This document shows positions 1 to 64,000 of a stretch of 64,000 nt of DNA, one piece after another. The stretch's first letter is position 1; each line of letters begins with the position of its first letter. The notes under the pieces were generated by a model. That model made no database searches. It was given only the letters and a program-made list of their open reading frames with translations, and was not told the DNA's origin. The DNA is from a virus (taxonomy: Duplodnaviria; Heunggongvirae; Uroviricota; Caudoviricetes): positions 83,287 to 147,286 of the IMG/VR virus record IMGVR_UViG_3300031143_000003; one strand, written 5' to 3'. The position numbers and the translations under genes are program-made.

Positions 1-765
1 AACAGTGTTACCAGATGATATGAAGTCACAATCGCATTCCTGCGCTGCCATTTTCTTACCAAGTAGAGAATCTTGCTTATCTCGCCAATCTTGATGTCGA
101 TCAGGATGTCTAGACCAGTGTAATCTAACTGGAAAGAATTCTCCAACCTGTTGTTCTGCGTCTACCCATGTTTTATGAAATACGTTACCTGTTCCGTTTG
201 GTGTAGATAGCATAATAGCTCTACCACCAGTTGCTAATGTTTGCTGTGCTGATGTCCATATCTCAGGTAGTTTATCAATAAATGCTGCTTCATCGATTAC
301 CAGTAATGATAGCGCTTCAGATCTTGCTGCATCTGGTGCACTCGATACGGCTTTAATATGTGATCCATTCTTGAACCTAAGTGATAGTCTATTGTCTTCG
401 GATGTTCCAACTCTAAGCCAGGTTGGCAACAAATCATGCATTACCCTTACCTTCGTTACTAAATTTTTTGCTGTTTCTTGCTTTATTGCAATAACTAATA
501 CGTTGAAATCCTCTCTAAATACCATTGACCACAATGAATATCCCGCAGTAAGTGTTGATATGCCGAGTTGTCTAGATTTTAGAATTATTGTATAGTTGTT
601 TTCATTGAAACTATCCAGTAAATCCTCTTGGAAGTCGTATAAATTGAATTTTATCTTTCCACGTGTTGGATGCTGGATGAAACAATATTTCTTCATGAAA
701 TATATTGGATCCTTCGAGCAACGTAGATATTCTTCTGCTAATGCCTGTTTTACTGATTTTGCCAT
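1..765 (-). CDS. terL: Terminase large subunit, N-terminal ATPase part; partial, continues past the window start
   Basis: Minus-strand ATG at 765 gives an open frame to position 1 (255 codons). The translation MAKSVKQALAEEYLRCSKDPIYFMKKYCFIQHPTRGKIKFNLYDFQEDLL...KSRQLGISTLTAGYSLW...LLVIDEAAFI carries a Walker A (SRQLG..T) and Walker B (hhhIDEA) in T4 gp17-like context. Absent from the ORF track because it is truncated by the window edge. Confidence 0.85.
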   Translation of the reverse strand, partial: MAKSVKQALAEEYLRCSKDPIYFMKKYCFIQHPTRGKIKFNLYDFQEDLLDSFNENNYTIILKSRQLGISTLTAGYSLWSMVFREDFNVLVIAIKQETAKNLVTKVRVMHDLLPTWLRVGTSEDNRLSLRFKNGSHIKAVSSAPDAARSEALSLLVIDEAAFIDKLPEIWTSAQQTLATGGRAIMLSTPNGTGNVFHKTWVDAEQQVGEFFPVRLHWSRHPDRHQDWRDKQDSLLGKKMAAQECDCDFISSGNTV

Positions 766-772
766 AATGTGC

Positions 773-1153
773 CTACTTTGGTAATGAATAGTCTATTGAT
801 CTAACTATAAATATCGTTGTGAATGATCCAACAACAAACCCGACCCATGGCTTATTGTACCATTTATCTATCTGATTCAGTCTGTCATTGTATATGCTTA
901 TCTGGTCTAGATATAATTGTATTTCTTGGTTTTTGAAGCCGATTATCGTGCTATCATGCATTGATAACTGATTATAATGGGATATCTGAGTGCGCAATAG
1001 GATGATCAACCTATCATTGATTGAATCCTGCTCAACCAATACATCCATAGCTGATATTATGTTGTCGATTTCGATTTGTGGAATGCGGAGTGTGTCTTGT
1101 GCAGTTGCAACTATTGGCATCATAGCCAATAACACAATCAATATACATCGCAT
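773..1153 (-). CDS. Hypothetical secreted/periplasmic protein with N-terminal signal peptide
   Basis: ORF of 126 aa. N-terminus MRCILIVLLAMMPIVATAQ is signal-peptide-like, followed by a coiled-coil-like region. Tightly packed between terL and the next gene. Confidence 0.5.
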   Translation of the reverse strand: MRCILIVLLAMMPIVATAQDTLRIPQIEIDNIISAMDVLVEQDSINDRLIILLRTQISHYNQLSMHDSTIIGFKNQEIQLYLDQISIYNDRLNQIDKWYNKPWVGFVVGSFTTIFIVRSIDYSLPK

Positions 1154-1440
1154 TATTTTTTACTATATTTTGTTTTAAATGATTTTGCAGTTTTTCTAGC
1201 TGATGCAGTTGACTGCTTTGATTTTGATATATTAGCTATGTCGGCTTCCGCTTTCTTTATTTTGAACTTTGCAGCTTTTTTCTTCTCAGTAGTATACTTG
1301 ACCTTATTATGTACATCGTGAATAGTGTTAACATTCTTGTCAAGTCGTTTTTTTGTATCGTTCTGCTTCTTTGTTCGTATTATCATTAGTCCAATGCAAA
1401 AACCTATTGCTGATGCTAATATTGTATATAATCGTTTCAT
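1153..1440 (-). CDS. Small membrane protein, N-terminal TM helix and Lys-rich tail (possible lysis/spanin-like component)
   Basis: 95 aa. Hydrophobic N-terminus ILASAIGFCIGLMII followed by a highly basic KK-rich region. Stop overlaps the downstream start (ATGA). Confidence 0.5.
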   Translation of the reverse strand: MKRLYTILASAIGFCIGLMIIRTKKQNDTKKRLDKNVNTIHDVHNKVKYTTEKKKAAKFKIKKAEADIANISKSKQSTASARKTAKSFKTKYSKK

Positions 1441-1577
1441 GTAACTATCTCCGTTTATTTTTGTTTGCCGTATTTAGTTGGCGGTATAACCAATTTTTGA
1501 TTGTATGTTTTTCGTGGAATAACACATATAATATCCCACCAACTACAATTGATATTATATAACAATGTAATTCCATG

Positions 1578-1943
1578 TTAATAGAATAGCATCTTTATAA
1601 TTAAACCAATTATAGCAGAATATATTATCCACAGCGCTCTACTTACGGAATTTTTCCATGTTAGTACGCTTTCCAGCTTCACAAGCTGCTTGTCATAGTC
1701 AGACTGCTTATCGTCGGCTTCATATCTAAAGTCCGTATTTTTGTTCACCTTAACAACTATTCCGTTTTCTGGATCGAGTATCTTTAGTTTTATATCAGAT
1801 ATATCAGATTTCATATCCAGCTGATGTTGCTGCATGTCAACCAATGCTTTTTCTATTCTAACAATATTGCCATTTGGTAGATTCTGGCGTAATTGTGATA
1901 GTTCAGCTATCATATCTTCTATTAATTCTTTTTGTGTTGCCAT
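1578..1943 (-). CDS. Coiled-coil protein with C-terminal TM anchor
   Basis: 121 aa. C-terminal hydrophobic segment ALWIIYSAIIGLIIKMLFY. Sits in a cluster with the two preceding small membrane proteins. Confidence 0.5.
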   Translation of the reverse strand: MATQKELIEDMIAELSQLRQNLPNGNIVRIEKALVDMQQHQLDMKSDISDIKLKILDPENGIVVKVNKNTDFRYEADDKQSDYDKQLVKLESVLTWKNSVSRALWIIYSAIIGLIIKMLFY

Positions 1944-1951
1944 GTTAAGTT

Positions 1952-2527
1952 TTACCCAGTTATATTAGTCAGTTTTAATTTTTCGTTTTCAATGTATACA
2001 TCAAATTCAGCTAGCAATTCGTCGTCGGATTTTCCACCTGACCAATCTTCAATGTCTCCAGCTTCTGATATTTGCGTCTTTGATCCACGTGTTTCTAGCC
2101 AGTCTTTAAATTCTGCCCTAGACTTGTGTAGCCATCCTTCAAAATTTCTATTTATTTGACTGTTTTGCCATGCATCATATGTGCCATTTGATCGCATTTC
2201 CATTTCAGCATCAGTTTGACAGTGCAGACAATGTTTAAATCGCTTATACATGTATTTGTGCTGATCAGCTAGCATTCTACTGTCGCATTTTGGACAATGT
2301 AATGGTATCTTTGCCATTGCTCTAGCCTTATCCAATTTTGTAACGGTCTGTTTTATTCCGTTTTTGATTGTCCAAGTTTTACCATTGTTTTCCCAAACGT
2401 CACCTTCAATGTGTTTAGCCATTGATTCTTTGGTGTAGCCTGATCTAATTTGAGTTTTGTTAGTGTAGTCGCCTGTCACTAAATTTCTCATTCGTTGTAC
2501 TTTGCTTTTTGATATATGCTTCTTCAT
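1952..2527 (-). CDS. Zinc-ribbon protein (CxxC...CxxC), function unknown
   Basis: The track ORF is 1952..2581. Starting at the internal Met (MKKHISKS, position 2527) avoids overlap with the upstream 759-aa gene. Contains CPKCDS...CLHCQ. Confidence 0.5.
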   Translation of the reverse strand: MKKHISKSKVQRMRNLVTGDYTNKTQIRSGYTKESMAKHIEGDVWENNGKTWTIKNGIKQTVTKLDKARAMAKIPLHCPKCDSRMLADQHKYMYKRFKHCLHCQTDAEMEMRSNGTYDAWQNSQINRNFEGWLHKSRAEFKDWLETRGSKTQISEAGDIEDWSGGKSDDELLAEFDVYIENEKLKLTNITG

Positions 2528-2534
2528 TGTAACT

Positions 2535-4814
2535 CTATTTATTATATTTAAACAATCCCAATATTTGATTGATCGGAGCAAATGCGCCTGTTAATTTATA
2601 TGTGTTGTTTTTATATACGAAGACTATTCCTTCGTTTGAAACTATTTTATCCATACCACCAAGTGATTGTAGTCGTTCTAATTCTAATTTTAACTTGGCT
2701 ATTTGTACATCATCGCCTTTTTTCATAATATCAGCTATTGCTGATTTTAATTCCTTTTGCATATCTCTTGCTGCCGAACGAGGATCTACGGCTAATACCG
2801 ATTGCATATTGTATAATACCTCGGCACCCAATCCTAAGAATATCTCTTCGAATTTTCTATTGTTGTTCTTAGCTATTTTTTTATGATCTTTTTTATCAAT
2901 CTGTTTAGCCCAAGCAATTAACTTTTCATCTACCAATGTTTTCTTGTCTAGTCTAAACGATTTTTCACCAAAGGCCCATCGTTTAGTCAATCCCATTAAT
3001 TTGTCTTTGTCAAGTGTTTCGGGTGCATTTTCATTAATAAATTTTGTCCACCAACGCTGATGATATTCTGCTAAACCGTCGCTATCTTTGAGACCAAATT
3101 CTGATTGTAGTTTAGTTATCATGCCATAGTATTTAGATTGCGAAACTTTGAAACTCTTTGATTGAGGTAACACGGTGATAGGTGGTCCCTTTATTGTATA
3201 TTTATCTTGCACATGTCCGTTTATATCTTCTATCATTTTAGCTAGTTTACCAGCAGCAGGTTGATTGCCTGATGTAGGATTACCTGACATGTCATATGTG
3301 GTTGTATTGTGGAATATAAGTAAAGCTTGACCATACGGAATAACATTTGTACTTCCTGGCCATATTACTTCTAGGTTCATGAATGTTTCACCATCAGCAA
3401 AGATTGATATTCTTTGTTTTTTCGATAACTTGCCTAATGCCGTTTCTAGATCCTTCATTGCAAAATTAAAACCATCGGATAATTCTCCTCTACCTGCCAT
3501 CCAAGATTTAACTCCAGATAAATTCATTGCATTTTCACCCTTATCTTTTAAGTGTCCTTTATTTCTAGCTGCAATGAGTCCTCCTTTTTCTTTCCAAGAT
3601 ATAGCTAATGCTTGTCCATCTGTCTTTTCACGTGTTAATTTGAGCTGACCTTTAAGTGCGTCTTTTACAATTTTTTTGAGATCTGAAAATGTTAGATTCA
3701 TCTTTATATCGAATGGATGATTCATATGACCCCAAGCTCCGCCTTCTAATAGTAGCCCTTCGGTTAAAGCTTCTCCTGGTTTCTGCTTCTTCATTGGTTC
3801 TTGCTTGGAAGATGATATAGATGCGTCTGCATCCATAAAGCTTAAGAATTCGTATCCAGCAACGGTCGCTATATGCTTAGACCATTTTGTCCATCTGGTA
3901 TATGCAACTCTTCCTTTTTTATCTTTAAGTAGATTTGTTCCACCATATTCGCCTGGTACACCTATTGGAAAATAAGATACAGCTCCTGTTGGTCCTCCTG
4001 AGAAATCCTTTTTGAATTCTGTATCATGTTGAAAGAATTCGTCTTCTCCACTTATATAATTAAGTACTTCCCAACCTAAATCTCTTGCGGATTTTTTGCC
4101 GAATTTCTTCCAAGATTTCTGATTTCCCCAATATCCCCTAGGTCCATCGTCAACAGAATCTCCCATGTGGGTTGCGTTTTCCTTAAGTAAATCTGGAATG
4201 CTAAAATGGGTGCAGAATCTTTCGACTAAATCCTTTGCGTCGATTAACTTAGATGTTATTAAATCATATGCAGCTTGGTCAAATTTTCCATATATTTTTT
4301 TAAAATTTTTCTTACGTTTAATTGGATCTAGATCTGATAACATGTTTCTAACATCTGTTCCACTTAATGTAGATAATCTAGGTAATCCATAAACATATCC
4401 AGCATCAACATGTCCCTGCGTCATGTCTGCATTGTAGGGTGAGTAATACTTACCACCTAGTCTTCCTGCGTCTTTTTGTCCTACTGCTGTAATGTACCGT
4501 GTATCTTTGTTGAACTTAGATAATATCTCCTTTGGATTGTATGGATTTTTAACTTCTACAATTCTAGTGGAATTTATACCGAACATTTTAGATATTATAC
4601 TTTGCTTTTCTTTAAAGTTCATTGGAGATTTTGGCATTTGAACTTTGTTAGATGTACATATATAAACGTTATTCTTTCCAAATTTGTCTACTAAATGTTT
4701 GTAGTTCTTATAATGCCCAGAATGAAACGGTTGGAATCTGCCTGCATATACTACAACAAGCTCATCTTTACTTTCATTGATAAACGATTCAGCTATCCAA
4801 TTACCTAATTTCAT
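2535..4814 (-). CDS. Multidomain nucleotidyltransferase: N-terminal NMN adenylyltransferase-family domain fused to a large C-terminal region with ligase-like (KxDG / DGE) motifs
   Basis: 759 aa. N-terminus carries VVVYAGRFQPFHSGH (the GRFQPFHxGH motif of archaeal/NadR/NadM-type NMNAT) plus an ISST-like motif LSGTDVR. Further along: REKTDGQALAISW (KxDG-like), FADGETFMNLEV (hhDGEhh-like), NEGIVFVYK...YKLTG. Start overlaps the stop of the upstream kinase gene (ATGA). Confidence 0.55.
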   Translation of the reverse strand: MKLGNWIAESFINESKDELVVVYAGRFQPFHSGHYKNYKHLVDKFGKNNVYICTSNKVQMPKSPMNFKEKQSIISKMFGINSTRIVEVKNPYNPKEILSKFNKDTRYITAVGQKDAGRLGGKYYSPYNADMTQGHVDAGYVYGLPRLSTLSGTDVRNMLSDLDPIKRKKNFKKIYGKFDQAAYDLITSKLIDAKDLVERFCTHFSIPDLLKENATHMGDSVDDGPRGYWGNQKSWKKFGKKSARDLGWEVLNYISGEDEFFQHDTEFKKDFSGGPTGAVSYFPIGVPGEYGGTNLLKDKKGRVAYTRWTKWSKHIATVAGYEFLSFMDADASISSSKQEPMKKQKPGEALTEGLLLEGGAWGHMNHPFDIKMNLTFSDLKKIVKDALKGQLKLTREKTDGQALAISWKEKGGLIAARNKGHLKDKGENAMNLSGVKSWMAGRGELSDGFNFAMKDLETALGKLSKKQRISIFADGETFMNLEVIWPGSTNVIPYGQALLIFHNTTTYDMSGNPTSGNQPAAGKLAKMIEDINGHVQDKYTIKGPPITVLPQSKSFKVSQSKYYGMITKLQSEFGLKDSDGLAEYHQRWWTKFINENAPETLDKDKLMGLTKRWAFGEKSFRLDKKTLVDEKLIAWAKQIDKKDHKKIAKNNNRKFEEIFLGLGAEVLYNMQSVLAVDPRSAARDMQKELKSAIADIMKKGDDVQIAKLKLELERLQSLGGMDKIVSNEGIVFVYKNNTYKLTGAFAPINQILGLFKYNK

Positions 4815-5515
4815 TTTGTGTTCCTTAATTCTAGTTCAGCGTCTATCCAACTCTGTGCTATTTTATTTTGTATTGGGCGACGAACAAATTTAGACGCTGT
4901 TTGCTTGATTGATTTTGAGAAGTCAGCTTTAACTGAATTGTCTATGCTAATGAAGTTTTTGTCACCAAATAATGTTTTATATTTTTTTAGATTTGCTTGG
5001 CATTCTTTCCATGATCTGTTTACCAATTCTACTGGTACCCGTCTTGGTCTAGATTCGTTTCTAGATAATGCAACTTCTAGTGTGGTATTTATGAATGTCA
5101 TATAACAGTCGTAGCCTTGCTTTTTCAACATTTTTACCTGGGCAGCGATCTTATTGTAGTCTTTACCTGTACCGTCTATCAATAAGCCAAGTTTGCCATT
5201 CAAATAATGCTTGAGTCTAGAACTAGTTATTGATTTTGCTGATTTGCGTATTTGTTGGGATTTGGCATATTCTTTAGCACTTAATTTTGTCATATCAAGG
5301 TCAATATTATGTTTTGCCATGATTAGCTCAAATGCTGAGTCTGAATTTACTCCCTTTAGTCCGTCGCTTGATACGGTTGGAGTTGATTCCGGCATACCGA
5401 ATAATGAATTTGCTGCGAAGGATTTGCCTGAGCCTGGACCACCTGACATAAAAACTGCCTTAAATATTCCTGGATCATATGTGCCTTCATTCAATAAATC
5501 TATCATCTTTATCAT
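4811..5515 (-). CDS. P-loop kinase of the polynucleotide kinase (Pnk) family, kinase domain only
   Basis: 234 aa. Walker A GGPGSGKS. The C-terminal block GLLIDGTGKD...ALSRNESRPRRVPVELVNRSWK aligns with T4 Pnk GVIISDTNLN...[23 protein letters not shown]. No phosphatase domain in this ORF. Confidence 0.6.
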   Translation of the reverse strand: MIKMIDLLNEGTYDPGIFKAVFMSGGPGSGKSFAANSLFGMPESTPTVSSDGLKGVNSDSAFELIMAKHNIDLDMTKLSAKEYAKSQQIRKSAKSITSSRLKHYLNGKLGLLIDGTGKDYNKIAAQVKMLKKQGYDCYMTFINTTLEVALSRNESRPRRVPVELVNRSWKECQANLKKYKTLFGDKNFISIDNSVKADFSKSIKQTASKFVRRPIQNKIAQSWIDAELELRNTK

Positions 5516-5562
5516 ATAATATAAATATCAATGTAATAGTTTAATGTATCAGCTATGTGAAC

Positions 5563-5766
5563 CTATATGTAATCGGATTGGTCCGTGAAGTGGCCATTTG
5601 TACAATAATACACATCAGAGAATTCACCTATTTCTGAATCTGTTAGATTGTGATCATCTATGATTTTTATCAATGTGTCGTCAGTTCGTATAAGTCTATA
5701 ATCTGACTCTGTGCATATGTACTTAGCACTTATTATATTATTAGCATTACATTCTATGCAATCCAT
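5563..5766 (-). CDS. Small Cys-rich hypothetical protein
   Basis: 67 aa with several Cys (CIECN...C...C). Packed between flanking genes. Confidence 0.4.
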   Translation of the reverse strand: MDCIECNANNIISAKYICTESDYRLIRTDDTLIKIIDDHNLTDSEIGEFSDVYYCTNGHFTDQSDYI

Positions 5767-5767
5767 A

Positions 5768-6583
5768 TTAACCTCCAGTAATTGTTATGTTGTCTAGACA
5801 TATATCGCCCTTATATGTTGTTCCAGATTTTGCGAAGAACCATACGTATACGCCAGCTGCATTGCCTGCAATATTGTTCAAGTCAATTTCAGCTTTTCTC
5901 CAATATCCTTGTGTAGATGTACTGGTATGTCCTGAAGTCTGCTGCTGGCCTGTTATCCGATCTGATGTCGTGGTAGCTGTCCCAGTGTTATTTGTCCAAT
6001 GTAATATGTCACATCCGCCACCAGTATCAGAAGTAAATCCAAATCCAGAATAAGATTCTACGGAACTATCTGCGCTGGTTGCACTATCTGTAATTGCTAC
6101 ACCCAATGATCCTATATTCGCACCATACATATGATACCAGAATTCCAACTTTAAGGTGCTATTTGCTGCGGCCGAAGATAGGTCTATCTCAGGAGTTCGC
6201 AATACAAATCGCTTATTATATTGGCCAGATGTTTCAGTATATATATATTTACTGGCAGCAGTTGTTGCTCCAGTTGTTAGTGATTCGTTCATACCGTATT
6301 TAGGCCCAGTATTAGATGACGGAGTTGTTCCACCTTCAATATCCCATTTCCGAGTTGAAGTCGTTGAACCATAGATTGTCGCAGCAATATTATTCAACCA
6401 ACCTGTTGGTGATACTCCATAGCCTTCGGATATGGCATTAAAGTTTTCCGATAGTAACGTTGCGCTTGATGCAGCTGGAATTGCTATTGCCGTCATATAG
6501 TATATGGAAGCTTTTGCTACACCAGATACTTTTGCAATAGTAGATATAGGGACGGCTGATACTTTCGCTATAAACGCTGGCAT
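5768..6583 (-). CDS. Putative virion/fibre-associated structural protein
   Basis: 271 aa, Ser/Thr/Gly-rich. Start overlaps the upstream fibre gene stop. Lies inside the fibre gene block. Confidence 0.5.
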   Translation of the reverse strand: MPAFIAKVSAVPISTIAKVSGVAKASIYYMTAIAIPAASSATLLSENFNAISEGYGVSPTGWLNNIAATIYGSTTSTRKWDIEGGTTPSSNTGPKYGMNESLTTGATTAASKYIYTETSGQYNKRFVLRTPEIDLSSAAANSTLKLEFWYHMYGANIGSLGVAITDSATSADSSVESYSGFGFTSDTGGGCDILHWTNNTGTATTTSDRITGQQQTSGHTSTSTQGYWRKAEIDLNNIAGNAAGVYVWFFAKSGTTYKGDICLDNITITGG

Positions 6584-8364
6584 TATGCTATCTCAATCCA
6601 AGTGTTATCAGGGCTAAAATATATTGGTGCAGTTGTACCTGTGCTATAACCAATTATTCTAACGACATCCCCGGTTGCAGTTGGTTTAGTTTTTGATAGT
6701 CCACCGGCTGTTGTGCTTAAGTATATAGGGACTCCGGGTTCGCCAGCTGGATTTGACGTTGGATGGATGAGACCGCTAACCAGCATACCATCAGCTAATG
6801 CACTTGTTCCTACGGCCATTCCTAACATTGTTGTTCCATAGTTGACTGTTGCTGATGCAGCATGCCATGTGCCAGAACCCTTTAGATAGTATATTCCGCC
6901 AGCTACTGTTGAACCAGTTGCGGTGTATATCACATTTCCTTGTGCGGGTCGATATGTTGCGTGCAGTGAAGTTGGAAGTAACACAGTTTGATCAACATCT
7001 AGGTTATTACCAATAATTGTGTCAGTGAATACTGCAAGGTCATTAAACGTTGCACGACCATTGAAAGTTGACCTCCCTTCAGTAGTAACATCACCATTAT
7101 TATTTATCGTCATTCGGACTGTATTATCTGTGCCAAACTGAATATCATTTGTTGTACTACCACTAATACCTATCAATAATGCGTTGGCAGTTGTACCAGA
7201 ATATGGTAAATCATTTGGAGCATCACCAGCGTCACCAACATGGCCAATATAACTACCAATTCCACCACCATCTTGACTAAGTTTTATATATGAATTCTTG
7301 GATTCATCATCATTATTTGGATCAGCTGCTATTGTTAATGATGCATTGCCGGTTGTTGTTGATACCACCAAGTTACCAGCTATTGTTTGATTTCCACTAG
7401 CTAATGCTGTTGCAGTTCCAGCGTTACCAGTAATCGACGTTTGATCGCCTGTATTTGTTCCACTTAAATTTGAACCAGCTAATGTACCACTTGCACTTAC
7501 GTGGCCAGAAGCTGTTACGTCACCATTCATAGTTATCGGATTTGCAGATTTACCTATCCGTATTGGCGTATTATTTTCATAACCTAAAGTCATAGCGGCA
7601 GCAGTATACATCCCAACTGGATGACCCTCAGAATAAAATCTGTCGGCAGATATATCGCCACTTGCACTTACATGACCAGAAGCTGTTATATCGCTTAACG
7701 AATTTATGCCGCCATACACTTTTAAACCTAGTCCTGCACTACTAGATATTATAGTTTCATTATCAGGTATCAGTGATAGGTCTTGATTTGCATATATTTC
7801 TAAGTCATCTGGCGTATCCGAATTAACCCCTATGTATGAGTTGGATGATCCTTCATGAAAAAGGACTCTATTGCTATTCATATTGAAATTGGACAATACA
7901 TCTATTGTTGCTACTGGCGAATATATCTTTGGATTAGTAGAAGTCCATGTACTACCACCCCTAAGTTCTATTCCCCTAGCTGATGGTCCTACGAATAACG
8001 AACCTGTGTTGAGACTGTCTCCAATAGATAATCCCTTAAGGACTATTGAATCTAAAGAATGCACAACGCCACTCGCGCTTATATTGCCAGAGGCTGTTAT
8101 ATTTCCAGTAAACGTATGCTCGTCTGATACTGAATCTCCGAATGCTGTAGATCCTGAGCTAAATGAAGTTGTCATGTGTGTTACTGATGATGATATAATA
8201 TAGTTTTCTGCTGTCAATGTTTCGACTGCAAAATTACTAGATACGCTCGAACCAGAACCATAGTATAACTTACCAGAATCTAAGTTTATTGCTAACTCGC
8301 CTTCTTCTAAGCTTGATGGAACGGAATTACCAGTTCCCCTTTTTATTCGTATTGTCTGTGACAT
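6583..8364 (-). CDS. Tail fibre-like protein (593 aa)
   Basis: Repeated ITASGN(V/I)SASG motifs shared with the 1261-aa and 390-aa proteins. N-terminal GSTAFGDSVSDEHTFTG module shared with the 390-aa protein. SD-like AAGGAAA lies 9 nt upstream. Confidence 0.65.
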   Translation of the reverse strand: MSQTIRIKRGTGNSVPSSLEEGELAINLDSGKLYYGSGSSVSSNFAVETLTAENYIISSSVTHMTTSFSSGSTAFGDSVSDEHTFTGNITASGNISASGVVHSLDSIVLKGLSIGDSLNTGSLFVGPSARGIELRGGSTWTSTNPKIYSPVATIDVLSNFNMNSNRVLFHEGSSNSYIGVNSDTPDDLEIYANQDLSLIPDNETIISSSAGLGLKVYGGINSLSDITASGHVSASGDISADRFYSEGHPVGMYTAAAMTLGYENNTPIRIGKSANPITMNGDVTASGHVSASGTLAGSNLSGTNTGDQTSITGNAGTATALASGNQTIAGNLVVSTTTGNASLTIAADPNNDDESKNSYIKLSQDGGGIGSYIGHVGDAGDAPNDLPYSGTTANALLIGISGSTTNDIQFGTDNTVRMTINNNGDVTTEGRSTFNGRATFNDLAVFTDTIIGNNLDVDQTVLLPTSLHATYRPAQGNVIYTATGSTVAGGIYYLKGSGTWHAASATVNYGTTMLGMAVGTSALADGMLVSGLIHPTSNPAGEPGVPIYLSTTAGGLSKTKPTATGDVVRIIGYSTGTTAPIYFSPDNTWIEIA

Positions 8365-8397
8365 ATTGTGTTTCCTTATGTATAAATATCAACGTTA

Positions 8398-11300
8398 TTA
8401 GAATGTTCCACCATCTATTGTGCCATCCATGTCAGTCAAGCTACCAATGTAACTAGTTGCCGTTATTGTTCCACTTGCGCTTACGTTACCAGACGCTGTT
8501 ATATGTGTATCTACCTTTAAATTGCCGTATACTCTAGTCTCCATACTTTCACTGACGGAGAATAGTCGATTACCGTAACCAACTGCGCCACTATTACTTT
8601 CAATCACAAACTTAGCTGCGGGCTTTTGATCATCTGCATCCAATAATATTGCGAAACTTCCAGACCCCTTCTGCGTTATTGACCCCATTACTTCGTCTGG
8701 ATCAGATAGTACTGCTGATTCTGCCCTAAGTATAGTTGATCTACTACCAGCTGTAGCATTAACAGCTACGAATCCCTGAGTCTGAGTTCCTATTTGTACA
8801 GATGAGGCTGCGCCAAATGCACCCATGTTGACTTCTTTTACTCTAATTTTTTTGTAATCACTACCTGATATAAATTGTACGTCGCCACTTGTATTATCAA
8901 TACCCATTCTAGCATGCTCTACTGCATCGGATCCTGAATCATCGGCTGATGCACTATAGAATATAATTGAACCAGTTGAAACGTGAATGTGTCTAAATGG
9001 GAATCGCTTGCTACCCAATGAATGGTATTCTGGTCTATCCGGAATCACATCTCCACCAACTATTGTTGCTCCATTCCTAACGTATAATGAATAATGAGCT
9101 TCACCGGGTCCCTTGAAGAACGTCTCAAGCTTACCATCATTATACGTTTGCTTTTCAGATCCAGATATACCAATTATTGCAGGTCCAGACTTCAAATTAC
9201 CCTCTATTGCATGGTTATCAGTTGTTGCATTTCCGAACGAAGTGTTACCAGTTGATGTTATGGTTGCAAAAGTTGCATTTGTGTTGGTTGTTGCCTTTGT
9301 ATTGATATTTGTTTGCAATATTGAGCTAGATGCATTTAATTGTGCGTTAGTGGAATAGGCTGTTAAGTCTTGATCTCCACTATTATGCCCTATTATATTG
9401 GATGCGCTGATATGTCCGCTTGCACTAACCGTTGTTACATTTGTTATTGCATTACTTGCCATATCTAAAGTCTGCGTTGCAGTATGGTCGCCTAGATCAT
9501 CTGCTCCAGCGATAGCCGTTGAAAGAGAAGCCGAAACATCAGCAAATCCACCTAAAGAGAATGTGCTAGTTACTTCTAAGCTACCAGTTATAACTGCATC
9601 TCCAGTATATGGAAAACCTGCGCCTGATCCTCCAGTGATTCCCTGATATGCAGATGCGCTTAGTGTACCTGCTATTTCGAAGTCGCCTATCAATTTTAGT
9701 GGTGATGTTATTGTTTGTATTGCACCAGCAGAACTCAAAGAGAATTTATCCGGATCTATATAATTGTACGTTAGAGGGTAGTATGTTACCAATCCCCTAG
9801 AGGCGTTACGATCTTCCTTCACATATGTACCAGCGAACTGTTTTTTCGGATAATAGACATCGTAAGTAGCATTATTTGATTGTGAAGGGTAGTTTTGGAA
9901 CCAGACAGTATCTCCTGATGATGATACTACATATTTTACGCCATATACACTGTGTGATGCATAAGTTGTATTTATATGGCTGCCGGACGGCTCACGATTA
10001 TCCAAGTCAAGATAGCCAGCTAAATTGATAAAGCCCGATGATGATGGGGACGTTATGGAACCGGATATTAGACTTACTGTGCCAGAATTTGTATGTACAG
10101 GATCGTCATAATAGTCCTTCAGATATGTTGGTGTCATTAAATCATACATATCTAACATAGGCCAATTATGAGCCTGTTTCTGTGATGCGACAGAATCTGC
10201 ATATTGTATAAATGGGATATCAGAGGAATAGACAAAATCTGTAAATCCACTATTATCATGCATCATAGCTTTTAGTGTTTCAATAGTAGTGGTATGGTTA
10301 GGATCATTGGCAAACTTACCTTGATGGTGACTCCCAGCTTGCCATAGATCATTCTGTATGACCATTTCTCCAAACTTCAAGATTGATCGGTTCGTTGGAT
10401 TCAGTTGACCTAATTCGCCATTTACCAACACAGTATCTTTACCATATGGCAGTCCACTAGCTGTAACATCGTTTAAACAGATAGATGCCTTGGAGTTCAT
10501 ACTTTTATCATATACGAAGAATGGGATATCTCCAAAACCAGGGGACTGTGTGTTATCAAATCCGACGTCTACCGTTGTACCGAATCCCAGTGCTCCCATG
10601 TATGACGATTTCATACCAAATATACTCCAAGAATTGAGGAAGAGGACGCCATCCGAATTATGGCAATTTTCCGGATAGTATAGGTTTTGTGTTTGAGTTG
10701 AGCCTCCGGTAAAATGGTCACTGACGAATGTATGTGCGGGAATTTCCTGTAGATTTGATCCAGTGGAAGATCCGTAATACTTTATGGAATGATCTGCGTA
10801 TGGATAACCTGCATATACCTGTTCTACTTGCAATCTATAATCTGAATCTATAGGGTATACTGATGCAGATACGTGTTGATAGCATTTGCTCGTATTTATT
10901 AATTGTCGTAAACCATCTGCTATTTCAAACTTGGTTTTATTAGTTATATCAAACTCTATACGGGAATTTGTGTCTCCAGCATACCACGCTCGTTGGACTT
11001 TTGTATTTTGTTGATCAGGCAGAATTTGATTTACAGCACGAACGTTGAACGGGATATTACCATTGGCTCCATCAGTATATTGTAGATTTAGATAATTGGA
11101 AGATGTTTCAGTTGCATGGTAATCCCATTTATCGGCTATGGAATGTTCGAAATAGTGATGTCCAGTCAGATCAGATGATTCAAAATTTGATGATGTAAAG
11201 CCAATACTAAATCCAAAACCCAGTGGCATATGGATAACGGGTATTAATAGTTGGTTGTCGGCGCCATCTGTATATGGTGCACCATTTGCGTCTGAGTCAT

Positions 11301-12183
11301 TGTTTATTAATATGGATGATGAATTTCTGAAGTCGTGTCTTGCAAAATCATGATTATAATATGCTCTTTTGTATGGGGATAAACTACCGACGCCAATTGC
11401 AGCTGTTTGGGCCCCAATAGTAATTACACTAGAATCTGCGTCGAATGATAGATTTGTTTCGGTAGTCGAATCAATAGCAGTAATTCCTCCGCCACCTGAT
11501 GAAGCTGCGCCAGTTGCTCCTATATATCTATATCCAACTATCCACAGCGGCTTGGCATAGCCACTCATATCTGGTCCATCTCCATTACTCTGGTCGCCAC
11601 AATACATTATTCCCTGATAGTAATCGAACGCTGCTCCTCCGAAATTCTTACCAGTCTGCGTTCTACCACCGTATGGTATAGCATTCGAACTAGGTCCATT
11701 TGTCGATGTATCGTTTTCATATACAACCGCAGCATATCCTGGTCCAAACTTAGTTGGATTTAACCAATTCTTGAACCGGCTATCGGAATATTCAGCAACT
11801 TCGCCGGCTTGAACATCACCAGTATTAGCCTGGCTAGCTGATATGAATGCAACATATGTTTGGCCATTGCCGTCCATATCAGTTAGTGGCATAGTTATTT
11901 TTTCAAAATTTGGATCAGTACCTATACCAGTTGCCGATACAAATGCACCATCGTCCCATATTTCAGCAGTTGTTGCAAATGTTCCATCCCAAGTGCGACT
12001 TGTTGCAAATTCTGGCGCTACTGATGCATATTCAATGTCGCCAACGTCAGATAATAGTTCAGCTGAGTATATCTGGTGACTAGCTTCTAAGTCTTCACCT
12101 GATATTGGTCCTGGTCCAGTGTGTAGCTTTCCAAAAGCATGTTTAAATGACGCTTTACGTTGGTCGGTTGTATTGAATGCCAT
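8398..12183 (-). CDS. Giant tail fibre/structural protein (1261 aa)
   Basis: Long single ORF with an SD (GGAG) upstream. C-terminal ...ITASGNVSASGTITATSYIGSLTDMDGTIDGGTF resembles the repeats of the 593-aa protein and the C-terminus of the 206-aa protein. Confidence 0.65.
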   Translation of the reverse strand: MAFNTTDQRKASFKHAFGKLHTGPGPISGEDLEASHQIYSAELLSDVGDIEYASVAPEFATSRTWDGTFATTAEIWDDGAFVSATGIGTDPNFEKITMPLTDMDGNGQTYVAFISASQANTGDVQAGEVAEYSDSRFKNWLNPTKFGPGYAAVVYENDTSTNGPSSNAIPYGGRTQTGKNFGGAAFDYYQGIMYCGDQSNGDGPDMSGYAKPLWIVGYRYIGATGAASSGGGGITAIDSTTETNLSFDADSSVITIGAQTAAIGVGSLSPYKRAYYNHDFARHDFRNSSSILINNDSDANGAPYTDGADNQLLIPVIHMPLGFGFSIGFTSSNFESSDLTGHHYFEHSIADKWDYHATETSSNYLNLQYTDGANGNIPFNVRAVNQILPDQQNTKVQRAWYAGDTNSRIEFDITNKTKFEIADGLRQLINTSKCYQHVSASVYPIDSDYRLQVEQVYAGYPYADHSIKYYGSSTGSNLQEIPAHTFVSDHFTGGSTQTQNLYYPENCHNSDGVLFLNSWSIFGMKSSYMGALGFGTTVDVGFDNTQSPGFGDIPFFVYDKSMNSKASICLNDVTASGLPYGKDTVLVNGELGQLNPTNRSILKFGEMVIQNDLWQAGSHHQGKFANDPNHTTTIETLKAMMHDNSGFTDFVYSSDIPFIQYADSVASQKQAHNWPMLDMYDLMTPTYLKDYYDDPVHTNSGTVSLISGSITSPSSSGFINLAGYLDLDNREPSGSHINTTYASHSVYGVKYVVSSSGDTVWFQNYPSQSNNATYDVYYPKKQFAGTYVKEDRNASRGLVTYYPLTYNYIDPDKFSLSSAGAIQTITSPLKLIGDFEIAGTLSASAYQGITGGSGAGFPYTGDAVITGSLEVTSTFSLGGFADVSASLSTAIAGADDLGDHTATQTLDMASNAITNVTTVSASGHISASNIIGHNSGDQDLTAYSTNAQLNASSSILQTNINTKATTNTNATFATITSTGNTSFGNATTDNHAIEGNLKSGPAIIGISGSEKQTYNDGKLETFFKGPGEAHYSLYVRNGATIVGGDVIPDRPEYHSLGSKRFPFRHIHVSTGSIIFYSASADDSGSDAVEHARMGIDNTSGDVQFISGSDYKKIRVKEVNMGAFGAASSVQIGTQTQGFVAVNATAGSRSTILRAESAVLSDPDEVMGSITQKGSGSFAILLDADDQKPAAKFVIESNSGAVGYGNRLFSVSESMETRVYGNLKVDTHITASGNVSASGTITATSYIGSLTDMDGTIDGGTF

Positions 12184-12185
12184 AA

Positions 12186-12377
12186 CTAGTCTCCGCTATT
12201 GTATTTTGATGATATTTCAGTTAATCTTCGCATAAAATTAGATGTTTCTGATACACTCAAATTGCGTTCAAGAAAAACTGATTCAGATGGGAGTTCACCA
12301 GCTGAAAGCTTATATTTTAGGGTACATGATTTGTCAGCATGTACAACGACATTAAATAGTTCATATGTGTCTATCAT
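12186..12377 (-). CDS. Small hypothetical protein between giant fibre genes
   Basis: 63-aa ORF that exactly fills the gap between the 2011-aa and 1261-aa genes. Confidence 0.4.
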   Translation of the reverse strand: MIDTYELFNVVVHADKSCTLKYKLSAGELPSESVFLERNLSVSETSNFMRRLTEISSKYNSGD

Positions 12378-12379
12378 AA

Positions 12380-15300
12380 CTACTCCTTTTCCATTGTTAT
12401 ATATGTTATGTTATGGTTTGATTCGGTTGCGTCAGCAGCTAATCGTATTTCAAGCAATACAATTGAGTCGGTATAATATACTGCGTAGTTTTTTGTGCTC
12501 CACAGTATAGCTACGGACGTTGATGTTGCCTGTGCGTGGCCAACAGGATAGAATGCTGCTGTCGATAAGTCTACCCAATTTTCAACAGATGGGGCAGTAG
12601 ATAGACCGGTACCAGCTGTCACAACAGACCAGTTTGTTCCAGATTTAGTTGGTAACTGACTATTAGTTGAATTGATTGCGCCTGGCAGTCTTGCTCTAAT
12701 TCGAATTTTTCGCGAATTGAAGTGTACGCTATCGCCATCGGCTATTGGCTGATCAGCCCATATATCCTCAGACGTTATGGGATCATTTGGATCACATCCA
12801 ATATGTAGTTTAATAACCTTGTGTTGGGTGGAAGATATATTTTGGACATTGATTGCTCTATAATAGAATCTGTCGCCAACTGAATTTGTATAGTCCGGAG
12901 CATTTGGATTAATTCCAGACGAATAGTCCTGTGTTGGGTATGTTAGCTGTCCAGATGTATTCTGCTGTAGGTCATCTGTTGTTGATATATCGACAGTTGA
13001 ATCGTATGCACAATTGGCAGCTGTTGTCCAATATGCATAATTTCCGGCACCAAGGTGATCACTAAATGACGATGTCTGGGATTTAGCGAGTCTGAATTCT
13101 TCGCTGTAGAAGTTTTCAGTTGTGGTTGATGAGGGCGAATGTGATCCGTTATCTACATATCTACCAATGATTGGTGTAATTGTTTCCGAACCACCTCCAT
13201 CATTGAATACAACTGTTGCAGATCTATTTGTGCCGGTTGTATTTGTTCCAGTAAATTGCGCTAGATATGATAGGTTTGCTGTATCTGAAACAGTCGGTAT
13301 ATCATTTGTGCTATTTGACCATGTTAATCCGTCATTGTGCGTTAGGTATCTACTGTAATCAGTATATGACCCATTTACATATATCTTGAGTCCAGTTTCT
13401 GTGTCAATTGTTCCAAATCTGCCAGATGTTACATTATATGTTTCGTTAGCTACACCAGTAATATATCCCGAATATGATATTTCGAATGGTACATCTGGTA
13501 TAAAGTAGTCTACGCCGGATAGCGACATGGTTGGAGAAGTGCTATTATATTCATTCCATGTGAACGCATTTGTTGCTGGCTGATTTATTGTAACAGTATG
13601 ATCGCCATCATCGTAATACCATCCATATACTGCAGATGTCTGCGTTACTCCTCCAATAGTTCGCTCTAGATACAGCTCATTGTATCCGGGGACATATTTT
13701 GATGTTATAGCTATTGTTGGTGAATAATGCTGGTAACCGACTGGATATAATTCAGTTCCATCATATACTGGTTGACTTATATTATTATGTACGCCACGTG
13801 TAATGGACAATACTCCACTTGTTTGAACCGCTTGAGTTGTTGCCTTAAGCGAATCATTGAATGTCGCATTTAGATCAATTGATGATACTTCAGCTGAGTT
13901 GATGTATAGTTTAATTGATCCAGACTCAGCATAATCATATAATTTACCAGGCATTGTCAACGTTATGCCATAATTTGTGCCAGCTGTCTTCAATATATTT
14001 GATACACTATCACCAGGTAAATCGCCAGATTTATATGTCCAAGTTGATTCGGACGGTAGTTGCGCTGTTTGTAATGATATGTTGTCAGTAAACGATTCAC
14101 CATGTATTGATGTTGGTTTGTTTGGTAATATATTAATAACCTGTGTTACAACTTCTTGTTCACTATCATTTACAATATTTGAATCAATCGTTGCAGTTAT
14201 ATTATATGAAGCAATGTTGTTGTTATTGGATATATCTGATATATCTATATACGCTATTGTCTTGCCTGATCCTAGCGTTACGATGTCAGATCCACCATTG
14301 TGTGTCCATACTACGTCATAGTTTGAAGCATTCATAGTATCGTATGACGAGGTAGTCATTGGGTCAGCAACAATTGTAGTATGTAGTTCGACATTGGTTA
14401 TTACATCAGAATGCCCAGACGAAATATAGTCATCTAACATGACAATTCCTGCACTAGCTGAATAGTGTGCAATATTTGGCGTAAGTGATGCATCTATTTC
14501 AGAATTGTCTGCAGCTTGAACTGTTACTGTCGCAGACGATATTGTTTCTGATATGTTAGTCCCATTTGTAATTGAATCATGTGAGGTAAACACTGGAACG
14601 AATGTGTTTCCAGATAAAACAAATTCAAACGGGATCCAGCTTGATGTAAATGTGGTATTCCATCTACCTGCATCCATTGATTCTGTTTGCACTGTTGATC
14701 TATTGATAGTATACGTTGTGCCATCGTAGGAGTAAACTGTTGACTCGGTATGTGGGCCGAACGGCTCTATTCGATTGACCATAAATTGAGTTCGAACCAA
14801 TTGGTCTTGTGCAATCTGAGTTGTTCCTGTAATTGCAACAAGTTGAGTTGTTGTTAATCCATGTAATAATTTTGATGTTCTAGTTGTTGTTGCTATATTT
14901 GAACCAGACGTATTCTGTTCAACCATCGATTGTGCAGTTATAATTGTATCAGCTATTGGTGCCATGATTAACTCAGCAGTTGTTGCAGAGAAATTATTAG
15001 TTATATTTGTGCCGTATAGTATTGTTGATATTGTATGTGTTCCAGCAACAAAGGTTGACTCTTGCCAGCTTGATGTGTATGATGTAACCAAGCTTATGTT
15101 TGCGTCATATGCCGATACTGGAGTTGGGTTAGATGAATTGGACAGAGAGATTGTTGTCAAATTTGTATTGCCATTTCTAAACAATGATGACATTGCATTA
15201 TGCGTTGGACCAAACGGCTCAGTCACAGTTGCAGTCAATCGATATCTAATTACTGACTCGTCCAAGTGTGCTTGCACATAGTTGGTCAACCCTTGTAATG

Positions 15301-18300
15301 TCGCAACGTCTGTTTCCAATAGTGAAGAATTATATCCATACATAACTTGTGCGGATCTACTTGAACCGCCAGTATCTGATAGATAATTTGATGTCTCAAC
15401 TTCTACAATTGGATTGGTTATCAATGTTTTCTGCAACGATAGCATTGTTAACGTAGCAGGCGTTATAGATGGGGAACCAGATATTGTTGTCCCACTAGTT
15501 ATATTTGCAGACAATGTATGTGAGTTTGCATTAAATGCAGAATCATTCCAACTTGATGTGTATGTCGATACCAATCTGCCGCTCACATATTCAGATGTTG
15601 CCGCTGATGCAGTTGCCAATGTTAATGATGCGATGTTAGAAGAATTGTCTGTAAACTGTATACTAGTTGTATTTGCCTTTGGACCAAACGGCTCAGTTGT
15701 TGTTGATGTTATTCTATATTGTATTATAGCTTCATCTAGGTGCTGAGCCTGGTAATATGGCATAGCAATTAGTGTGTCTTCTTCTGTGGTTAACAGTGAT
15801 GCATTGAATCCGTATAGTATTCTAGCTGTTCTAGTTGCTGCGCCAATTCCGGATCCATAACTTGTTGCTTCAACTTCAACAGTAGAATCAGTTATTTCCA
15901 ATTCGTCGTGCGCTGACATTGTTAATGCTGCAGATGCTATTGCTACCACTGCATTACTTAGGTTGTTACCAGATAGATCTGATGATATTGTTCGAGAGCC
16001 GACATTGAAAGTTGATTCTTGCCAGCTAGATGTGTAAGTGGTTACACGTTGATCTGTTCCATCATATATTGAGGAAGCTGTTCCATCAAACGTATCCTTG
16101 TTGACAGATATTGATACTAAGTTCGAACTATCGTCGGTAAATTGTGACGTTATGTAATCATGCTTTGGTCCAAATGGCTCAGTGATTTTACTCTTCAATC
16201 TATATCTAACTACTGCTTCGTCCTTGTGTATTTGCGCATAATTTGGCTCAGCGTACAAACTGGTAAGTCCAGATTCCAGTATAGATGAACCATAACCATA
16301 CATTAGTTTGGCTGTTCTATCCGATCCACCATTGCCTGATAGATACGATGTTGTCTCAACTTCAACGATTGATTCATTAATAACCGTTGCGTTTACTGAT
16401 AGTACTGATATCGTTGCTGGTGATATTACGCCTACGTTTATTCCAGTGTTTTGCGCAGCTGTTGTTATGTTTGCAGTTATTGTATGGTTTCCAGCTACAA
16501 ATACTGATTCTGTCCAACTAGATGTGTAATGTACAACAAGTTTATCCGATTCATATGTTGGGGATGTACCCGATGCTACGTGTGAGCTAGTCTTATTTAA
16601 TATAATAGTTTCTATGGTATTGCCAGCATCCGTAAATTCAACCGTTGTGTCCATGTGTGAAGGACCCTTAGGCTCAGTGATTGTTGCCGATATCCTATAC
16701 CTAACAACAGACTCATCCTTATGTTCTTGCTTGAAGTTGTCGTGGGCTTCTAGTGCTGAAATGTCTGATGGCTGAAGTGTTCCATTATATCCGTATAGTA
16801 TTCTAGCTGTTCGGCTGGATGTTGGACTATCCGAAAGATATGCCGATTCCAGTTCAATATTTATGTTTGATACTTCGATGTCCTCAATTGGATTAACAAT
16901 TACCTGTACAACATTTGATGGTGTTGCGTGGTGGTGATTATGGGTACCATGTCGTACCCCATCATCTAGGTTATTTATGTCGGTTACACCTGAAACTGTT
17001 CCAATATTATGTGTTCCAGTTTGTAGTGGTATATTAACAAAATCATCTAGACCAATTACAGCTGTTGTTCCAAACGCATTTCCAAATTCTGTTGCAATTG
17101 CGTTAGATCCAATGATTTTATATATTCCAACTGTATCTGCGTGCGTATATATTGTTGACGTGCCGTCATCTAGTATTTTTATTTCAGTGTCATGTCCAGC
17201 TACAGCTGTATATCCATTTGGTTCAGTTATTGTTGCTCCAACCTTCAATCTAACTAGCGATGACGTATATCTATTTGCTAAACTTGACGTTGTGGTTGCA
17301 GTTGTATAATTATCGTACATCATGTCGACGTTAATTGTTTCAACTTCATTACCAGTATATGCGTCTTCATTCAATGATAACGTTATGTTTGATATGCTAG
17401 CCGTAGCCGGGGGAGTTATTGCAACATTTACAGCCAAACTGCCGGTACCATTCGGGTTGTCATCAAACACTTCAACAGTATATTCATTTACATATGTTGC
17501 AGTATCATTTGATATTATATTATTAGATGTGTCAATTGTATTGTATGCTGATACAGACATAGTTACATGTAATTGGTCAGACGTTAGTGAATTATATGAT
17601 AATCCTGGTGCCTGTGTTTCATATGTTATTTGTGTTGTATTTTCTGTGTCATTGTTATGGTCTATGGTTGACGAAAATCGATGTTGATTTGACGATACAT
17701 GTTGATCACTTGTCATAAACGCATTGATACCACGTAGGAAATCAGATGTTGCCTCATCTGCGGTTATGTTTAAATCAGATGTTGTTGAAAAGTCAAGTAC
17801 AACTGATCCAGTTATTTCATCGTGATTTATTATTATCGGCAACGCTGATGTTAAATTGACGACTGGGTCAACATTGATGAAGCCGTATATTGTTATTGAT
17901 GTAAATAGATTCTTAGCAATACCGATAGCTGTATCTGCTGCATACACCATATATCTATGTGTACCTGGAGCTAGATCATTTTCGTATGGATCTACACCAG
18001 TGAGGTCGGGCACAGTTGCACCATCGGATCCAGTATAATATGATTGCGCTCCGACTTGTAATCGAGTGAATCCATTTTCAATTAGCTTATAGAATGCATA
18101 ATAGTTTGGTGCAAAATTGTCAGATGAAGTTGTATGTATTTCAATGTCTGATTTACTTGCCGTCTGTTGACCAGAAACAAGTTGTACATATGTATCTATT
18201 GACTGTGGAGGGTCTAAGTCTAATGCCGATTGTTTTCCAGTGTAGAAGTCTTGTTCAAATATACCAGTAAGGCCAGATCCATCCCCAATAAACGTTGTAG

Positions 18301-18415
18301 CGTTTATATCGCCGTCAACATTTAACGAGCTTGAAATAATTAAACCCGTTTTGAATTCTGCTGCGCTTCCAGATTGTATCCATGCGCTACTTGTAAATAT
18401 GTGTGTTCCTGCCAT
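12380..18415 (-). CDS. Giant fibre/structural protein (2011 aa) with five tandem ~160-aa repeat domains
   Basis: N-terminal FIGDGSGLTG module paralogous to the 146-aa protein. Internal repeats share (A/S)(R/K)ILYGYN..........RYR(I/L)..T(I/V)TEPFGP....TSSW.ES.F at aa ~510-1290. Confidence 0.7.
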   Translation of the reverse strand: MAGTHIFTSSAWIQSGSAAEFKTGLIISSSLNVDGDINATTFIGDGSGLTGIFEQDFYTGKQSALDLDPPQSIDTYVQLVSGQQTASKSDIEIHTTSSDNFAPNYYAFYKLIENGFTRLQVGAQSYYTGSDGATVPDLTGVDPYENDLAPGTHRYMVYAADTAIGIAKNLFTSITIYGFINVDPVVNLTSALPIIINHDEITGSVVLDFSTTSDLNITADEATSDFLRGINAFMTSDQHVSSNQHRFSSTIDHNNDTENTTQITYETQAPGLSYNSLTSDQLHVTMSVSAYNTIDTSNNIISNDTATYVNEYTVEVFDDNPNGTGSLAVNVAITPPATASISNITLSLNEDAYTGNEVETINVDMMYDNYTTATTTSSLANRYTSSLVRLKVGATITEPNGYTAVAGHDTEIKILDDGTSTIYTHADTVGIYKIIGSNAIATEFGNAFGTTAVIGLDDFVNIPLQTGTHNIGTVSGVTDINNLDDGVRHGTHNHHHATPSNVVQVIVNPIEDIEVSNINIELESAYLSDSPTSSRTARILYGYNGTLQPSDISALEAHDNFKQEHKDESVVRYRISATITEPKGPSHMDTTVEFTDAGNTIETIILNKTSSHVASGTSPTYESDKLVVHYTSSWTESVFVAGNHTITANITTAAQNTGINVGVISPATISVLSVNATVINESIVEVETTSYLSGNGGSDRTAKLMYGYGSSILESGLTSLYAEPNYAQIHKDEAVVRYRLKSKITEPFGPKHDYITSQFTDDSSNLVSISVNKDTFDGTASSIYDGTDQRVTTYTSSWQESTFNVGSRTISSDLSGNNLSNAVVAIASAALTMSAHDELEITDSTVEVEATSYGSGIGAATRTARILYGFNASLLTTEEDTLIAMPYYQAQHLDEAIIQYRITSTTTEPFGPKANTTSIQFTDNSSNIASLTLATASAATSEYVSGRLVSTYTSSWNDSAFNANSHTLSANITSGTTISGSPSITPATLTMLSLQKTLITNPIVEVETSNYLSDTGGSSRSAQVMYGYNSSLLETDVATLQGLTNYVQAHLDESVIRYRLTATVTEPFGPTHNAMSSLFRNGNTNLTTISLSNSSNPTPVSAYDANISLVTSYTSSWQESTFVAGTHTISTILYGTNITNNFSATTAELIMAPIADTIITAQSMVEQNTSGSNIATTTRTSKLLHGLTTTQLVAITGTTQIAQDQLVRTQFMVNRIEPFGPHTESTVYSYDGTTYTINRSTVQTESMDAGRWNTTFTSSWIPFEFVLSGNTFVPVFTSHDSITNGTNISETISSATVTVQAADNSEIDASLTPNIAHYSASAGIVMLDDYISSGHSDVITNVELHTTIVADPMTTSSYDTMNASNYDVVWTHNGGSDIVTLGSGKTIAYIDISDISNNNNIASYNITATIDSNIVNDSEQEVVTQVINILPNKPTSIHGESFTDNISLQTAQLPSESTWTYKSGDLPGDSVSNILKTAGTNYGITLTMPGKLYDYAESGSIKLYINSAEVSSIDLNATFNDSLKATTQAVQTSGVLSITRGVHNNISQPVYDGTELYPVGYQHYSPTIAITSKYVPGYNELYLERTIGGVTQTSAVYGWYYDDGDHTVTINQPATNAFTWNEYNSTSPTMSLSGVDYFIPDVPFEISYSGYITGVANETYNVTSGRFGTIDTETGLKIYVNGSYTDYSRYLTHNDGLTWSNSTNDIPTVSDTANLSYLAQFTGTNTTGTNRSATVVFNDGGGSETITPIIGRYVDNGSHSPSSTTTENFYSEEFRLAKSQTSSFSDHLGAGNYAYWTTAANCAYDSTVDISTTDDLQQNTSGQLTYPTQDYSSGINPNAPDYTNSVGDRFYYRAINVQNISSTQHKVIKLHIGCDPNDPITSEDIWADQPIADGDSVHFNSRKIRIRARLPGAINSTNSQLPTKSGTNWSVVTAGTGLSTAPSVENWVDLSTAAFYPVGHAQATSTSVAILWSTKNYAVYYTDSIVLLEIRLAADATESNHNITYITMEKE
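14546..16888 (-). repeat. Five tandem ~480-nt (160-aa) domain repeats inside the 2011-aa gene
   Basis: Protein-level periodicity (see the 2011-aa CDS). Coordinates approximate, derived from aa 510-1290. Confidence 0.6.
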
Positions 18416-18855
18416 TATTTTACAACCGTTGTGCCAACAACCCTAGTCTTAAGTGAGCTAGTGTTAACTGCTATTAATAAATATCTATTTACACCATTTT
18501 CTGCATTTGTATCAATACAATTATCATTTAGAATTAACCCATTTTGATATATTGTGTAGTTATTTGGATCAACCTCCGACCAACCATTTGATTTGTCCGA
18601 TAGGAATGTATAGTGGTCGTATGCAACTTCTGCCGATGCTGATAAGTGTATGTCTGATCCTATTAGTTCACCGCCAAAAGATATATCAGATGTTCCCTGA
18701 TTTGAGAATCCAGTTAGTGAACTACCGTTACCAATGAATGATCCAGATAACGTTCCATTGAAATCAACGGATCCTGTTACAATTACACCACTTATAAATT
18801 GTGCTGCTACACCTGCATGCTTAAATGAGCCTGAATATTCGAATCGACCAGGCAT
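18415..18855 (-). CDS. Short fibre-like protein sharing the N-terminal module of the 2011-aa protein
   Basis: 146 aa. GSVDFNGTLSGSFIGNGSSLTGF is paralogous to SLNVDGDINATTFIGDGSGLTGI of the 2011-aa protein. SD-like AGGAAA upstream. Confidence 0.55.
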   Translation of the reverse strand: MPGRFEYSGSFKHAGVAAQFISGVIVTGSVDFNGTLSGSFIGNGSSLTGFSNQGTSDISFGGELIGSDIHLSASAEVAYDHYTFLSDKSNGWSEVDPNNYTIYQNGLILNDNCIDTNAENGVNRYLLIAVNTSSLKTRVVGTTVVK

Positions 18856-20027
18856 TACATTTTCCTAATCATTGCATTAACTAATCCACCATCGGATGAT
18901 TCCAATGCTTGTGCTATTACTCTACCATGTAGATTAACCTGTGACAATTCGTCTGGAGAAATAGCTTTACCATGTCCAATCACGTCACTGGTTATAATAA
19001 AATCACCAATGTTTATGCTGCCGTCGATTAGTATTGGTTCTGCTCCCATTACAATTGGGTAATCTGCCTTTGCGTTTGATACTCCCATTACTAATGGGTC
19101 AGCCAAAGAATTACATGGAATTAAGCCTGTGATACTATGTACTAATATTGTTCCGATAGGCAAATGTTGAATATCTTTTGTTTCTAGGTTTATTTCGTGT
19201 ATACCGCCGAAGTATGTATTTTGTGCGTATAGATCTTTCCATTTCTTATCAGATGCTCCTAGATTATTTGATATGTCTGCAGATGGTAGCAATGTGCCGA
19301 TACTACTTGTATCAATACTGACTGGAGCATCCTTCCATGATATTGCACTTGCTGAATATGTTAGTATTTGGTCATCAGCTGCAGCAGCAAATGTTGGGAC
19401 TAGATTATCTTCAACATTAATATCATTGATATATAGACTATTTGAAACGTAGACGCTACCAGTGAATTCATGCTTATCGGTTATTGCATTTCCCCAGTTA
19501 TGGGAGCCAGTATGTGATTGTATAATTGTATCAGAAAATGTTACACCTGCAAATATTAGTGTACCCTTGAGTTGAGCTGATCCGGTTACTCGTAAATCCG
19601 TTGCATATATTGTTGAAGCCGATATATGCGTTGAGGCGGTTAATGATGTTATACTAACGTTACCAGTTGATTCAGACACATAGTTTTCAGTTGAATGATC
19701 TCCCCAACTATATGCACTGTCCCATTCGTTGGATCCAGTTGAATTTCCACGTTTTATTGGTTGAGCTAGATGTAAACTACCTGTAAACTGGTGCGTATCA
19801 TCACCATCATCACCAAATTTTGTTGATCCACTTGCAAATATCTCAGTTGATGACCCAGATATAACCAGTCGGTCTACCTTAAGTTCTCCAACTATTCTAA
19901 CATCTTCGCCTGATATATGTATTGGTAGGGATGATCCAGTTCCGTCGAGTAATTGACCGTCGCCAACTTGGACTAGTCGCGGATACGTATCCTGTATACT
20001 TGAGCCTGATAGATTAAATTGGGACAT
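18855..20027 (-). CDS. Fibre-like structural protein (390 aa)
   Basis: Shares ASGSTKFGDDGDDTHQFTG with the 593-aa protein and has (T/I)SASTIYA-type repeats. Confidence 0.55.
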   Translation of the reverse strand: MSQFNLSGSSIQDTYPRLVQVGDGQLLDGTGSSLPIHISGEDVRIVGELKVDRLVISGSSTEIFASGSTKFGDDGDDTHQFTGSLHLAQPIKRGNSTGSNEWDSAYSWGDHSTENYVSESTGNVSITSLTASTHISASTIYATDLRVTGSAQLKGTLIFAGVTFSDTIIQSHTGSHNWGNAITDKHEFTGSVYVSNSLYINDINVEDNLVPTFAAAADDQILTYSASAISWKDAPVSIDTSSIGTLLPSADISNNLGASDKKWKDLYAQNTYFGGIHEINLETKDIQHLPIGTILVHSITGLIPCNSLADPLVMGVSNAKADYPIVMGAEPILIDGSINIGDFIITSDVIGHGKAISPDELSQVNLHGRVIAQALESSDGGLVNAMIRKM

Positions 20028-20041
20028 AACTACCTATTATT

Positions 20042-20623
20042 TTACTTTCGTTTGTCTAGTACTTTCAATAGTTTTGATATAACTGGCTGTCTTTGCTCTT
20101 CAGTAACAGTATTATCTGATATGTATTCTGCTACTATGTTATTCAGTTTGTCTTTTTTGACGTGTAAATTGCTGATGTTTATATTTTCTTTTATCAATAT
20201 CTTCATTATGTTGACGATGTGCTGCTTCTCAGAAACTGTTGGAATATCTGATTCAGTTTGCGATTTGATTATTACAGTTGAAGTTGTTTGATTCTCTGTA
20301 ATCGTTTCACCAGATTGTGATACAACTTCAGCTTGAACAGTCTTCGATGTTTTAACGGTAAATTCACTTTCCCATGGAGTGAAGAATGTATCTTCTGCAA
20401 TTACTTCTAAACGAATTGCGCCAGACGTATCTTCGTCCATTAATCCACGTAATCGTCTTACTGGTATTTTTACATTTCCGCTTTCATCAATTTTACCATT
20501 GAATAATAACGAGAAGTTTTCAGCTTCCACGACTAATCTAGCTTTTGATTTCTTGAGAGAAGCTCCCTCAATTTTTATCTTTGCTTCGAAGTTTTCAAGT
20601 TTATCAGTGAATAATTTGTACAT
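20042..20623 (-). CDS. Hypothetical protein (193 aa)
   Basis: ORF in the structural block. 20-nt overlap with the upstream gene. Confidence 0.45.
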   Translation of the reverse strand: MYKLFTDKLENFEAKIKIEGASLKKSKARLVVEAENFSLLFNGKIDESGNVKIPVRRLRGLMDEDTSGAIRLEVIAEDTFFTPWESEFTVKTSKTVQAEVVSQSGETITENQTTSTVIIKSQTESDIPTVSEKQHIVNIMKILIKENINISNLHVKKDKLNNIVAEYISDNTVTEEQRQPVISKLLKVLDKRK

Positions 20624-20921
20624 TTTTCTTAATTTCCTCTATTATGAGTTTTACATCTTCAACGTATACATGGATATTTGATATTTCCTTTGATTCGTCA
20701 TATACCTGTATGTCATTGATATGCATTATTAGTCGAATTAACTTTGCTTTATCAGCTTGTTTAAGCTTATCTAGTTTTCGTCGCTTTGATGAGCTAGCAT
20801 TTATTGTTGATAGATCGAGTACGACGTCTTCGATTATTTCTCGGACGTCATGCCATAAGTATGAGTTTTCATCCCATATTATATTGGCATTATCCCATGT
20901 TATTTTATCACCGAATCTCAT
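20604..20921 (-). CDS. Hypothetical protein (105 aa)
   Basis: ORF in the structural block. The motif GATATTTATAT lies immediately 5' of its ATG. Confidence 0.45.
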   Translation of the reverse strand: MRFGDKITWDNANIIWDENSYLWHDVREIIEDVVLDLSTINASSSKRRKLDKLKQADKAKLIRLIMHINDIQVYDESKEISNIHVYVEDVKLIIEEIKKNVQIIH

Positions 20922-20943
20922 ATATAAATATCACACATATTAA

Positions 20944-21564
20944 TTAAAATGATCCACCATCAATTGGACCAATGAATGCAGAAGCAGATAATTCGCCTGC
21001 AGCTGTTATCTTTGCAACTTCTCTTGGTGGATTTGCCTTATTGGCTGAATCAGTTGTTAGAAATATGATGTCTCCAGCTGTGCCGGTTACGTCTGCATGG
21101 GTACAAACTGAATATATTGCTGCAGATGCACCAGGGTCACCAGCTTCATTTTCATCCATCCATTTGATGCCACCCATATTGTCGTTTACGGCCGCCTTCT
21201 GACTCATTTTATCATACGATATTTCTATGATTGATCCAGTATCAGGAGTTCGTTTTTTGGTTTTAAATTCACCAGATATTTCAAAATCTTTAGTTGGATT
21301 TTTAGTGTTTATGCCAATCTTTCCAGATGACGAATAGTAAAATGGGACACGATCAGCTAATCCACCGAACGATGCAGATGGTATTCTGAATTCTATATTT
21401 TTTGATTCGGATCCCTCTAGTCCCCATGTACCCATTACAACAGCTGTACTTTCATCGATCATGGTTGTCATTGATCCGGATGGCCCAGCTACTTCAATTG
21501 ACTGGCTCACAGTAATTGACGTTGAACCACTCGTGAATTCTATGTTATTGCTTATTGATGCCAT
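20944..21564 (-). CDS. Small fibre-associated protein (206 aa)
   Basis: C-terminal ELSASAFIGPIDGGSF resembles the C-terminus of the 1261-aa protein. 20-nt overlap with the upstream tail fibre gene. Confidence 0.5.
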   Translation of the reverse strand: MASISNNIEFTSGSTSITVSQSIEVAGPSGSMTTMIDESTAVVMGTWGLEGSESKNIEFRIPSASFGGLADRVPFYYSSSGKIGINTKNPTKDFEISGEFKTKKRTPDTGSIIEISYDKMSQKAAVNDNMGGIKWMDENEAGDPGASAAIYSVCTHADVTGTAGDIIFLTTDSANKANPPREVAKITAAGELSASAFIGPIDGGSF

Positions 21565-24500
21565 TGAACATCTCCGTTAATTCTAATATTTGTTGTTTCA
21601 TATTGGCTATTTCTAGTTGTTGATCCTGTACACTTTTTACAAGAATAGGGATTAAGCCATCCCTATTTATAAACCATCTATCCGGATTTGATGTGTCTAC
21701 TAATTCCGGTAATACTTTATTCAATTCTTGGGCTATGAATCCAGTTTCTTTTTTGCCATCAGACTTCCATTCAAAATCTCGGACGTTTATAGCCAATAGA
21801 TCAGCCAAGGTTTTGTTGGTGTCAATTATGCTTTTCTTAAGACGAACATCAGATGATTCATATACCTTTATACCATTACCATCTGGTCGCGCATAACCAG
21901 ATTCTCCATTTGGTCCATGATAGCTTATAAATCTACCAGTTGAAGTTGTATTGTCAGTTTCCAACTTTAAGACTCTAGCATCAGTTGTTGAACTATGTTT
22001 CAAATGCGCAGTATAATTACCTGCTGAAGACGTTATAAACATTCCACCTTCATCGCCACCATCATTATATAATTTACCTTTACCGAAGAATGAATATGAA
22101 TAGCCAGAATATGCAGATGCATCAGCAATTATTGCAATTGCATTATTCTGACCCAATGTACCTGTATATGTAGTTGCTTCGGCTTTGAAGATTGCCCCAA
22201 TTTTTGTACCACCAGCGTAACATACGCCACCAGCATTGCATCGAGAGCTTAATGAATTTGCAGAGGCTACAACATCGTATGTAGACCAGGTTGAATCTAG
22301 AGTGCCCTCAGATACTCCAACATATAGACCCAAATCCTGTGATGTTGAACCTCCAGAATTTGATTGCTTTATATATGCTACAGCATCATTTGTTCCTAGT
22401 GCAGCTGTCCGATTGATTTGTAGAACCCCGTCTTCGATTTTGATACCGGGATTCGTTCCGTCTACATTGTCATCAATTGTTAATATTGGGGATGTGGTAG
22501 TACCATAGAATTTTAGGTTTGAATTTTGGCCGTCTATGATGAGACCTTGTGTCGACGTTCCAACATTACTACCGCCAAACGTTATCTTCTCGCCATTCAG
22601 ATCCATTTCCGTACCAGTAGTAGTTGTCCAGTTGTTTGATTTGACCTTACCTGAAGATATATTATCTCCAGATATTCTCGTAGATCCGCCGCCAGATTGA
22701 AATTCCGATATTCTAATGTAATCTATATTGGTTGTTGAGACCGAACCTGTTTTGTAATTTGTAATAATCAAAGGGGATATGTATTCAACATTATTATGGA
22801 GGGTCGTTGGATTAGTTATAGTTGGAGCTGATGCACCATTATCAGACGAAGACCTACCTTTGAAATATCCCTTGTATATTGTCCAATCTGTATTACCAAT
22901 ATCTTCAGCACTCAATGCAACATAATGTTGACTATAAGTACCGTTTGAACCATTGATATTTACATAGGTTGAACCATCCAAGGCATACCCATTTATCCCA
23001 ACATAAGCTCGAGCAGTAGAACCAATCTTAGTAGCTTTAAGTCTAATTTCGATTTCATATAATGATGCTGGATTCAATGGTATTAACTGGTTGCTTATCA
23101 TCCAGGTTCTAGTATTTGTAGTAGTACCATCACCAAGTTTTAGCGATCTAGACCCCTTTATATGACCCTCATCTGTTTTGAAGGTACGGGGTGCAGTCTC
23201 ACCAGTAGGAATATACCAACCTTCACCGGAGCCATCGGTCTTAGGATTATTTACTGATGATGTCATATCGGACATAGCGGCATATGTTGAGAAGTCTTCA
23301 TAGAATATTGTATTGAAGCCGTTTGACTCGCCAGCAAGAGATAGCATATTCGTAGATGCATTCCAGGATAATCCAGCGGAGGTGTTTGTTCCACCAAGAT
23401 AAAAGTCTCCAGAGGAAGACATATATGTATCCCATCCACTTCCACTATAATAACCTAAATTATTGGCGCCAAGGAATAAACCCTTTCCGGATGGAGTTGG
23501 AGAAAAATCGATCAAACCTGCTGATGTATTTGGTATTAATTCTGCATTTGAATCAGCGACTGCTTGTGCTGCTGCGGCTGCATTTGCAGCTGTTGTTGCA
23601 TTGGCACCAACTGTTGAAGTTAATGTAGATGTTGCATTTGCAGCTGTTGTTGCATTGGCACCAACTGTTGAAGTTAATGTAGATGTTGCATTTGCAGCTG
23701 TTGTTGCATTGGCAGTTATGCCCATAACATCATTAGTGTCAGTGAATGCCTCTATTGTTATAGCGCCTTTAACGACCAATTGTGTTCCATTCCAAGAAAA
23801 TTTATCAGCTAAGCTAAAGTTTCCAGTGTTATCAACATAGAATGCCGTGTCAGCATCACTATGTGTGCCATCTCCAATATACAGTTTGTCTGATTCTATG
23901 TCAACGCCACCAATTCTACCCGATGTTGCTGTTATTTTTCCAGTTAAGAATACATTTTCGGAGTATAATCCATATCCAGGATCAGTTAAGCTACCAATAC
24001 CACTAAGATCACCTAGTCTAGCTTTTACTTCTACATCATTGACTCCAGAACCAGTTCGTTCTATTATATCAATATACGGTGTACTGTTGTCACCAGGATC
24101 AGCATTGAGATGTATATAACCACTTTGTGTTACTTGACCAGGATTAGTTGTATTGTCATATAGACCTGCCGAAATTAATACTTGACCGTCAGTTACAGAT
24201 GGGATATATGGACCTCCACCAATTCGTCTAACCATATCTAATGATATAGGATCAGCCGATATTGTGTCGATCTGCATTATCTCCTCTACAAAACCAGTTG
24301 ACGATGTTGCTTTAGCTCTAACATATTCACCAACTACCCATCCGCCAGTATTTGCAACTGTAAATGAGTGTGTTGGATTACCAGTTCCGTCGAAGTCCAA
24401 ATTACTACCAGTAAATGTTGTCGCATTAGCAATCATTACTTGCCCACCTACTGCAGATATCGTGTCTTTTTCGAATACAGTCGTTCCAAGTGTACCACGT

Positions 24501-25144
24501 ACCTTAACATTGGCAAATTCAGCTTCAGTGCCATCTATCTTCCAACCAGTTTGATTAGAAATATAATCCTTAGTCTTTATTTCACCAGATGAATCTATTA
24601 CCAAATTAGAACTCGATAACGATGTTGCATTAATTGACCATCCAGATATGGACGAATTACCCGGGGACAAATTAACAGCATATGTTCCGGCGCCATCACC
24701 TACGAATTTTGCATCACCTGAACTAGATATGTATGCTGTTGCATTGTTTGCGTCTTTTCCGGCTGGCACAAATAATTGATTAGCAGATAAATCAGCGTTT
24801 ATAACTGTTCCTGCACCAATAATTAAGCTGTTGTTCAATGGATCAAGATGGAATAGTGAGGAAGATATTTCAATATTACCATCTGATCCAGATATGTATT
24901 GCGTATTCGCTGTTCCAACGAAGAACTTCTTAGCTCTAATATCCAATTCTGCACCTGCTGCTGATGCATCAAATTTCAAATATGAGTCTGATCCGGCGAC
25001 TAATTCCATTCCAACGCCATTGTATAAACTACCTGATAATTCTTGTGATCCAGACCAAAGCATCCATCCTGAAGGTCCTGTTCCATCTGATGCTGAGTCA
25101 AATCCCTTATAGTCTATTGTTTTTATATTAGCCTGATTAGCCAT
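21545..25144 (-). CDS. Tail fibre/tailspike with C-terminal intramolecular chaperone (Peptidase_S74-like) domain
   Basis: 1199 aa. C-terminus SSDVRLKKSIIDTNKTLADLLAINVRDFEWKSDGKKETGFIAQELNKVLPELV...DRWFINRDGLIPILVKSVQDQQLEIANMKQQILEL matches the SD.RLK...L..L....Y.W......GFIAQE...V.PE.V pattern of self-cleaving fibre chaperone domains. Strong SD (AGAGGAG) upstream. Contains a perfect 54-nt tandem duplication. Confidence 0.75.
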   Translation of the reverse strand: MANQANIKTIDYKGFDSASDGTGPSGWMLWSGSQELSGSLYNGVGMELVAGSDSYLKFDASAAGAELDIRAKKFFVGTANTQYISGSDGNIEISSSLFHLDPLNNSLIIGAGTVINADLSANQLFVPAGKDANNATAYISSSGDAKFVGDGAGTYAVNLSPGNSSISGWSINATSLSSSNLVIDSSGEIKTKDYISNQTGWKIDGTEAEFANVKVRGTLGTTVFEKDTISAVGGQVMIANATTFTGSNLDFDGTGNPTHSFTVANTGGWVVGEYVRAKATSSTGFVEEIMQIDTISADPISLDMVRRIGGGPYIPSVTDGQVLISAGLYDNTTNPGQVTQSGYIHLNADPGDNSTPYIDIIERTGSGVNDVEVKARLGDLSGIGSLTDPGYGLYSENVFLTGKITATSGRIGGVDIESDKLYIGDGTHSDADTAFYVDNTGNFSLADKFSWNGTQLVVKGAITIEAFTDTNDVMGITANATTAANATSTLTSTVGANATTAANATSTLTSTVGANATTAANAAAAAQAVADSNAELIPNTSAGLIDFSPTPSGKGLFLGANNLGYYSGSGWDTYMSSSGDFYLGGTNTSAGLSWNASTNMLSLAGESNGFNTIFYEDFSTYAAMSDMTSSVNNPKTDGSGEGWYIPTGETAPRTFKTDEGHIKGSRSLKLGDGTTTNTRTWMISNQLIPLNPASLYEIEIRLKATKIGSTARAYVGINGYALDGSTYVNINGSNGTYSQHYVALSAEDIGNTDWTIYKGYFKGRSSSDNGASAPTITNPTTLHNNVEYISPLIITNYKTGSVSTTNIDYIRISEFQSGGGSTRISGDNISSGKVKSNNWTTTTGTEMDLNGEKITFGGSNVGTSTQGLIIDGQNSNLKFYGTTTSPILTIDDNVDGTNPGIKIEDGVLQINRTAALGTNDAVAYIKQSNSGGSTSQDLGLYVGVSEGTLDSTWSTYDVVASANSLSSRCNAGGVCYAGGTKIGAIFKAEATTYTGTLGQNNAIAIIADASAYSGYSYSFFGKGKLYNDGGDEGGMFITSSAGNYTAHLKHSSTTDARVLKLETDNTTSTGRFISYHGPNGESGYARPDGNGIKVYESSDVRLKKSIIDTNKTLADLLAINVRDFEWKSDGKKETGFIAQELNKVLPELVDTSNPDRWFINRDGLIPILVKSVQDQQLEIANMKQQILELTEMFNGINKQ
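23582..23714 (-). repeat. Perfect 54-nt tandem repeat (2.5 copies) inside the tail fibre gene
   Basis: atttgcagctgttgttgcattggcaccaactgttgaagttaatgtagatgttgc repeated at 23582-23635 and 23636-23689, plus 25 nt of a third copy. It encodes (TSTLTSTVGANATTAANA)n. Confidence 0.9.
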
Positions 25145-27117
25145 TAAGATACTCCTCTAAGTACTATTCCGTTTCCAATCACAAGTGATCCAATTATATG
25201 ATTGTTTGCACCGTTTATATATGTATTTGGTCCTGCGAAGTTTATGTCGCGAACTATATGTGAATATTCAGCCAGTTGTTCATTTGCATTGTAAAAATCA
25301 AACTTAAAGTCGAGTTGTGCGTCTTGTTGCTGCGTATTTAATTGTACGTCTACAAATGTATGATTCGGCGTGAAGCCAGTTTCAGACGTAGACGTTAGTG
25401 ATATATCCGATATCCACCATTTACCATGTGATATTTTGAATACTGGTACAATTGATCCATCGCTATCGGCTGTGAATTCAAATCCCAGCATTTCATCAAC
25501 TGTTATCGGATTAGTTATCTGTGGAGGACTAGTTGTTGGCGATTGCGGAGAAGTTGCTTGGGAACGAGATTGGCCAGTTGATGATAGCATACGCGTTGGA
25601 AAAGCTCCATTTGTCGTTGAAGCAAAATATTGCATCTTGCCAGTCGGTACTGGACTAGTTGATGGCGGTGATATCTTTCCAATATATTTTCCTAGTTCAG
25701 GTATCTGTGAAGTTACACCTGATCCAGACAAATAGAACTTAACCAATGGATGAACAAGACCATTTGGACTGTCATTAACTGATATACTTTTAGCCCTAAA
25801 CGATAAATAATATGTGTTGCCTTTATATATTTGTATTGGTTTTGTGCCATTAAATCTAGTGTAAGCTGATGATCTTGGCGTAGCATTCAATAGCAATTCT
25901 GTTCCAGACAATTCAACTGCATCTACCAATTCAACGTCACTAACTGCTGTTGTTGGACTTCCAACTACACCTACCATAGACGATTCCCAGTACGATGTTA
26001 ATACGTCTGAATTAACAAACTTGCCTGTTGGCTTTCTATGGAATATGTTGGATGAATCTATCAATAATTCACGTGACTCTACTATGTCATCTGATACCGG
26101 ATTCCAGTCTGTCTCGCTATTCAGTTTCATATATGTTTTTATCTTGTGTACGTCTCCAACCATTGGATCCATGTTTGCAACTATTATGCTTGCATATGAA
26201 ATTTGATTTTCAGCTACAGTTGTATATGCATCTGGAATCTGCATGTATGATATTTGGAATGATGTGAATGCAAACGTAATTGGATAAACAGTTGTTTGCA
26301 GTGGTCCACCATAATTCATGGTTGAATTTCGACTGATGTTTGGATTTGCAATTGTTACATCTACTGAATAATGTGGGGAAATCTTGATTGTGGTAGAATT
26401 TATAACGTCAACAATTGTTGCATTGAATGATGGTGGAGTGCTAGGAGTTAGGTAGCCATCGACTAATTCAGTAGATGGAGTAATTGATATAGATCCGCCT
26501 ATCATGTCAGATGTTAGTGTTGCTCCAACAAAGTTCAGTTGCGACTGATTATTTGATAATTTTGAATATGTACCTGTTCCAGTTGAATATGTTGCAGCAG
26601 ATGCTGTTCCTATTGCATACGACTGAGATAATTGACTTCGAACAGATTCATTAATATGTACTCTTGGGTTTTCATTGAATAGTATTGGAGTTATATTTGC
26701 TTGCGTTGGATCAACATATAATTGTTTTTTCCAGCGTACATTTTGTTTACCTTTCCAGTTGTCAGATACATCGCGACCGTTTGGACGTTTTGCTGCTGTT
26801 CCAATGATAGTTAGTGTTGCAGGGCCAGCTGGAGTCTCTGGATAAACATATATTGCAACGAGTCTTCTATCCAATCCATCCTTGTAATTTAATACTTCAT
26901 GGTAAATAACTTGACCTATAGCATCAGTTATTTCAACCGATATTTCAGTATTTATTTCAAGTAATGAACTGTTTCCAGTTAATTTGAATTGATTTTTGCC
27001 GGAGGTAAGAGTTTGGGGTATATCAGAGACGTTAAAATATTCAGAATGAACTGATTGATCTGTTACAAGTACGGGTAATTCGGCTAAACCCTTATATGCA
27101 TTTCTTTTTCTAATCAT
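25144..27117 (-). CDS. Large structural protein (657 aa), possibly baseplate/fibre-associated
   Basis: Long ORF with SD (GGAG) upstream. Start/stop overlap with the neighbouring tail fibre gene. Confidence 0.5.
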   Translation of the reverse strand: MIRKRNAYKGLAELPVLVTDQSVHSEYFNVSDIPQTLTSGKNQFKLTGNSSLLEINTEISVEITDAIGQVIYHEVLNYKDGLDRRLVAIYVYPETPAGPATLTIIGTAAKRPNGRDVSDNWKGKQNVRWKKQLYVDPTQANITPILFNENPRVHINESVRSQLSQSYAIGTASAATYSTGTGTYSKLSNNQSQLNFVGATLTSDMIGGSISITPSTELVDGYLTPSTPPSFNATIVDVINSTTIKISPHYSVDVTIANPNISRNSTMNYGGPLQTTVYPITFAFTSFQISYMQIPDAYTTVAENQISYASIIVANMDPMVGDVHKIKTYMKLNSETDWNPVSDDIVESRELLIDSSNIFHRKPTGKFVNSDVLTSYWESSMVGVVGSPTTAVSDVELVDAVELSGTELLLNATPRSSAYTRFNGTKPIQIYKGNTYYLSFRAKSISVNDSPNGLVHPLVKFYLSGSGVTSQIPELGKYIGKISPPSTSPVPTGKMQYFASTTNGAFPTRMLSSTGQSRSQATSPQSPTTSPPQITNPITVDEMLGFEFTADSDGSIVPVFKISHGKWWISDISLTSTSETGFTPNHTFVDVQLNTQQQDAQLDFKFDFYNANEQLAEYSHIVRDINFAGPNTYINGANNHIIGSLVIGNGIVLRGVS

Positions 27118-27178
27118 TGTGTCTCCAATATACCTACCCTAATCTACTTAGGATATCGTATATAAATATACAACATAC

Positions 27179-30100
27179 TTAATATTGTACTAGACTCGTT
27201 GAATCTGTTACGTCTATTTCAATTAAACTGTCAACCATATCCTTCATGATGTCAATATGTGACACAATCATTAGAAAGTCGAATTCAGTCTTGAGATAAC
27301 CAAATAATAATTCAAGTGAGCTGATGTTGGTTGAATCTAGGTTACCGAATCCTTCATCAATAATTAGGAAGTTCGGACGTGGTAAGTTAGATACCTTAAT
27401 CAATGCAACTCTAATTGCTAATGAGCTTATAAACTTTTCCATACCCGAAGTCATTTCAAGTGGCCACATATTGTCGTCGTATTTTATGTAGCTCAATATG
27501 TCCTTACCGTCAACGTCAAAACGTATCTCAAAATCAACTATTTGCGAAAGTGTATTGTTTACTTCCTCTTCAATGTATGGTAATGTTTCTGCAATAATTT
27601 CATATGGAATTCCATCGCGTCTAATTGCATCTAAATAATATTCGTATGACTTGAGTTTCAATTCTAATTCATGTGCATCACCAATTATTGTCTGAATTGA
27701 TTCAATTGTTTGTTTTGCCATGGATACACTACTGAATGCATTACGTAATACTATGTTTTGGGACGATATTCTACCCTTGATCGATGATCTATTTGATTCT
27801 AGGCTAGACAGTTCCAGGTTTATAGATATATTATGCTTTATTGCAGCTTCATTTTGGTAATATATAACAATACTTGCATCAACATCAGTTAAATTTCTAT
27901 TTGATTCAAGTAATGCATTTCTACGTCGTTCCAATTTTGTAACAACTTCTGACTCATATCGAATATATTTTGATTGGTCATTTGTTAGTGTGCTATACGC
28001 ACGAATATCATCCGATATTTTGGCTGCACCTTGTAGCAATTTGTCAGAGTCCGATTTAGCTGCCAATAACGATGCCACGACCAGTTTATCGTCTAATAAT
28101 TCAATTTTTGCATCTTCAGCTGATTTAACAAAGTCGTTGTTGCAACAGTATTCGCAGTTTGGATCATATTCATGCTTTGCTAACTTTGATATTGATGTTA
28201 ATTTATTTTGTACGTTTACCTTGATTATGCCAATCTTTTGCTGAATCTGTCTGTTATTTGACTGTTCAGTTTGCATTGTTGCATGTTGCGTGTTCAATTG
28301 AACTATGTCATATGATAACATCTCTGTTGCCAGTTCGTCCAACTTTAGTTTATTTGTTTCCATATACGCCGAATATTTTTCCAGCTTATCTGTATGATCA
28401 ACGATATCTGATGCGACATTGCTTCTAGTTAATTGCATAGCAGCCAAGTCTGTTGATACTGATACATGCTTTAGTTCCGCAGATTTATCCTTTATTGATA
28501 ATTCGGCAGCGTCTAAATCTTCAGTTAATTTAGCTTGTTGTGCAGATAACGTGTCGTATGCTATTACATGTTCATCCAACAAGTATTCTGCGTCAATTAA
28601 TTTTTGCGCATAATCTACATTCTTAAAATTTCGCAGTAATGTTTGTACAGACTTTATTTCGTCATTGGCTAATCTAAATAATTCCTCGAAAACAAATATG
28701 TCTAAAAACTTAGACAATAGATTTTTCTTTTCCGGTTGAGGTTTATCAATGAATCCAGTATTGTTATTTTGCATTGACATTGCTGTTAGTACAAAATCCT
28801 CATATATTCCCAAATATCCAGTTATGTTTCTATCTGTATATCTACGTTGTTCACCATTAAGTGATAGTTTTTCACCGGATTCATCGATCATCCAAAAGTC
28901 AACATCAACTCGAACCGATTTACCATCCTTGTTTCGTTTTCCCCTACGTTCAACAAAATAATCTACACCGTCTATTTCAAAGTTTAATTTGCTATTGAAT
29001 GTATCTAATCTATTATTCATTACATTTGCAGCAGAGAATGTTCTAGAGCATTTATTGAATAAGCAGAACATTAGCGCATCAAATATTGCAGATTTACCAG
29101 CATGGTTAGGGGCAAATATTCCAATCACATCGTTCGCCTTAGAAAAGTCAATTTTATTGTTTGGCCCATAGCTGAACATGTTGTCGAATTCAAACGTTTT
29201 GGGTTTCCAATTGATTCCCCTTGATACATCGGCGTCAAGTAATCGTTTATTCAATTCCCTGTTTATGTTCTTAATTCTACGCATTGTCTCATCATCTGGA
29301 TTATGATTTGTTCTAATATAATCATCCAACAATTGATTCTGATATGAAACGTCACGAATATCCCTAACAATCTTTCTAGTTTTCTTATTTTGTGCATCCA
29401 ATCTATCGTTTCTAATTATAACGATGTCAGTTGTTTTGCAGCTAGTTTTAATTGTTTTAGTTAATTCCTTTATTTGAGCTTGAGTTGTATTTGTTGTACG
29501 CAATCTAACCCGGGGATACTTTGGTATATCTGATATATTGGGAAGTACACCATCAGCTATATCAATAGTATAATATCCGTAATTATTTGTGAAGTCTACA
29601 AATTCGACAGTCCTAGATTTAACATCCCATATGCCACATCCATGGTTTTCAAATGCTTCACCAAAATTTTGTTGCAATGTTGAGCCAATCTGTAGTATCG
29701 TTTTTGCTTCGTCGTAAAATTGTCGCTTATGAATATCTCCCAACATTGACATGTCATATCCATCAAACATTGTTACGGGCAAATTGTCATTACTAACAAC
29801 ATATCCCTTATCAGTAGTCGACTTATCAACTGCACCATGAAATAATGCTATCTTTGTTTCGGCGTCAAATGAGTCCGATTTAATAAATGTAGCAGGATCA
29901 TCAAATATTCCAAATACTGTGAAGTGCACATTTGCTATATGATATACACCTGAATCCTTTAGGTAGTGCAAGTTTGGATGATTTAGCGCTGAAATTATTG
30001 GCGTTAATGAGTCCAACCTAGTTGAATTATTTAGATTTGCATCATGATTACCAGTTATAACAATAGTATGTCGTCTATCTGCTAAATTAGTAAAGAATTC

Positions 30101-30325
30101 AGACGTTAGTTCAATTAACTCTGGTGATATGTCAGTTTTACTATGTACAATATCTCCGCCTACATAGACAATAGCGTTTTTAGGAAGGCGATCGATCTCG
30201 TCATATAGTTGTTTGAATACAGCACGGTATTCCGCATGTCGCTGATAGTTTCGAATATGGATATCAGCCACGTGTAATATTTTGTCAATTTCATTAAATC
30301 CTACGTCTATTTTATTAAAATCCAA
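27179..30325 (-). CDS. Fused Mre11-Rad50 (SbcD-SbcC; T4 gp47+gp46 equivalent) recombination nuclease/ATPase
   Basis: 1048 aa. N-terminus has phosphoesterase motifs VADIH, GGDIVH, GNHD, GDIH (Mre11/SbcD). Then Walker A FAPNHAGKS, long coiled coils, zinc hook CEYC, signature SGME, Walker B LIIDEGF, H-loop IVSH (Rad50/SbcC). Confidence 0.85.
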   Translation of the reverse strand: MDFNKIDVGFNEIDKILHVADIHIRNYQRHAEYRAVFKQLYDEIDRLPKNAIVYVGGDIVHSKTDISPELIELTSEFFTNLADRRHTIVITGNHDANLNNSTRLDSLTPIISALNHPNLHYLKDSGVYHIANVHFTVFGIFDDPATFIKSDSFDAETKIALFHGAVDKSTTDKGYVVSNDNLPVTMFDGYDMSMLGDIHKRQFYDEAKTILQIGSTLQQNFGEAFENHGCGIWDVKSRTVEFVDFTNNYGYYTIDIADGVLPNISDIPKYPRVRLRTTNTTQAQIKELTKTIKTSCKTTDIVIIRNDRLDAQNKKTRKIVRDIRDVSYQNQLLDDYIRTNHNPDDETMRRIKNINRELNKRLLDADVSRGINWKPKTFEFDNMFSYGPNNKIDFSKANDVIGIFAPNHAGKSAIFDALMFCLFNKCSRTFSAANVMNNRLDTFNSKLNFEIDGVDYFVERRGKRNKDGKSVRVDVDFWMIDESGEKLSLNGEQRRYTDRNITGYLGIYEDFVLTAMSMQNNNTGFIDKPQPEKKNLLSKFLDIFVFEELFRLANDEIKSVQTLLRNFKNVDYAQKLIDAEYLLDEHVIAYDTLSAQQAKLTEDLDAAELSIKDKSAELKHVSVSTDLAAMQLTRSNVASDIVDHTDKLEKYSAYMETNKLKLDELATEMLSYDIVQLNTQHATMQTEQSNNRQIQQKIGIIKVNVQNKLTSISKLAKHEYDPNCEYCCNNDFVKSAEDAKIELLDDKLVVASLLAAKSDSDKLLQGAAKISDDIRAYSTLTNDQSKYIRYESEVVTKLERRRNALLESNRNLTDVDASIVIYYQNEAAIKHNISINLELSSLESNRSSIKGRISSQNIVLRNAFSSVSMAKQTIESIQTIIGDAHELELKLKSYEYYLDAIRRDGIPYEIIAETLPYIEEEVNNTLSQIVDFEIRFDVDGKDILSYIKYDDNMWPLEMTSGMEKFISSLAIRVALIKVSNLPRPNFLIIDEGFGNLDSTNISSLELLFGYLKTEFDFLMIVSHIDIMKDMVDSLIEIDVTDSTSLVQY

Positions 30326-31220
30326 ATCGCATCTCCACTATTTTTGTTAAATCCAATGATTCAGATTTATTAATTATTTCTTTCATTTTATCAAGTCCAA
30401 TATCACTTGGATCAGTGTCGTTTGGCAGTTCAATTAAATGTACGTCCACATCTAATCCTAGTAGATATTCGGATAGTCTCAGAGCTTCTTTCATAGCATC
30501 CTTATCTAATATTACATTAATCCGCCTTACCTTTTTGTCATTAATCTGTTGCTTGAGTTTTGGCGATAAAAACTTCCCAAACAATGGTATCGTATTTTCA
30601 CCTATTGCAAATGCATCAAAAACGCCTTCACATAGGTTTATGTCTTCTTTCCAGTTTATCAACATGTCGAATCCAATTATGTCTTTAGATACTTTTGGAT
30701 TTTTGTGCTTGTATGCGACTTCATAGTACGATCTACCAACGAAGTAGTTTAATATTCCGTTAGCATCGTAACTTGGCACAATAATATATCCTGCATAATA
30801 CCCAGATTCACAATATCCAATATTATGTCGTAATACGTCGACCTTAGATAATCCCCTATTGCGTAAATATGCCATTGCATTTTTGTATTCTGGACTATAT
30901 CGGTTACCGTTGATCATTGGTATGAACTCATATGGTAATACACATATCGTCGATAGTTTATCGGTTTCAACCGTTTGCTTCGGTGTGAGCAAGTTCAGCT
31001 CAGCAATCTTACTACCAGCTCCAACTGCCTTGAATATCCGGTGTATTCCAACACCCTTTATTCCACATACCCAACAGTGCCACCGATAGTTATTCAAATT
31101 GATGTTGAACTTCTTTTTTGGATGGGAGCAGTAAGGGCATGCAAAGGCTATTTCATTTTTGCTGATCTTTGCAATACCGAGTACTGCCTGCAGAAGATGA
31201 ATTAGCCTTTGTTTTTTCAT
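30315..31220 (-). CDS. DNA primase (zinc-ribbon plus TOPRIM, DnaG/T4 gp61 type)
   Basis: 301 aa. Zinc-binding CPYCSHPKKKFNINLNNYRWHCWVCG, TOPRIM-like EGVFDAFAI and ILDKD. 11-nt overlap with the SbcCD start. Confidence 0.7.
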   Translation of the reverse strand: MKKQRLIHLLQAVLGIAKISKNEIAFACPYCSHPKKKFNINLNNYRWHCWVCGIKGVGIHRIFKAVGAGSKIAELNLLTPKQTVETDKLSTICVLPYEFIPMINGNRYSPEYKNAMAYLRNRGLSKVDVLRHNIGYCESGYYAGYIIVPSYDANGILNYFVGRSYYEVAYKHKNPKVSKDIIGFDMLINWKEDINLCEGVFDAFAIGENTIPLFGKFLSPKLKQQINDKKVRRINVILDKDAMKEALRLSEYLLGLDVDVHLIELPNDTDPSDIGLDKMKEIINKSESLDLTKIVEMRFGF

Positions 31221-31248
31221 ATGTTTAAATATAAGAAAAAAAGTTGAA
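31221..31248 (-). promoter_or_regulatory. Short copy of the conserved early-type intergenic element upstream of primase
   Basis: atgtttaaatataagaaaaaaagttgaatt shares the aaatataag core and the downstream cttattttc box with the copies at 51-62 kb. It sits between the GIY-YIG and primase genes. Confidence 0.45.
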
Positions 31249-31692
31249 TTATGAAAATTTTATGGTGCTTATTTTCTCGAATGTTTGTTCTGTTAATCTA
31301 ACTCTGGCGAAGCGCCTAGGGCCTATGCAATCATTGTAAAAATCTGATTTTGCTGAAACATGGAATCGGTGGTGGATGTTTTCCTCAAGATAGTTTACCT
31401 GTCCCTTTGTTTCACCAAGTATCAATATCTCAAATGTGAAGTTGGATTTACCGAGTTTAGCTATATCTGAATTCAGTAGCTTGGATGATCCAGTGTATTC
31501 TCGCCAATTTGAATCCTTTCTAATAACCTTTCTGCGAGTTTTGCCTGGTACCTTTATTCGTCGAGTTGTACCAAAGTATTTTCTACCGACGTATTTTTTT
31601 CCAGTTTGATTGTTTGTTATTAAGTAAACAAAACCAAACATGTCTTCTGGGGTTTCACTCAGAATTGACCCATTATATAACCAATGTGACAT
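31249..31692 (-). CDS. GIY-YIG family endonuclease (free-standing, Seg-like homing endonuclease candidate)
   Basis: 147 aa. GFVYLITN...GKKYVGRK (GIY...YIG-like) with downstream conserved R/E/N positions. Inserted between primase and a structural gene. Confidence 0.6.
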   Translation of the reverse strand: MSHWLYNGSILSETPEDMFGFVYLITNNQTGKKYVGRKYFGTTRRIKVPGKTRRKVIRKDSNWREYTGSSKLLNSDIAKLGKSNFTFEILILGETKGQVNYLEENIHHRFHVSAKSDFYNDCIGPRRFARVRLTEQTFEKISTIKFS

Positions 31693-31700
31693 ATTGTCTC

Positions 31701-33356
31701 CTAATTTGTATCGAATCTGATCATGAATGATATATCATAATCGTCTGGCTTCTTAATTGGTTGAGCCATTTTACCTATTGCACATAGATCACCAGAATCA
31801 TTATATAGCCCAACCGATGTGATATATGGTGAGAACTCCGATTGTGTTACATGTGATCGCAAATCTTCGCTGTTTATATCGTATTTGTCACGCAATGTTA
31901 TGTTATATGAACTATTATATTCACCATCTAACACGTTGCATACATACATATGTTCAGTTACATTATGAGATCCCTTGAATGATAATTCATCGTATGCAGA
32001 TGAACTATGGTAAATATCCTTTCCACCAACCAATGGCGTTGTTATTGTTGCAATACCATGCTCGTACATTATATTTCCAACCCTATTTGTGTTGTTTACA
32101 GATGAATAGTTTGAAGTACGTTCAGCCGATGTTAGCGATCTATCGAAGAATTTAACTTCATCTATTTCGCCAGTGAATGGATACGCTATGTTTTCTCCGG
32201 TCCAGCCATCGTCTATTGAATAATGCTTAAATCCACATCGTCTACCTCCAACGTGGATTGGTATGTCATTGGATGTTGTTACGCCAATTGCAGTATCGGT
32301 TGCCGTTACTGGTGTGCCATTGTCAATATATAGTTCAATTGTTGATCCATTTTTCTGAACTAGGCAATGGTGAAGTGTAGAATCATTATATGTTGCTGCT
32401 GAAAATATTTGCATTAAGCCTGATCCAGACTTGCTTTCACGTTTAAATATGATTTTTCCATCTGCATTAGATCGGTCGTTTGCAATAGATATATCGAATG
32501 GAATATGATTTCCAGTAAAACCAGCCTTTGATAACATTGAATTAACGTATACATTTGATAGTGCTCGTTCTCCACTTGGCGTTGGACGTCCAATGTAGCT
32601 TCGGGTCGACGACTGAGCTGTTGGAGCCTTAAACCAAAATGATATTGCAAAATCATCATCAAATGAGATATCAGCTGATCCATCAATTCGTATTACGCTA
32701 TTCGTTGATTCTTGTGACGATATTGTTCCGTGGAACTTTGCAGCCTTTCCCCATTTCCCATCAACAAACTGTATGTTTTGAGCTGCTGATGATAATTGTA
32801 GTTGGCCTTCAGTTTTCAGTGTAGTTGTTACAGATGTTTGATTAAATCTATACCCTTCCCATAAACCGAGATGTAGCGTTGTATGCTCATTTGATATATA
32901 ATCATTTGTGTCGGTTGAGTCGTATAGATTACCGAATCCGTCATCCAATATCACAACTGATCCAGATGTTAGCTTGAATGATTTTGCATGCAGCTTGTCA
33001 CCAAATATCTGTCTTGGAATGGATATGACTGTTACCTTGCTTGAATATTCACGTATTTGCTTGTTTGGATTCTCATTACAGTATACATCGTATCTATTGT
33101 CGTTTCCTGCATAATACAGCTTGTCAATCGATGCATGGATCAATCGCTTGTATTGGCCATTTGATGTGGTTGCATATGTAGTTGCTGATTCAATTGGATG
33201 ATCTGATATATTGAAGTCGCCTATTGCATATTCTCCATCGTATGTAATTACACCAAGATCAGTGGCATTAGCCAAGGTTACGTTCCACTGTTTATGTGCA
33301 GTGTAAGGCGTAACCTTTATATTATCCTTATTTAGATCCTTAAATACTAAGCCCAT
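31701..33356 (-). CDS. Structural/receptor-binding-like protein with concanavalin-A/LamG-like domain (551 aa)
   Basis: Motif FTGEIDEVKFFDRSLTSAER is typical of LamG/ConA-like jelly rolls. C-terminal ITSVGLYNDSGDLCAIGKMAQPIKK is paralogous to the C-terminus of the next gene. Confidence 0.55.
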   Translation of the reverse strand: MGLVFKDLNKDNIKVTPYTAHKQWNVTLANATDLGVITYDGEYAIGDFNISDHPIESATTYATTSNGQYKRLIHASIDKLYYAGNDNRYDVYCNENPNKQIREYSSKVTVISIPRQIFGDKLHAKSFKLTSGSVVILDDGFGNLYDSTDTNDYISNEHTTLHLGLWEGYRFNQTSVTTTLKTEGQLQLSSAAQNIQFVDGKWGKAAKFHGTISSQESTNSVIRIDGSADISFDDDFAISFWFKAPTAQSSTRSYIGRPTPSGERALSNVYVNSMLSKAGFTGNHIPFDISIANDRSNADGKIIFKRESKSGSGLMQIFSAATYNDSTLHHCLVQKNGSTIELYIDNGTPVTATDTAIGVTTSNDIPIHVGGRRCGFKHYSIDDGWTGENIAYPFTGEIDEVKFFDRSLTSAERTSNYSSVNNTNRVGNIMYEHGIATITTPLVGGKDIYHSSSAYDELSFKGSHNVTEHMYVCNVLDGEYNSSYNITLRDKYDINSEDLRSHVTQSEFSPYITSVGLYNDSGDLCAIGKMAQPIKKPDDYDISFMIRFDTN

Positions 33357-33372
33357 TAAAACTCCTTAATAT

Positions 33373-34449
33373 TTAGTAATCTAATTTTACGCGGATAGTT
33401 GCTTCTCTTGTGAAGTTTTTAAGTAGTGGCTTAGACAGTTTTGCAACTGCAACTAATTCATTTTCGTCACTATATAATCCAACAGTTGTTATATATGTTT
33501 GTGGATCATTTATCATTTCAACATGCTTTAAGTTTCCTGATCCTGTTACAAATGTATTGTTGTTTGTAAAATTGTATTCAGAATTTTTAACTCTAATAAA
33601 GTAATGCGTTGATGAAATATCCTCTTCAGCGCGAGCTTTAAATGACGATAATGCAGTAATCATATTTGTTTTCATGGCTGCGTCTACGTCTAATACTGGA
33701 GCTGGAAAGTATCCGTTTAATCCGCTTGTATCATCCATCTTATCAACACTTAATGCAATTATACCTAATTCTGGATAGAATAATCCATATTCAGTGTGTT
33801 GTGGAGATGACGCAATAGTTGTACCAGATCCAGATACAACTGAATATACTTTCTTGCCATTTTTAGCCATTGCTGGAACAGTTGAACTGTTATCGATTAA
33901 GCTAATTGTGTCTGCACCATTTTCTAGGTCAATATCCCAATTTCCCTTATTTGCTTTTTCCTTGTATCTAGCTCGATTGAACGTGATGAACATCATGTCA
34001 GTTTCATCGTCGCCATCTATTGTAAACTTATCGTCACCTGGTTCCAATAATAGATTTGCAAACTGAGTGTATATTGCTTTAGCTGGAGACATACTAGCAT
34101 CACTTGCACCTGAACTGGTTACAGCACCTGCGCCATCGATGTTTCCATATGCTATACTAAATTGTGGAGTAGCAGTAGCGTCAGTTGCTGGGTCAGTTGA
34201 GTATACCTCAAATTGGTATTTTCCACCTGCGGATGCAACTTGATCTGATGATGTATAGAATGAGGTTAGTGTTGAATCGGCGTCATTTGTAAACATTGCT
34301 GATGTTATACCTTTTGCAACGTCGGATTCAACAACATCGTCTTCATTAAAGTTTTGAAATACTCGCATGTTAATTCCACGCTTTGCCTTTCTAAGTCTAC
34401 GTGAAACTAATGCTTGTTTGTCTATTCCGGATCTAAATCTATTTGCCAT
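33373..34449 (-). CDS. Structural protein, C-terminal paralogue of the 551-aa protein (358 aa)
   Basis: C-terminus ITTVGLYSDENELVAVAKLSKPLLKNF matches ...SVGLYNDSGDLCAIGKMAQPIKK of the 551-aa protein. Confidence 0.5.
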   Translation of the reverse strand: MANRFRSGIDKQALVSRRLRKAKRGINMRVFQNFNEDDVVESDVAKGITSAMFTNDADSTLTSFYTSSDQVASAGGKYQFEVYSTDPATDATATPQFSIAYGNIDGAGAVTSSGASDASMSPAKAIYTQFANLLLEPGDDKFTIDGDDETDMMFITFNRARYKEKANKGNWDIDLENGADTISLIDNSSTVPAMAKNGKKVYSVVSGSGTTIASSPQHTEYGLFYPELGIIALSVDKMDDTSGLNGYFPAPVLDVDAAMKTNMITALSSFKARAEEDISSTHYFIRVKNSEYNFTNNNTFVTGSGNLKHVEMINDPQTYITTVGLYSDENELVAVAKLSKPLLKNFTREATIRVKLDY

Positions 34450-34458
34450 CTTTGTGTC

Positions 34459-35109
34459 CTATAGTCCCTTTGTTATAATATCAATTGTTGGATCTTTTTT
34501 GATTGTTAGTGGAATAGTTATAGTTCCACCAGTTTCATTTCCAATAATTGTTATAGTTGTGCTAGCATCAGCTGTTACTGATTTAGCTGTGATGTTAAAT
34601 TTTGTACCAACAATTGATACAGAGTTTGCTGCGTTATCGCCAATTGCTGAATATGTTGTGGCATTTTCTACTTCTCCACCAGGTGCAACTGATATTGTTG
34701 CCATATTTGCGTTTGATAGTATACATGTATAACCTAATGATCGGTTACCGTTTGATACATTTGAAGTCGACGGATGTATTACACTAACTAAACCTGGACG
34801 GTTTAATGTGATAGATGATACACCAGCTTCTACTAATGGAAGCTTAACTGTATTTTTCGGTAGAGATATTAGTTTAGATCGCATCATTTGATTTTCATCA
34901 GCAAATGCTTCTAATATCGGCATATTTTCAATTGCCTCACCGTAATAATTTGTACCTAGAGAATGGTTTGGATCCCATAGTCTATAATCGATTTCGTCGT
35001 CACCTAATGCAAACTTTGTTATTTCAAGTGCGCCTTCAGATAAAAGTTGACGTCCTTTTTTTGTTAAAATTGCATCAACTGTTAGTGTTGTGTTGTCTAA
35101 ATATCCCAT
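34459..35109 (-). CDS. Hypothetical structural protein (216 aa)
   Basis: ORF in the structural block. SD-like TAGGA upstream. Confidence 0.45.
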   Translation of the reverse strand: MGYLDNTTLTVDAILTKKGRQLLSEGALEITKFALGDDEIDYRLWDPNHSLGTNYYGEAIENMPILEAFADENQMMRSKLISLPKNTVKLPLVEAGVSSITLNRPGLVSVIHPSTSNVSNGNRSLGYTCILSNANMATISVAPGGEVENATTYSAIGDNAANSVSIVGTKFNITAKSVTADASTTITIIGNETGGTITIPLTIKKDPTIDIITKGL

Positions 35110-35151
35110 TTTAATGTCCTATCTTGTGAATTCTTTATAATAAATATATGG

Positions 35152-38100
35152 TTAAACTATTTTTATGTCTCCGCTGTGTGATGTATTATCAGTTATGAGC
35201 TTATTTGGATTCGTTTCAAATACTTCCACAACTGGTTTACCATCAACAGTGTCCGGACTGTCAATATTAAAATCGTCACTAGTCATTTTGCAGCCTTCAA
35301 CAATTAGGTTGTTCATGCCGGTAAAATCAGTTTGCAATTGAGCAGCATGAGTCAAGCCGTTTGACTGATATTTGCTATTATTGCGTGAATTGCTTGCGTT
35401 TTGCATTAGTCCATCAGTGTCACATTTTATGACATTTAGATTGAGTTTAGCAGGAACATACGACGTCCAATGCTTATGTGTTGCTGCGCCAGCTGCGTCA
35501 TATAATTGTGTACCTACCGCATTTGGCATATTTCCAACTATTCCATCTTCAACCACGTTGATTTTGCATTGGTGATGCATATCTTCATATGATATTACCG
35601 GCTCAGTTACGATTTTTGGACGTTCTAACATTGTCTGTTTAACAACTAGTCCAACAATTTTATTTGCTCGAGCAGGTAACATACTTTCTATTTGTTTGAA
35701 CAATGCAGTATTGAAATACTTGACCATTCTCATGAATGCCCATATATTTTGTTTACCATTGTACTTTTTAAAATATGCGTTTCTAAATTGGGCTAACCCA
35801 GTATATTCTGATTTATGATTATCTCTAGGGTCTCCAACTATGTCGTCGATCGATAACCCACCGAATTGTAATGATATATCTGCATCTAATTCAGCTTGTG
35901 GAGAGAATCCAACAAATAATAAATTTGAATCAATTGGATTATTCATTCCAGAACTAACCTCTACACTTTCATTTGGATGTAGGTCGCCAACTGCAACATT
36001 ATCTTCTACTCTAATTTTGTTTGCTAAGCCTCGCATACCAATTGAATTTGGTACTGGAGTAAAATAATCTTCTTCGTTGTATGTCCAAGCAAACGTTCCA
36101 TTTATGGTTGCTGTTCTAGTCGTTGATTGATTTGGATGCGAAGATGAAATATTTGCAACTGTTACATCTGGACGATTTGTGTCTGCTCCCATTGGTAATC
36201 TAAATAATAGATTGTCATATGATCCAGTATATGAATTACCAAGTATACTAACTGGAGCCTTTGTGTGCACATCAATTACATCATCAGATAATTCATTATC
36301 CCATAATCTAACTTCCTGCATATGTCCATTAAAAAAGCCAACTACATTATTTGTATCATTGTACTTTGCTGCCGATGATGATTTTCCAATATCAAAATAT
36401 TCTATGCCGCCATCAGTCCATCCATATGGTGTAAGTGGAGCTGGTACAGATGATTTTGCAGCATGCGTTATTCTGGATCCAGCATGATCTGGCGATTTTT
36501 GACAGGCTAATGAAATATTTCCAGTTATATCGTCACGTTTGACTGAAACGTTCCACCAATCATTATCATATATTGGTAATCTTGCTAGTGACGTTGACGC
36601 ATACGTTATAACCGTTGGTGAGGTTGTTTTGGTTACAGCTGTTGAATACTTAACTATACCGTATTGTCCAGATGATTCTGGCTCAATCCATAGTGATGAT
36701 GCTGGAATTCCAGCAATGTTATATGATGTTGCACATAATGACATTGTTGCAATAGTATTTGTTTTAAATCTTAATTCAATTGTGTTTATTGGTGTAGTAT
36801 TGTAATTATTGTCCCAATCTGTTCGTAAATATGAATCGGTACCATTGAATTTCAACATGTATCCGGCTTGAAGTATTTCATTGTTACTGCCAATGGATGA
36901 ATCAATTGGATCTGGACCACCGAATTCCTGTATTTTTAGTATTGTGGATGGTATACCGTAGCATGACATTAACGCTTTTACGCCTCTAGCCGTTCCCTTT
37001 GTCTTTAGTAAGTATGGTAAGTTATTAAGTATTCTTGACCATGGTTCCGCCTCTATGTCTTGTATTGACATTGTTTCACCAGTAACGGTTTTTATTGTTG
37101 CTCCATTTGGATATTCAGCCGATGATGTTTCAACAGTGTTTGTTCCAGTTTTGTTTGTACCTAAATAATATGACCATATGTTTGATAAATCTAAACCAGA
37201 TTCTGGCTTCCAGCCGAATGAAGATAGCACGTCAAATAATAGATCCTTTGATAGTCCAACATTAACGTCCTCATCTTTACTGTGTATGTTTTTCAAATGA
37301 TCAACATGATTATATACTTCATCAAAATGCTGTGAGACCATGTCAACAAATAATACGTATCCATTATTTCCACTGTCCAATTTTATATGCAATGGAATTG
37401 TACTTCTAAGTGAATTATCATTTGCTAAATCATAATCTGCCGCAATTGCCATTTGATTATCAAACCAATCCGTTGATGCAACGTCTAATGTGCTAGCAAC
37501 TGTATACGGTTTAGTTTGAGTAGTCTTTGGCCATGTCGTATCTGGATGTGTGCCATATGTATCAGTATATTCTGATGCGGAGTTAAAGTACATATGTTGC
37601 TCATAGCCATCAAATGTTCCAACTAATTTTGCTATTTTGTCATCCATATCAGTCTTAACTGCAATGTAATAGCTTGATCCAGTTGCTGATGACGTTATGT
37701 TTGATTTTGTCGATTTGTATGATTCTATTAACTGTAGCTTATATTTGAAGTTACGTAATCGTTCTTCAGCTGAACTGAAGTGGACAAAGTTTTCATATGA
37801 TGAATAATCTATATTAAGTGTTGCACCTAAACTACCACTAAATACCTTGTCGACTACTCTACTATTTGTTTCAACATCTGCTGAAAGTATGTCATTCCAC
37901 GATGATAATGCAGTTGGTTTTCCAATTTCCCTATTTACATCAAGGGTTAGATTTGGGCCTCTAAGTATATTAAAATCTTCTGGTGCAGATGGATCGTCTA
38001 ATTGTATTGTGAATTGTATTTCAAATGGATTGATTATATCGTCAAATAATTGAACAGTATCTCCAGCCTTAATACTTCTAGGTAAATCGTCTGCTACCTT

Positions 38101-38601
38101 AACAATAATTGTTGATTCATTATTGTGCGTATCTTCAGTCCAATTGATTAATCTAATTGTTCCAGCTTTATCATGAACTAGACGTAATGTTTTATATCCG
38201 TCATCATCTTTATCACGTATACCAACCAACGCTGCATCATCTGTCCAGCCATCCAATCTAAGTTCAGTTTTGTTTCTAGATATTTCATCAACTCTAACGT
38301 CAACATTTGGATATATCGGATTGCGCAAGATTGATGTTTGTATGCGATAAAATCCAGATACAAATCCAAGTGTATTAACCAATATATCATAATAATCAAT
38401 ATTAATTGATCCACCCAATATTTCAATATTGTCGATCGCAGGTATAGTCACATTTTCAATGAAATTTTCACCAGAATATATGTCCAGATGTAGAACATCA
38501 TTTTGATCCAATTCAAATTGTGATATTGAATTTTCAGTCGATGCTAGCTTTGATTCCAAATCTACATTGAAATAATCTATGTCATTAATTAGTTCTGCCA
38601 T
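35152..38601 (-). CDS. Giant baseplate/fibre-associated protein with LamG-like domain (1149 aa)
   Basis: FFNGHMQEVRLWDNELSDDVIDVH is a LamG/ConA-like motif. Start overlaps the upstream gene's stop. Confidence 0.55.
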   Translation of the reverse strand: MAELINDIDYFNVDLESKLASTENSISQFELDQNDVLHLDIYSGENFIENVTIPAIDNIEILGGSINIDYYDILVNTLGFVSGFYRIQTSILRNPIYPNVDVRVDEISRNKTELRLDGWTDDAALVGIRDKDDDGYKTLRLVHDKAGTIRLINWTEDTHNNESTIIVKVADDLPRSIKAGDTVQLFDDIINPFEIQFTIQLDDPSAPEDFNILRGPNLTLDVNREIGKPTALSSWNDILSADVETNSRVVDKVFSGSLGATLNIDYSSYENFVHFSSAEERLRNFKYKLQLIESYKSTKSNITSSATGSSYYIAVKTDMDDKIAKLVGTFDGYEQHMYFNSASEYTDTYGTHPDTTWPKTTQTKPYTVASTLDVASTDWFDNQMAIAADYDLANDNSLRSTIPLHIKLDSGNNGYVLFVDMVSQHFDEVYNHVDHLKNIHSKDEDVNVGLSKDLLFDVLSSFGWKPESGLDLSNIWSYYLGTNKTGTNTVETSSAEYPNGATIKTVTGETMSIQDIEAEPWSRILNNLPYLLKTKGTARGVKALMSCYGIPSTILKIQEFGGPDPIDSSIGSNNEILQAGYMLKFNGTDSYLRTDWDNNYNTTPINTIELRFKTNTIATMSLCATSYNIAGIPASSLWIEPESSGQYGIVKYSTAVTKTTSPTVITYASTSLARLPIYDNDWWNVSVKRDDITGNISLACQKSPDHAGSRITHAAKSSVPAPLTPYGWTDGGIEYFDIGKSSSAAKYNDTNNVVGFFNGHMQEVRLWDNELSDDVIDVHTKAPVSILGNSYTGSYDNLLFRLPMGADTNRPDVTVANISSSHPNQSTTRTATINGTFAWTYNEEDYFTPVPNSIGMRGLANKIRVEDNVAVGDLHPNESVEVSSGMNNPIDSNLLFVGFSPQAELDADISLQFGGLSIDDIVGDPRDNHKSEYTGLAQFRNAYFKKYNGKQNIWAFMRMVKYFNTALFKQIESMLPARANKIVGLVVKQTMLERPKIVTEPVISYEDMHHQCKINVVEDGIVGNMPNAVGTQLYDAAGAATHKHWTSYVPAKLNLNVIKCDTDGLMQNASNSRNNSKYQSNGLTHAAQLQTDFTGMNNLIVEGCKMTSDDFNIDSPDTVDGKPVVEVFETNPNKLITDNTSHSGDIKIV

Positions 38602-39827
38602 TATGAGCTCGTGTATGGAATAGTTATGTTATTAATCGTTTTATATGATATATTCGGATCAGACGGTACCTGTATATCGTATATCCTATGGTAGGTTCGT
38701 GTATGCTTCTTCCTAAATGGCCAAGCGCCAGAGTAAAACTTATATTTGTATCTAAATTCAAATTTAGTAGTTGAATTTCCTGGTGCCGACCAAGTTATAT
38801 CGGTTGGTTCATCATGGAATCGATATGCTCTATGACTATTTGATTTTCCAGCAAATACGCTACTAGCCTTTACCCAATTACCACTGTCTACTCTATATTG
38901 TGCCTCATAAACCCATCTTGAATCAGATGGATCCTTCTTGAATTTGGATTTTGCAGAATGACCTGATCCATATGAGTTGAATGTTATGCCTTTTACAGTT
39001 ATATCTCGATTCGCTGTCATTGGATCATAGTGTTTTGACCATGGGGTAGTTGATTTAGCCATGAACTTTGAATTATCAAATGCATTCCAATATCCATCTC
39101 TAGCACGCTTAGTATGTACTCCATCGTATCGTACATCATCAGCTACTAAGAATTTCAGAGTTTCACTAATGCTACCAAATTCATTTGATACAGTGCATAC
39201 TAATGTTTTATATGTTGTTACTTCGCTATGTTTAGGTCCCTGTGATTCGGCATTATTTAGCATGAACTGCGGGGAGGTGGATACAATGTTTCCATCTAAT
39301 TTCCATTCCCACGTTAGTCCATCTAATACTGGTTCATTGTTCTTATCAATGTAATTTACTACACTATGTGGTAGGAATAATGCGTGTTCATCTGTTGCAT
39401 ATAAGAATACTGGATTTACTGGGTTCGCATATTTGCCACTTGACGCTATTCCGGCTGGCGTAAATGCATCATGTCCGCCCCATTTATCTGATACGTTTGT
39501 TCCATCTACAGTTATCCAGTGCCAGTTTGTAGCAGTTATAGCTAATGACATTGGAGGTTTTCTTGATGCAAGAGGTCCTTCGGTAACAAGTTGCCATATC
39601 TTAGTGTCTATAAACTTTTCAACCGTCTCAGTTGTAAATGATGACCTAATTATTGGTACATTTACAACATTAACATGATCCGGACTATCACTAATTATGA
39701 CAACTGTATCAAGTATGGTTGTCAGATTGCTATTATCAGTTGTTGGCATATCAACCATTGTTTGGTATGAATGTTCCTTTGACTCAACTAGCCTATCTGC
39801 AGTTGGAGCGTTGTCATTTTGTTTCAA
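38601..39827 (-). CDS. Baseplate/wedge-associated structural protein (408 aa)
   Basis: ORF immediately downstream of the gp6/gp25 baseplate genes. Confidence 0.45.
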   Translation of the reverse strand: MKQNDNAPTADRLVESKEHSYQTMVDMPTTDNSNLTTILDTVVIISDSPDHVNVVNVPIIRSSFTTETVEKFIDTKIWQLVTEGPLASRKPPMSLAITATNWHWITVDGTNVSDKWGGHDAFTPAGIASSGKYANPVNPVFLYATDEHALFLPHSVVNYIDKNNEPVLDGLTWEWKLDGNIVSTSPQFMLNNAESQGPKHSEVTTYKTLVCTVSNEFGSISETLKFLVADDVRYDGVHTKRARDGYWNAFDNSKFMAKSTTPWSKHYDPMTANRDITVKGITFNSYGSGHSAKSKFKKDPSDSRWVYEAQYRVDSGNWVKASSVFAGKSNSHRAYRFHDEPTDITWSAPGNSTTKFEFRYKYKFYSGAWPFRKKHTRTYHRIYDIQVPSDPNISYKTINNITIPYTSS

Positions 39828-39829
39828 TA

Positions 39830-40858
39830 TTATACCACCTTAAATGTGTGCACATTTTCAAAATATTCAACTTGACCAACAAATGAACGATCATTCACCA
39901 TTATTGATATGCTATATTCTCTATTCTTAAGTAACGTATCAGTCCATAGATCAAAGTTTGATCCATCTGTTGCATCACAACTTATTTTTGTTCCAATTGT
40001 TGAGTAGTCCCAAACGATTGTATTTGCAACCGTGTCGGTTACACAATAATATGCTGTTTCTGGTAGAACATTGGCTAGTTCAACCTTTGCAGATGTACTA
40101 TATGATTTGACCGGTCTAACATCAATTGGATTAATATATAATTTAGTACGTTCACCTTGATTGTATGTTGACTTTGCATCATATACTGACATTACAATAT
40201 TTTTTGATGCCAATACTGATCCAGATCCGGTTGCATATGTTGAATCATCCCATTCCAAATTTAGTTTTGGACGATATATTGTGTGGGTTTCATTTGAAAA
40301 ATAACTAATTGATCCATATGATTTTGAGCTAGCCTCTTGACCGTGACGGTATGCGACTAAACTAATGTCGTTTGATCCAGAATGCATATTATATGCGCCA
40401 ATTACATTAGATGATATGTCGGTTGAGTCTGTTACAAGCTTCGGTATGTCGACAAAATTAAGTGCTTCAGGATTTCCAGCTGTCCATGCTCCCAATGCAT
40501 CGTCGCTATATGCCCAAGAAGCACCATCTTCAGATGGAGGATTATGTATTGTTTTTCCAGTACCCATTGTCCAATCTTTATATGCTGCCTCGATTGGGGC
40601 TAGTCTAACATTATAGTCATTAATTATACCAGACACATTTGCCGTGAATAGTTTCAACGTTGCAACAGTTGGAATAGCCGATTCAGATTTGAATGTTGCT
40701 ATGTCAAAATTTAATAATATTCTGGAGTTGTTTATACCATTTATTTCTGGTGTTTTAACATGCTTTGTTAGCTCCAGAATTTCGTCAATTCCAGCATTCA
40801 GCTTATTGCTATGCTGATAAATTGTTGTATCTTTATATGGGTATACTGTATATATCAT
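39830..40858 (-). CDS. Baseplate wedge-associated protein (342 aa; position equivalent to P2 gpI / T4 gp7-8 region)
   Basis: Synteny: follows the gp6/J-like gene. No diagnostic motif seen. Confidence 0.4.
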   Translation of the reverse strand: MIYTVYPYKDTTIYQHSNKLNAGIDEILELTKHVKTPEINGINNSRILLNFDIATFKSESAIPTVATLKLFTANVSGIINDYNVRLAPIEAAYKDWTMGTGKTIHNPPSEDGASWAYSDDALGAWTAGNPEALNFVDIPKLVTDSTDISSNVIGAYNMHSGSNDISLVAYRHGQEASSKSYGSISYFSNETHTIYRPKLNLEWDDSTYATGSGSVLASKNIVMSVYDAKSTYNQGERTKLYINPIDVRPVKSYSTSAKVELANVLPETAYYCVTDTVANTIVWDYSTIGTKISCDATDGSNFDLWTDTLLKNREYSISIMVNDRSFVGQVEYFENVHTFKVV

Positions 40859-40865
40859 GTTTGTC

Positions 40866-42728
40866 CTAGTACGTTACTACTTCGCCTTTAATATCAACAT
40901 CAGGGTATTTCACCTCAAATACAGCTGGGTCGATTGATGGATAAATAATGCCATTTTGATTTGCTGCATTTAGATCATATTTGTTTCCAGAATAACCATC
41001 GCTGGTTTTCCATTTATTTGTAATGTCAACTCCCATTACCGATTGTACACCATCAACGCTAGCCAATAATAAGATTAGGTCCTTTGTGATAATTGGTTGG
41101 TTGAATTGCATTTTGTCGATTGATAGTTTTTTCTTTAATGCACCAATGCATTTTAATATTACTGACTTTGAATTTCTACCTGGTAGGACAACGATACTAA
41201 AGTTTATCCCAATGTTTATAATATATCCATTCTTAATATTCACAGAATCGGTCATCATTCTATATTGTGATAGGTATGTTTTGAGATTATTTTTGGTCGT
41301 CGAATTCAAATTTGTTAATTGCTTATTTGCATTAAATCCTAATACATACATGTTCATTGCTAATGGATTCTGCATCTCTTTATTTGTTGACTTGTCGATA
41401 ACAGTATCACTTGTTATGCATACCTTTGAGATTGATCCAAATTTAGGTGGCATAGAATATGCTCTAATGATATAATCATCCCTTGTTACGGCTCGTTGCT
41501 GTGTAGCAAAGTATGCTAATGAATTGTTGCGAATCTCTTCAATAGTTTCAGCTGATTTTCCACCAGTTGCAGGATGTGGATTCGATACTGCGATTGAATC
41601 TGCTACCTCTGTTTTTAGTGCAGTAGTTAATCCATCAACTTTATATGTAATAACCTTACCATCTGCAATAGTTGTTAGTTCATCAGAATTTACATTTCCT
41701 GATAAGCCGTATCCTGTTGTATAGTTTATTGTTAGTGTTGTATTTGCAGGTACTTGTCCATATGTATTAGTATGCAAGAAGTTCGATGGGTCAAATGCTT
41801 GGTCAAATTTATTAGTTGTACCATGTAATCCGATTCCAACGTTACTTGGACTTGGTATAATCTCAATGTCTGGATCTGATGATATTCCAGCTCCAAATTG
41901 TAGTTCTAGTTTATTCTTTGGTGTAACATTTGTTATAAATCTACGTGTTGTTTTACGCAGGCTCATTATGTATGGAGTTGCCTGCGATTGTTCTGATAAT
42001 TCTGGATCAAATGCTGGGCTATTTACATTTTCATCAAACAATGTATCTTGGGCTAAATATGGTACTTCATACCAGATATTGCCAGATGAATCAACCACAC
42101 TGTCAATTCCAATTATATTGACATCGTCAATTAGTATCTTATTATATTTTTTTGCATCGGCTATAACAACAGATTTAACCTTTGCTTCTCCACTTTGTGC
42201 ATTAACTCGTTTTTTGAGCAAATAGTACGTTGGCTGTCCAGCTTCGTCTAATTTAGATATTGTTATTTCTGTCTTATTTGTTTGTGATTCAGATGCAAAG
42301 TCCAAACTATCTAGTGTGGTAAATCGCTGTCCTCTTATTCCAGTAACAACCAATCCTGCTTCAAGTATTCCAGCATAGTTTAGGTCTGGCAATGAATCAG
42401 CTCCGATACCAGTTGCAGGGACTTCCATATATATGTCTAATGATACAATAGAGGCTGCACTAATCTTAGGTTTATATCCAAATGACTGTGCTAGCGCATA
42501 TATATTCTTACGTTCTTGCGCATACTGGATCATATTTTCTTTCATTGCATAATCAGTATAATATGATAATACATCACCAACGTACGCAGTCATTTCCATG
42601 AACATCATTCCAGGTGAAGCAGAGTTAAAATCATTATACGTTGTCGGAAAATAGTTTTTAGCGTATGCCGTCAACTCAGCTTTTATACTGTTAAAGTCCT
42701 TGTTTATATATTTAATGTCTTTGCCCAT
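40866..42728 (-). CDS. Baseplate wedge protein, Baseplate_J (T4 gp6 / P2 gpJ) family
   Basis: 620 aa. N-terminal NSASPGMMFMEMTAYVGDVLSYYTDY is typical of the Baseplate_J domain. Immediately follows the gp25/W-like gene. Confidence 0.7.
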   Translation of the reverse strand: MGKDIKYINKDFNSIKAELTAYAKNYFPTTYNDFNSASPGMMFMEMTAYVGDVLSYYTDYAMKENMIQYAQERKNIYALAQSFGYKPKISAASIVSLDIYMEVPATGIGADSLPDLNYAGILEAGLVVTGIRGQRFTTLDSLDFASESQTNKTEITISKLDEAGQPTYYLLKKRVNAQSGEAKVKSVVIADAKKYNKILIDDVNIIGIDSVVDSSGNIWYEVPYLAQDTLFDENVNSPAFDPELSEQSQATPYIMSLRKTTRRFITNVTPKNKLELQFGAGISSDPDIEIIPSPSNVGIGLHGTTNKFDQAFDPSNFLHTNTYGQVPANTTLTINYTTGYGLSGNVNSDELTTIADGKVITYKVDGLTTALKTEVADSIAVSNPHPATGGKSAETIEEIRNNSLAYFATQQRAVTRDDYIIRAYSMPPKFGSISKVCITSDTVIDKSTNKEMQNPLAMNMYVLGFNANKQLTNLNSTTKNNLKTYLSQYRMMTDSVNIKNGYIINIGINFSIVVLPGRNSKSVILKCIGALKKKLSIDKMQFNQPIITKDLILLLASVDGVQSVMGVDITNKWKTSDGYSGNKYDLNAANQNGIIYPSIDPAVFEVKYPDVDIKGEVVTY

Positions 42729-42730
42729 TA

Positions 42731-43156
42731 TTATGCCCTATTTATTTCCATTGAAAATGTGTCTGATATGTTGAAGTTTGGTACTACAAATGATATTGAT
42801 ATATTCATTGTATGGTCGAGCATGGTTGTATCGACTGCCGATATTTGTACACCAGGCATCCATCGTTTGATACTTGATGTTATGTCTAATCTGATTCGTT
42901 TATTTAATGTGACTGTGTCAGCTGTTTCGAACATTAGTCTATATATATTTGTTCCGAACTCAGGCTCCATAACACGTTCACCCTTCATTGTCAATATTAG
43001 GTTTTTCAAATTTGATATAATCTGTTCCTTTGACGTATAATTTAGGTTGAATGTGCCAAATTTATCGCCAGACATTGGAAGACCGATGCCGATAGCAATA
43101 TCAACCTCTAAGTCTAGAGGATTTATTCGGTGTATATGTTCGTCCAGCTTAGCCAT
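42731..43156 (-). CDS. Baseplate wedge protein gp25/GPW family
   Basis: 141 aa. GERVMEPEFGTNIYRLMFE matches the GPW_gp25 signature. Start/stop coupled to neighbours. Confidence 0.75.
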   Translation of the reverse strand: MAKLDEHIHRINPLDLEVDIAIGIGLPMSGDKFGTFNLNYTSKEQIISNLKNLILTMKGERVMEPEFGTNIYRLMFETADTVTLNKRIRLDITSSIKRWMPGVQISAVDTTMLDHTMNISISFVVPNFNISDTFSMEINRA

Positions 43157-43518
43157 TATTTGAATCGTTTAACTAATTCTGAATAGTCTCTAGTTAATGC
43201 AGACGATAATGATGGATCAAGTTTGGATGTGTCGACTGGACGATTATTAATGTCAGTCATAGCTGGCGTATGAGGTGTATTACTATTCATTGCCATAAAT
43301 TGTGAACGCATATCACTTGTGAAGTTTTGCATAGTTGGCCATTCCGGCTCTGCTGCAGTTGCTGTCTCATTGATTGCGTCATTAAGCGATAATTGTTGCG
43401 TATAGTTTTTCACTGGTGGGGTTGTATCCATCATTTCGCTAATCTGCGTTTTGACAGCAGATTCAACTTCTCGTTGTACAACCGCTTTGATAATTTTTAC
43501 CAAATCTTTTTTCGTCAT
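43156..43518 (-). CDS. Hypothetical baseplate-region protein (120 aa)
   Basis: ORF between the spike-like and gp25-like genes. SD AGGAG upstream. Confidence 0.45.
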   Translation of the reverse strand: MTKKDLVKIIKAVVQREVESAVKTQISEMMDTTPPVKNYTQQLSLNDAINETATAAEPEWPTMQNFTSDMRSQFMAMNSNTPHTPAMTDINNRPVDTSKLDPSLSSALTRDYSELVKRFK

Positions 43519-43578
43519 TGCTCACTCCTATGTTTATTATAAATATCTAATAGGATTGGTTTTAAGCTGTTTGCAATA

Positions 43579-44478
43579 TTATTGTTTCATCTTGTTTAGC
43601 TCAATCAGTACTTTGGAAAAATCAGCTATATTTATTGGCATTCCAGGACCAAGACTAGTTGGAATCGTTAACGCCATCATAGCCTTTGTCAACGCTTCGA
43701 TTTGTGTCATGAGGACTTCGACATCAACTGCCCAGCTATTTGTTGATATTCCAACATTATCTACAGCAGACAAAACTAAACTATCTGCTTTAGCATGGAA
43801 TACTATTCTATCAGCTTCGATTATAGCTTGACTACCGACGTATTGGTCAGGTCGTTCAAATGTGAGTGGGGCTTTGGCCGATGTTGGGATGGATTGATCA
43901 GACGTCAGTACAATTTGAGCGCTGTCATCTTTGATTGTTGGGGAAGTTGATTTACCATTTCTAATAATGATTATCGGTTCTCCATCTTCGCCATCTAATG
44001 ACCAATCCGACTGTATTGCGTCATGTTTGGCTCCCATTAATATAGATGAACCATATCGGCTTTGTAATATTGTTTGACCAGGAGTAATTATATTCCTGTC
44101 AGTTGGTTGCTTCTTGATTGTTTCTTCTGGTGGTTCACCGTCATCTAATATTGTTATTTTATCATTTAACATATATCCGATGTTTGATGTGTTGTTGAGG
44201 ATGCCAGTATAGTACCAGTCTGAATCGTGTGAACTGTTGAATAAAAATACTGATTCATTTATTAATGGCATTGTGAAACTGTTTGCGTCGATTGGATGAG
44301 CTACTATTGTTTGTATTTCGCCAGATTGACGCAATAGTTTACATGTTACACTACCAATTCCATCAGTGGCTTGTGATGCGACAATTCCCAATGAATATCC
44401 ATTCGGCTGCTTACTTGATGTTTTTGATGATGAATATCCATCATGTAGCGTATTATCGTTCCAAACTACTCCAGCCAT
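43579..44478 (-). CDS. Baseplate central spike/hub-like protein (gp5/gpV-like OB-fold N-terminus, no lysozyme domain)
   Basis: 299 aa. GYSLGIVASQATDGIGSVTCKLLRQSGEIQTIVAHP resembles the OB-fold N-terminal domain of phage spike proteins. Position upstream of gp25/gp6 fits the V-W-J order. Confidence 0.4.
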   Translation of the reverse strand: MAGVVWNDNTLHDGYSSSKTSSKQPNGYSLGIVASQATDGIGSVTCKLLRQSGEIQTIVAHPIDANSFTMPLINESVFLFNSSHDSDWYYTGILNNTSNIGYMLNDKITILDDGEPPEETIKKQPTDRNIITPGQTILQSRYGSSILMGAKHDAIQSDWSLDGEDGEPIIIIRNGKSTSPTIKDDSAQIVLTSDQSIPTSAKAPLTFERPDQYVGSQAIIEADRIVFHAKADSLVLSAVDNVGISTNSWAVDVEVLMTQIEALTKAMMALTIPTSLGPGMPINIADFSKVLIELNKMKQ

Positions 44479-44813
44479 TATTTGTCTTCCATTTCAGCTG
44501 CTGCATCTAATAGTTGTTTCTTTTCTTCAGGCGTCAATAATGTTCCACCACTAGCATTCGACGATGATCTGCCTTCTGCACGTTGAACTATTGCTGCCAT
44601 CTTAATCAAATGGTCGTCATTTTTAACTGCTACATCTAAGTAGTCTTTTATTATTGGCACTAATATTGTTGCATCTCCGATGTTCTTAATCATTGGTTGC
44701 AATTGCTTAATTAGTTCAGCTATTTGGGCTTCTTTTCGGATCGAATTATCATATATATTCTTCATTAATCCGGAAAATGTCTTACCCTCGAATATGTCAT
44801 CACCTTGTTCCAT
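44478..44813 (-). CDS. Hypothetical protein (111 aa)
   Basis: ORF preceded by SD AAAGGAA and, further upstream, a strong terminator. Confidence 0.45.
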   Translation of the reverse strand: MEQGDDIFEGKTFSGLMKNIYDNSIRKEAQIAELIKQLQPMIKNIGDATILVPIIKDYLDVAVKNDDHLIKMAAIVQRAEGRSSSNASGGTLLTPEEKKQLLDAAAEMEDK

Positions 44814-44848
44814 TGTACTGTTCCTTTGTTTAATATAAATATATGAAA

Positions 44849-44876
44849 CAAAAAAACCCCAATCAAAAGATTGGGG
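44849..44876 (-). terminator. Rho-independent terminator
   Basis: Stem CCCCAATC / loop AAAA / stem GATTGGGG at 44857-44876, followed on the minus strand by TTTTTTTG (A-run 44850-44856 on +). Lies just downstream of the 79-aa gene. Confidence 0.8.
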
Positions 44877-44906
44877 TTAATTATCAACAATATGTTGGTA
44901 TGTAAT

Positions 44907-45146
44907 CTATTTTTTAGTCTTCTTTGGGTTAGCAAAGAACGACATAACAACAACTAGTGTTACTAAGCCGACAAATCCGCCATTACCAATGTAACTAATG
45001 ATTGTGCTAATGTTTCCAATAACATCCATCCCAAAAACAACTCCTCCGGTTAAAACCTGAAATAAAATTGCAATTGGTAAAATTGACATAAGTAATCCGA
45101 ATAATCCAGATAAAAATCCTTCTGCGTACTTAAAAACGTAATCCAT
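44907..45146 (-). CDS. Small two-TM membrane protein
   Basis: 79 aa, hydrophobic throughout (LFGLLMSILPIAILFQVLTGGVVFG...LVTLVVVMSFF). Confidence 0.5.
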   Translation of the reverse strand: MDYVFKYAEGFLSGLFGLLMSILPIAILFQVLTGGVVFGMDVIGNISTIISYIGNGGFVGLVTLVVVMSFFANPKKTKK

Positions 45147-45214
45147 ATTATATTCTCCTTGTATTTATTGTTGGCAATATTGCCTATGATCGTTATATGT
45201 TACATAACAATGTT

Positions 45215-45997
45215 TTAACTAAGTTTGTCTTCATACATATTGTATTTTTCAATATATTCTTTCTTTATGATGTTAACAACCTTAGATATATCTTGTGTGC
45301 GTTCATTTGTCATTTCACGTATTAACAAATATAGCGCTTTCTTATTATATTTTTCAATGTTTTCACGTTGTTTAAACAATTCCAATATTGCATATGCTAT
45401 TCTACGCTCATACTGTTTAGTAAATATTGTTTCAACTTTTCGTTCATAATAATCTATAAACGTATCCATAAATTCTTTTATTGCAGCCAATCGTTCAGTA
45501 TTTCCAACTTCATTAACAATATTTCTATTTTTATCTATAGATAATACATCATCTTTAGTTTTCAATCTAGCGTATGCTTTATTATTTGTTTGAATGCAAT
45601 AATTTTTTGCAACAATACTAAAATATGAAAATGCTTTACCTTTTTCAGCTGTAAATTTATTCAATTTTTGTAAAACAAATCCCATAACTTCATATTGCTT
45701 ATCTTCAGTTGTTCCATCCATATATGGAAATCTAAACCTATTAATTATATTTTGCGTTAACTTCCACATTGAATAATGTATGTGTGCGTTATATAATCTG
45801 TCACGTTTAATTTTTGATGGTTCAATATTATATGCGATAATTGCTTTTTCAGTTATTGGCGTAAAATACATTTTATTTTTACGCTTTCTACCTCTACGAA
45901 CAACGTTTGGATTTAATAATATCTCCAATTCTTCTTCGTACATTGGTAAATTGTCATAAAATATATCGACTGGACTCTTACTCATCATTACTTCCAT
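45215..45997 (-). CDS. Late-transcription sigma factor, T4 gp55-like
   Basis: 260 aa. Region WKLTQNIINRFRFPY...KAFSYFSIVAKNYCIQTNNKAYARLK parallels T4 gp55 KRFNFSGY...[23 protein letters not shown] (sigma region 2-like). Confidence 0.5.
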   Translation of the reverse strand: MEVMMSKSPVDIFYDNLPMYEEELEILLNPNVVRRGRKRKNKMYFTPITEKAIIAYNIEPSKIKRDRLYNAHIHYSMWKLTQNIINRFRFPYMDGTTEDKQYEVMGFVLQKLNKFTAEKGKAFSYFSIVAKNYCIQTNNKAYARLKTKDDVLSIDKNRNIVNEVGNTERLAAIKEFMDTFIDYYERKVETIFTKQYERRIAYAILELFKQRENIEKYNKKALYLLIREMTNERTQDISKVVNIIKKEYIEKYNMYEDKLS

Positions 45998-46247
45998 ATA
46001 TTGCCTCTAAGCCATTAATTTCATCTTTAATTGCATCAAATATTTGTCCTACCTCATCATCACTAGCGAATCCACCCTTTGAATCAATTTCTCTTAGATT
46101 ATCAAACGTATTATTTAAGTTTAATAAAATAGATTTTTGTTCAAGTTCAATTTGTTCAACCGTATCTTGTGATTGGTCAAACTTTCGAATTAGGTTTATA
46201 ACAACTAATGTAAGTATTAGTATAATGGTACATAACATATATTCCAT
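45978..46247 (-). CDS. Small membrane protein (N-terminal TM)
   Basis: 89 aa. N-terminus MEYMLCTIILILTLVVINLI is hydrophobic. Confidence 0.45.
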   Translation of the reverse strand: MEYMLCTIILILTLVVINLIRKFDQSQDTVEQIELEQKSILLNLNNTFDNLREIDSKGGFASDDEVGQIFDAIKDEINGLEAIYGSNDE

Positions 46248-47038
46248 TATGAGTCTCCGAATAACCCCTTAAACAGTTCCTGTGCATCCGATTCTGATGT
46301 AGATACTTTTCCAGTAACCTTCTTAGGTTTATGAGCTGTGGCTGCTACTGCTGACTTTTGTGTATTTGTCATACTTGCTGTAACACCCTGATTAGATTTC
46401 CAATGTTCGTATTCAATTTGGCTAGCCATATGGTCAGCATGATGTAATAATAATGGCATATGGTTGTGCATTTTTCTATGCTTGTCATATGATTTAAAGT
46501 ATGAAACGTTTCCATCGTCATACATTCCATCGTGTATCATTATTGCAATCATTTCATTTTGAGAGTATTTGATATTGAAGTTCTGTAATAACCATAAACT
46601 TCTATGTGGTACTGACATATTCTGGATTTCAGGATTGATGTCATATATTTTACCTTGATTTTTTCTGTGCCAATCTGATGGATTTGGTACATAGTAATCA
46701 TTAAGTAAATCTCCGACCTTTCCTAAATCATGATTCAATGCTGCAAATAATAGTTCTTCGCGACTATAACCAGTAACATTTGCACCCATACTACTCCATG
46801 CACCATGTAATTTAATAGAACAATTTAATACCCGTAATACATGATCTACATATCCACCAGCAAAGCAATTATGATAATGTTCTATTCCTGATGCAGGAGC
46901 AGCAATCATTCGCTCTTCTAATGTTTCATACATGTGCTTGATATTATCTCGCCTTGTACCACTAAATTCAGTATCTATAACTGTCATTAGTCTGTTCCAA
47001 TTTTCTAATAAGTTTTCTTCGTTTGTCTTCATAACCAT
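46247..47038 (-). CDS. HD-domain metal-dependent phosphohydrolase
   Basis: 263 aa. H..H...NHDLGK...MIHDGMYDD...HHADHM motifs. Confidence 0.6.
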   Translation of the reverse strand: MVMKTNEENLLENWNRLMTVIDTEFSGTRRDNIKHMYETLEERMIAAPASGIEHYHNCFAGGYVDHVLRVLNCSIKLHGAWSSMGANVTGYSREELLFAALNHDLGKVGDLLNDYYVPNPSDWHRKNQGKIYDINPEIQNMSVPHRSLWLLQNFNIKYSQNEMIAIMIHDGMYDDGNVSYFKSYDKHRKMHNHMPLLLHHADHMASQIEYEHWKSNQGVTASMTNTQKSAVAATAHKPKKVTGKVSTSESDAQELFKGLFGDS

Positions 47039-47475
47039 TTTTTTACTTTATTCCAATATTTGATTGTTGCGCTTTTCTTATATCCTCTCGGACCACCATT
47101 CCAGGCTCTAGCAATTTCTTCAGATGTATCTAAACCATAATGCTCAATGTATATGTTAAACATTTCAATTGATTTTAATCTATTCCATCTGTCTTTATAT
47201 TTGTATCTGTGTTGCTTGCGCTGAGTCTTTAATATCCTATTGATATCTCTTACCATTGTTCGCCTAATTTGCATACAACCTACAGCGTCTTCTACTTTAC
47301 AATATGCAGAATCATTATTTGAAGATTCTACGAATATTATTGCATTAGCTAAACTTGGAATGTCAAGTTCAACCACTGTTATATGAATCTGTTCTAATTT
47401 AATCGGAACAATTTCAATATCAGCGGTTGGATAAGTAAATGCAAATAATGGAAAGATAAACAATAATTTTTTCAT
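47029..47475 (-). CDS. Lytic transglycosylase (SLT-domain) with signal peptide; endolysin/cell-wall enzyme candidate
   Basis: 148 aa. Signal peptide MKKLLFIFPLFAFTYPTA. SLT motifs ESSNNDSAY...GCMQI and AWNGGPRGY (compare ES...GLMQI and AYNAGPG). Confidence 0.6.
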   Translation of the reverse strand: MKKLLFIFPLFAFTYPTADIEIVPIKLEQIHITVVELDIPSLANAIIFVESSNNDSAYCKVEDAVGCMQIRRTMVRDINRILKTQRKQHRYKYKDRWNRLKSIEMFNIYIEHYGLDTSEEIARAWNGGPRGYKKSATIKYWNKVKKWL

Positions 47476-47476
47476 A

Positions 47477-47698
47477 TTAATCGAATAAAATTTGTAATTG
47501 CTTGATGTTGCCTTTTTCAGTATCGTTTCCGAAATGAGTATCGACCAATGATGTACTATAGCCTAAAGCATATGCCAGTCGTTTACAGGTTCGCTTGAAT
47601 TCAGTTATTGATAAGTCGTTACTTACCGCAAATTCAATTCGTTGCGCTTCCTTTGATAATGAACCACGTACATATACTAATTTATCATATTCCATCAA
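47477..47698 (-). CDS. Hypothetical protein (73 aa)
   Basis: ORF downstream of a conserved intergenic element. Confidence 0.4.
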   Translation of the reverse strand: MMEYDKLVYVRGSLSKEAQRIEFAVSNDLSITEFKRTCKRLAYALGYSTSLVDTHFGNDTEKGNIKQLQILFD

Positions 47699-47758
47699 TT
47701 TTCCTCGTTGTATTTTTTGTTATAGCTAAATATAAGAAAAAAAATTGACATAAAAAAA
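47699..47758 (-). promoter_or_regulatory. Conserved intergenic element (type 2: aaatataag ... ttgacat ... ttattc)
   Basis: ttgttatagctaaatataagaaaaaaaattgacataaaaaaattattc. Confidence 0.45.
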
Positions 47759-48286
47759 TTATTCAGCAAAAAGTTTTTCTTTGAATCCTTCTGGGAATTT
47801 TCCAACGGCTATTCTAGAAAAATATTTTATTTCTGCTTGAACTATTTTCTTATCTTTTTTCCAACGAAGTGTTGCCAGTTTTTTCTTTAACTTGCTTATT
47901 TTTAGGGCAGCCTCATATTTGTATCTGTCCTTTTCTTTCTTGGATAACCTAACTTTTGGCGCTATGACTGTTTTATCAAGTGTACCCTTAAGATCAGGTT
48001 GTTCAGTTCCCTTATGATAAACTGTACCATCACCGTGAACGTAAACCGCCATCCAGTGCCATCCAGCAGGTTTTTTATCTTCTTGACGTTTATGTTGAGA
48101 TGTTTCTGGTGGATCAACCATATCAGCGACACAATGTTGGCATGTTACTGCAGTTGCGTTCTCTCCAACTCTGTCATATCCGCCACATAGTTTACATTCC
48201 ATATATTTGTATAATCTATCCGGACTTTCGTTCCATCTGGTACCAGGCTTGTAATATGAATCGTATGTATTTTCTTCGTTTGCCAT
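47759..48286 (-). CDS. Zinc-ribbon protein with Lys-rich C-terminus (175 aa)
   Basis: CKLCGG...CQHC followed by KK-rich tail. Confidence 0.45.
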   Translation of the reverse strand: MANEENTYDSYYKPGTRWNESPDRLYKYMECKLCGGYDRVGENATAVTCQHCVADMVDPPETSQHKRQEDKKPAGWHWMAVYVHGDGTVYHKGTEQPDLKGTLDKTVIAPKVRLSKKEKDRYKYEAALKISKLKKKLATLRWKKDKKIVQAEIKYFSRIAVGKFPEGFKEKLFAE

Positions 48287-48474
48287 AACTATTTCCTATT
48301 GTTTATTTTATTTTAAATATAGTGAAATTATTAGTTATATTTAATTTCACTACAGCCATTGATTAACAATGAAGCTGATCCATGTTCCGAATTGTTCCCA
48401 TTGATCACAAATTTTGCTGTAAGCCACATTTCGGGATGCAGATGATACTTTACCTACAATTTCCCTAGGAGTTT

Positions 48475-49329
48475 TCAATTCCAGCTAATGGGGATATGTT
48501 TTTGTGATGAATCATATATCAAACTGTATATGATACCTTGTCCGGATGGATTTGGTTTTTGTCTAATCGACATATCAATTATGCCGTTTTGCGCAAACTT
48601 TATCTGTAAATTAGTTAGTTTGGTCAAATTGGTGTGACTTATGATTGTATATTTATCAAGATACGATATTACAATATTGTCATGATAATTAATTTCTTCA
48701 GATGAATCTGCGTAGTTGTCTATGATATCATCTGTAATTTGTTCGTGTTCTATATTATTGTATAGAGGTTGATCTGGTATTAATGGTCCATCGTCTAATA
48801 ATCGTTCGATGTAATCATCTCGTGTTTTTTTATCAAGTAATTCTGCCCATTTACAAAATGCAACAATATCACCGTTGAATATAGATTTATCAGCATCTGA
48901 TAATATGCTCCATATTTCAAGGTCAGTAACATCGTTAAGCTTATTATCTATTGTGCTAGCTTGTGCGATTAGCTGGTCAATTGATTGCATATCAGGTTGA
49001 ATATCTGGTATATCTTCAGTTCCATAATATGGTTCGTCAATTACCAATTCAGCGATAATTGCTTCATGTTCAGGTTCATTATTTATTAGTTTGAATATTT
49101 TTGCGCATCGCTCATATTCTTCGGTAACTTCATAATGATCCAACATATCGCGTAATATATCAACAAACTCTAATTTGTCTAGGCTATATGGATCATATAA
49201 TGTTGGTACTTCAACTTCAGACGAATTCATCAACATTTCAATACTCATTTCACCAATAAATAGTAAATATGTTGTATCAAATGCCGCATTAATAAATTCA
49301 GTGTCGTCTATTTGTTCTTCGCTGTTCAT
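48475..49329 (-). CDS. Acidic hypothetical protein (284 aa)
   Basis: Long ORF, very D/E-rich. Confidence 0.45.
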   Translation of the reverse strand: MNSEEQIDDTEFINAAFDTTYLLFIGEMSIEMLMNSSEVEVPTLYDPYSLDKLEFVDILRDMLDHYEVTEEYERCAKIFKLINNEPEHEAIIAELVIDEPYYGTEDIPDIQPDMQSIDQLIAQASTIDNKLNDVTDLEIWSILSDADKSIFNGDIVAFCKWAELLDKKTRDDYIERLLDDGPLIPDQPLYNNIEHEQITDDIIDNYADSSEEINYHDNIVISYLDKYTIISHTNLTKLTNLQIKFAQNGIIDMSIRQKPNPSGQGIIYSLIYDSSQKHIPISWN

Positions 49330-49392
49330 ATGTATGATATAATATGTTTAATGTAAATTAATAGACCAGTTGTCTTGATCTATTATAAATAT

Positions 49393-49418
49393 AAGGGCTC
49401 AAATTAAATTGAGCCCTT
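49393..49418 (-). terminator. Stable hairpin, possible terminator
   Basis: AAGGGCTCAA-ATTAAA-TTGAGCCCTT, a 10-bp perfect stem, between the 49595 gene cluster and the 48475 gene. Followed on the minus strand by A/U-rich ATATTTATAATAG. Confidence 0.5.
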
Positions 49419-49450
49419 ATACACATACAAAAATTATTTCTACCGGAGGG

Positions 49451-49591
49451 TTAGTCCTTCTTATTCAACTCCTTCCTTAACAAGTCATTAATAAGTAATT
49501 TATCACCCAATCGAGTTTTAATGCGTCGATTTAATACGTAATGTATTGCGGTTACAACTGTTGCACCTACAATTAGTCCTAATATAAACAT
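49451..49591 (-). CDS. Small TM peptide (46 aa), below the ORF-track threshold
   Basis: MFILGLIVGATVVTAIHYVLNRRIKTRLGDKLLINDLLRKELNKKD. ATG lies 4 nt after the upstream stop. Confidence 0.35.
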   Translation of the reverse strand: MFILGLIVGATVVTAIHYVLNRRIKTRLGDKLLINDLLRKELNKKD

Positions 49592-49594
49592 ATA

Positions 49595-49891
49595 TTAGCC
49601 TCTATACGTTCCAGTACCTGACTCCAATTGTCCCATTCTCTTGGCGACATTATATTGTGTCTGAGCATCCATTAATGTTTCCATTATCTTATTTGACTCT
49701 GTAAACGTAATTTCAACTCGTTTGCCTGCAATTAATAGAGTACCAATAATTGGTTGAGTAGCTGGAGCAATTGGATGTAATGCTTTAGGTCCATGTGCTA
49801 GTTCAAAATCTATTGTTGCCCATGTTTTACCATACTTTGAAGGGTTAAATTTTGACTGATGATCTACGTTGGTTTTGAATGTCTTTGACAT
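49595..49891 (-). CDS. Hypothetical protein (98 aa)
   Basis: First ORF after the long AT-rich intergenic region. Confidence 0.45.
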   Translation of the reverse strand: MSKTFKTNVDHQSKFNPSKYGKTWATIDFELAHGPKALHPIAPATQPIIGTLLIAGKRVEITFTESNKIMETLMDAQTQYNVAKRMGQLESGTGTYRG

Positions 49892-50093
49892 AGTTTAATT
49901 GTTTTGGTTTGATTGTTAATTTGAATTATTGATTGTAATTACAGCGAAGCTGTATTTATTAATATATTATTTTCAGATATATTAATGTTATTAGGATATT
50001 AATAGATATTATATAATAACTAGTAATAAATAATTATGTTGTAAATATATTAATATTTTTTGACTCGGTAAAATGTTTTTCAACTTATTTTCA
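49892..50093 (-). promoter_or_regulatory. ~200-bp AT-rich intergenic region with reiterated ATATTAAT-like motifs (promoter cluster or origin candidate)
   Basis: Largest non-coding gap in the window. Repeated tatattaat / gatattaata / aatatattaata motifs. Confidence 0.4.
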
Positions 50094-50327
50094 TTATTTT
50101 GTTGAATTATTTTCAAATAGGTAGGCATCAATGTATATATGAATCAAATGACGCTTGTCTTCAATGGTCAATTGCTTTTCCATGATCTCTCCAATATACC
50201 TAGATTCATTGTCGCACATTATAATTGTTTCAGACATCGTATATAGATTTGATATTCCTTCAGCACCATTGATTGTCCAAGCACATTTGATTGTATCAAT
50301 ATTGATATATTGTTTGTTTGCACCCAT
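50094..50327 (-). CDS. Hypothetical protein (77 aa)
   Basis: ORF in the early-gene block. Confidence 0.4.
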   Translation of the reverse strand: MGANKQYINIDTIKCAWTINGAEGISNLYTMSETIIMCDNESRYIGEIMEKQLTIEDKRHLIHIYIDAYLFENNSTK

Positions 50328-50328
50328 A

Positions 50329-50772
50329 TTATTTTGTTTTTCCGTCTATAAAACGTTGTTGTTTCTTAATAGCTAAATCTAAATCAGTTTGTTTACGCTT
50401 ACGTGGAACAGCTTTCTTTAATACAATTGTCGCAGAAGATTTAACGGAAGGTTTCTTTTTGAGTTTTTTACGCTTAGATGGCTTAGCCTTAACTGTTGTA
50501 TAATTAGATCCATACTTACACGATTTAATTAATTGGCCATTTGCCGATATTATTCTAGCCTCTCCGACGCATGGGTACACCATGTAGCCCCGGATATCCC
50601 CGTTATTTATAACTGTAATAGTATATATCATTGCAGAGAAGTCAGTCGGGATATGATCCCAGTTATCTCCAGCGTAACCTATGCGAGTAACCTCACCGTA
50701 CCTAATGGTACCATCCATATATCTAAATTGAACATCGTCTCCGATTTTGTATTTGTGACTGCGTTTCCTCAT
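50329..50772 (-). CDS. Hypothetical protein with basic C-terminus (147 aa)
   Basis: ORF with KPSKRKKLKKKPS tail. Confidence 0.45.
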   Translation of the reverse strand: MRKRSHKYKIGDDVQFRYMDGTIRYGEVTRIGYAGDNWDHIPTDFSAMIYTITVINNGDIRGYMVYPCVGEARIISANGQLIKSCKYGSNYTTVKAKPSKRKKLKKKPSVKSSATIVLKKAVPRKRKQTDLDLAIKKQQRFIDGKTK

Positions 50773-50783
50773 ATTGATATGAT

Positions 50784-51233
50784 TTAGTTGGTTGCTAATA
50801 TATTAACGTGATCTACAACTGATGTCCAGTCTGGGAATTGATCAGTGCCAAAGTGGATTAGTTTTCCACTAAAATCTCCAGCTCCATTCCAAGTGTGATC
50901 GTCGATTAGTATGTCTCCGATCAATAGATCTTTTCTATGTGTCAATATTAATTTTTTTCTAAATTGTGGAAAGTGATCTGCTACCCATAATCGCTTTTGC
51001 GTCCAAGCATTTGGGTTATCCCAAGGAGCCGTAGAAGCGATCAACAGGTCATGACCGGAATCAAGTAAAGCTTGAACAGCTAACTTAGCTCCGGGTATAG
51101 GTTGTAATATCGAAAAATCGAGGTCTAAATCTGGACAATGTCCATCCCCTGTAAAGTTTGGGTGAGCTGATGCGAGTAATGCAAAATCTGCCAATACACC
51201 ATCTAGGTCAATGAATATTCGTAATTTGGTCAT
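50784..51233 (-). CDS. HAD-superfamily 5'(3')-deoxyribonucleotidase-like protein
   Basis: 149 aa. IFIDLDGVLADF matches the DxDGVLADF motif of NT5C-type deoxyribonucleotidases. Confidence 0.65.
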   Translation of the reverse strand: MTKLRIFIDLDGVLADFALLASAHPNFTGDGHCPDLDLDFSILQPIPGAKLAVQALLDSGHDLLIASTAPWDNPNAWTQKRLWVADHFPQFRKKLILTHRKDLLIGDILIDDHTWNGAGDFSGKLIHFGTDQFPDWTSVVDHVNILATN

Positions 51234-51268
51234 TTGTTATTTGTTATTTGTTATTTGTTATTTGTTAT
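51234..51268 (-). repeat. Heptanucleotide tandem repeat (TTGTTAT)x5 immediately 5' of the nucleotidase start codon
   Basis: ttgttat repeated five times at 51234-51268. It appears to be an expansion of the tttgtttaatttgttat part of the conserved intergenic element. Confidence 0.9.
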
Positions 51269-51348
51269 TTATAGTTAAATATAATCATAATCGATTAACC
51301 CGGAAAATAAATTTAACATTATTTTCAAAAGTTATTAACAATTTCTAT

Positions 51349-51699
51349 TTAACTGTGCATTTGATCGACTAGCATAATTAATCGTTTCTTTGCATCAGCG
51401 AGATCGGAAATAAGGATTTTTCTAATGTAGTATTCTAAATCGGTCTCCAATATGCTAGAGTATGCTCTAATTCTGTCTCGAGTAAATGCGATATCTTTAC
51501 ATAACATATCATGCATAATATCAGCGTCTAATTTATCGTTGGTTTCCGCTTGAATCGGAAGCTGATCCGAATCGTCAGCTAATTGCTGTATAAGCGCCTC
51601 TGATCGATCGCTAAAATACCGTTCAATTGATGTTGAGTCCAATGCACTCCAATGAGCCATTATAAATTCAGATGTGTTTGATTCTGTATTGTTTTCCAT
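51349..51699 (-). CDS. Hypothetical protein
   Basis: The track ORF 51349..51738 begins inside the conserved intergenic element (MLIFTYNQSNKPT). The start is reassigned to MENNTES. Confidence 0.45.
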   Translation of the reverse strand: MENNTESNTSEFIMAHWSALDSTSIERYFSDRSEALIQQLADDSDQLPIQAETNDKLDADIMHDMLCKDIAFTRDRIRAYSSILETDLEYYIRKILISDLADAKKRLIMLVDQMHS

Positions 51700-51794
51700 A
51701 GTAGGTTTGTTTGATTGGTTATAAGTAAATATAAGCATAATAATTTAACCGGAACAATCTTGGACTGTTTATTTTCAAAAGTTATTAACAATCT
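51700..51794 (-). promoter_or_regulatory. Conserved ~90-bp intergenic element (type 1: ...ttataagtaaatataagcat...aaccggaacaatc...ttattttcaaaagttattaacaat)
   Basis: One of at least 12 near-identical copies. This copy and those at 52828, 57009, 57729 and 60661 (51234-51345 also resembles the type-1 pattern) share the same two halves. Confidence 0.55.
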
Positions 51795-52208
51795 CTATTT
51801 GTCAAAATGATCTCGAGAGAGCTCTTCTATTCTATACTTAGCATGGCTTATAACCGATGAGGCTTTCCTATGGTGTTCTGCTACCTCTACTACGTTTTCA
51901 AGTTCCTCTGTAAGCATTTCTCTTACATACTGGTCTACGTATATTTTAACTAAGTAACTATGGAGCTCTTTAGCTTCAGTTGAAGTCGATGGCTGGTGTA
52001 TTGTATTTAATAACCTGTCATGCAATATATTCCGTTTATTTCCCTTTAGCCTATAGAAGAGGTTCCATCCAGCTTCTATGTCTTCTACATGCATTATTAC
52101 ACTATACTCTGCTAAGTATTCATCTAGAGATATCTGATTATCCATACGGTATGTCTGATCCCATTTGATCATTAGCTCTATAGCTTCTTCGTGTATATCT
52201 ATCGCCAT
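51795..52208 (-). CDS. Hypothetical protein (137 aa)
   Basis: ORF preceded by the AACTAAAACAAGACTAAG-ATG leader motif. Confidence 0.45.
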   Translation of the reverse strand: MAIDIHEEAIELMIKWDQTYRMDNQISLDEYLAEYSVIMHVEDIEAGWNLFYRLKGNKRNILHDRLLNTIHQPSTSTEAKELHSYLVKIYVDQYVREMLTEELENVVEVAEHHRKASSVISHAKYRIEELSRDHFDK

Positions 52209-52219
52209 CTTAGTCTTGT

Positions 52220-52435
52220 TTAGTATCCGTAATTAATTTTAATTGAAAGTGCTTCATTCTTACCTTCCTCACCAAAGGATTCCATTACTTCAATAGCAAT
52301 ATCGGTGTCTAGTTGACATATAATACTTGATACGCCACTTAAAAACGAATCCTTATTCTTTATTTCGTGCTCTTGAAGTAAATCGTTTAGCTCCATTGTA
52401 ATTGTATTTATCTTTCCTAGTCTTTCTCTATCCAT
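52220..52435 (-). CDS. Hypothetical protein (71 aa)
   Basis: ORF with the same conserved leader motif. Confidence 0.4.
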   Translation of the reverse strand: MDRERLGKINTITMELNDLLQEHEIKNKDSFLSGVSSIICQLDTDIAIEVMESFGEEGKNEALSIKINYGY

Positions 52436-52436
52436 C

Positions 52437-52655
52437 TTACTCTTGTTTTAGTTCTTTGATTCTATTTTTAAGATTATCTGATAGGTAGGTTTCTACTTCT
52501 TGATTAAAGTAATTTTCTAATTGCTTCTCCAACTCTTCTATTACTCGCTTGTTAGTAAGCTCCTTAATACGAACATCAATCAGTCTAGCTAAATCATTAG
52601 CTAATCGTTTTGGTACTAGACTTAATAAATTCGCTAATAGTATTTCAGTACTCAT
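52437..52655 (-). CDS. Hypothetical protein (72 aa), paralogue of the partial gene at the right window edge
   Basis: C-terminal NRIKELKQE matches ...NQRIKELKQD of the ORF fragment at 63899-64000. Confidence 0.4.
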   Translation of the reverse strand: MSTEILLANLLSLVPKRLANDLARLIDVRIKELTNKRVIEELEKQLENYFNQEVETYLSDNLKNRIKELKQE

Positions 52656-52656
52656 C

Positions 52657-52827
52657 TTAGTCTTGTTTTAGTTTGTTGAATCTATTTATAAAGTAGTAGT
52701 TTATCTCTCCACTATCATCTATAAGCTGGTAAACATCTTCGTCCAATGCAATTACATTGTACTTTGAACCTAATGTCAAATGGTTCTTCCATACGCCTGG
52801 ATCTATGCATTCTACAATTATCATCAT
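52657..52827 (-). CDS. Hypothetical small protein
   Basis: The track ORF 52657..52866 starts in the conserved element (MLIFNYNKLNKPI). Start reassigned to MMIIVEC. Confidence 0.4.
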   Translation of the reverse strand: MMIIVECIDPGVWKNHLTLGSKYNVIALDEDVYQLIDDSGEINYYFINRFNKLKQD

Positions 52828-52922
52828 AATAGGTTTGTTTAATTTGTTATAGTTAAATATAAGCATTATTCTTTAACCGGAACAATCCTATGTGATTATT
52901 TTCAATAAGTTATTAACAATTT
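52828..52922 (-). promoter_or_regulatory. Conserved intergenic element, type 1
   Basis: ggtttgtttaatttgttatagttaaatataagcattattctttaaccggaacaatcctatgtgattattttcaataagttattaacaat. Confidence 0.55.
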
Positions 52923-53285
52923 CTAACGATCACTGCGTTTGAGTATTTGTTTCAGAATAGCCCGATCTGCCATAGATTCAATTAGGTCAGATTCATCTCC
53001 CAATATTGCATGATCCCGGCCTAGTTTATATGCCGGCAAATATTCATCTGCAATAAATTTGATGTTTGCATCTGCCCAACCCCATAATTCGTCGTGCCAA
53101 CCTTGTCCGTACCAATCTAATAATATCTTTTCATCTTGTGTCATAGTTTTGTCCGTGTTAGTTTGTTGTTTTTTAATGCAATTTTCACATAAAACTGCGT
53201 TATGTAATCCTCTACCGATAATGCAGCGACATTGGTTACATAATGTAGCGCCATACCCGTTGTTGAATTTATGTATTGCTTTCAT
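52923..53285 (-). CDS. Cys-rich zinc-binding hypothetical protein (120 aa)
   Basis: CNQCRC...CENC. Confidence 0.45.
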   Translation of the reverse strand: MKAIHKFNNGYGATLCNQCRCIIGRGLHNAVLCENCIKKQQTNTDKTMTQDEKILLDWYGQGWHDELWGWADANIKFIADEYLPAYKLGRDHAILGDESDLIESMADRAILKQILKRSDR

Positions 53286-53303
53286 ATTGAATGTCTATTA
53301 ATG

Positions 53304-53765
53304 TTAAAATGAACCAGGAGCGACTTGCATAACCGTTAATCCTCTATCTCTCCACATTTTCACGACCTTATCGCGATCATCGAATATACATAGTACATCA
53401 GATTGATTTGGAAATTTAGCGTCGAACCAATCTGATTTGAGCTTATCGTCGGGTGTGAATGAATTTAGTGGTCTCATTGTGATACTGTCAAATGGTACAT
53501 TGAATTTATCAAGCCATTTTGTTGTAGTGTCCTTTGTTCCAGTACATCGACCAGAAAATATCGCAATATTGAAACCTTGTGATTTGAGTGTTTGTGCCAT
53601 GATTATGACTGGATTATTGGGCTTATCCATTTGGATATTATTTGGATCAAAAAACTTAGTCCAATTAATCTTCCCATTGTCCTTTGTGCTAAAGGATCGT
53701 CGATCATCAATAAGTGCTAGGGTGCCATCTAGATCGAAAATTACCCATTTGTTTGAATTGCTCAT
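53304..53765 (-). CDS. Polynucleotide 3'-phosphatase, homologue of the T4 Pnk C-terminal HAD phosphatase domain (stand-alone)
   Basis: 153 aa. VIFDLDGTLA (DxDGT). IAIFSGRCTGTKDTTTKWL versus T4 VVVSGRESGTKEDPTKYY. C-terminus IFDDRDKVVKMWRDRGLTVMQVAPGSF versus T4 [27 protein letters not shown]. Confidence 0.85.
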   Translation of the reverse strand: MSNSNKWVIFDLDGTLALIDDRRSFSTKDNGKINWTKFFDPNNIQMDKPNNPVIIMAQTLKSQGFNIAIFSGRCTGTKDTTTKWLDKFNVPFDSITMRPLNSFTPDDKLKSDWFDAKFPNQSDVLCIFDDRDKVVKMWRDRGLTVMQVAPGSF

Positions 53766-53833
53766 AGTTGATATGTTTAATTGTTATAAGTAAATATAAG
53801 CAATTAAAATGACATAAAAAAATATTATATCAA

Positions 53834-54232
53834 CTATTTTATAATTAATATATTTGCCAATTCGATGGCCTTAAGGTACTGGCCATTTTCATCTTCAACT
53901 GTCCAAAAAACAATTGACTTTTCCTCATGGAATATACAAATTTTGGATTTATCTCCGTCTGTTATGTAACAGTCATATGCATCATCGCATTCTGGAATCA
54001 ATACCCACCAAGTATGAATAATCTCGGTATCGTTTAACATTACTTCTATGTACTCTTCGTGGATTGTAAATGCAACTTCAGATTTGAATGATTCATCTAA
54101 TTGATAAGCCATACCATTCCAATCATACAGGTTGGTCACATCTGATATATAGGTTGTCTGTGCGGTACATACTGTCGATAATAACATGAATATACATAAT
54201 GCCGCCTTAATCTTTTTCATCTTTTGCTCCAT
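53834..54232 (-). CDS. Secreted hypothetical protein (signal peptide)
   Basis: 132 aa. N-terminal MKKIKAALCIFMLLSTVCTAQ. Confidence 0.5.
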   Translation of the reverse strand: MEQKMKKIKAALCIFMLLSTVCTAQTTYISDVTNLYDWNGMAYQLDESFKSEVAFTIHEEYIEVMLNDTEIIHTWWVLIPECDDAYDCYITDGDKSKICIFHEEKSIVFWTVEDENGQYLKAIELANILIIK

Positions 54233-54281
54233 GGTTTAAATCTGTTCATTAATAAATATACATGGTGCTAATTATTGTTGA

Positions 54282-54355
54282 GTGGACCCTACTGGACTCG
54301 AACCAGTGACCTTAACATTATGAGTGTTCTGCTCTAACCAACTGAGCTAAGGGTC
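54282..54355 (-). tRNA. tRNA with CAU anticodon (Met or Ile2/lysidine type)
   Basis: Minus strand GGACCCTTAGCTCAGTTGGTTAGAGCAGAACACTCATAATGTTAAGGTCACTGGTTCGAGTCCAGTAGGGTCCA. 7-bp acceptor, D-arm GCTC/GAGC with GG, anticodon loop CTCATAA, T-arm ACTGG-TTCGAGT-CCAGT. 74 nt, no encoded CCA. Confidence 0.8.
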
Positions 54356-54439
54356 CGGGTGATGGTTGTCTAACTTTAATTATGGGTGGAAAACCCAACT
54401 AAAGACCTTAGTTTGCTGGTACCATCAACAGCTATACTG

Positions 54440-55297
54440 TTATTTGCCGGTTACGGACTTAAATAACTGTGGTACTACGCCGTATGTTGGCAATTTACCA
54501 TCCCATTTCTCGATCATCTGTTGTTGAACCAATAGATCGGTCAATGCTGTGTTTTTCTGCTGGAAAGCATAACGTTCGGCCTCTGCATTAATTCGCATAG
54601 CTTTCGCATCTCCCTCTGCTTCTGCAACAATTTTCTCTGCATCTGCTGTAGTTTGAGCCAATTCCTCTTGCTTACGTAATGCCATTTGAGTAGCATTAAC
54701 CTTCGCTTCGATGTTCGACACAACCGATTTTGGAAGTCTCAACTCATTTAATAATACAACTTGTTCGATGACAAATCCTTCTGGCTCGAGAATCGTTCTA
54801 ATCGCATTTTCTGACTCAGTTTGGAAGTCATTACGACGCTCATATAATTCCGAAGCTGAATAGTTTGCAGCTGTTGAGTTAAACGCATCACGCATATAGT
54901 TCTTGACGATCGTTTTTTCTAACTCTCCAATTGGTCGACGATATTTCTTAAATATACTTACAACATTTTCAGCTGGAGTATAATAGTTTATAGATACATC
55001 GAATGCAACAACTAGTCCATTACTCGTCGTTATTCTAAATTCCTCATTTTCATCGGAATGACGAGTGTCTTGCTTAGTGTAAACTGCGTTTTGAACATAC
55101 GTTGGTACTTCATATACCTCTGTCGTGAATGGATTGTACCAAACTGCTCCAGTAACTGCTGTTACGTTTTGCACTCCCTTTTCATTTCCATATAGATTAA
55201 CTCTAATTCCTTCGTGTCCTGCGTCAATACGCTCATATCCACATGAAGATAACAATAACGTTGCTACCCCTAATACTAATAAAATTTGCTTTTTCAT
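54440..55297 (-). CDS. SPFH/band-7 (stomatin/prohibitin/HflK-like) domain lipoprotein
   Basis: 285 aa. Lipoprotein signal MKKQILLVLGVATLLLSSC. C-terminal ...NATQMALRKQEELAQTTADAEKIVAEAEGDAKAMRINAEAERYAFQQ is typical of SPFH family coiled-coil/A-E-rich tails. Confidence 0.55.
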   Translation of the reverse strand: MKKQILLVLGVATLLLSSCGYERIDAGHEGIRVNLYGNEKGVQNVTAVTGAVWYNPFTTEVYEVPTYVQNAVYTKQDTRHSDENEEFRITTSNGLVVAFDVSINYYTPAENVVSIFKKYRRPIGELEKTIVKNYMRDAFNSTAANYSASELYERRNDFQTESENAIRTILEPEGFVIEQVVLLNELRLPKSVVSNIEAKVNATQMALRKQEELAQTTADAEKIVAEAEGDAKAMRINAEAERYAFQQKNTALTDLLVQQQMIEKWDGKLPTYGVVPQLFKSVTGK

Positions 55298-55301
55298 ATA
55301 A

Positions 55302-55466
55302 CTACCTGTTGATTAATTTAATACCGGAATAAATTGTTAAAAGTACGACTAAGAATCCGGCGATATTCTTAGTTGTATTCGGTTCACTAATTAGGTCGAG
55401 CCCAATTGTTATCATAAATATTGCTACAAACAATGTTATGATTATTCCCATTATTTTTTCGATCAT
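55302..55466 (-). CDS. Small two-TM membrane peptide (54 aa), possible NfeD-like partner of the SPFH protein
   Basis: MIEKIMGIIITLFVAIFMITIGLDLISEPNTTKNIAGFLVVLLTIYSGIKLINR. Start overlaps the upstream gene's stop (ATGA) and it ends 5 nt before the SPFH start. Not in the ORF track (under 60 aa). Confidence 0.35.
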   Translation of the reverse strand: MIEKIMGIIITLFVAIFMITIGLDLISEPNTTKNIAGFLVVLLTIYSGIKLINR

Positions 55467-56143
55467 TTTGCGTATGTTAAAATGTTACCTTGGCCAGTAT
55501 TCTTGCCAAATCTTCCGTCTTTTACGCATGAACCGTTACTATAAAGTGTGTCGATTCCTGCAATCGTTTTTGTTCCAGCATTGATTATGCCTTCGCAATT
55601 GTGAATGTGTCCAAATAATACTAGTTTTGGACGAACAGTCAATAATCGTTTTGCTAAAGCCGAACATCCACAGTATTCTAATGCTCCGAATCTATCAGTT
55701 GATAGGTCCAATATGCCCTTAGGTGGTCCGTGCACAATAACAATGTTCGTGTTATCTGGAATTTCAGCCCAAAGTCGACTTAATTTTGATCGATTTTTCA
55801 TGAACGACCAGTCTCCGAATGTTGGAGAGAACGGTGATCCCCATATGTTAATACCATCGATCGTTACTGATTCATTTTCCAAATAGACGATACCATTTGC
55901 CTTGAATAGGTCCCTATCGACAAGTCCATATTCGATACTTGAGTCGTGATTTCCAGCAACGAATATCTTGTGCTTGATTTGTAGACTACTAAACCATGTT
56001 ATAAACGAACGAACCTCAGGCTCATTTGCATATTGATTTCTAGGGTTCGAACAGTCTCCTGAAAAGATCACCATGTCAATATCTGATGGTATATTCAAGT
56101 GACCATGATACGTGTGAGTATCGCTTATGTGCCAAATTCTCAT
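55463..56143 (-). CDS. Calcineurin-like metallophosphoesterase
   Basis: 226 aa. HISDTH, GD, GNHD, VHGPP, GHIH motifs. Confidence 0.7.
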   Translation of the reverse strand: MRIWHISDTHTYHGHLNIPSDIDMVIFSGDCSNPRNQYANEPEVRSFITWFSSLQIKHKIFVAGNHDSSIEYGLVDRDLFKANGIVYLENESVTIDGINIWGSPFSPTFGDWSFMKNRSKLSRLWAEIPDNTNIVIVHGPPKGILDLSTDRFGALEYCGCSALAKRLLTVRPKLVLFGHIHNCEGIINAGTKTIAGIDTLYSNGSCVKDGRFGKNTGQGNILTYAK

Positions 56144-56412
56144 TAGTCTTGTCTTTCTAGGGTGTATATTGAATTGAGTGTGTCGATCGTTAGTGATCCA
56201 TCAACGCCAAACTGAACTGTGTTTATGACGGTGGTCTGCCAAACATATTCGTTTGTAAATGGACCGAGTATTAGACTTCTACCAATTTTTATGCCGTCGA
56301 TACCGATGATAAGTTCATCGAATGTGTCGTCGTCTTTCCATGATATAAATCCAATTTGATCAGATAGTTTGGTTAAACCGTCTCGTGATCTAGTTAATTT
56401 CCATTCTGTCAT
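56143..56412 (-). CDS. Hypothetical protein (89 aa)
   Basis: ORF, start/stop coupled with neighbours. Confidence 0.4.
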   Translation of the reverse strand: MTEWKLTRSRDGLTKLSDQIGFISWKDDDTFDELIIGIDGIKIGRSLILGPFTNEYVWQTTVINTVQFGVDGSLTIDTLNSIYTLERQD

Positions 56413-56413
56413 G

Positions 56414-56662
56414 TTAGTATGCTTTTATGAATGTTCCTTCTTTACTCGATAAAATTGATAGGCTGAATTCCTTATCGAGGTGCTTAGTAATACTTGATAT
56501 GTCCATAGATCGCAATGCCATCATAAACATATTATAGTTACTGTCTCCGCCGTTTTTGACAAAATACGAAAAAAGCAATTGCACATTCAAATTACTTGAA
56601 TTGCGCATTGCAATGTATTCTTCCCTAGACATAGCTAATATTACCGTGACCAACCATTCCAA
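56414..56662 (-). CDS. Hypothetical protein (82 aa)
   Basis: ORF. 38-nt overlap with the upstream gene suggests the start may be further downstream. Confidence 0.35.
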   Translation of the reverse strand: MEWLVTVILAMSREEYIAMRNSSNLNVQLLFSYFVKNGGDSNYNMFMMALRSMDISSITKHLDKEFSLSILSSKEGTFIKAY

Positions 56663-57008
56663 CTTCCAATGTCGGAACTAATCCATCGCTATGTAAATCT
56701 CCGTATGATTCGTTCATGAACCAGTTTTCAGAATCAGAAACTGTTCTACTGAATTCCTTGAAGATATCGTCTAATGTGAAACCTTCTCCGAATCTGTAGC
56801 ACATTGTAGCAACCACATTTCTAAATGCTGTTTCCGAACTTGGATTGCTTTCATCATCGGCTAACTTGCGAAGTTTACCACCCAATTCCATAATAATTGT
56901 CTTCATGTTATCAGCAACTGTATCGTTGTGGCTGTACATTTCGCTTGAATGTGGCTTTGTAATTTCGATTCCGTAAATGAATTGATTTGGTTTTTTAGTT
57001 CTGCTCAT
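56625..57008 (-). CDS. Hypothetical protein (127 aa)
   Basis: ORF preceded by the conserved element, with AAACCTACTTATT-ATG leader. Confidence 0.45.
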   Translation of the reverse strand: MSRTKKPNQFIYGIEITKPHSSEMYSHNDTVADNMKTIIMELGGKLRKLADDESNPSSETAFRNVVATMCYRFGEGFTLDDIFKEFSRTVSDSENWFMNESYGDLHSDGLVPTLEVGMVGHGNISYV

Positions 57009-57120
57009 AATAAGTAGGTTTAGTTAGTGTTAATTTGTTATTTATAGTATAAATATAAGCAATATTTTCCCAACCGGAAAACGTTTTTACATTTATTTTC
57101 AAAAGTTATTAACAATCTAA
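57009..57120 (-). promoter_or_regulatory. Conserved intergenic element, type 1 (contains TATAAATA on the coding strand)
   Basis: ...tatttatagtataaatataagcaatattttcccaaccggaaaacg...ttattttcaaaagttattaacaat. A near-identical copy lies at 57729-57840. Confidence 0.55.
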
Positions 57121-57279
57121 TTCTACAGGCCTAATATATATGCAGTCAACATTATTGCTACGTATAAAAAACCGCTAACGTCTATTTTTGTGTGTTGTTT
57201 CATATGAATATAAATATGATTGGCTAGCCGAAGTGTATTAATTCAATGTTACTAGATTGTTAACATTATGATACATTAT

Positions 57280-57519
57280 CTAGGCCTTTGTTTTTCCGAA
57301 AACTGCGTAGTATTTGCCATCCCAAAATTTGGATAGTCTGTCTTTTCCAGTTAGGAAATATGGATTGGCAGATGAACTAAATGCTGAGCTGTAATATCCT
57401 CTGTTTTTGCGATAGTCGTATGTAATACCATTCAACTTACAAACGAAGGTTATAATCTCAGTGTATGTTGCTCCACGTTTTGTTGCAACGTATTCTAATA
57501 CTTGTGATTTGATTGTCAT
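57280..57519 (-). CDS. Hypothetical protein (79 aa)
   Basis: ORF. Confidence 0.4.
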   Translation of the reverse strand: MTIKSQVLEYVATKRGATYTEIITFVCKLNGITYDYRKNRGYYSSAFSSSANPYFLTGKDRLSKFWDGKYYAVFGKTKA

Positions 57520-57530
57520 AATTGGATTGT

Positions 57531-57728
57531 TTACTTTATGAAATTACTATATACAAAACTTGCTACAGCTGCAATTGCTACAACAGATACGACCAATAGA
57601 ATTGGAATCCAGATTGGCGATAGAACCCATGTCCATGACCATGAAATTAGGTTTGTTAACTTCAAGATAACGAATACAATCAAAACGATTGATGATGAGT
57701 TGATTCCTGATTTTGCTTGATTTTGCAT
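57531..57728 (-). CDS. Small two-TM membrane protein (65 aa)
   Basis: Hydrophobic ORF (IVLIVFVILKL...WIPILLVVSVVAIAAVASFVY) directly after a conserved intergenic element. Confidence 0.45.
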   Translation of the reverse strand: MQNQAKSGINSSSIVLIVFVILKLTNLISWSWTWVLSPIWIPILLVVSVVAIAAVASFVYSNFIK

Positions 57729-57840
57729 GTTGCGTAGGTTTAGTTAGTGTTAATTTGTTATTTATAGTATAAATATAAGCAATATTTTCCCAACCGGAAA
57801 ACAATTGATCATTTATTTTTAAAAGTTATTAACAATTTAA
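57729..57840 (-). promoter_or_regulatory. Conserved intergenic element, type 1 (near-identical to 57009-57120)
   Basis: About 70 bp is identical to the 57009 copy. Confidence 0.55.
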
Positions 57841-57980
57841 AGTATGATAATTACTGATTGGGCTGCTGCCGTACAATCTAATAAAGTCCGATTTAAGAAT
57901 AGTTTCTACTTCTGAGTCTGGCCATACCATTGAAACCATATTGCTGTACACGTCTAATACTGTCATATTTTGTTGATTGG

Positions 57981-58259
57981 TTATATTGATTTTATTGTAC
58001 TAAGAATTTGTCGTAAATCGGAGTTTATCGCCTTAAGGTCTGCATAAATGCGCCCACATTCAAAACTTAATTGACTAAGCTCTAAATCCTGCTTACCAAC
58101 CCTGCCGGCATGTGTTTGAATTGCGTCAAACCGATCGGCTATTTGTTCTAAATCAGTCGATTCATATTCAAATTGATCAACTTCTGGCGGTGTAGATCCA
58201 GTTTGACCACTTGGTTCAGATGACGTTCGAGTCATTGTACTAATCCATCGTTTTTTCAT
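57981..58259 (-). CDS. Hypothetical protein (92 aa)
   Basis: ORF. Confidence 0.4.
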   Translation of the reverse strand: MKKRWISTMTRTSSEPSGQTGSTPPEVDQFEYESTDLEQIADRFDAIQTHAGRVGKQDLELSQLSFECGRIYADLKAINSDLRQILSTIKSI

Positions 58260-58260
58260 A

Positions 58261-58491
58261 TTAATCTTTTTTTGTTATGAAGTTACTAGATAATTTGCGT
58301 AGCGCCGAAGATAAATGTTCGTTCAAATTTGAACCAGTTCTAGCCATTTCTTCACAGATCAATTCTCGAATTTCGTATAATTCTGCGTTAGATAGATCTT
58401 CCATATTATTTATCTGCTTTAAATCCAGAGATTGGCTTTCTTTCAATATCCAAATCAGATATTGTATGTTCGATTGCGTCCATTCTGTCAA
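58261..58491 (-). CDS. Hypothetical protein (76 aa; start may be at internal Met 58404)
   Basis: Overlaps the upstream ORF by 86 nt in another frame. The internal start MEDLSNAE would remove the overlap. Confidence 0.35.
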   Translation of the reverse strand: MTEWTQSNIQYLIWILKESQSLDLKQINNMEDLSNAELYEIRELICEEMARTGSNLNEHLSSALRKLSSNFITKKD

Positions 58492-58684
58492 GAATAATTG
58501 CTAGTGCTTCGTTTGTACTTTCAACGATCGTCTTATCAGCAGCCTCGAGAGATTTGATCTTTGGATTGCTCTTAACGTTTAGCTTGTTCCAAACCATGAA
58601 ACCAAATATTGTTGGAGCTAATACTAATCCAATACCAGATGCTTTACCTAGCATGTCTAAAAATAATGTTAATTCTGTTTCCAT
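58406..58684 (-). CDS. Small membrane protein (92 aa)
   Basis: TM segment GIGLVLAPTIFGFMVW. Follows a conserved intergenic element. Confidence 0.45.
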   Translation of the reverse strand: METELTLFLDMLGKASGIGLVLAPTIFGFMVWNKLNVKSNPKIKSLEAADKTIVESTNEALAIILDRMDAIEHTISDLDIERKPISGFKADK

Positions 58685-58763
58685 AATGTTGTTTGATATG
58701 TTAATTAATAAATGTAAATATAAGCATTAAGTTTGACACGGGAAAATTATAGTGAACTTATTT
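58685..58763 (-). promoter_or_regulatory. Conserved intergenic element, type 2
   Basis: ...aaatgtaaatataagcattaagtttgacacgggaaaattatagtgaacttattttcaaat. Confidence 0.5.
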
Positions 58764-58979
58764 TCAAATTAGTTTCATATCAACCAACTTGTTTACGACA
58801 ACTGCTACGTCCCTATGCGTTGCAATAACCGATCCATCTATTTCTAGTACCCATTTTCTACTGACTCTACTTAGCCAGATGTTGATGTCTCGATCGTCAT
58901 GATCAACTGATACAAATGTGTCGTTCACTGCGTTTGCAGATATAATGTCTTCGACTAATCGAGTTGCTGCATTTTCCAT
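58764..58979 (-). CDS. Hypothetical protein (71 aa)
   Basis: ORF. Confidence 0.4.
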   Translation of the reverse strand: MENAATRLVEDIISANAVNDTFVSVDHDDRDINIWLSRVSRKWVLEIDGSVIATHRDVAVVVNKLVDMKLI

Positions 58980-58984
58980 AATAG

Positions 58985-59191
58985 TTATTTTATAAATTCA
59001 AGTGTTGATGGTAGATCTACGAGTTCAAAATCTCGTCCGTTCCATCTAGCCGAGTGGCCGTTGTTCAATTCAACGAGTGGAAAATTTCCATCGTGAACCA
59101 GTACTACTTCAACATTGACGTAGTTTCTTGCGGTTGAGGAGCATGGCACGATATATTGTGCTGAATCTCCAATTTGGATATCATTTTTCAT
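58985..59191 (-). CDS. Hypothetical protein (start reassigned to MKNDIQIG)
   Basis: The track ORF 58985..59245 overlaps the upstream gene by 47 nt. The internal Met removes the overlap. Confidence 0.35.
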   Translation of the reverse strand: MKNDIQIGDSAQYIVPCSSTARNYVNVEVVLVHDGNFPLVELNNGHSARWNGRDFELVDLPSTLEFIK

Positions 59192-59198
59192 ATTGATT

Positions 59199-59498
59199 TT
59201 ATATGTGTTGTTTCCATTCTGGGTGAAGGTTATGGTGAGCATCATCTAAATATACGATGGTTTTGAAATCGCAGTATGGATCATCGATACCCAATTCCCT
59301 TGCTGTTAATTGGAATATGATACCTTTCTTAGTTAAGCTACCAAGAACTCCTCTAATAGATTTAGCTGGAATTCCAGTTTGTCTAACTAGATCTGCATCT
59401 GAAACATCGCTGAATCCAGGCTCAGCGTATAATCCTTGTATTAGTTCAGTTAGTACCTGTGTTTCTAATGTTGTGATGTTGAGATTGTGATTTTCCAT
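59199..59498 (-). CDS. Hypothetical protein (99 aa)
   Basis: ORF directly downstream of a conserved element. Confidence 0.45.
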   Translation of the reverse strand: MENHNLNITTLETQVLTELIQGLYAEPGFSDVSDADLVRQTGIPAKSIRGVLGSLTKKGIIFQLTARELGIDDPYCDFKTIVYLDDAHHNLHPEWKQHI

Positions 59499-59600
59499 GT
59501 GGTAGGTATTTAGTTATTGTTAATTTGTTATAGTTAAATATAAGCATTAAGTTTGACATAAAAAAACTTTATGTTAACTATTTTCAAATTAATTTAAGTG
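59499..59600 (-). promoter_or_regulatory. Conserved intergenic element, type 2
   Basis: ...gttatagttaaatataagcattaagtttgacataaaaaaactttatgttaactattttcaaat. Confidence 0.5.
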
Positions 59601-59903
59601 ATCCCAGTAGGAATCGAGCCAGTATTCTTCAGTTACCTAATATTCAAACTTGGTTTTGATGGACTATTCTCTTCCCGCTAATAGCTTCCAATTTCCAGTA
59701 TCACCACGGGGAGGTGTTTGATTGATACCATTTTTAATATTATTCTACTAGTTCGTATACGTCGTATGGTTCGTTAACTCCATTTGTGAATCTGTTAACT
59801 GTAATCACCTTGTACTTGTCGCCGTTTATGTAAATGAAATCGTTCATAATGTGTAAGTTTTAATTTGTATAAGTAAATATAATCATTTAGTCTCGAGCTA
59901 CAA

Positions 59904-60299
59904 TTATGACGCTGGTCCGATTATTGATTCCATTTGCTCTGCCATTCGATTGATAACTGTTTGGCGTTTAACTTCAAGATTTATAAGGCGTTCCAGCTTT
60001 GATGAATAAAAAGCAAGGTGCTTTGTGTTTAGCTGTTCGACAGCCTGATTAACTTTGTGCTGATAAAAACCAATCTTGCCCTGGTAGTGTGCTGTCTCCG
60101 TCTCTTCAACTTCGTACGTTATATACCTAGTTTCGTCTGTGTCAATCTGAACGATTCGTTTAACGTGTTGGTCCAATGAAATATCGTGACCTAATGACTG
60201 AACTGGTACATGAGCACCTTCAGCGAGTAATCCATACTGATTAGCATCGATGATAAATGTTTGGTCGAATTTTGTTGTGATCTGGTAGGTAGTAGTCAT
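59904..60299 (-). CDS. Hypothetical protein
   Basis: The track ORF 59904..60350 starts inside the conserved element (MSNLMLIFNYNKLNKST). Start reassigned to MTTTYQ. Confidence 0.45.
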   Translation of the reverse strand: MTTTYQITTKFDQTFIIDANQYGLLAEGAHVPVQSLGHDISLDQHVKRIVQIDTDETRYITYEVEETETAHYQGKIGFYQHKVNQAVEQLNTKHLAFYSSKLERLINLEVKRQTVINRMAEQMESIIGPAS

Positions 60300-60378
60300 A
60301 GTTGATTTGTTTAATTTGTTATAGTTAAATATAAGCATTAAGTTTGACATAAAAAAACTTTTATGTACTTATTTTCAA
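60300..60378 (-). promoter_or_regulatory. Conserved intergenic element, type 2
   Basis: gttgatttgtttaatttgttatagttaaatataagcattaagtttgacataaaaaaacttttatgtacttattttcaat. Confidence 0.5.
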
Positions 60379-60660
60379 TTAAAATATCAACATACTAACT
60401 GGAACATTGTAACTGTTACCAGCATCATCTACAGCGACTATCTTAGTGCTATTGATCTTCGTAATAACAAAGTCGGTATTTCTACATTTTTTGTGATCGA
60501 TTCCAACTTTCATTCCAACTCTTAGTAGTGCTTTAGTTGAACGATCAGATGTTGATTTCTTCGCTTTAATTGAGCCGATAACCAAGATGTTTAGGCTACG
60601 TAATTGCTCGATTGGAAGATCTGCGGTTGAAATTGCTTTAACGATTTGTGCGTAAGTCAT
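60379..60660 (-). CDS. Hypothetical protein
   Basis: The track ORF 60379..60699 starts inside the conserved element (MLIFNYNKLNKPT). Start reassigned to MTYAQIVK. Confidence 0.45.
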   Translation of the reverse strand: MTYAQIVKAISTADLPIEQLRSLNILVIGSIKAKKSTSDRSTKALLRVGMKVGIDHKKCRNTDFVITKINSTKIVAVDDAGNSYNVPVSMLIF

Positions 60661-60760
60661 AGTAGGTTTGTTTAATTTGTTATAGTTAAATATAAGCATA
60701 ATAATTTAACCGGAACAATCCTATGCAATTATTTTCAATAAGTTATTAACAATTTGGAAT
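60661..60760 (-). promoter_or_regulatory. Conserved intergenic element, type 1
   Basis: agtaggtttgtttaatttgttatagttaaatataagcataataatttaaccggaacaatcctatgcaattattttcaataagttattaacaat. Confidence 0.55.
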
Positions 60761-60764
60761 GTTG

Positions 60765-60857
60765 TAAGGGAGGCAGGACTCGAACCTGCGCGATAAGGAT
60801 TTGTTAGCCTTATCTCTCTTATTTGCGTATAGCGTTTCCCAGTTTCGCCACTCCCTT
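60765..60857 (-). tRNA. tRNA-like element (93 nt) with canonical acceptor stem and T-arm but atypical internal arms; possible class-II tRNA or tRNA-like RNA
   Basis: Minus strand AAGGGAG...GCAGG-TTCGAGT-CCTGC-CTCCCTT-A. Perfect 7-bp acceptor and 5-bp T-stem with TTCGAGT loop. A 3-bp D-stem (GCG/CGC) with GG-containing loop, and a 7-bp hairpin GATAAGG-CTAACAAAT-CCTTATC. No standard 5-bp/7-nt anticodon arm could be placed. Confidence 0.4.
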
Positions 60858-60871
60858 ATTTGCCACTAATA

Positions 60872-61294
60872 TTATTCTAATTCTACTAAGGCTTTAACTA
60901 ACGCCTTCAATTTAGAAAAGTTGACTACCACGAATCCAGTTGAATCTACAACATGGAACGGTTCAAGACCGCCAACATCAGTTGACGTTAGATCTAATCC
61001 ATGTCGATCGAATGTATAGTATATAAATCCTGGTGCACCTGGTTCCGGTTCCTGATATATTTCGCTGAATCCAATACTGAGTAGGGATTTGGGCGTAATG
61101 TCCTGATTCTCGACTTGCTCCAAATGTGCATCAATGGCTTCATCAAATAATTCTTGCGAGTATGTTAACGTAAACGCAGCGTCGCATGTTGCAGCTTGCC
61201 AATCAGATTCATCTTGTTCCAATTGAGTTGGTCTTGGACGCGTAAACGTTTTTGTTTGTCTAAGCTCGTCCATTGTTCGTTTTTTACTTAACAT
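60872..61294 (-). CDS. Hypothetical acidic protein (140 aa)
   Basis: ORF. Confidence 0.45.
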   Translation of the reverse strand: MLSKKRTMDELRQTKTFTRPRPTQLEQDESDWQAATCDAAFTLTYSQELFDEAIDAHLEQVENQDITPKSLLSIGFSEIYQEPEPGAPGFIYYTFDRHGLDLTSTDVGGLEPFHVVDSTGFVVVNFSKLKALVKALVELE

Positions 61295-61296
61295 AA

Positions 61297-61536
61297 TTAG
61301 TATCGTTTTGGTATAAGATTAACAATTGGACCCTCGCTACCACTTGCCACATTCGCGGTCAATATGATACTGAGCAAGTAATCCTTTTCACTGATCGTCG
61401 CTTCGCTAACTATCAAGCTTAATAATTCGGCATTGTTCGTACATGCTTCAACTTTTGCATTCCAACTTTCGTTCATATGAAACGGCATGCGATAAATCTC
61501 GCCTCGTAGATAACCTATTGTAAATTTGTTTTGCAT
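61297..61536 (-). CDS. Hypothetical protein (79 aa)
   Basis: ORF downstream of a conserved element. Confidence 0.4.
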   Translation of the reverse strand: MQNKFTIGYLRGEIYRMPFHMNESWNAKVEACTNNAELLSLIVSEATISEKDYLLSIILTANVASGSEGPIVNLIPKRY

Positions 61537-61620
61537 AATGTGTGTGTTTAATTATTATATGTAAATATAAGCAATAAAATTGACATGGTAAAACATTCGT
61601 CAACTTATTTCGCAATCGCC
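61537..61620 (-). promoter_or_regulatory. Conserved intergenic element, type 2 variant
   Basis: ...ttatatgtaaatataagcaataaaattgacatggtaaaacattcgtcaacttatttcgcaat. Confidence 0.45.
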
Positions 61621-61723
61621 CACCGATAATAACCTAAGCGGAGACCGCCATACCAGGACAGATTCCAGGCAGGTCTATCTTATAAGTATTACAATAACCC
61701 TCGATCGTTAGCGTCTCACGATG

Positions 61724-62029
61724 CTACTGGTCTTGCATGAATACGTTGAAATGATCAGGCATACCACATGCGGTTAACCGTTCACAAATAGCTAACCGTG
61801 CTTCCGCACATAATTTGCTACTCAGTAGTATTTGGTTACCCATGTCAAAGCGTGATATAACGACCATCATATTGTTTTCAACGTTATTGACGTCCTTGAT
61901 GTACTTCACCTTTTCAGTGACATATCCATATTCGTCGGAATGGTTCTCTTCCCAAATGCAAATAGAATTTGCCATGACTTCGTCAAAAACAGCTTGATCT
62001 GGGGTTGTGTAATATAAATTTGCTTTCAT
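61724..62029 (-). CDS. Hypothetical protein (101 aa)
   Basis: ORF. Confidence 0.4.
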   Translation of the reverse strand: MKANLYYTTPDQAVFDEVMANSICIWEENHSDEYGYVTEKVKYIKDVNNVENNMMVVISRFDMGNQILLSSKLCAEARLAICERLTACGMPDHFNVFMQDQ

Positions 62030-62040
62030 ATTAGTGTATG

Positions 62041-62373
62041 TTAGTTGTTAATTTTCAATGTAACGGATAGATCATCTTGGACGTCGTATGCCATTTCAAA
62101 TTCGACTTGCTTCCAATAGCTATCGTCAGTTTTGTACTTGTGTACATCAATTGCCTTCTTAGCTAAATCAATTGTATCGAAATATGTTGGATCGTCTTCG
62201 TACCAAACTAAACCCTTAAAGCCAATGCTTTTGATGATGGTTGGAGATGTGAAGGTGATCATGCGGATGAACCGCTTAAATAATGATGTACCGTCCTGGG
62301 TACCAACGTATGCGGCATATCGGTCCGTACCGTTTCGCAATGTTTGTTTTTTAATGTAGTACTTGTGTTTCAT
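62041..62373 (-). CDS. Hypothetical protein (110 aa)
   Basis: ORF. Its 5' leader contains copy 1 of the 21-bp direct repeat that flanks denV. Confidence 0.45.
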   Translation of the reverse strand: MKHKYYIKKQTLRNGTDRYAAYVGTQDGTSLFKRFIRMITFTSPTIIKSIGFKGLVWYEDDPTYFDTIDLAKKAIDVHKYKTDDSYWKQVEFEMAYDVQDDLSVTLKINN

Positions 62374-62387
62374 GTTTAGTCCTGTTT

Positions 62388-62408
62388 AGTTAAAATATCC
62401 TCTGTCAT
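62388..62408 (-). repeat. 21-bp direct repeat copy 1 (tagttaaaatatcctctgtcat), downstream flank of denV
   Basis: Identical 21-mer to 62798-62818. Together the two copies bracket denV. Confidence 0.85.
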
Positions 62409-62429
62409 ATGCTTTATTTAAAAATGTTC

Positions 62430-62789
62430 TTATTTGTTTAGTCTTTCGTTTATTCTTTCTCTAATTATTTTTGCATCATTTGATCTAACTTCGTAATCAT
62501 TCATTAGATATTCGGGTACATCATTCCAAGCTTCAATATAATTTTGCACATTAAAACCCCGTTTAATGCATTCTTCATATATGATAACATATCTCTTCCT
62601 AAGATACAATAGCTTATTATAAAAGAATTTAACGTGCCCGGTGCCTAGTTTAAATCTGTCTGGAATTCCATCCATATTATATTTACCATTAGCAACACAA
62701 TTTGGTATTCGCTTAATTTCTCTATGCTCAGCTAGTAAGTGTTTATTAACTAATTCAGCTGGCGGTATACCTACGTTTATTCTTGTCAT
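62430..62789 (-). CDS. denV: Pyrimidine dimer DNA glycosylase (T4 endonuclease V)
   Basis: 119 aa. MTRINVGIPPAELVNKHLLAEHREIKRI...GTGHVKFFYNKLLYLRKR...CIKRGFNV aligns along its length with T4 EndoV [27 protein letters not shown]...GAGHVTFFYDKLEFLRKR...CLKRGFNI. Confidence 0.9.
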   Translation of the reverse strand: MTRINVGIPPAELVNKHLLAEHREIKRIPNCVANGKYNMDGIPDRFKLGTGHVKFFYNKLLYLRKRYVIIYEECIKRGFNVQNYIEAWNDVPEYLMNDYEVRSNDAKIIRERINERLNK

Positions 62790-62797
62790 AGTTGTCT

Positions 62798-62818
62798 AGT
62801 TAAAATATCCTCTGTCAT
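62798..62818 (-). repeat. 21-bp direct repeat copy 2, upstream flank of denV
   Basis: Identical 21-mer to 62388-62408. Confidence 0.85.
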
Positions 62819-63351
62819 GCAGCTGTAACCAAGCGTTGCAGTCTGATATGGTGCCTTGATATATGCTTTCGCCGTCCAATGAGCTTACTACCTCATACGT
62901 GCTATTGATAAATAATCTTACGTAGTACTTCATCTTAGTCTTGCTCTATATGGTTATACACTAACTTACAAACCCATGCATTCTCAAATTCATACATACC
63001 ACAGGTTTCAGCCGCTTCGTCTGATGTATCGTAGTAGTTGATGTGTCCGCCCTTACTCTTCATGAAGTCCATGGTCCTAAGGTCTATGATTACGTATTGA
63101 TCTTTCATGATTTGTCTTCTTTATTCTGTTTATGCTTACCCTTTCGAGTATACTTTTTCTTGCTACGATGTACTGCTGGACGGGTCGCGTCCCATATATC
63201 TTGCAGTTCTATTTTTACCTTCTTCATAATATTCCATTAGTTATACGTATATAACGTGATCTTTTCAATTGCCCAAATTAATGTTATCGCAATTGCATGA
63301 CTACCACATATCGTTAATACTGTGTATTTAATAAATTTACGTTTGCTCATC

Positions 63352-63792
63352 TTATTTTTGTTTTATAATGTTTCTTAATTTGCCTTCATCTAGTAGTACG
63401 TTCATCTTATGAAGTCGAGGGCTGCTGAACCCATAGACCTTCTTTACCCAAATCATTCCTTTGTTTAGGTATCTGTTACTATCTAGCTGCAACTCCTCGT
63501 ATTCGAATCCTATTCTGAAGTCTTCGATAACTAGCGGTAAGTCTTGTTCCATCTTATTCTCAGTTAGTTCTGCAATCCTATTCTTTAAGTCGACCCATAT
63601 CCAGCCATAATCTTCAATTGCGCAGTTATAAGGAAACTTTGCCTCGATAGCTTCCAACTCCTCTATGACCAGTTGGTTAGCTAATTCCATGATCCAATCG
63701 ATCTGCTCATCGCTAAGGTCTGTACATAAGGCATCGCAATAAGGTACCTTACATCCTCTACACTGTAGTCTTTCCTTTAGCTTAGCCTTCAT
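63352..63792 (-). CDS. Cys-containing hypothetical protein (146 aa)
   Basis: ORF with CRGCKVPYCDALC near the N-terminus. Preceded by the AACTAAAACAAGACTAAG-ATG leader. Confidence 0.45.
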   Translation of the reverse strand: MKAKLKERLQCRGCKVPYCDALCTDLSDEQIDWIMELANQLVIEELEAIEAKFPYNCAIEDYGWIWVDLKNRIAELTENKMEQDLPLVIEDFRIGFEYEELQLDSNRYLNKGMIWVKKVYGFSSPRLHKMNVLLDEGKLRNIIKQK

Positions 63793-63898
63793 CTTAGTCT
63801 TGTTTTAGTTGTTTAAAAATAGTATCGCCAAATAAAACACCCCAGTTGCCAATATTGAAGCTACGCACCATTCAAACAAGTCATTTTTCTTCTTCATC

Positions 63899-64000
63899 TT
63901 AGTCTTGTTTTAGTTCTTTGATTCTTTGATTCAATGCTTTTGCAATTTCCTCCACAATAAAACCATCATACATACTGTCAATCATATCTATGGCATTTTC
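63899..64000 (-). CDS. C-terminal fragment of a small protein paralogous to the 52437..52655 product (N-terminus beyond the window)
   Basis: The minus strand translates to ...ENAIDMIDSMYDGFIVEEIAKALNQRIKELKQD*, matching the ...NLKNRIKELKQE* C-terminus of the 72-aa protein. Confidence 0.4.
   Translation of the reverse strand, partial: ENAIDMIDSMYDGFIVEEIAKALNQRIKELKQD

Follow-up and report, generated by a model that had tools for sequence, protein, structure and literature searches.

Three genes lie closely packed on the minus strand of a phage genome fragment of 64,000 nucleotides (hereafter the window), encoding a calcineurin-like metallophosphoesterase (MPP), a small membrane peptide and an SPFH-domain lipoprotein. 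The question that this locus raises is whether the three form a single functional unit, and what such a unit would do in an infected cell. The initial annotation had treated them as one translationally coupled cassette, and its three open reading frames are found at exactly the coordinates it gave, all on the minus strand:

54440..55297, minus strand: SPFH/Band-7 lipoprotein gene, 285 aa (Pfam Band_7, phrog_200, AF2 model, Foldseek)
55302..55466, minus strand: two-TM hairpin partner gene, 54 aa (family HMM, 207 clusters, natural fusions, charge distribution)
55463..56143, minus strand: calcineurin-like MPP gene, 226 aa (Pfam Metallophos, PADLOC, structures, motifs)

The tight coupling holds as well, with the MPP stop codon and the hairpin start codon overlapping as ATGA and four bases separating the hairpin stop from the SPFH start. 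The phosphoesterase, two-TM and SPFH lipoprotein calls are likewise borne out below. The conserved unit, however, is two genes (hairpin and SPFH) and not three. A megablast search of 50,697 phage records with a 5-kb query spanning the cassette returned no match, so the locus has no annotated close relative.

Probable Transcription Unit and Neighbourhood

Five further features frame the cassette:

57014..57120, minus strand: promoter-like repeat (repeat families D1-D5, D8), the nearest copy upstream of the cassette, with its core GCTTATATTTA preceding the start codon (ATG at 57008) by about 30 nt
56143..57008, minus strand: three small ORFs (127, 82 and 89 aa; ORF list) between the promoter-like repeat and the MPP gene
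54282..54356, minus strand: tRNA-Met (CAT), found by ARAGORN and by the Rfam tRNA model (69.7 bits)
53834..54232, minus strand: 132-aa ORF with an N-terminal signal peptide seen in its sequence, last gene of the inferred unit
53776..53848, minus strand: following copy of the promoter-like repeat, in front of the HAD-PNKP gene (repeat families, 12-copy alignment)

Each of the 12 aligned repeat copies lies just upstream of a minus-strand start codon, and we infer that the copy at 57014..57120 starts the transcription unit holding the cassette and that the copy at 53776..53848 marks its downstream limit. A sigma-70 promoter scan did no better than chance, with 18 sites where 15.8 were expected, and was not used. 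No terminator-like sites were found inside the cassette, and the MPP appears to be co-transcribed with the hairpin-SPFH pair in the window; the small ORFs are probably co-transcribed with the MPP too, because neither repeat copies nor terminators lie between them. None of these three ORFs matches a Pfam family, and the 89-aa one matches phrog_38150. The SPFH stop codon is followed after 83 nt by the tRNA-Met, which falls within the probable unit, and the 132-aa ORF, which had no family match in Pfam, PHROG or PADLOC searches, is lineage-specific, being present in the related loci L001-L004 and missing from L005.

The gene neighbourhood carries little information on biological role. An RNA ligase, PNKP or AAA_33 kinase is seen near the SPFH gene in the window and in loci L005 and L262, and PaFlo8 sits in an rtc locus (PMC13086221). 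An RNA-repair link of SPFH was considered and set aside: RNA ligases make up only 2 of the 141 neighbours in 36 dereplicated loci, a link is not established by the one paper located on the point, and we keep the observation as accessory-region co-location.

The SPFH Lipoprotein

The 285-aa protein matches Band_7 (PF01145) over residues 23-220 with 76.6 bits against a gathering cutoff of 23.6 (E 3.1e-21), and phrog_200, annotated as “lipoprotein”, over residues 1-276 (4.9e-57). Its N-terminus reads as a signal peptide with the lipobox LLSSC19, where Cys19 is the predicted lipidation site, and in this family the lipobox Cys is separated from the invariant RIDAGH strand by 1-3 residues only. The signal peptide is followed by SPFH1/2 domains, one helix of about 75 residues and a disordered C-terminal tail. 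In the AF2 model (pLDDT 81.5) strands span residues 20-106, helices 109-173 and a further helix 190-264 before the disordered tail, and Foldseek aligns the model over its full length with prohibitin, stomatin, erlin, HflK/C and QmcA protomers (E down to 1e-13); as modelled, the protein shows the complete cage-forming architecture. Profile and domain architecture both place it in the SPFH / Band 7 superfamily, and the profile match together with the lipobox Cys, a predicted lipoprotein signal, places it in phrog_200. Among solved structures prohibitin comes nearest to it by sequence, at only 3.5e-05. In SPFH-centred loci the SPFH profile detected the anchoring gene alone and no second SPFH gene. 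A PADLOC search gave no match for the SPFH protein or the hairpin, and a defence-system identity of either was rejected on this ground.

The phrog_200 SPFH family comprises 749 phage records, and Kayvirus MbpS, PaP4 gp18, KB57_117, RB43 ORF139c and Vi01-like gp200 belong to the same family as the window protein. SPFH genes were already reported in 2006 from the T4-like phages 44RR, Aeh1 and RB43 (PMC1524935), so the novelty for T4-like phages suggested by the initial annotation does not extend to the genes themselves, but it stands for their function, which is given as uncharacterised (PMC8540360, PMC13239085). Earlier descriptions of phrog_200 members do not report the hairpin partner family. 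The nearest cellular homologues come from Cytophagales (50-60% identity), where the lipobox is kept and the hairpin is absent, indicating that the SPFH protein in itself can do without a hairpin.

The Hairpin Partner

A 54-aa reading frame could arise by chance; this one did not, because a relative with an SPFH protein 86% identical to that of the window has a homologous hairpin ORF (56% identity) at the corresponding place, and because the hairpin family HMM has a single match in the whole 64-kb window, the ORF at 55302-55466 (5.6e-14). The peptide has two hydrophobic segments, as the two-TM call requires, with the conserved turn LISEPNTTKNIAG between them and a short basic C-terminus. BLAST-level searches with the 54-aa peptide reached the two nearest lineages only, and topology and the HMM were used instead. 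In the representative library the family comprises at least 207 clusters at 50% identity, its members being two-TM hairpins of 54-85 aa whose one conserved feature is the turn, with the consensus L-[ILM]-[ST/N]-x-[AP]-[SN]-[TD]-x-x-N-x-x-G; Gly37 is invariant. Over 186 members the values of K+R / D+E are 2.1/0.3 in the N-terminus, 0.4/1.1 in the loop and 4.8/2.5 in the C-tail. By the positive-inside rule both ends would thus be cytoplasmic, and this charge distribution, together with the natural fusions described below, would put the conserved turn on the periplasmic side, beside the lipid-anchored SPFH domain.

The family is apparently undescribed before. Hairpins matched no Pfam or NCBIfam family, with the exception of homologue P0144, which carries the precomputed Pfam accession PF27675. 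The initial annotation had likened the peptide to NfeD, and this part of it fails: 22 family members gave no NfeD (PF01957) match at E<=1, nor was there one in NCBIfam, and 54 residues spent on two TM helices and a turn leave no room for an OB-fold domain. NfeD, holin, SieB and Imm identities were all rejected, their matches being sub-threshold and of the kind typical for TM peptides (SieB, 0.005-0.5). The hairpin does share with NfeD that it is a membrane protein in an operon with an SPFH gene, as seen in adjacency, overlap and fusions, and we describe it as a distinct family in an operon-partner role which, by analogy, resembles that of NfeD without homology.

Pairing of Hairpin and SPFH Across Viral Loci

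The expectation that the small peptide is conserved beside SPFH genes in relatives is confirmed by the family HMM, by topology and by the downstream genes. In nearly all related viral loci the hairpin lies directly upstream of the SPFH-lipoprotein gene on the same strand. By the family HMM it is directly adjacent in 114 of 171 loci and displaced by at most about 1 kb, same strand and usually with one small gene between, in 11 further loci; the HMM matched same-strand ORFs adjoining SPFH genes or one small gene away and no others, the next unrelated match appearing at E~0.1. Topology independently finds a partner in 22 of 27 viral/metagenomic clusters at 90%, against 5 of 237 control ORFs (clustering was done at 90%, single-linkage at 70% having joined unrelated lineages). 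All three testable profile-only hairpin matches have an SPFH lipoprotein gene downstream, and the hairpin stop overlaps or lies within 10 nt of the SPFH start in 17 of 36 dereplicated loci.

Four natural fusions join the two proteins in one chain (P0032, P0047, P0070 and P0086), in the order hairpin, basic linker, lipobox signal peptide, SPFH. The AF2 model of P0047 (pLDDT 83.6) shows TM1, turn, TM2, signal-peptide helix and SPFH, with the hairpin part at a pLDDT of only about 70-77 on a shallow alignment. An alignment built to give the fusions more depth in their hairpin region (A5) was dropped, as MAFFT placed hairpins on the signal peptide. The pair is also found in the crAss-like IAS virus, in Klebsiella phage KB57 as genes 115 and 117 and in Burkholderia phage PhiBP82.1 as genes 29 and 30, as well as on chromosomes of the Bacteroidota Chitinophaga and Sphingobacterium. 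The pairing does not extend to T4-like RB43, which lacks the hairpin and has a TM-anchored SPFH protein, and Kayvirus MbpV and PaP4 gp17 have a single TM each and no relationship to the hairpin.

The Phosphoesterase

The 226-aa enzyme matches Metallophos (PF00149) with 52.7 bits against a gathering cutoff of 21.5 (E 9.8e-14), and all five catalytic motifs are intact and invariant (D8-H10; G29-D30; G64-N65-H66-D67; H138; G178-H179-I180-H181), so that profile and motif set (DxH, GD, GNH[DE], H, GHxH) together identify a calcineurin-like metallophosphoesterase. Its nearest solved structures are MPPED2 (3rl4, 2.5e-23) and Rv0805/Icc, which have the same calcineurin-like fold and the full motif set. 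Over residues 1-196 it matches the PADLOC candidate PDC-S10 (4.4e-62), a candidate defence family that is here encoded in a phage genome. From these similarities we propose a class-III-phosphodiesterase-like, PDC-S10-like nucleotide or nucleic-acid phosphoesterase acting as a separate enzyme. A characterised phage metallophosphoesterase, gp48, is a DNA-damaging mycobacteriophage enzyme (PMC12287305).

Comparison With Known Systems

SPFH-NfeD operons such as E. coli QmcA-YbbJ (8z5g), P. horikoshii PH1511-PH1510 and S. aureus FloA-NfeD resemble the phage pair in combining an SPFH scaffold gene with a small membrane partner in one operon, and Foldseek recovers the same SPFH fold. The partner differs, since the phage protein is a 54-85-aa hairpin lacking an OB-fold, a ClpP domain and a PF01957 match, and so would the orientation, the phage SPFH protein being a predicted periplasm-facing lipoprotein and the cage of QmcA being turned to the cytoplasm. 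HflK/HflC-FtsH (7vhq, 7wi3, 9cz2) is alike in its protomer architecture and in having periplasm-facing SPFH domains on the inner membrane, a placement that is predicted on the phage side; the phage, however, has a single SPFH gene with a lipobox in place of a heteropair with TM anchors, which sets it outside the class, and sequence similarity falls below HMMER detection against PDB.

Among lysis proteins, class II holins have a topology like that of the hairpin, but neither a significant holin profile nor endolysin linkage accompanies it. Two-component spanins, encoded in a lysis cassette, combine a small outer-membrane lipoprotein with an inner-membrane subunit that has one N-terminal TM and a coiled coil in the periplasm; in the phage pair it is the lipoprotein that is large and has the coiled coil, and its membrane partner is a two-TM hairpin without periplasmic domain. 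A spanin identity was rejected, as the subunit roles differ and the pair lies outside a lysis cassette. T4 Imm and Sp and the prophage exclusion lipoproteins (T5 Llp, Cor) are small inner-membrane, periplasm-facing or lipid-anchored phage proteins that are encoded in accessory regions and have the envelope as their site of action. Their likeness to the pair is one of functional analogy only, homology not being detected.

Proposed Mechanism and Alternative Explanations

Given the observed genes, domains, conservation, synteny, fusions and fold, we favour, at somewhat better than even confidence, a two-gene membrane module whose products would assemble at the inner membrane through a periplasmic contact. 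The SPFH protein would be exported and lipid-anchored at Cys19, placing its scaffold (SPFH1/2, long wall helix and cap segment) on the periplasmic face of the membrane; once the signal peptide is removed, the mature protein would have no TM segment of its own. The co-translated hairpin would sit in the inner membrane with both termini cytoplasmic and present its conserved turn to the periplasm, where it may bind the membrane-proximal SPFH face. It would thereby serve as the integral-membrane subunit that nucleates or pins a putative SPFH ring on the inner membrane, a role taken by NfeD or an N-terminal TM anchor in other SPFH systems; NfeD-type partners are believed to help SPFH proteins assemble (PMC13086221). 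In an infected cell the phage complex would probably wall off or stabilise an area of the envelope, and our best single guess, a tentative one, is that it blocks secondary DNA injection or protects the inner membrane from premature damage. An SPFH protein of a P. multocida prophage was found in outer-membrane vesicles (PMC9872710), which counts against the inner-membrane geometry, and sorting of the lipoprotein to the outer membrane could change it.

Four other explanations were weighed against this membrane module. A periplasmic SPFH ring might imitate HflK/C, caging or competing for host FtsH or another inner-membrane protease and so altering turnover of host or phage membrane proteins, with the hairpin as anchor or protease-facing adaptor. 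The fold similarity to HflK/C in the FtsH complexes, the predicted periplasmic SPFH domain, the JGI name of the homologues (“regulator of protease activity HflC”) and similar speculation in several phage papers (PMC10269572, PMC8540360) speak for it, but the lone SPFH gene, a predicted lipid anchor where HflK/C have FtsH-contacting N-terminal TM helices, the distant prohibitin as nearest solved sequence relative, the occurrence of the module in strictly lytic phages that take no lysogeny decision (PMC8540360) and the lack of a linked protease gene among the neighbours of the 36 dereplicated loci make it unlikely. We consider it quite unlikely that the pair sets lysis timing, with a class-II-holin-like or antiholin-like hairpin whose clustering is controlled by the SPFH ring. 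Holin families give no significant match (phrog_4712, 0.094; Phage_holin_3_6, 0.02) in spite of the holin-like size, topology and charged tail; lysis enzymes are rare among the 141 neighbours (Glucosaminidase, 2); the only muralytic candidate of the window (SLT, 47029-47475) lies about 7 kb off in a different unit; and Chitinophaga and Sphingobacterium carry the pair in unremarkable chromosomal surroundings. Kayvirus mbpS does lie, with the small membrane gene mbpV, between endolysin and transglycosylase (PMC7150955), and the RB43 SPFH gene follows rI and rI.-1, yet the small or anchoring elements of these phages are not homologous to the hairpin.

A true three-gene cassette, as initially annotated, would have the phosphoesterase work with the hairpin-SPFH complex, for example as a membrane-organised enzyme on a nucleotide signal or lipid head-group. 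Besides the ATGA overlap, the order MPP-hairpin-SPFH recurs in three loci (L073, L086, L093) without other shared synteny, a second MPP subfamily lies one or two genes from the pair in L023, L087-L092 and L156, and Metallophos is the commonest neighbour family (5 of 141). However, its frequency within two genes of the pair is not significantly above that farther out in the same loci (5/141 against 5/260, p=0.25), an SPFH or hairpin gene within 4 kb is missing from all 80 of the closest viral MPP relatives, the MPP of the closest relative is displaced by about 4.5 kb and has an AAA_33 kinase and an RNA ligase next to it, and the enzyme, with neither signal peptide nor TM segment, should be cytoplasmic whereas the SPFH domain would be periplasmic. 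We therefore hold a functional triplet to be very doubtful; the MPP is a common, independently distributed phage gene and neighbourhood cargo rather than a member of the module, and two non-orthologous MPP families beside the pair in about six lineages may reflect a loose functional link. That phages merely acquired a host-derived SPFH operon with little or no role in infection is highly improbable: cellular homologues reach 50-60% identity in Cytophagales and Bacteroidota chromosomes carry the pair, but it is kept in hundreds of phage records across several phyla and morphotypes, its ORFs are intact and tightly coupled, and the hairpin is far more consistent in viral than in cellular loci.

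Going beyond the two-gene module, phages of several bacterial phyla might carry a dedicated set of two components, an SPFH lipoprotein facing the periplasm and a hairpin that acts as nucleator in place of NfeD, to build a fenced compartment on the host inner membrane as an envelope-level weapon, for instance by excluding superinfecting genomes or neutralising membrane-targeting abortive-infection effectors, with neighbouring phosphoesterases as a loosely coupled third activity; we regard this broader reading as speculative and unlikely.

Implications for SPFH Biology

The pair is a new partner variant of the known SPFH-plus-partner theme. Structural work on SPFH scaffolds (prohibitin, stomatin, flotillin, HflK/C) is very active, with their actual function under debate. 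Hundreds of phage genomes have an annotated SPFH lipoprotein, and publications as late as 2026 call its role unclear. Because the hairpin is specific, co-translated and sometimes fused, because its motif would face the compartment of the SPFH domain, and because the phosphoesterase falls outside the unit, a vague annotation becomes a defined two-component system with direct mutational targets. As a minimal, genetically tractable SPFH-plus-partner system with a clear selective context, namely infection, the pair could throw light on the contribution that partner proteins make to SPFH assemblies generally.

Gene Organization of the Cassette

The source of the window is a large myovirus: baseplate-wedge and tail-fibre genes of T4 type are present, and an identical SPFH gene was found on a 147-kb contig. 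No close relative was detected among 50,697 deposited phage genomes by megablast with the 5 kb around the cassette. The initial annotation had described a coupled cassette of a metallophosphoesterase (MPP), an NfeD-like small TM peptide and an SPFH lipoprotein, and the three ORFs indeed lie on the minus strand at the following positions.

55463-56143, minus strand: MPP ORF, 226 aa (Pfam Metallophos, 9.8e-14)
55302-55466, minus strand: two-TM "hairpin" ORF, 54 aa, the only match of the hairpin family HMM in the window
54440-55297, minus strand: SPFH ORF, 285 aa (Pfam Band_7, 3.1e-21; phrog_200 "lipoprotein", 4.9e-57)
54282-54356: tRNA-Met(CAT), 83 nt downstream of the SPFH gene
60764-60857: tRNA-Leu(CAA)

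Both domains named by that annotation were matched by Pfam above the gathering score, and the tight coupling was found as an ATGA overlap of the MPP stop with the hairpin start and a gap of 4 bases from the hairpin stop to the SPFH start. The SPFH protein begins with MKKQILLVLGVATLLLSSC, a predicted lipoprotein signal.

A Hairpin Partner Conserved Beside SPFH Genes

SPFH relatives were taken from metagenomes, IMG/VR (80 loci) and GTDB species genomes (80 loci). The nearest relative (SPFH protein 86% identical) holds at the hairpin position an uncalled 57-aa ORF, 56% identical to the 54-aa ORF and with an ATGA overlap at either end. The small ORF is undetectable by BLAST in more distant relatives, where position and topology still reveal it: an ORF with two hydrophobic segments, ending at or a few nt from the SPFH start, occurs in 22 of 27 viral/metagenomic 90%-clusters, against 5/237 of the other ORFs of at least 150 aa from the same loci. 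These small proteins can be aligned as a single family consisting of TM1, a turn with the consensus L-[ILM]-[ST/N]-x-[AP]-[SN]-[TD]-x-x-N-x-x-G, TM2 and a basic tail. When the family HMM was run against 29,782 six-frame segments representing all loci and the window, every match below 1e-8 was to an ORF lying upstream of an SPFH gene on the same strand, while the best unrelated match had E~0.1. The hairpin adjoins the SPFH gene in 114 of 171 loci and is displaced by up to about 1 kb, usually by one small gene, in 11 more; of 36 dereplicated loci, 17 have a hairpin stop that overlaps the SPFH start or is at most 10 nt from it. Conservation of the small peptide next to SPFH genes is therefore upheld.

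Essentially all viral loci hold the partner by HMM, L014 being the exception, and it also occurs in Chitinophaga, Sphingobacterium, Siphonobacter and Alistipes loci. The pair of the first three genera lies in ordinary chromosomal contexts, and their homologues are more distant than those of Cytophagales. The hairpin gene is absent from the loci of Cytophagales and Bernardetiaceae (L094-L117), which hold the closest cellular SPFH homologues (40-60% identity; 50-60% for those on Cytophagales chromosomes) and retain the lipobox despite this absence.

Searching 1.84 billion representative proteins with a hairpin-only profile (HMMER, E<=0.001) returned 207 clusters, nearly all of 54-120 aa. Three matches from outside the SPFH-anchored loci were inspected, and wherever this was testable an SPFH lipoprotein gene lay directly downstream (2.9e-61, 1.1e-20 and 5.2e-63 with the SPFH profile). 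Another contig, the fourth, stops within an apparent N-terminal extension of the same kind. Four proteins of 335-345 aa (P0032, P0047, P0070 and P0086) are natural fusions, in the order hairpin with motif, short basic linker, lipobox signal peptide and SPFH. Among phages of other host groups, cultured or named, the pair is present in the crAss-like IAS virus (61-aa ORF with LLTVSNTAANIAG), in Klebsiella phage KB57 (gene 115, LVSAKDTISVIGG, with one gene before the SPFH gene) and in Burkholderia phage PhiBP82.1 (gene 29). In contrast, the SPFH neighbors in Pseudomonas phage PaP4 and Staphylococcus phage G1 are single-TM proteins unrelated to the hairpin, the Kayvirus counterpart pair being MbpV/MbpS (PMC7150955), and the SPFH protein of T4-like RB43 (ORF139c; L263 10590-12243, record 80589-82242) is TM-anchored without a hairpin partner.

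The NfeD likeness did not hold up. Among 22 diverse hairpin members none matched NfeD (PF01957) and no other Pfam/NCBIfam family was matched consistently, which argues that the hairpin resembles NfeD by its place in the operon and not by homology. Four of the 22 matched phrog_1130 "membrane protein", and the JGI label of one homologue derives from the NfeD COG. Matches to SieB, holin and TMEM128 profiles were sub-threshold and usual for TM peptides. The homologue P0144 carries a precomputed accession, PF27675.1, outside the Pfam set searched; the family may have been curated in Pfam very recently.

Topology and Predicted Structure

Averaged over 186 two-TM members, the segment before TM1 has 2.1 K+R and 0.3 D+E, the loop 0.4 and 1.1, and the segment after TM2 4.8 and 2.5. 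Under the positive-inside rule, this would place both hairpin termini in the cytoplasm and the conserved turn in the periplasm. The fusions would demand this topology too: their next helix, that of the signal peptide, has to cross the membrane outward. In the AF2 model of the fusion P0047 (pLDDT 83.6), helices 2-26, 30-50 and 54-68 precede the SPFH body. That of the window's SPFH protein (pLDDT 81.5) shows a signal helix, SPFH1/2 domains and one helix (190-264) followed by a disordered tail; its full-length Foldseek matches are protomers of the cage-forming prohibitin, stomatin, erlin, HflK/C, QmcA and flotillin complexes, and a PDB sequence search detected only prohibitin-2 (3.5e-05). Since the lipobox Cys lies 1-3 residues from the invariant RIDAGH strand, the SPFH domain would have to lie flat against the membrane.

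Transcription Unit and Repeats

An intergenic element of 70-100 nt occurs in at least 12 copies within 47712-61619 (at ~47.7, 50.0, 51.3, 51.7, 52.8, 53.8, 57.0, 57.7, 58.7, 59.5, 60.3, 60.7 and 61.5 kb), each immediately preceding a start codon on the minus strand. Its coding-strand sequence is TTGAAAATAA ... ATGTCAA or CCGGTT ... GCTTATATTTA ... ~30 nt ... ATG, the core GCTTATATTTA being invariant. Probably a promoter or regulatory element of the phage, it would delimit the transcription units of a small-gene block. Neither a copy nor a terminator-like site was found between 53,849 and 57,013, so the cassette is probably transcribed together with three small upstream ORFs, tRNA-Met and a putatively secreted 132-aa ORF, the last gene of this unit. 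tRNA-Met(CAT) thus falls inside the predicted unit.

53834-54232: 132-aa ORF with an N-terminal signal peptide, without family match, restricted to the window's own lineage (L001-L004)

A second short repeat, CATCTTAGTCTTGTTTTAGTT (families D6, D7 and D9), lies on the plus strand at several gene junctions (52193-52691 and 62928-63933); on the minus strand it terminates in a start codon and may therefore be a conserved translation-initiation region.

The Phosphoesterase and Its Neighborhood

All five calcineurin motifs of the MPP are intact, and its nearest solved structures are the class III cyclic-nucleotide phosphodiesterases MPPED2 (2.5e-23) and Rv0805/Icc. Degradation of nucleotide signals or RNA-end healing is a candidate role. 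The MPP also matches the PADLOC candidate defence family PDC-S10 (4.4e-62), and in this respect a candidate defence gene has a homologue in the phage; our literature search found no functional study of PDC-S10. A regex screen found a DxH...GD...GNH[DE] string in a 1048-aa ORF (27179-30325), which could have arisen by chance or could mark a further metallophosphoesterase domain.

The MPP family is plentiful: viral contigs yield at least 551 loci. Within 4 kb of the 80 closest relatives among these there is neither an SPFH gene nor a hairpin. In the nearest relative, the gene upstream of the small ORF is not a phosphoesterase; an MPP homologue (75% identical) lies ~4.5 kb downstream, adjoining an AAA_33 kinase, with an RNA ligase nearby. 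Adjacency to the pair is limited to the window lineage and three loci sharing no other synteny with it (L073, L086 and L093); at L077 the MPP is 1.7 kb away, and a second MPP subfamily lies one or two genes from the pair at L023, L087-L092 and L156. Metallophos is the commonest Pfam family, with 5 matches among the 141 nearest neighbors of 36 dereplicated loci. An internal control weakens this signal: MPP-motif genes number 5/141 within two genes and 5/260 farther out at the same loci (p=0.25). Partner-less bacterial loci gave 0/270. We conclude that MPPs are common cargo of an accessory neighborhood and not a third subunit; a loose link is possible. Other cargo includes RNA ligase, NT5C, PNKP phosphatase, peptidyl-tRNA hydrolase and tRNAs. 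In the window and its relatives, the SPFH pair sits amid nucleotide/RNA end-processing genes.

53304-53765, window: phosphatase-only HAD_PNKP domain
50784-51233, window: NT5C
5110-6021 and 8129-8858, relative L005: RNA ligase and AAA_33 kinase with MPP
1-323, relative L262: T4 RNA ligase 1

The P. aeruginosa rtc RNA-repair locus also holds an SPFH gene (PMC13086221); the association of SPFH with RNA-repair genes was not significant in the loci compared.

Possible Roles of the Pair

The best-supported explanation is a single membrane complex of hairpin and SPFH lipoprotein: the hairpin would provide the TM element missing from the mature lipoprotein, and its conserved periplasmic turn would contact the SPFH domain. 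A true three-gene cassette including the MPP is improbable: the gene order is kept at the three loci without other synteny, against the absence of SPFH genes near the closest MPP relatives, and the MPP, lacking an export signal, is thus predicted to be cytoplasmic whereas the SPFH domain would be periplasmic.

As for what a two-gene membrane module would do, envelope fencing or protection, including superinfection exclusion, is our tentative suggestion. Published proposals for phage SPFH are speculative, namely lysogeny control via FtsH, help in secretion, and adsorption or DNA entry (PMC10269572, PMC7150955, PMC13239085), and other authors called the role unclear (PMC8540360). An FtsH/HflKC-like role of the pair seems unlikely to us. 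Lysis timing is a still weaker candidate, as the analysis of the 141 neighbors at 36 dereplicated loci revealed no lysis enrichment; in RB43, rI.-1 and rI (lysis inhibition) directly precede the SPFH gene, which possibly hints at a role in the envelope or in lysis for this lineage. A PADLOC search found no defence-system similarity of the pair, and we hold it very improbable that the two are passenger genes.

SPFH lipoproteins have been noted in T4-like phages since 2006 (PMC1524935), the phage family phrog_200 is widely annotated (749 records), and SPFH-plus-partner operons are likewise familiar. Within the libraries and literature searched, what is new is the hairpin partner family, its near-universal coupling to a lipoprotein subfamily in phages, and the natural fusions; the hairpin-SPFH pair is one on which clear experiments are possible.
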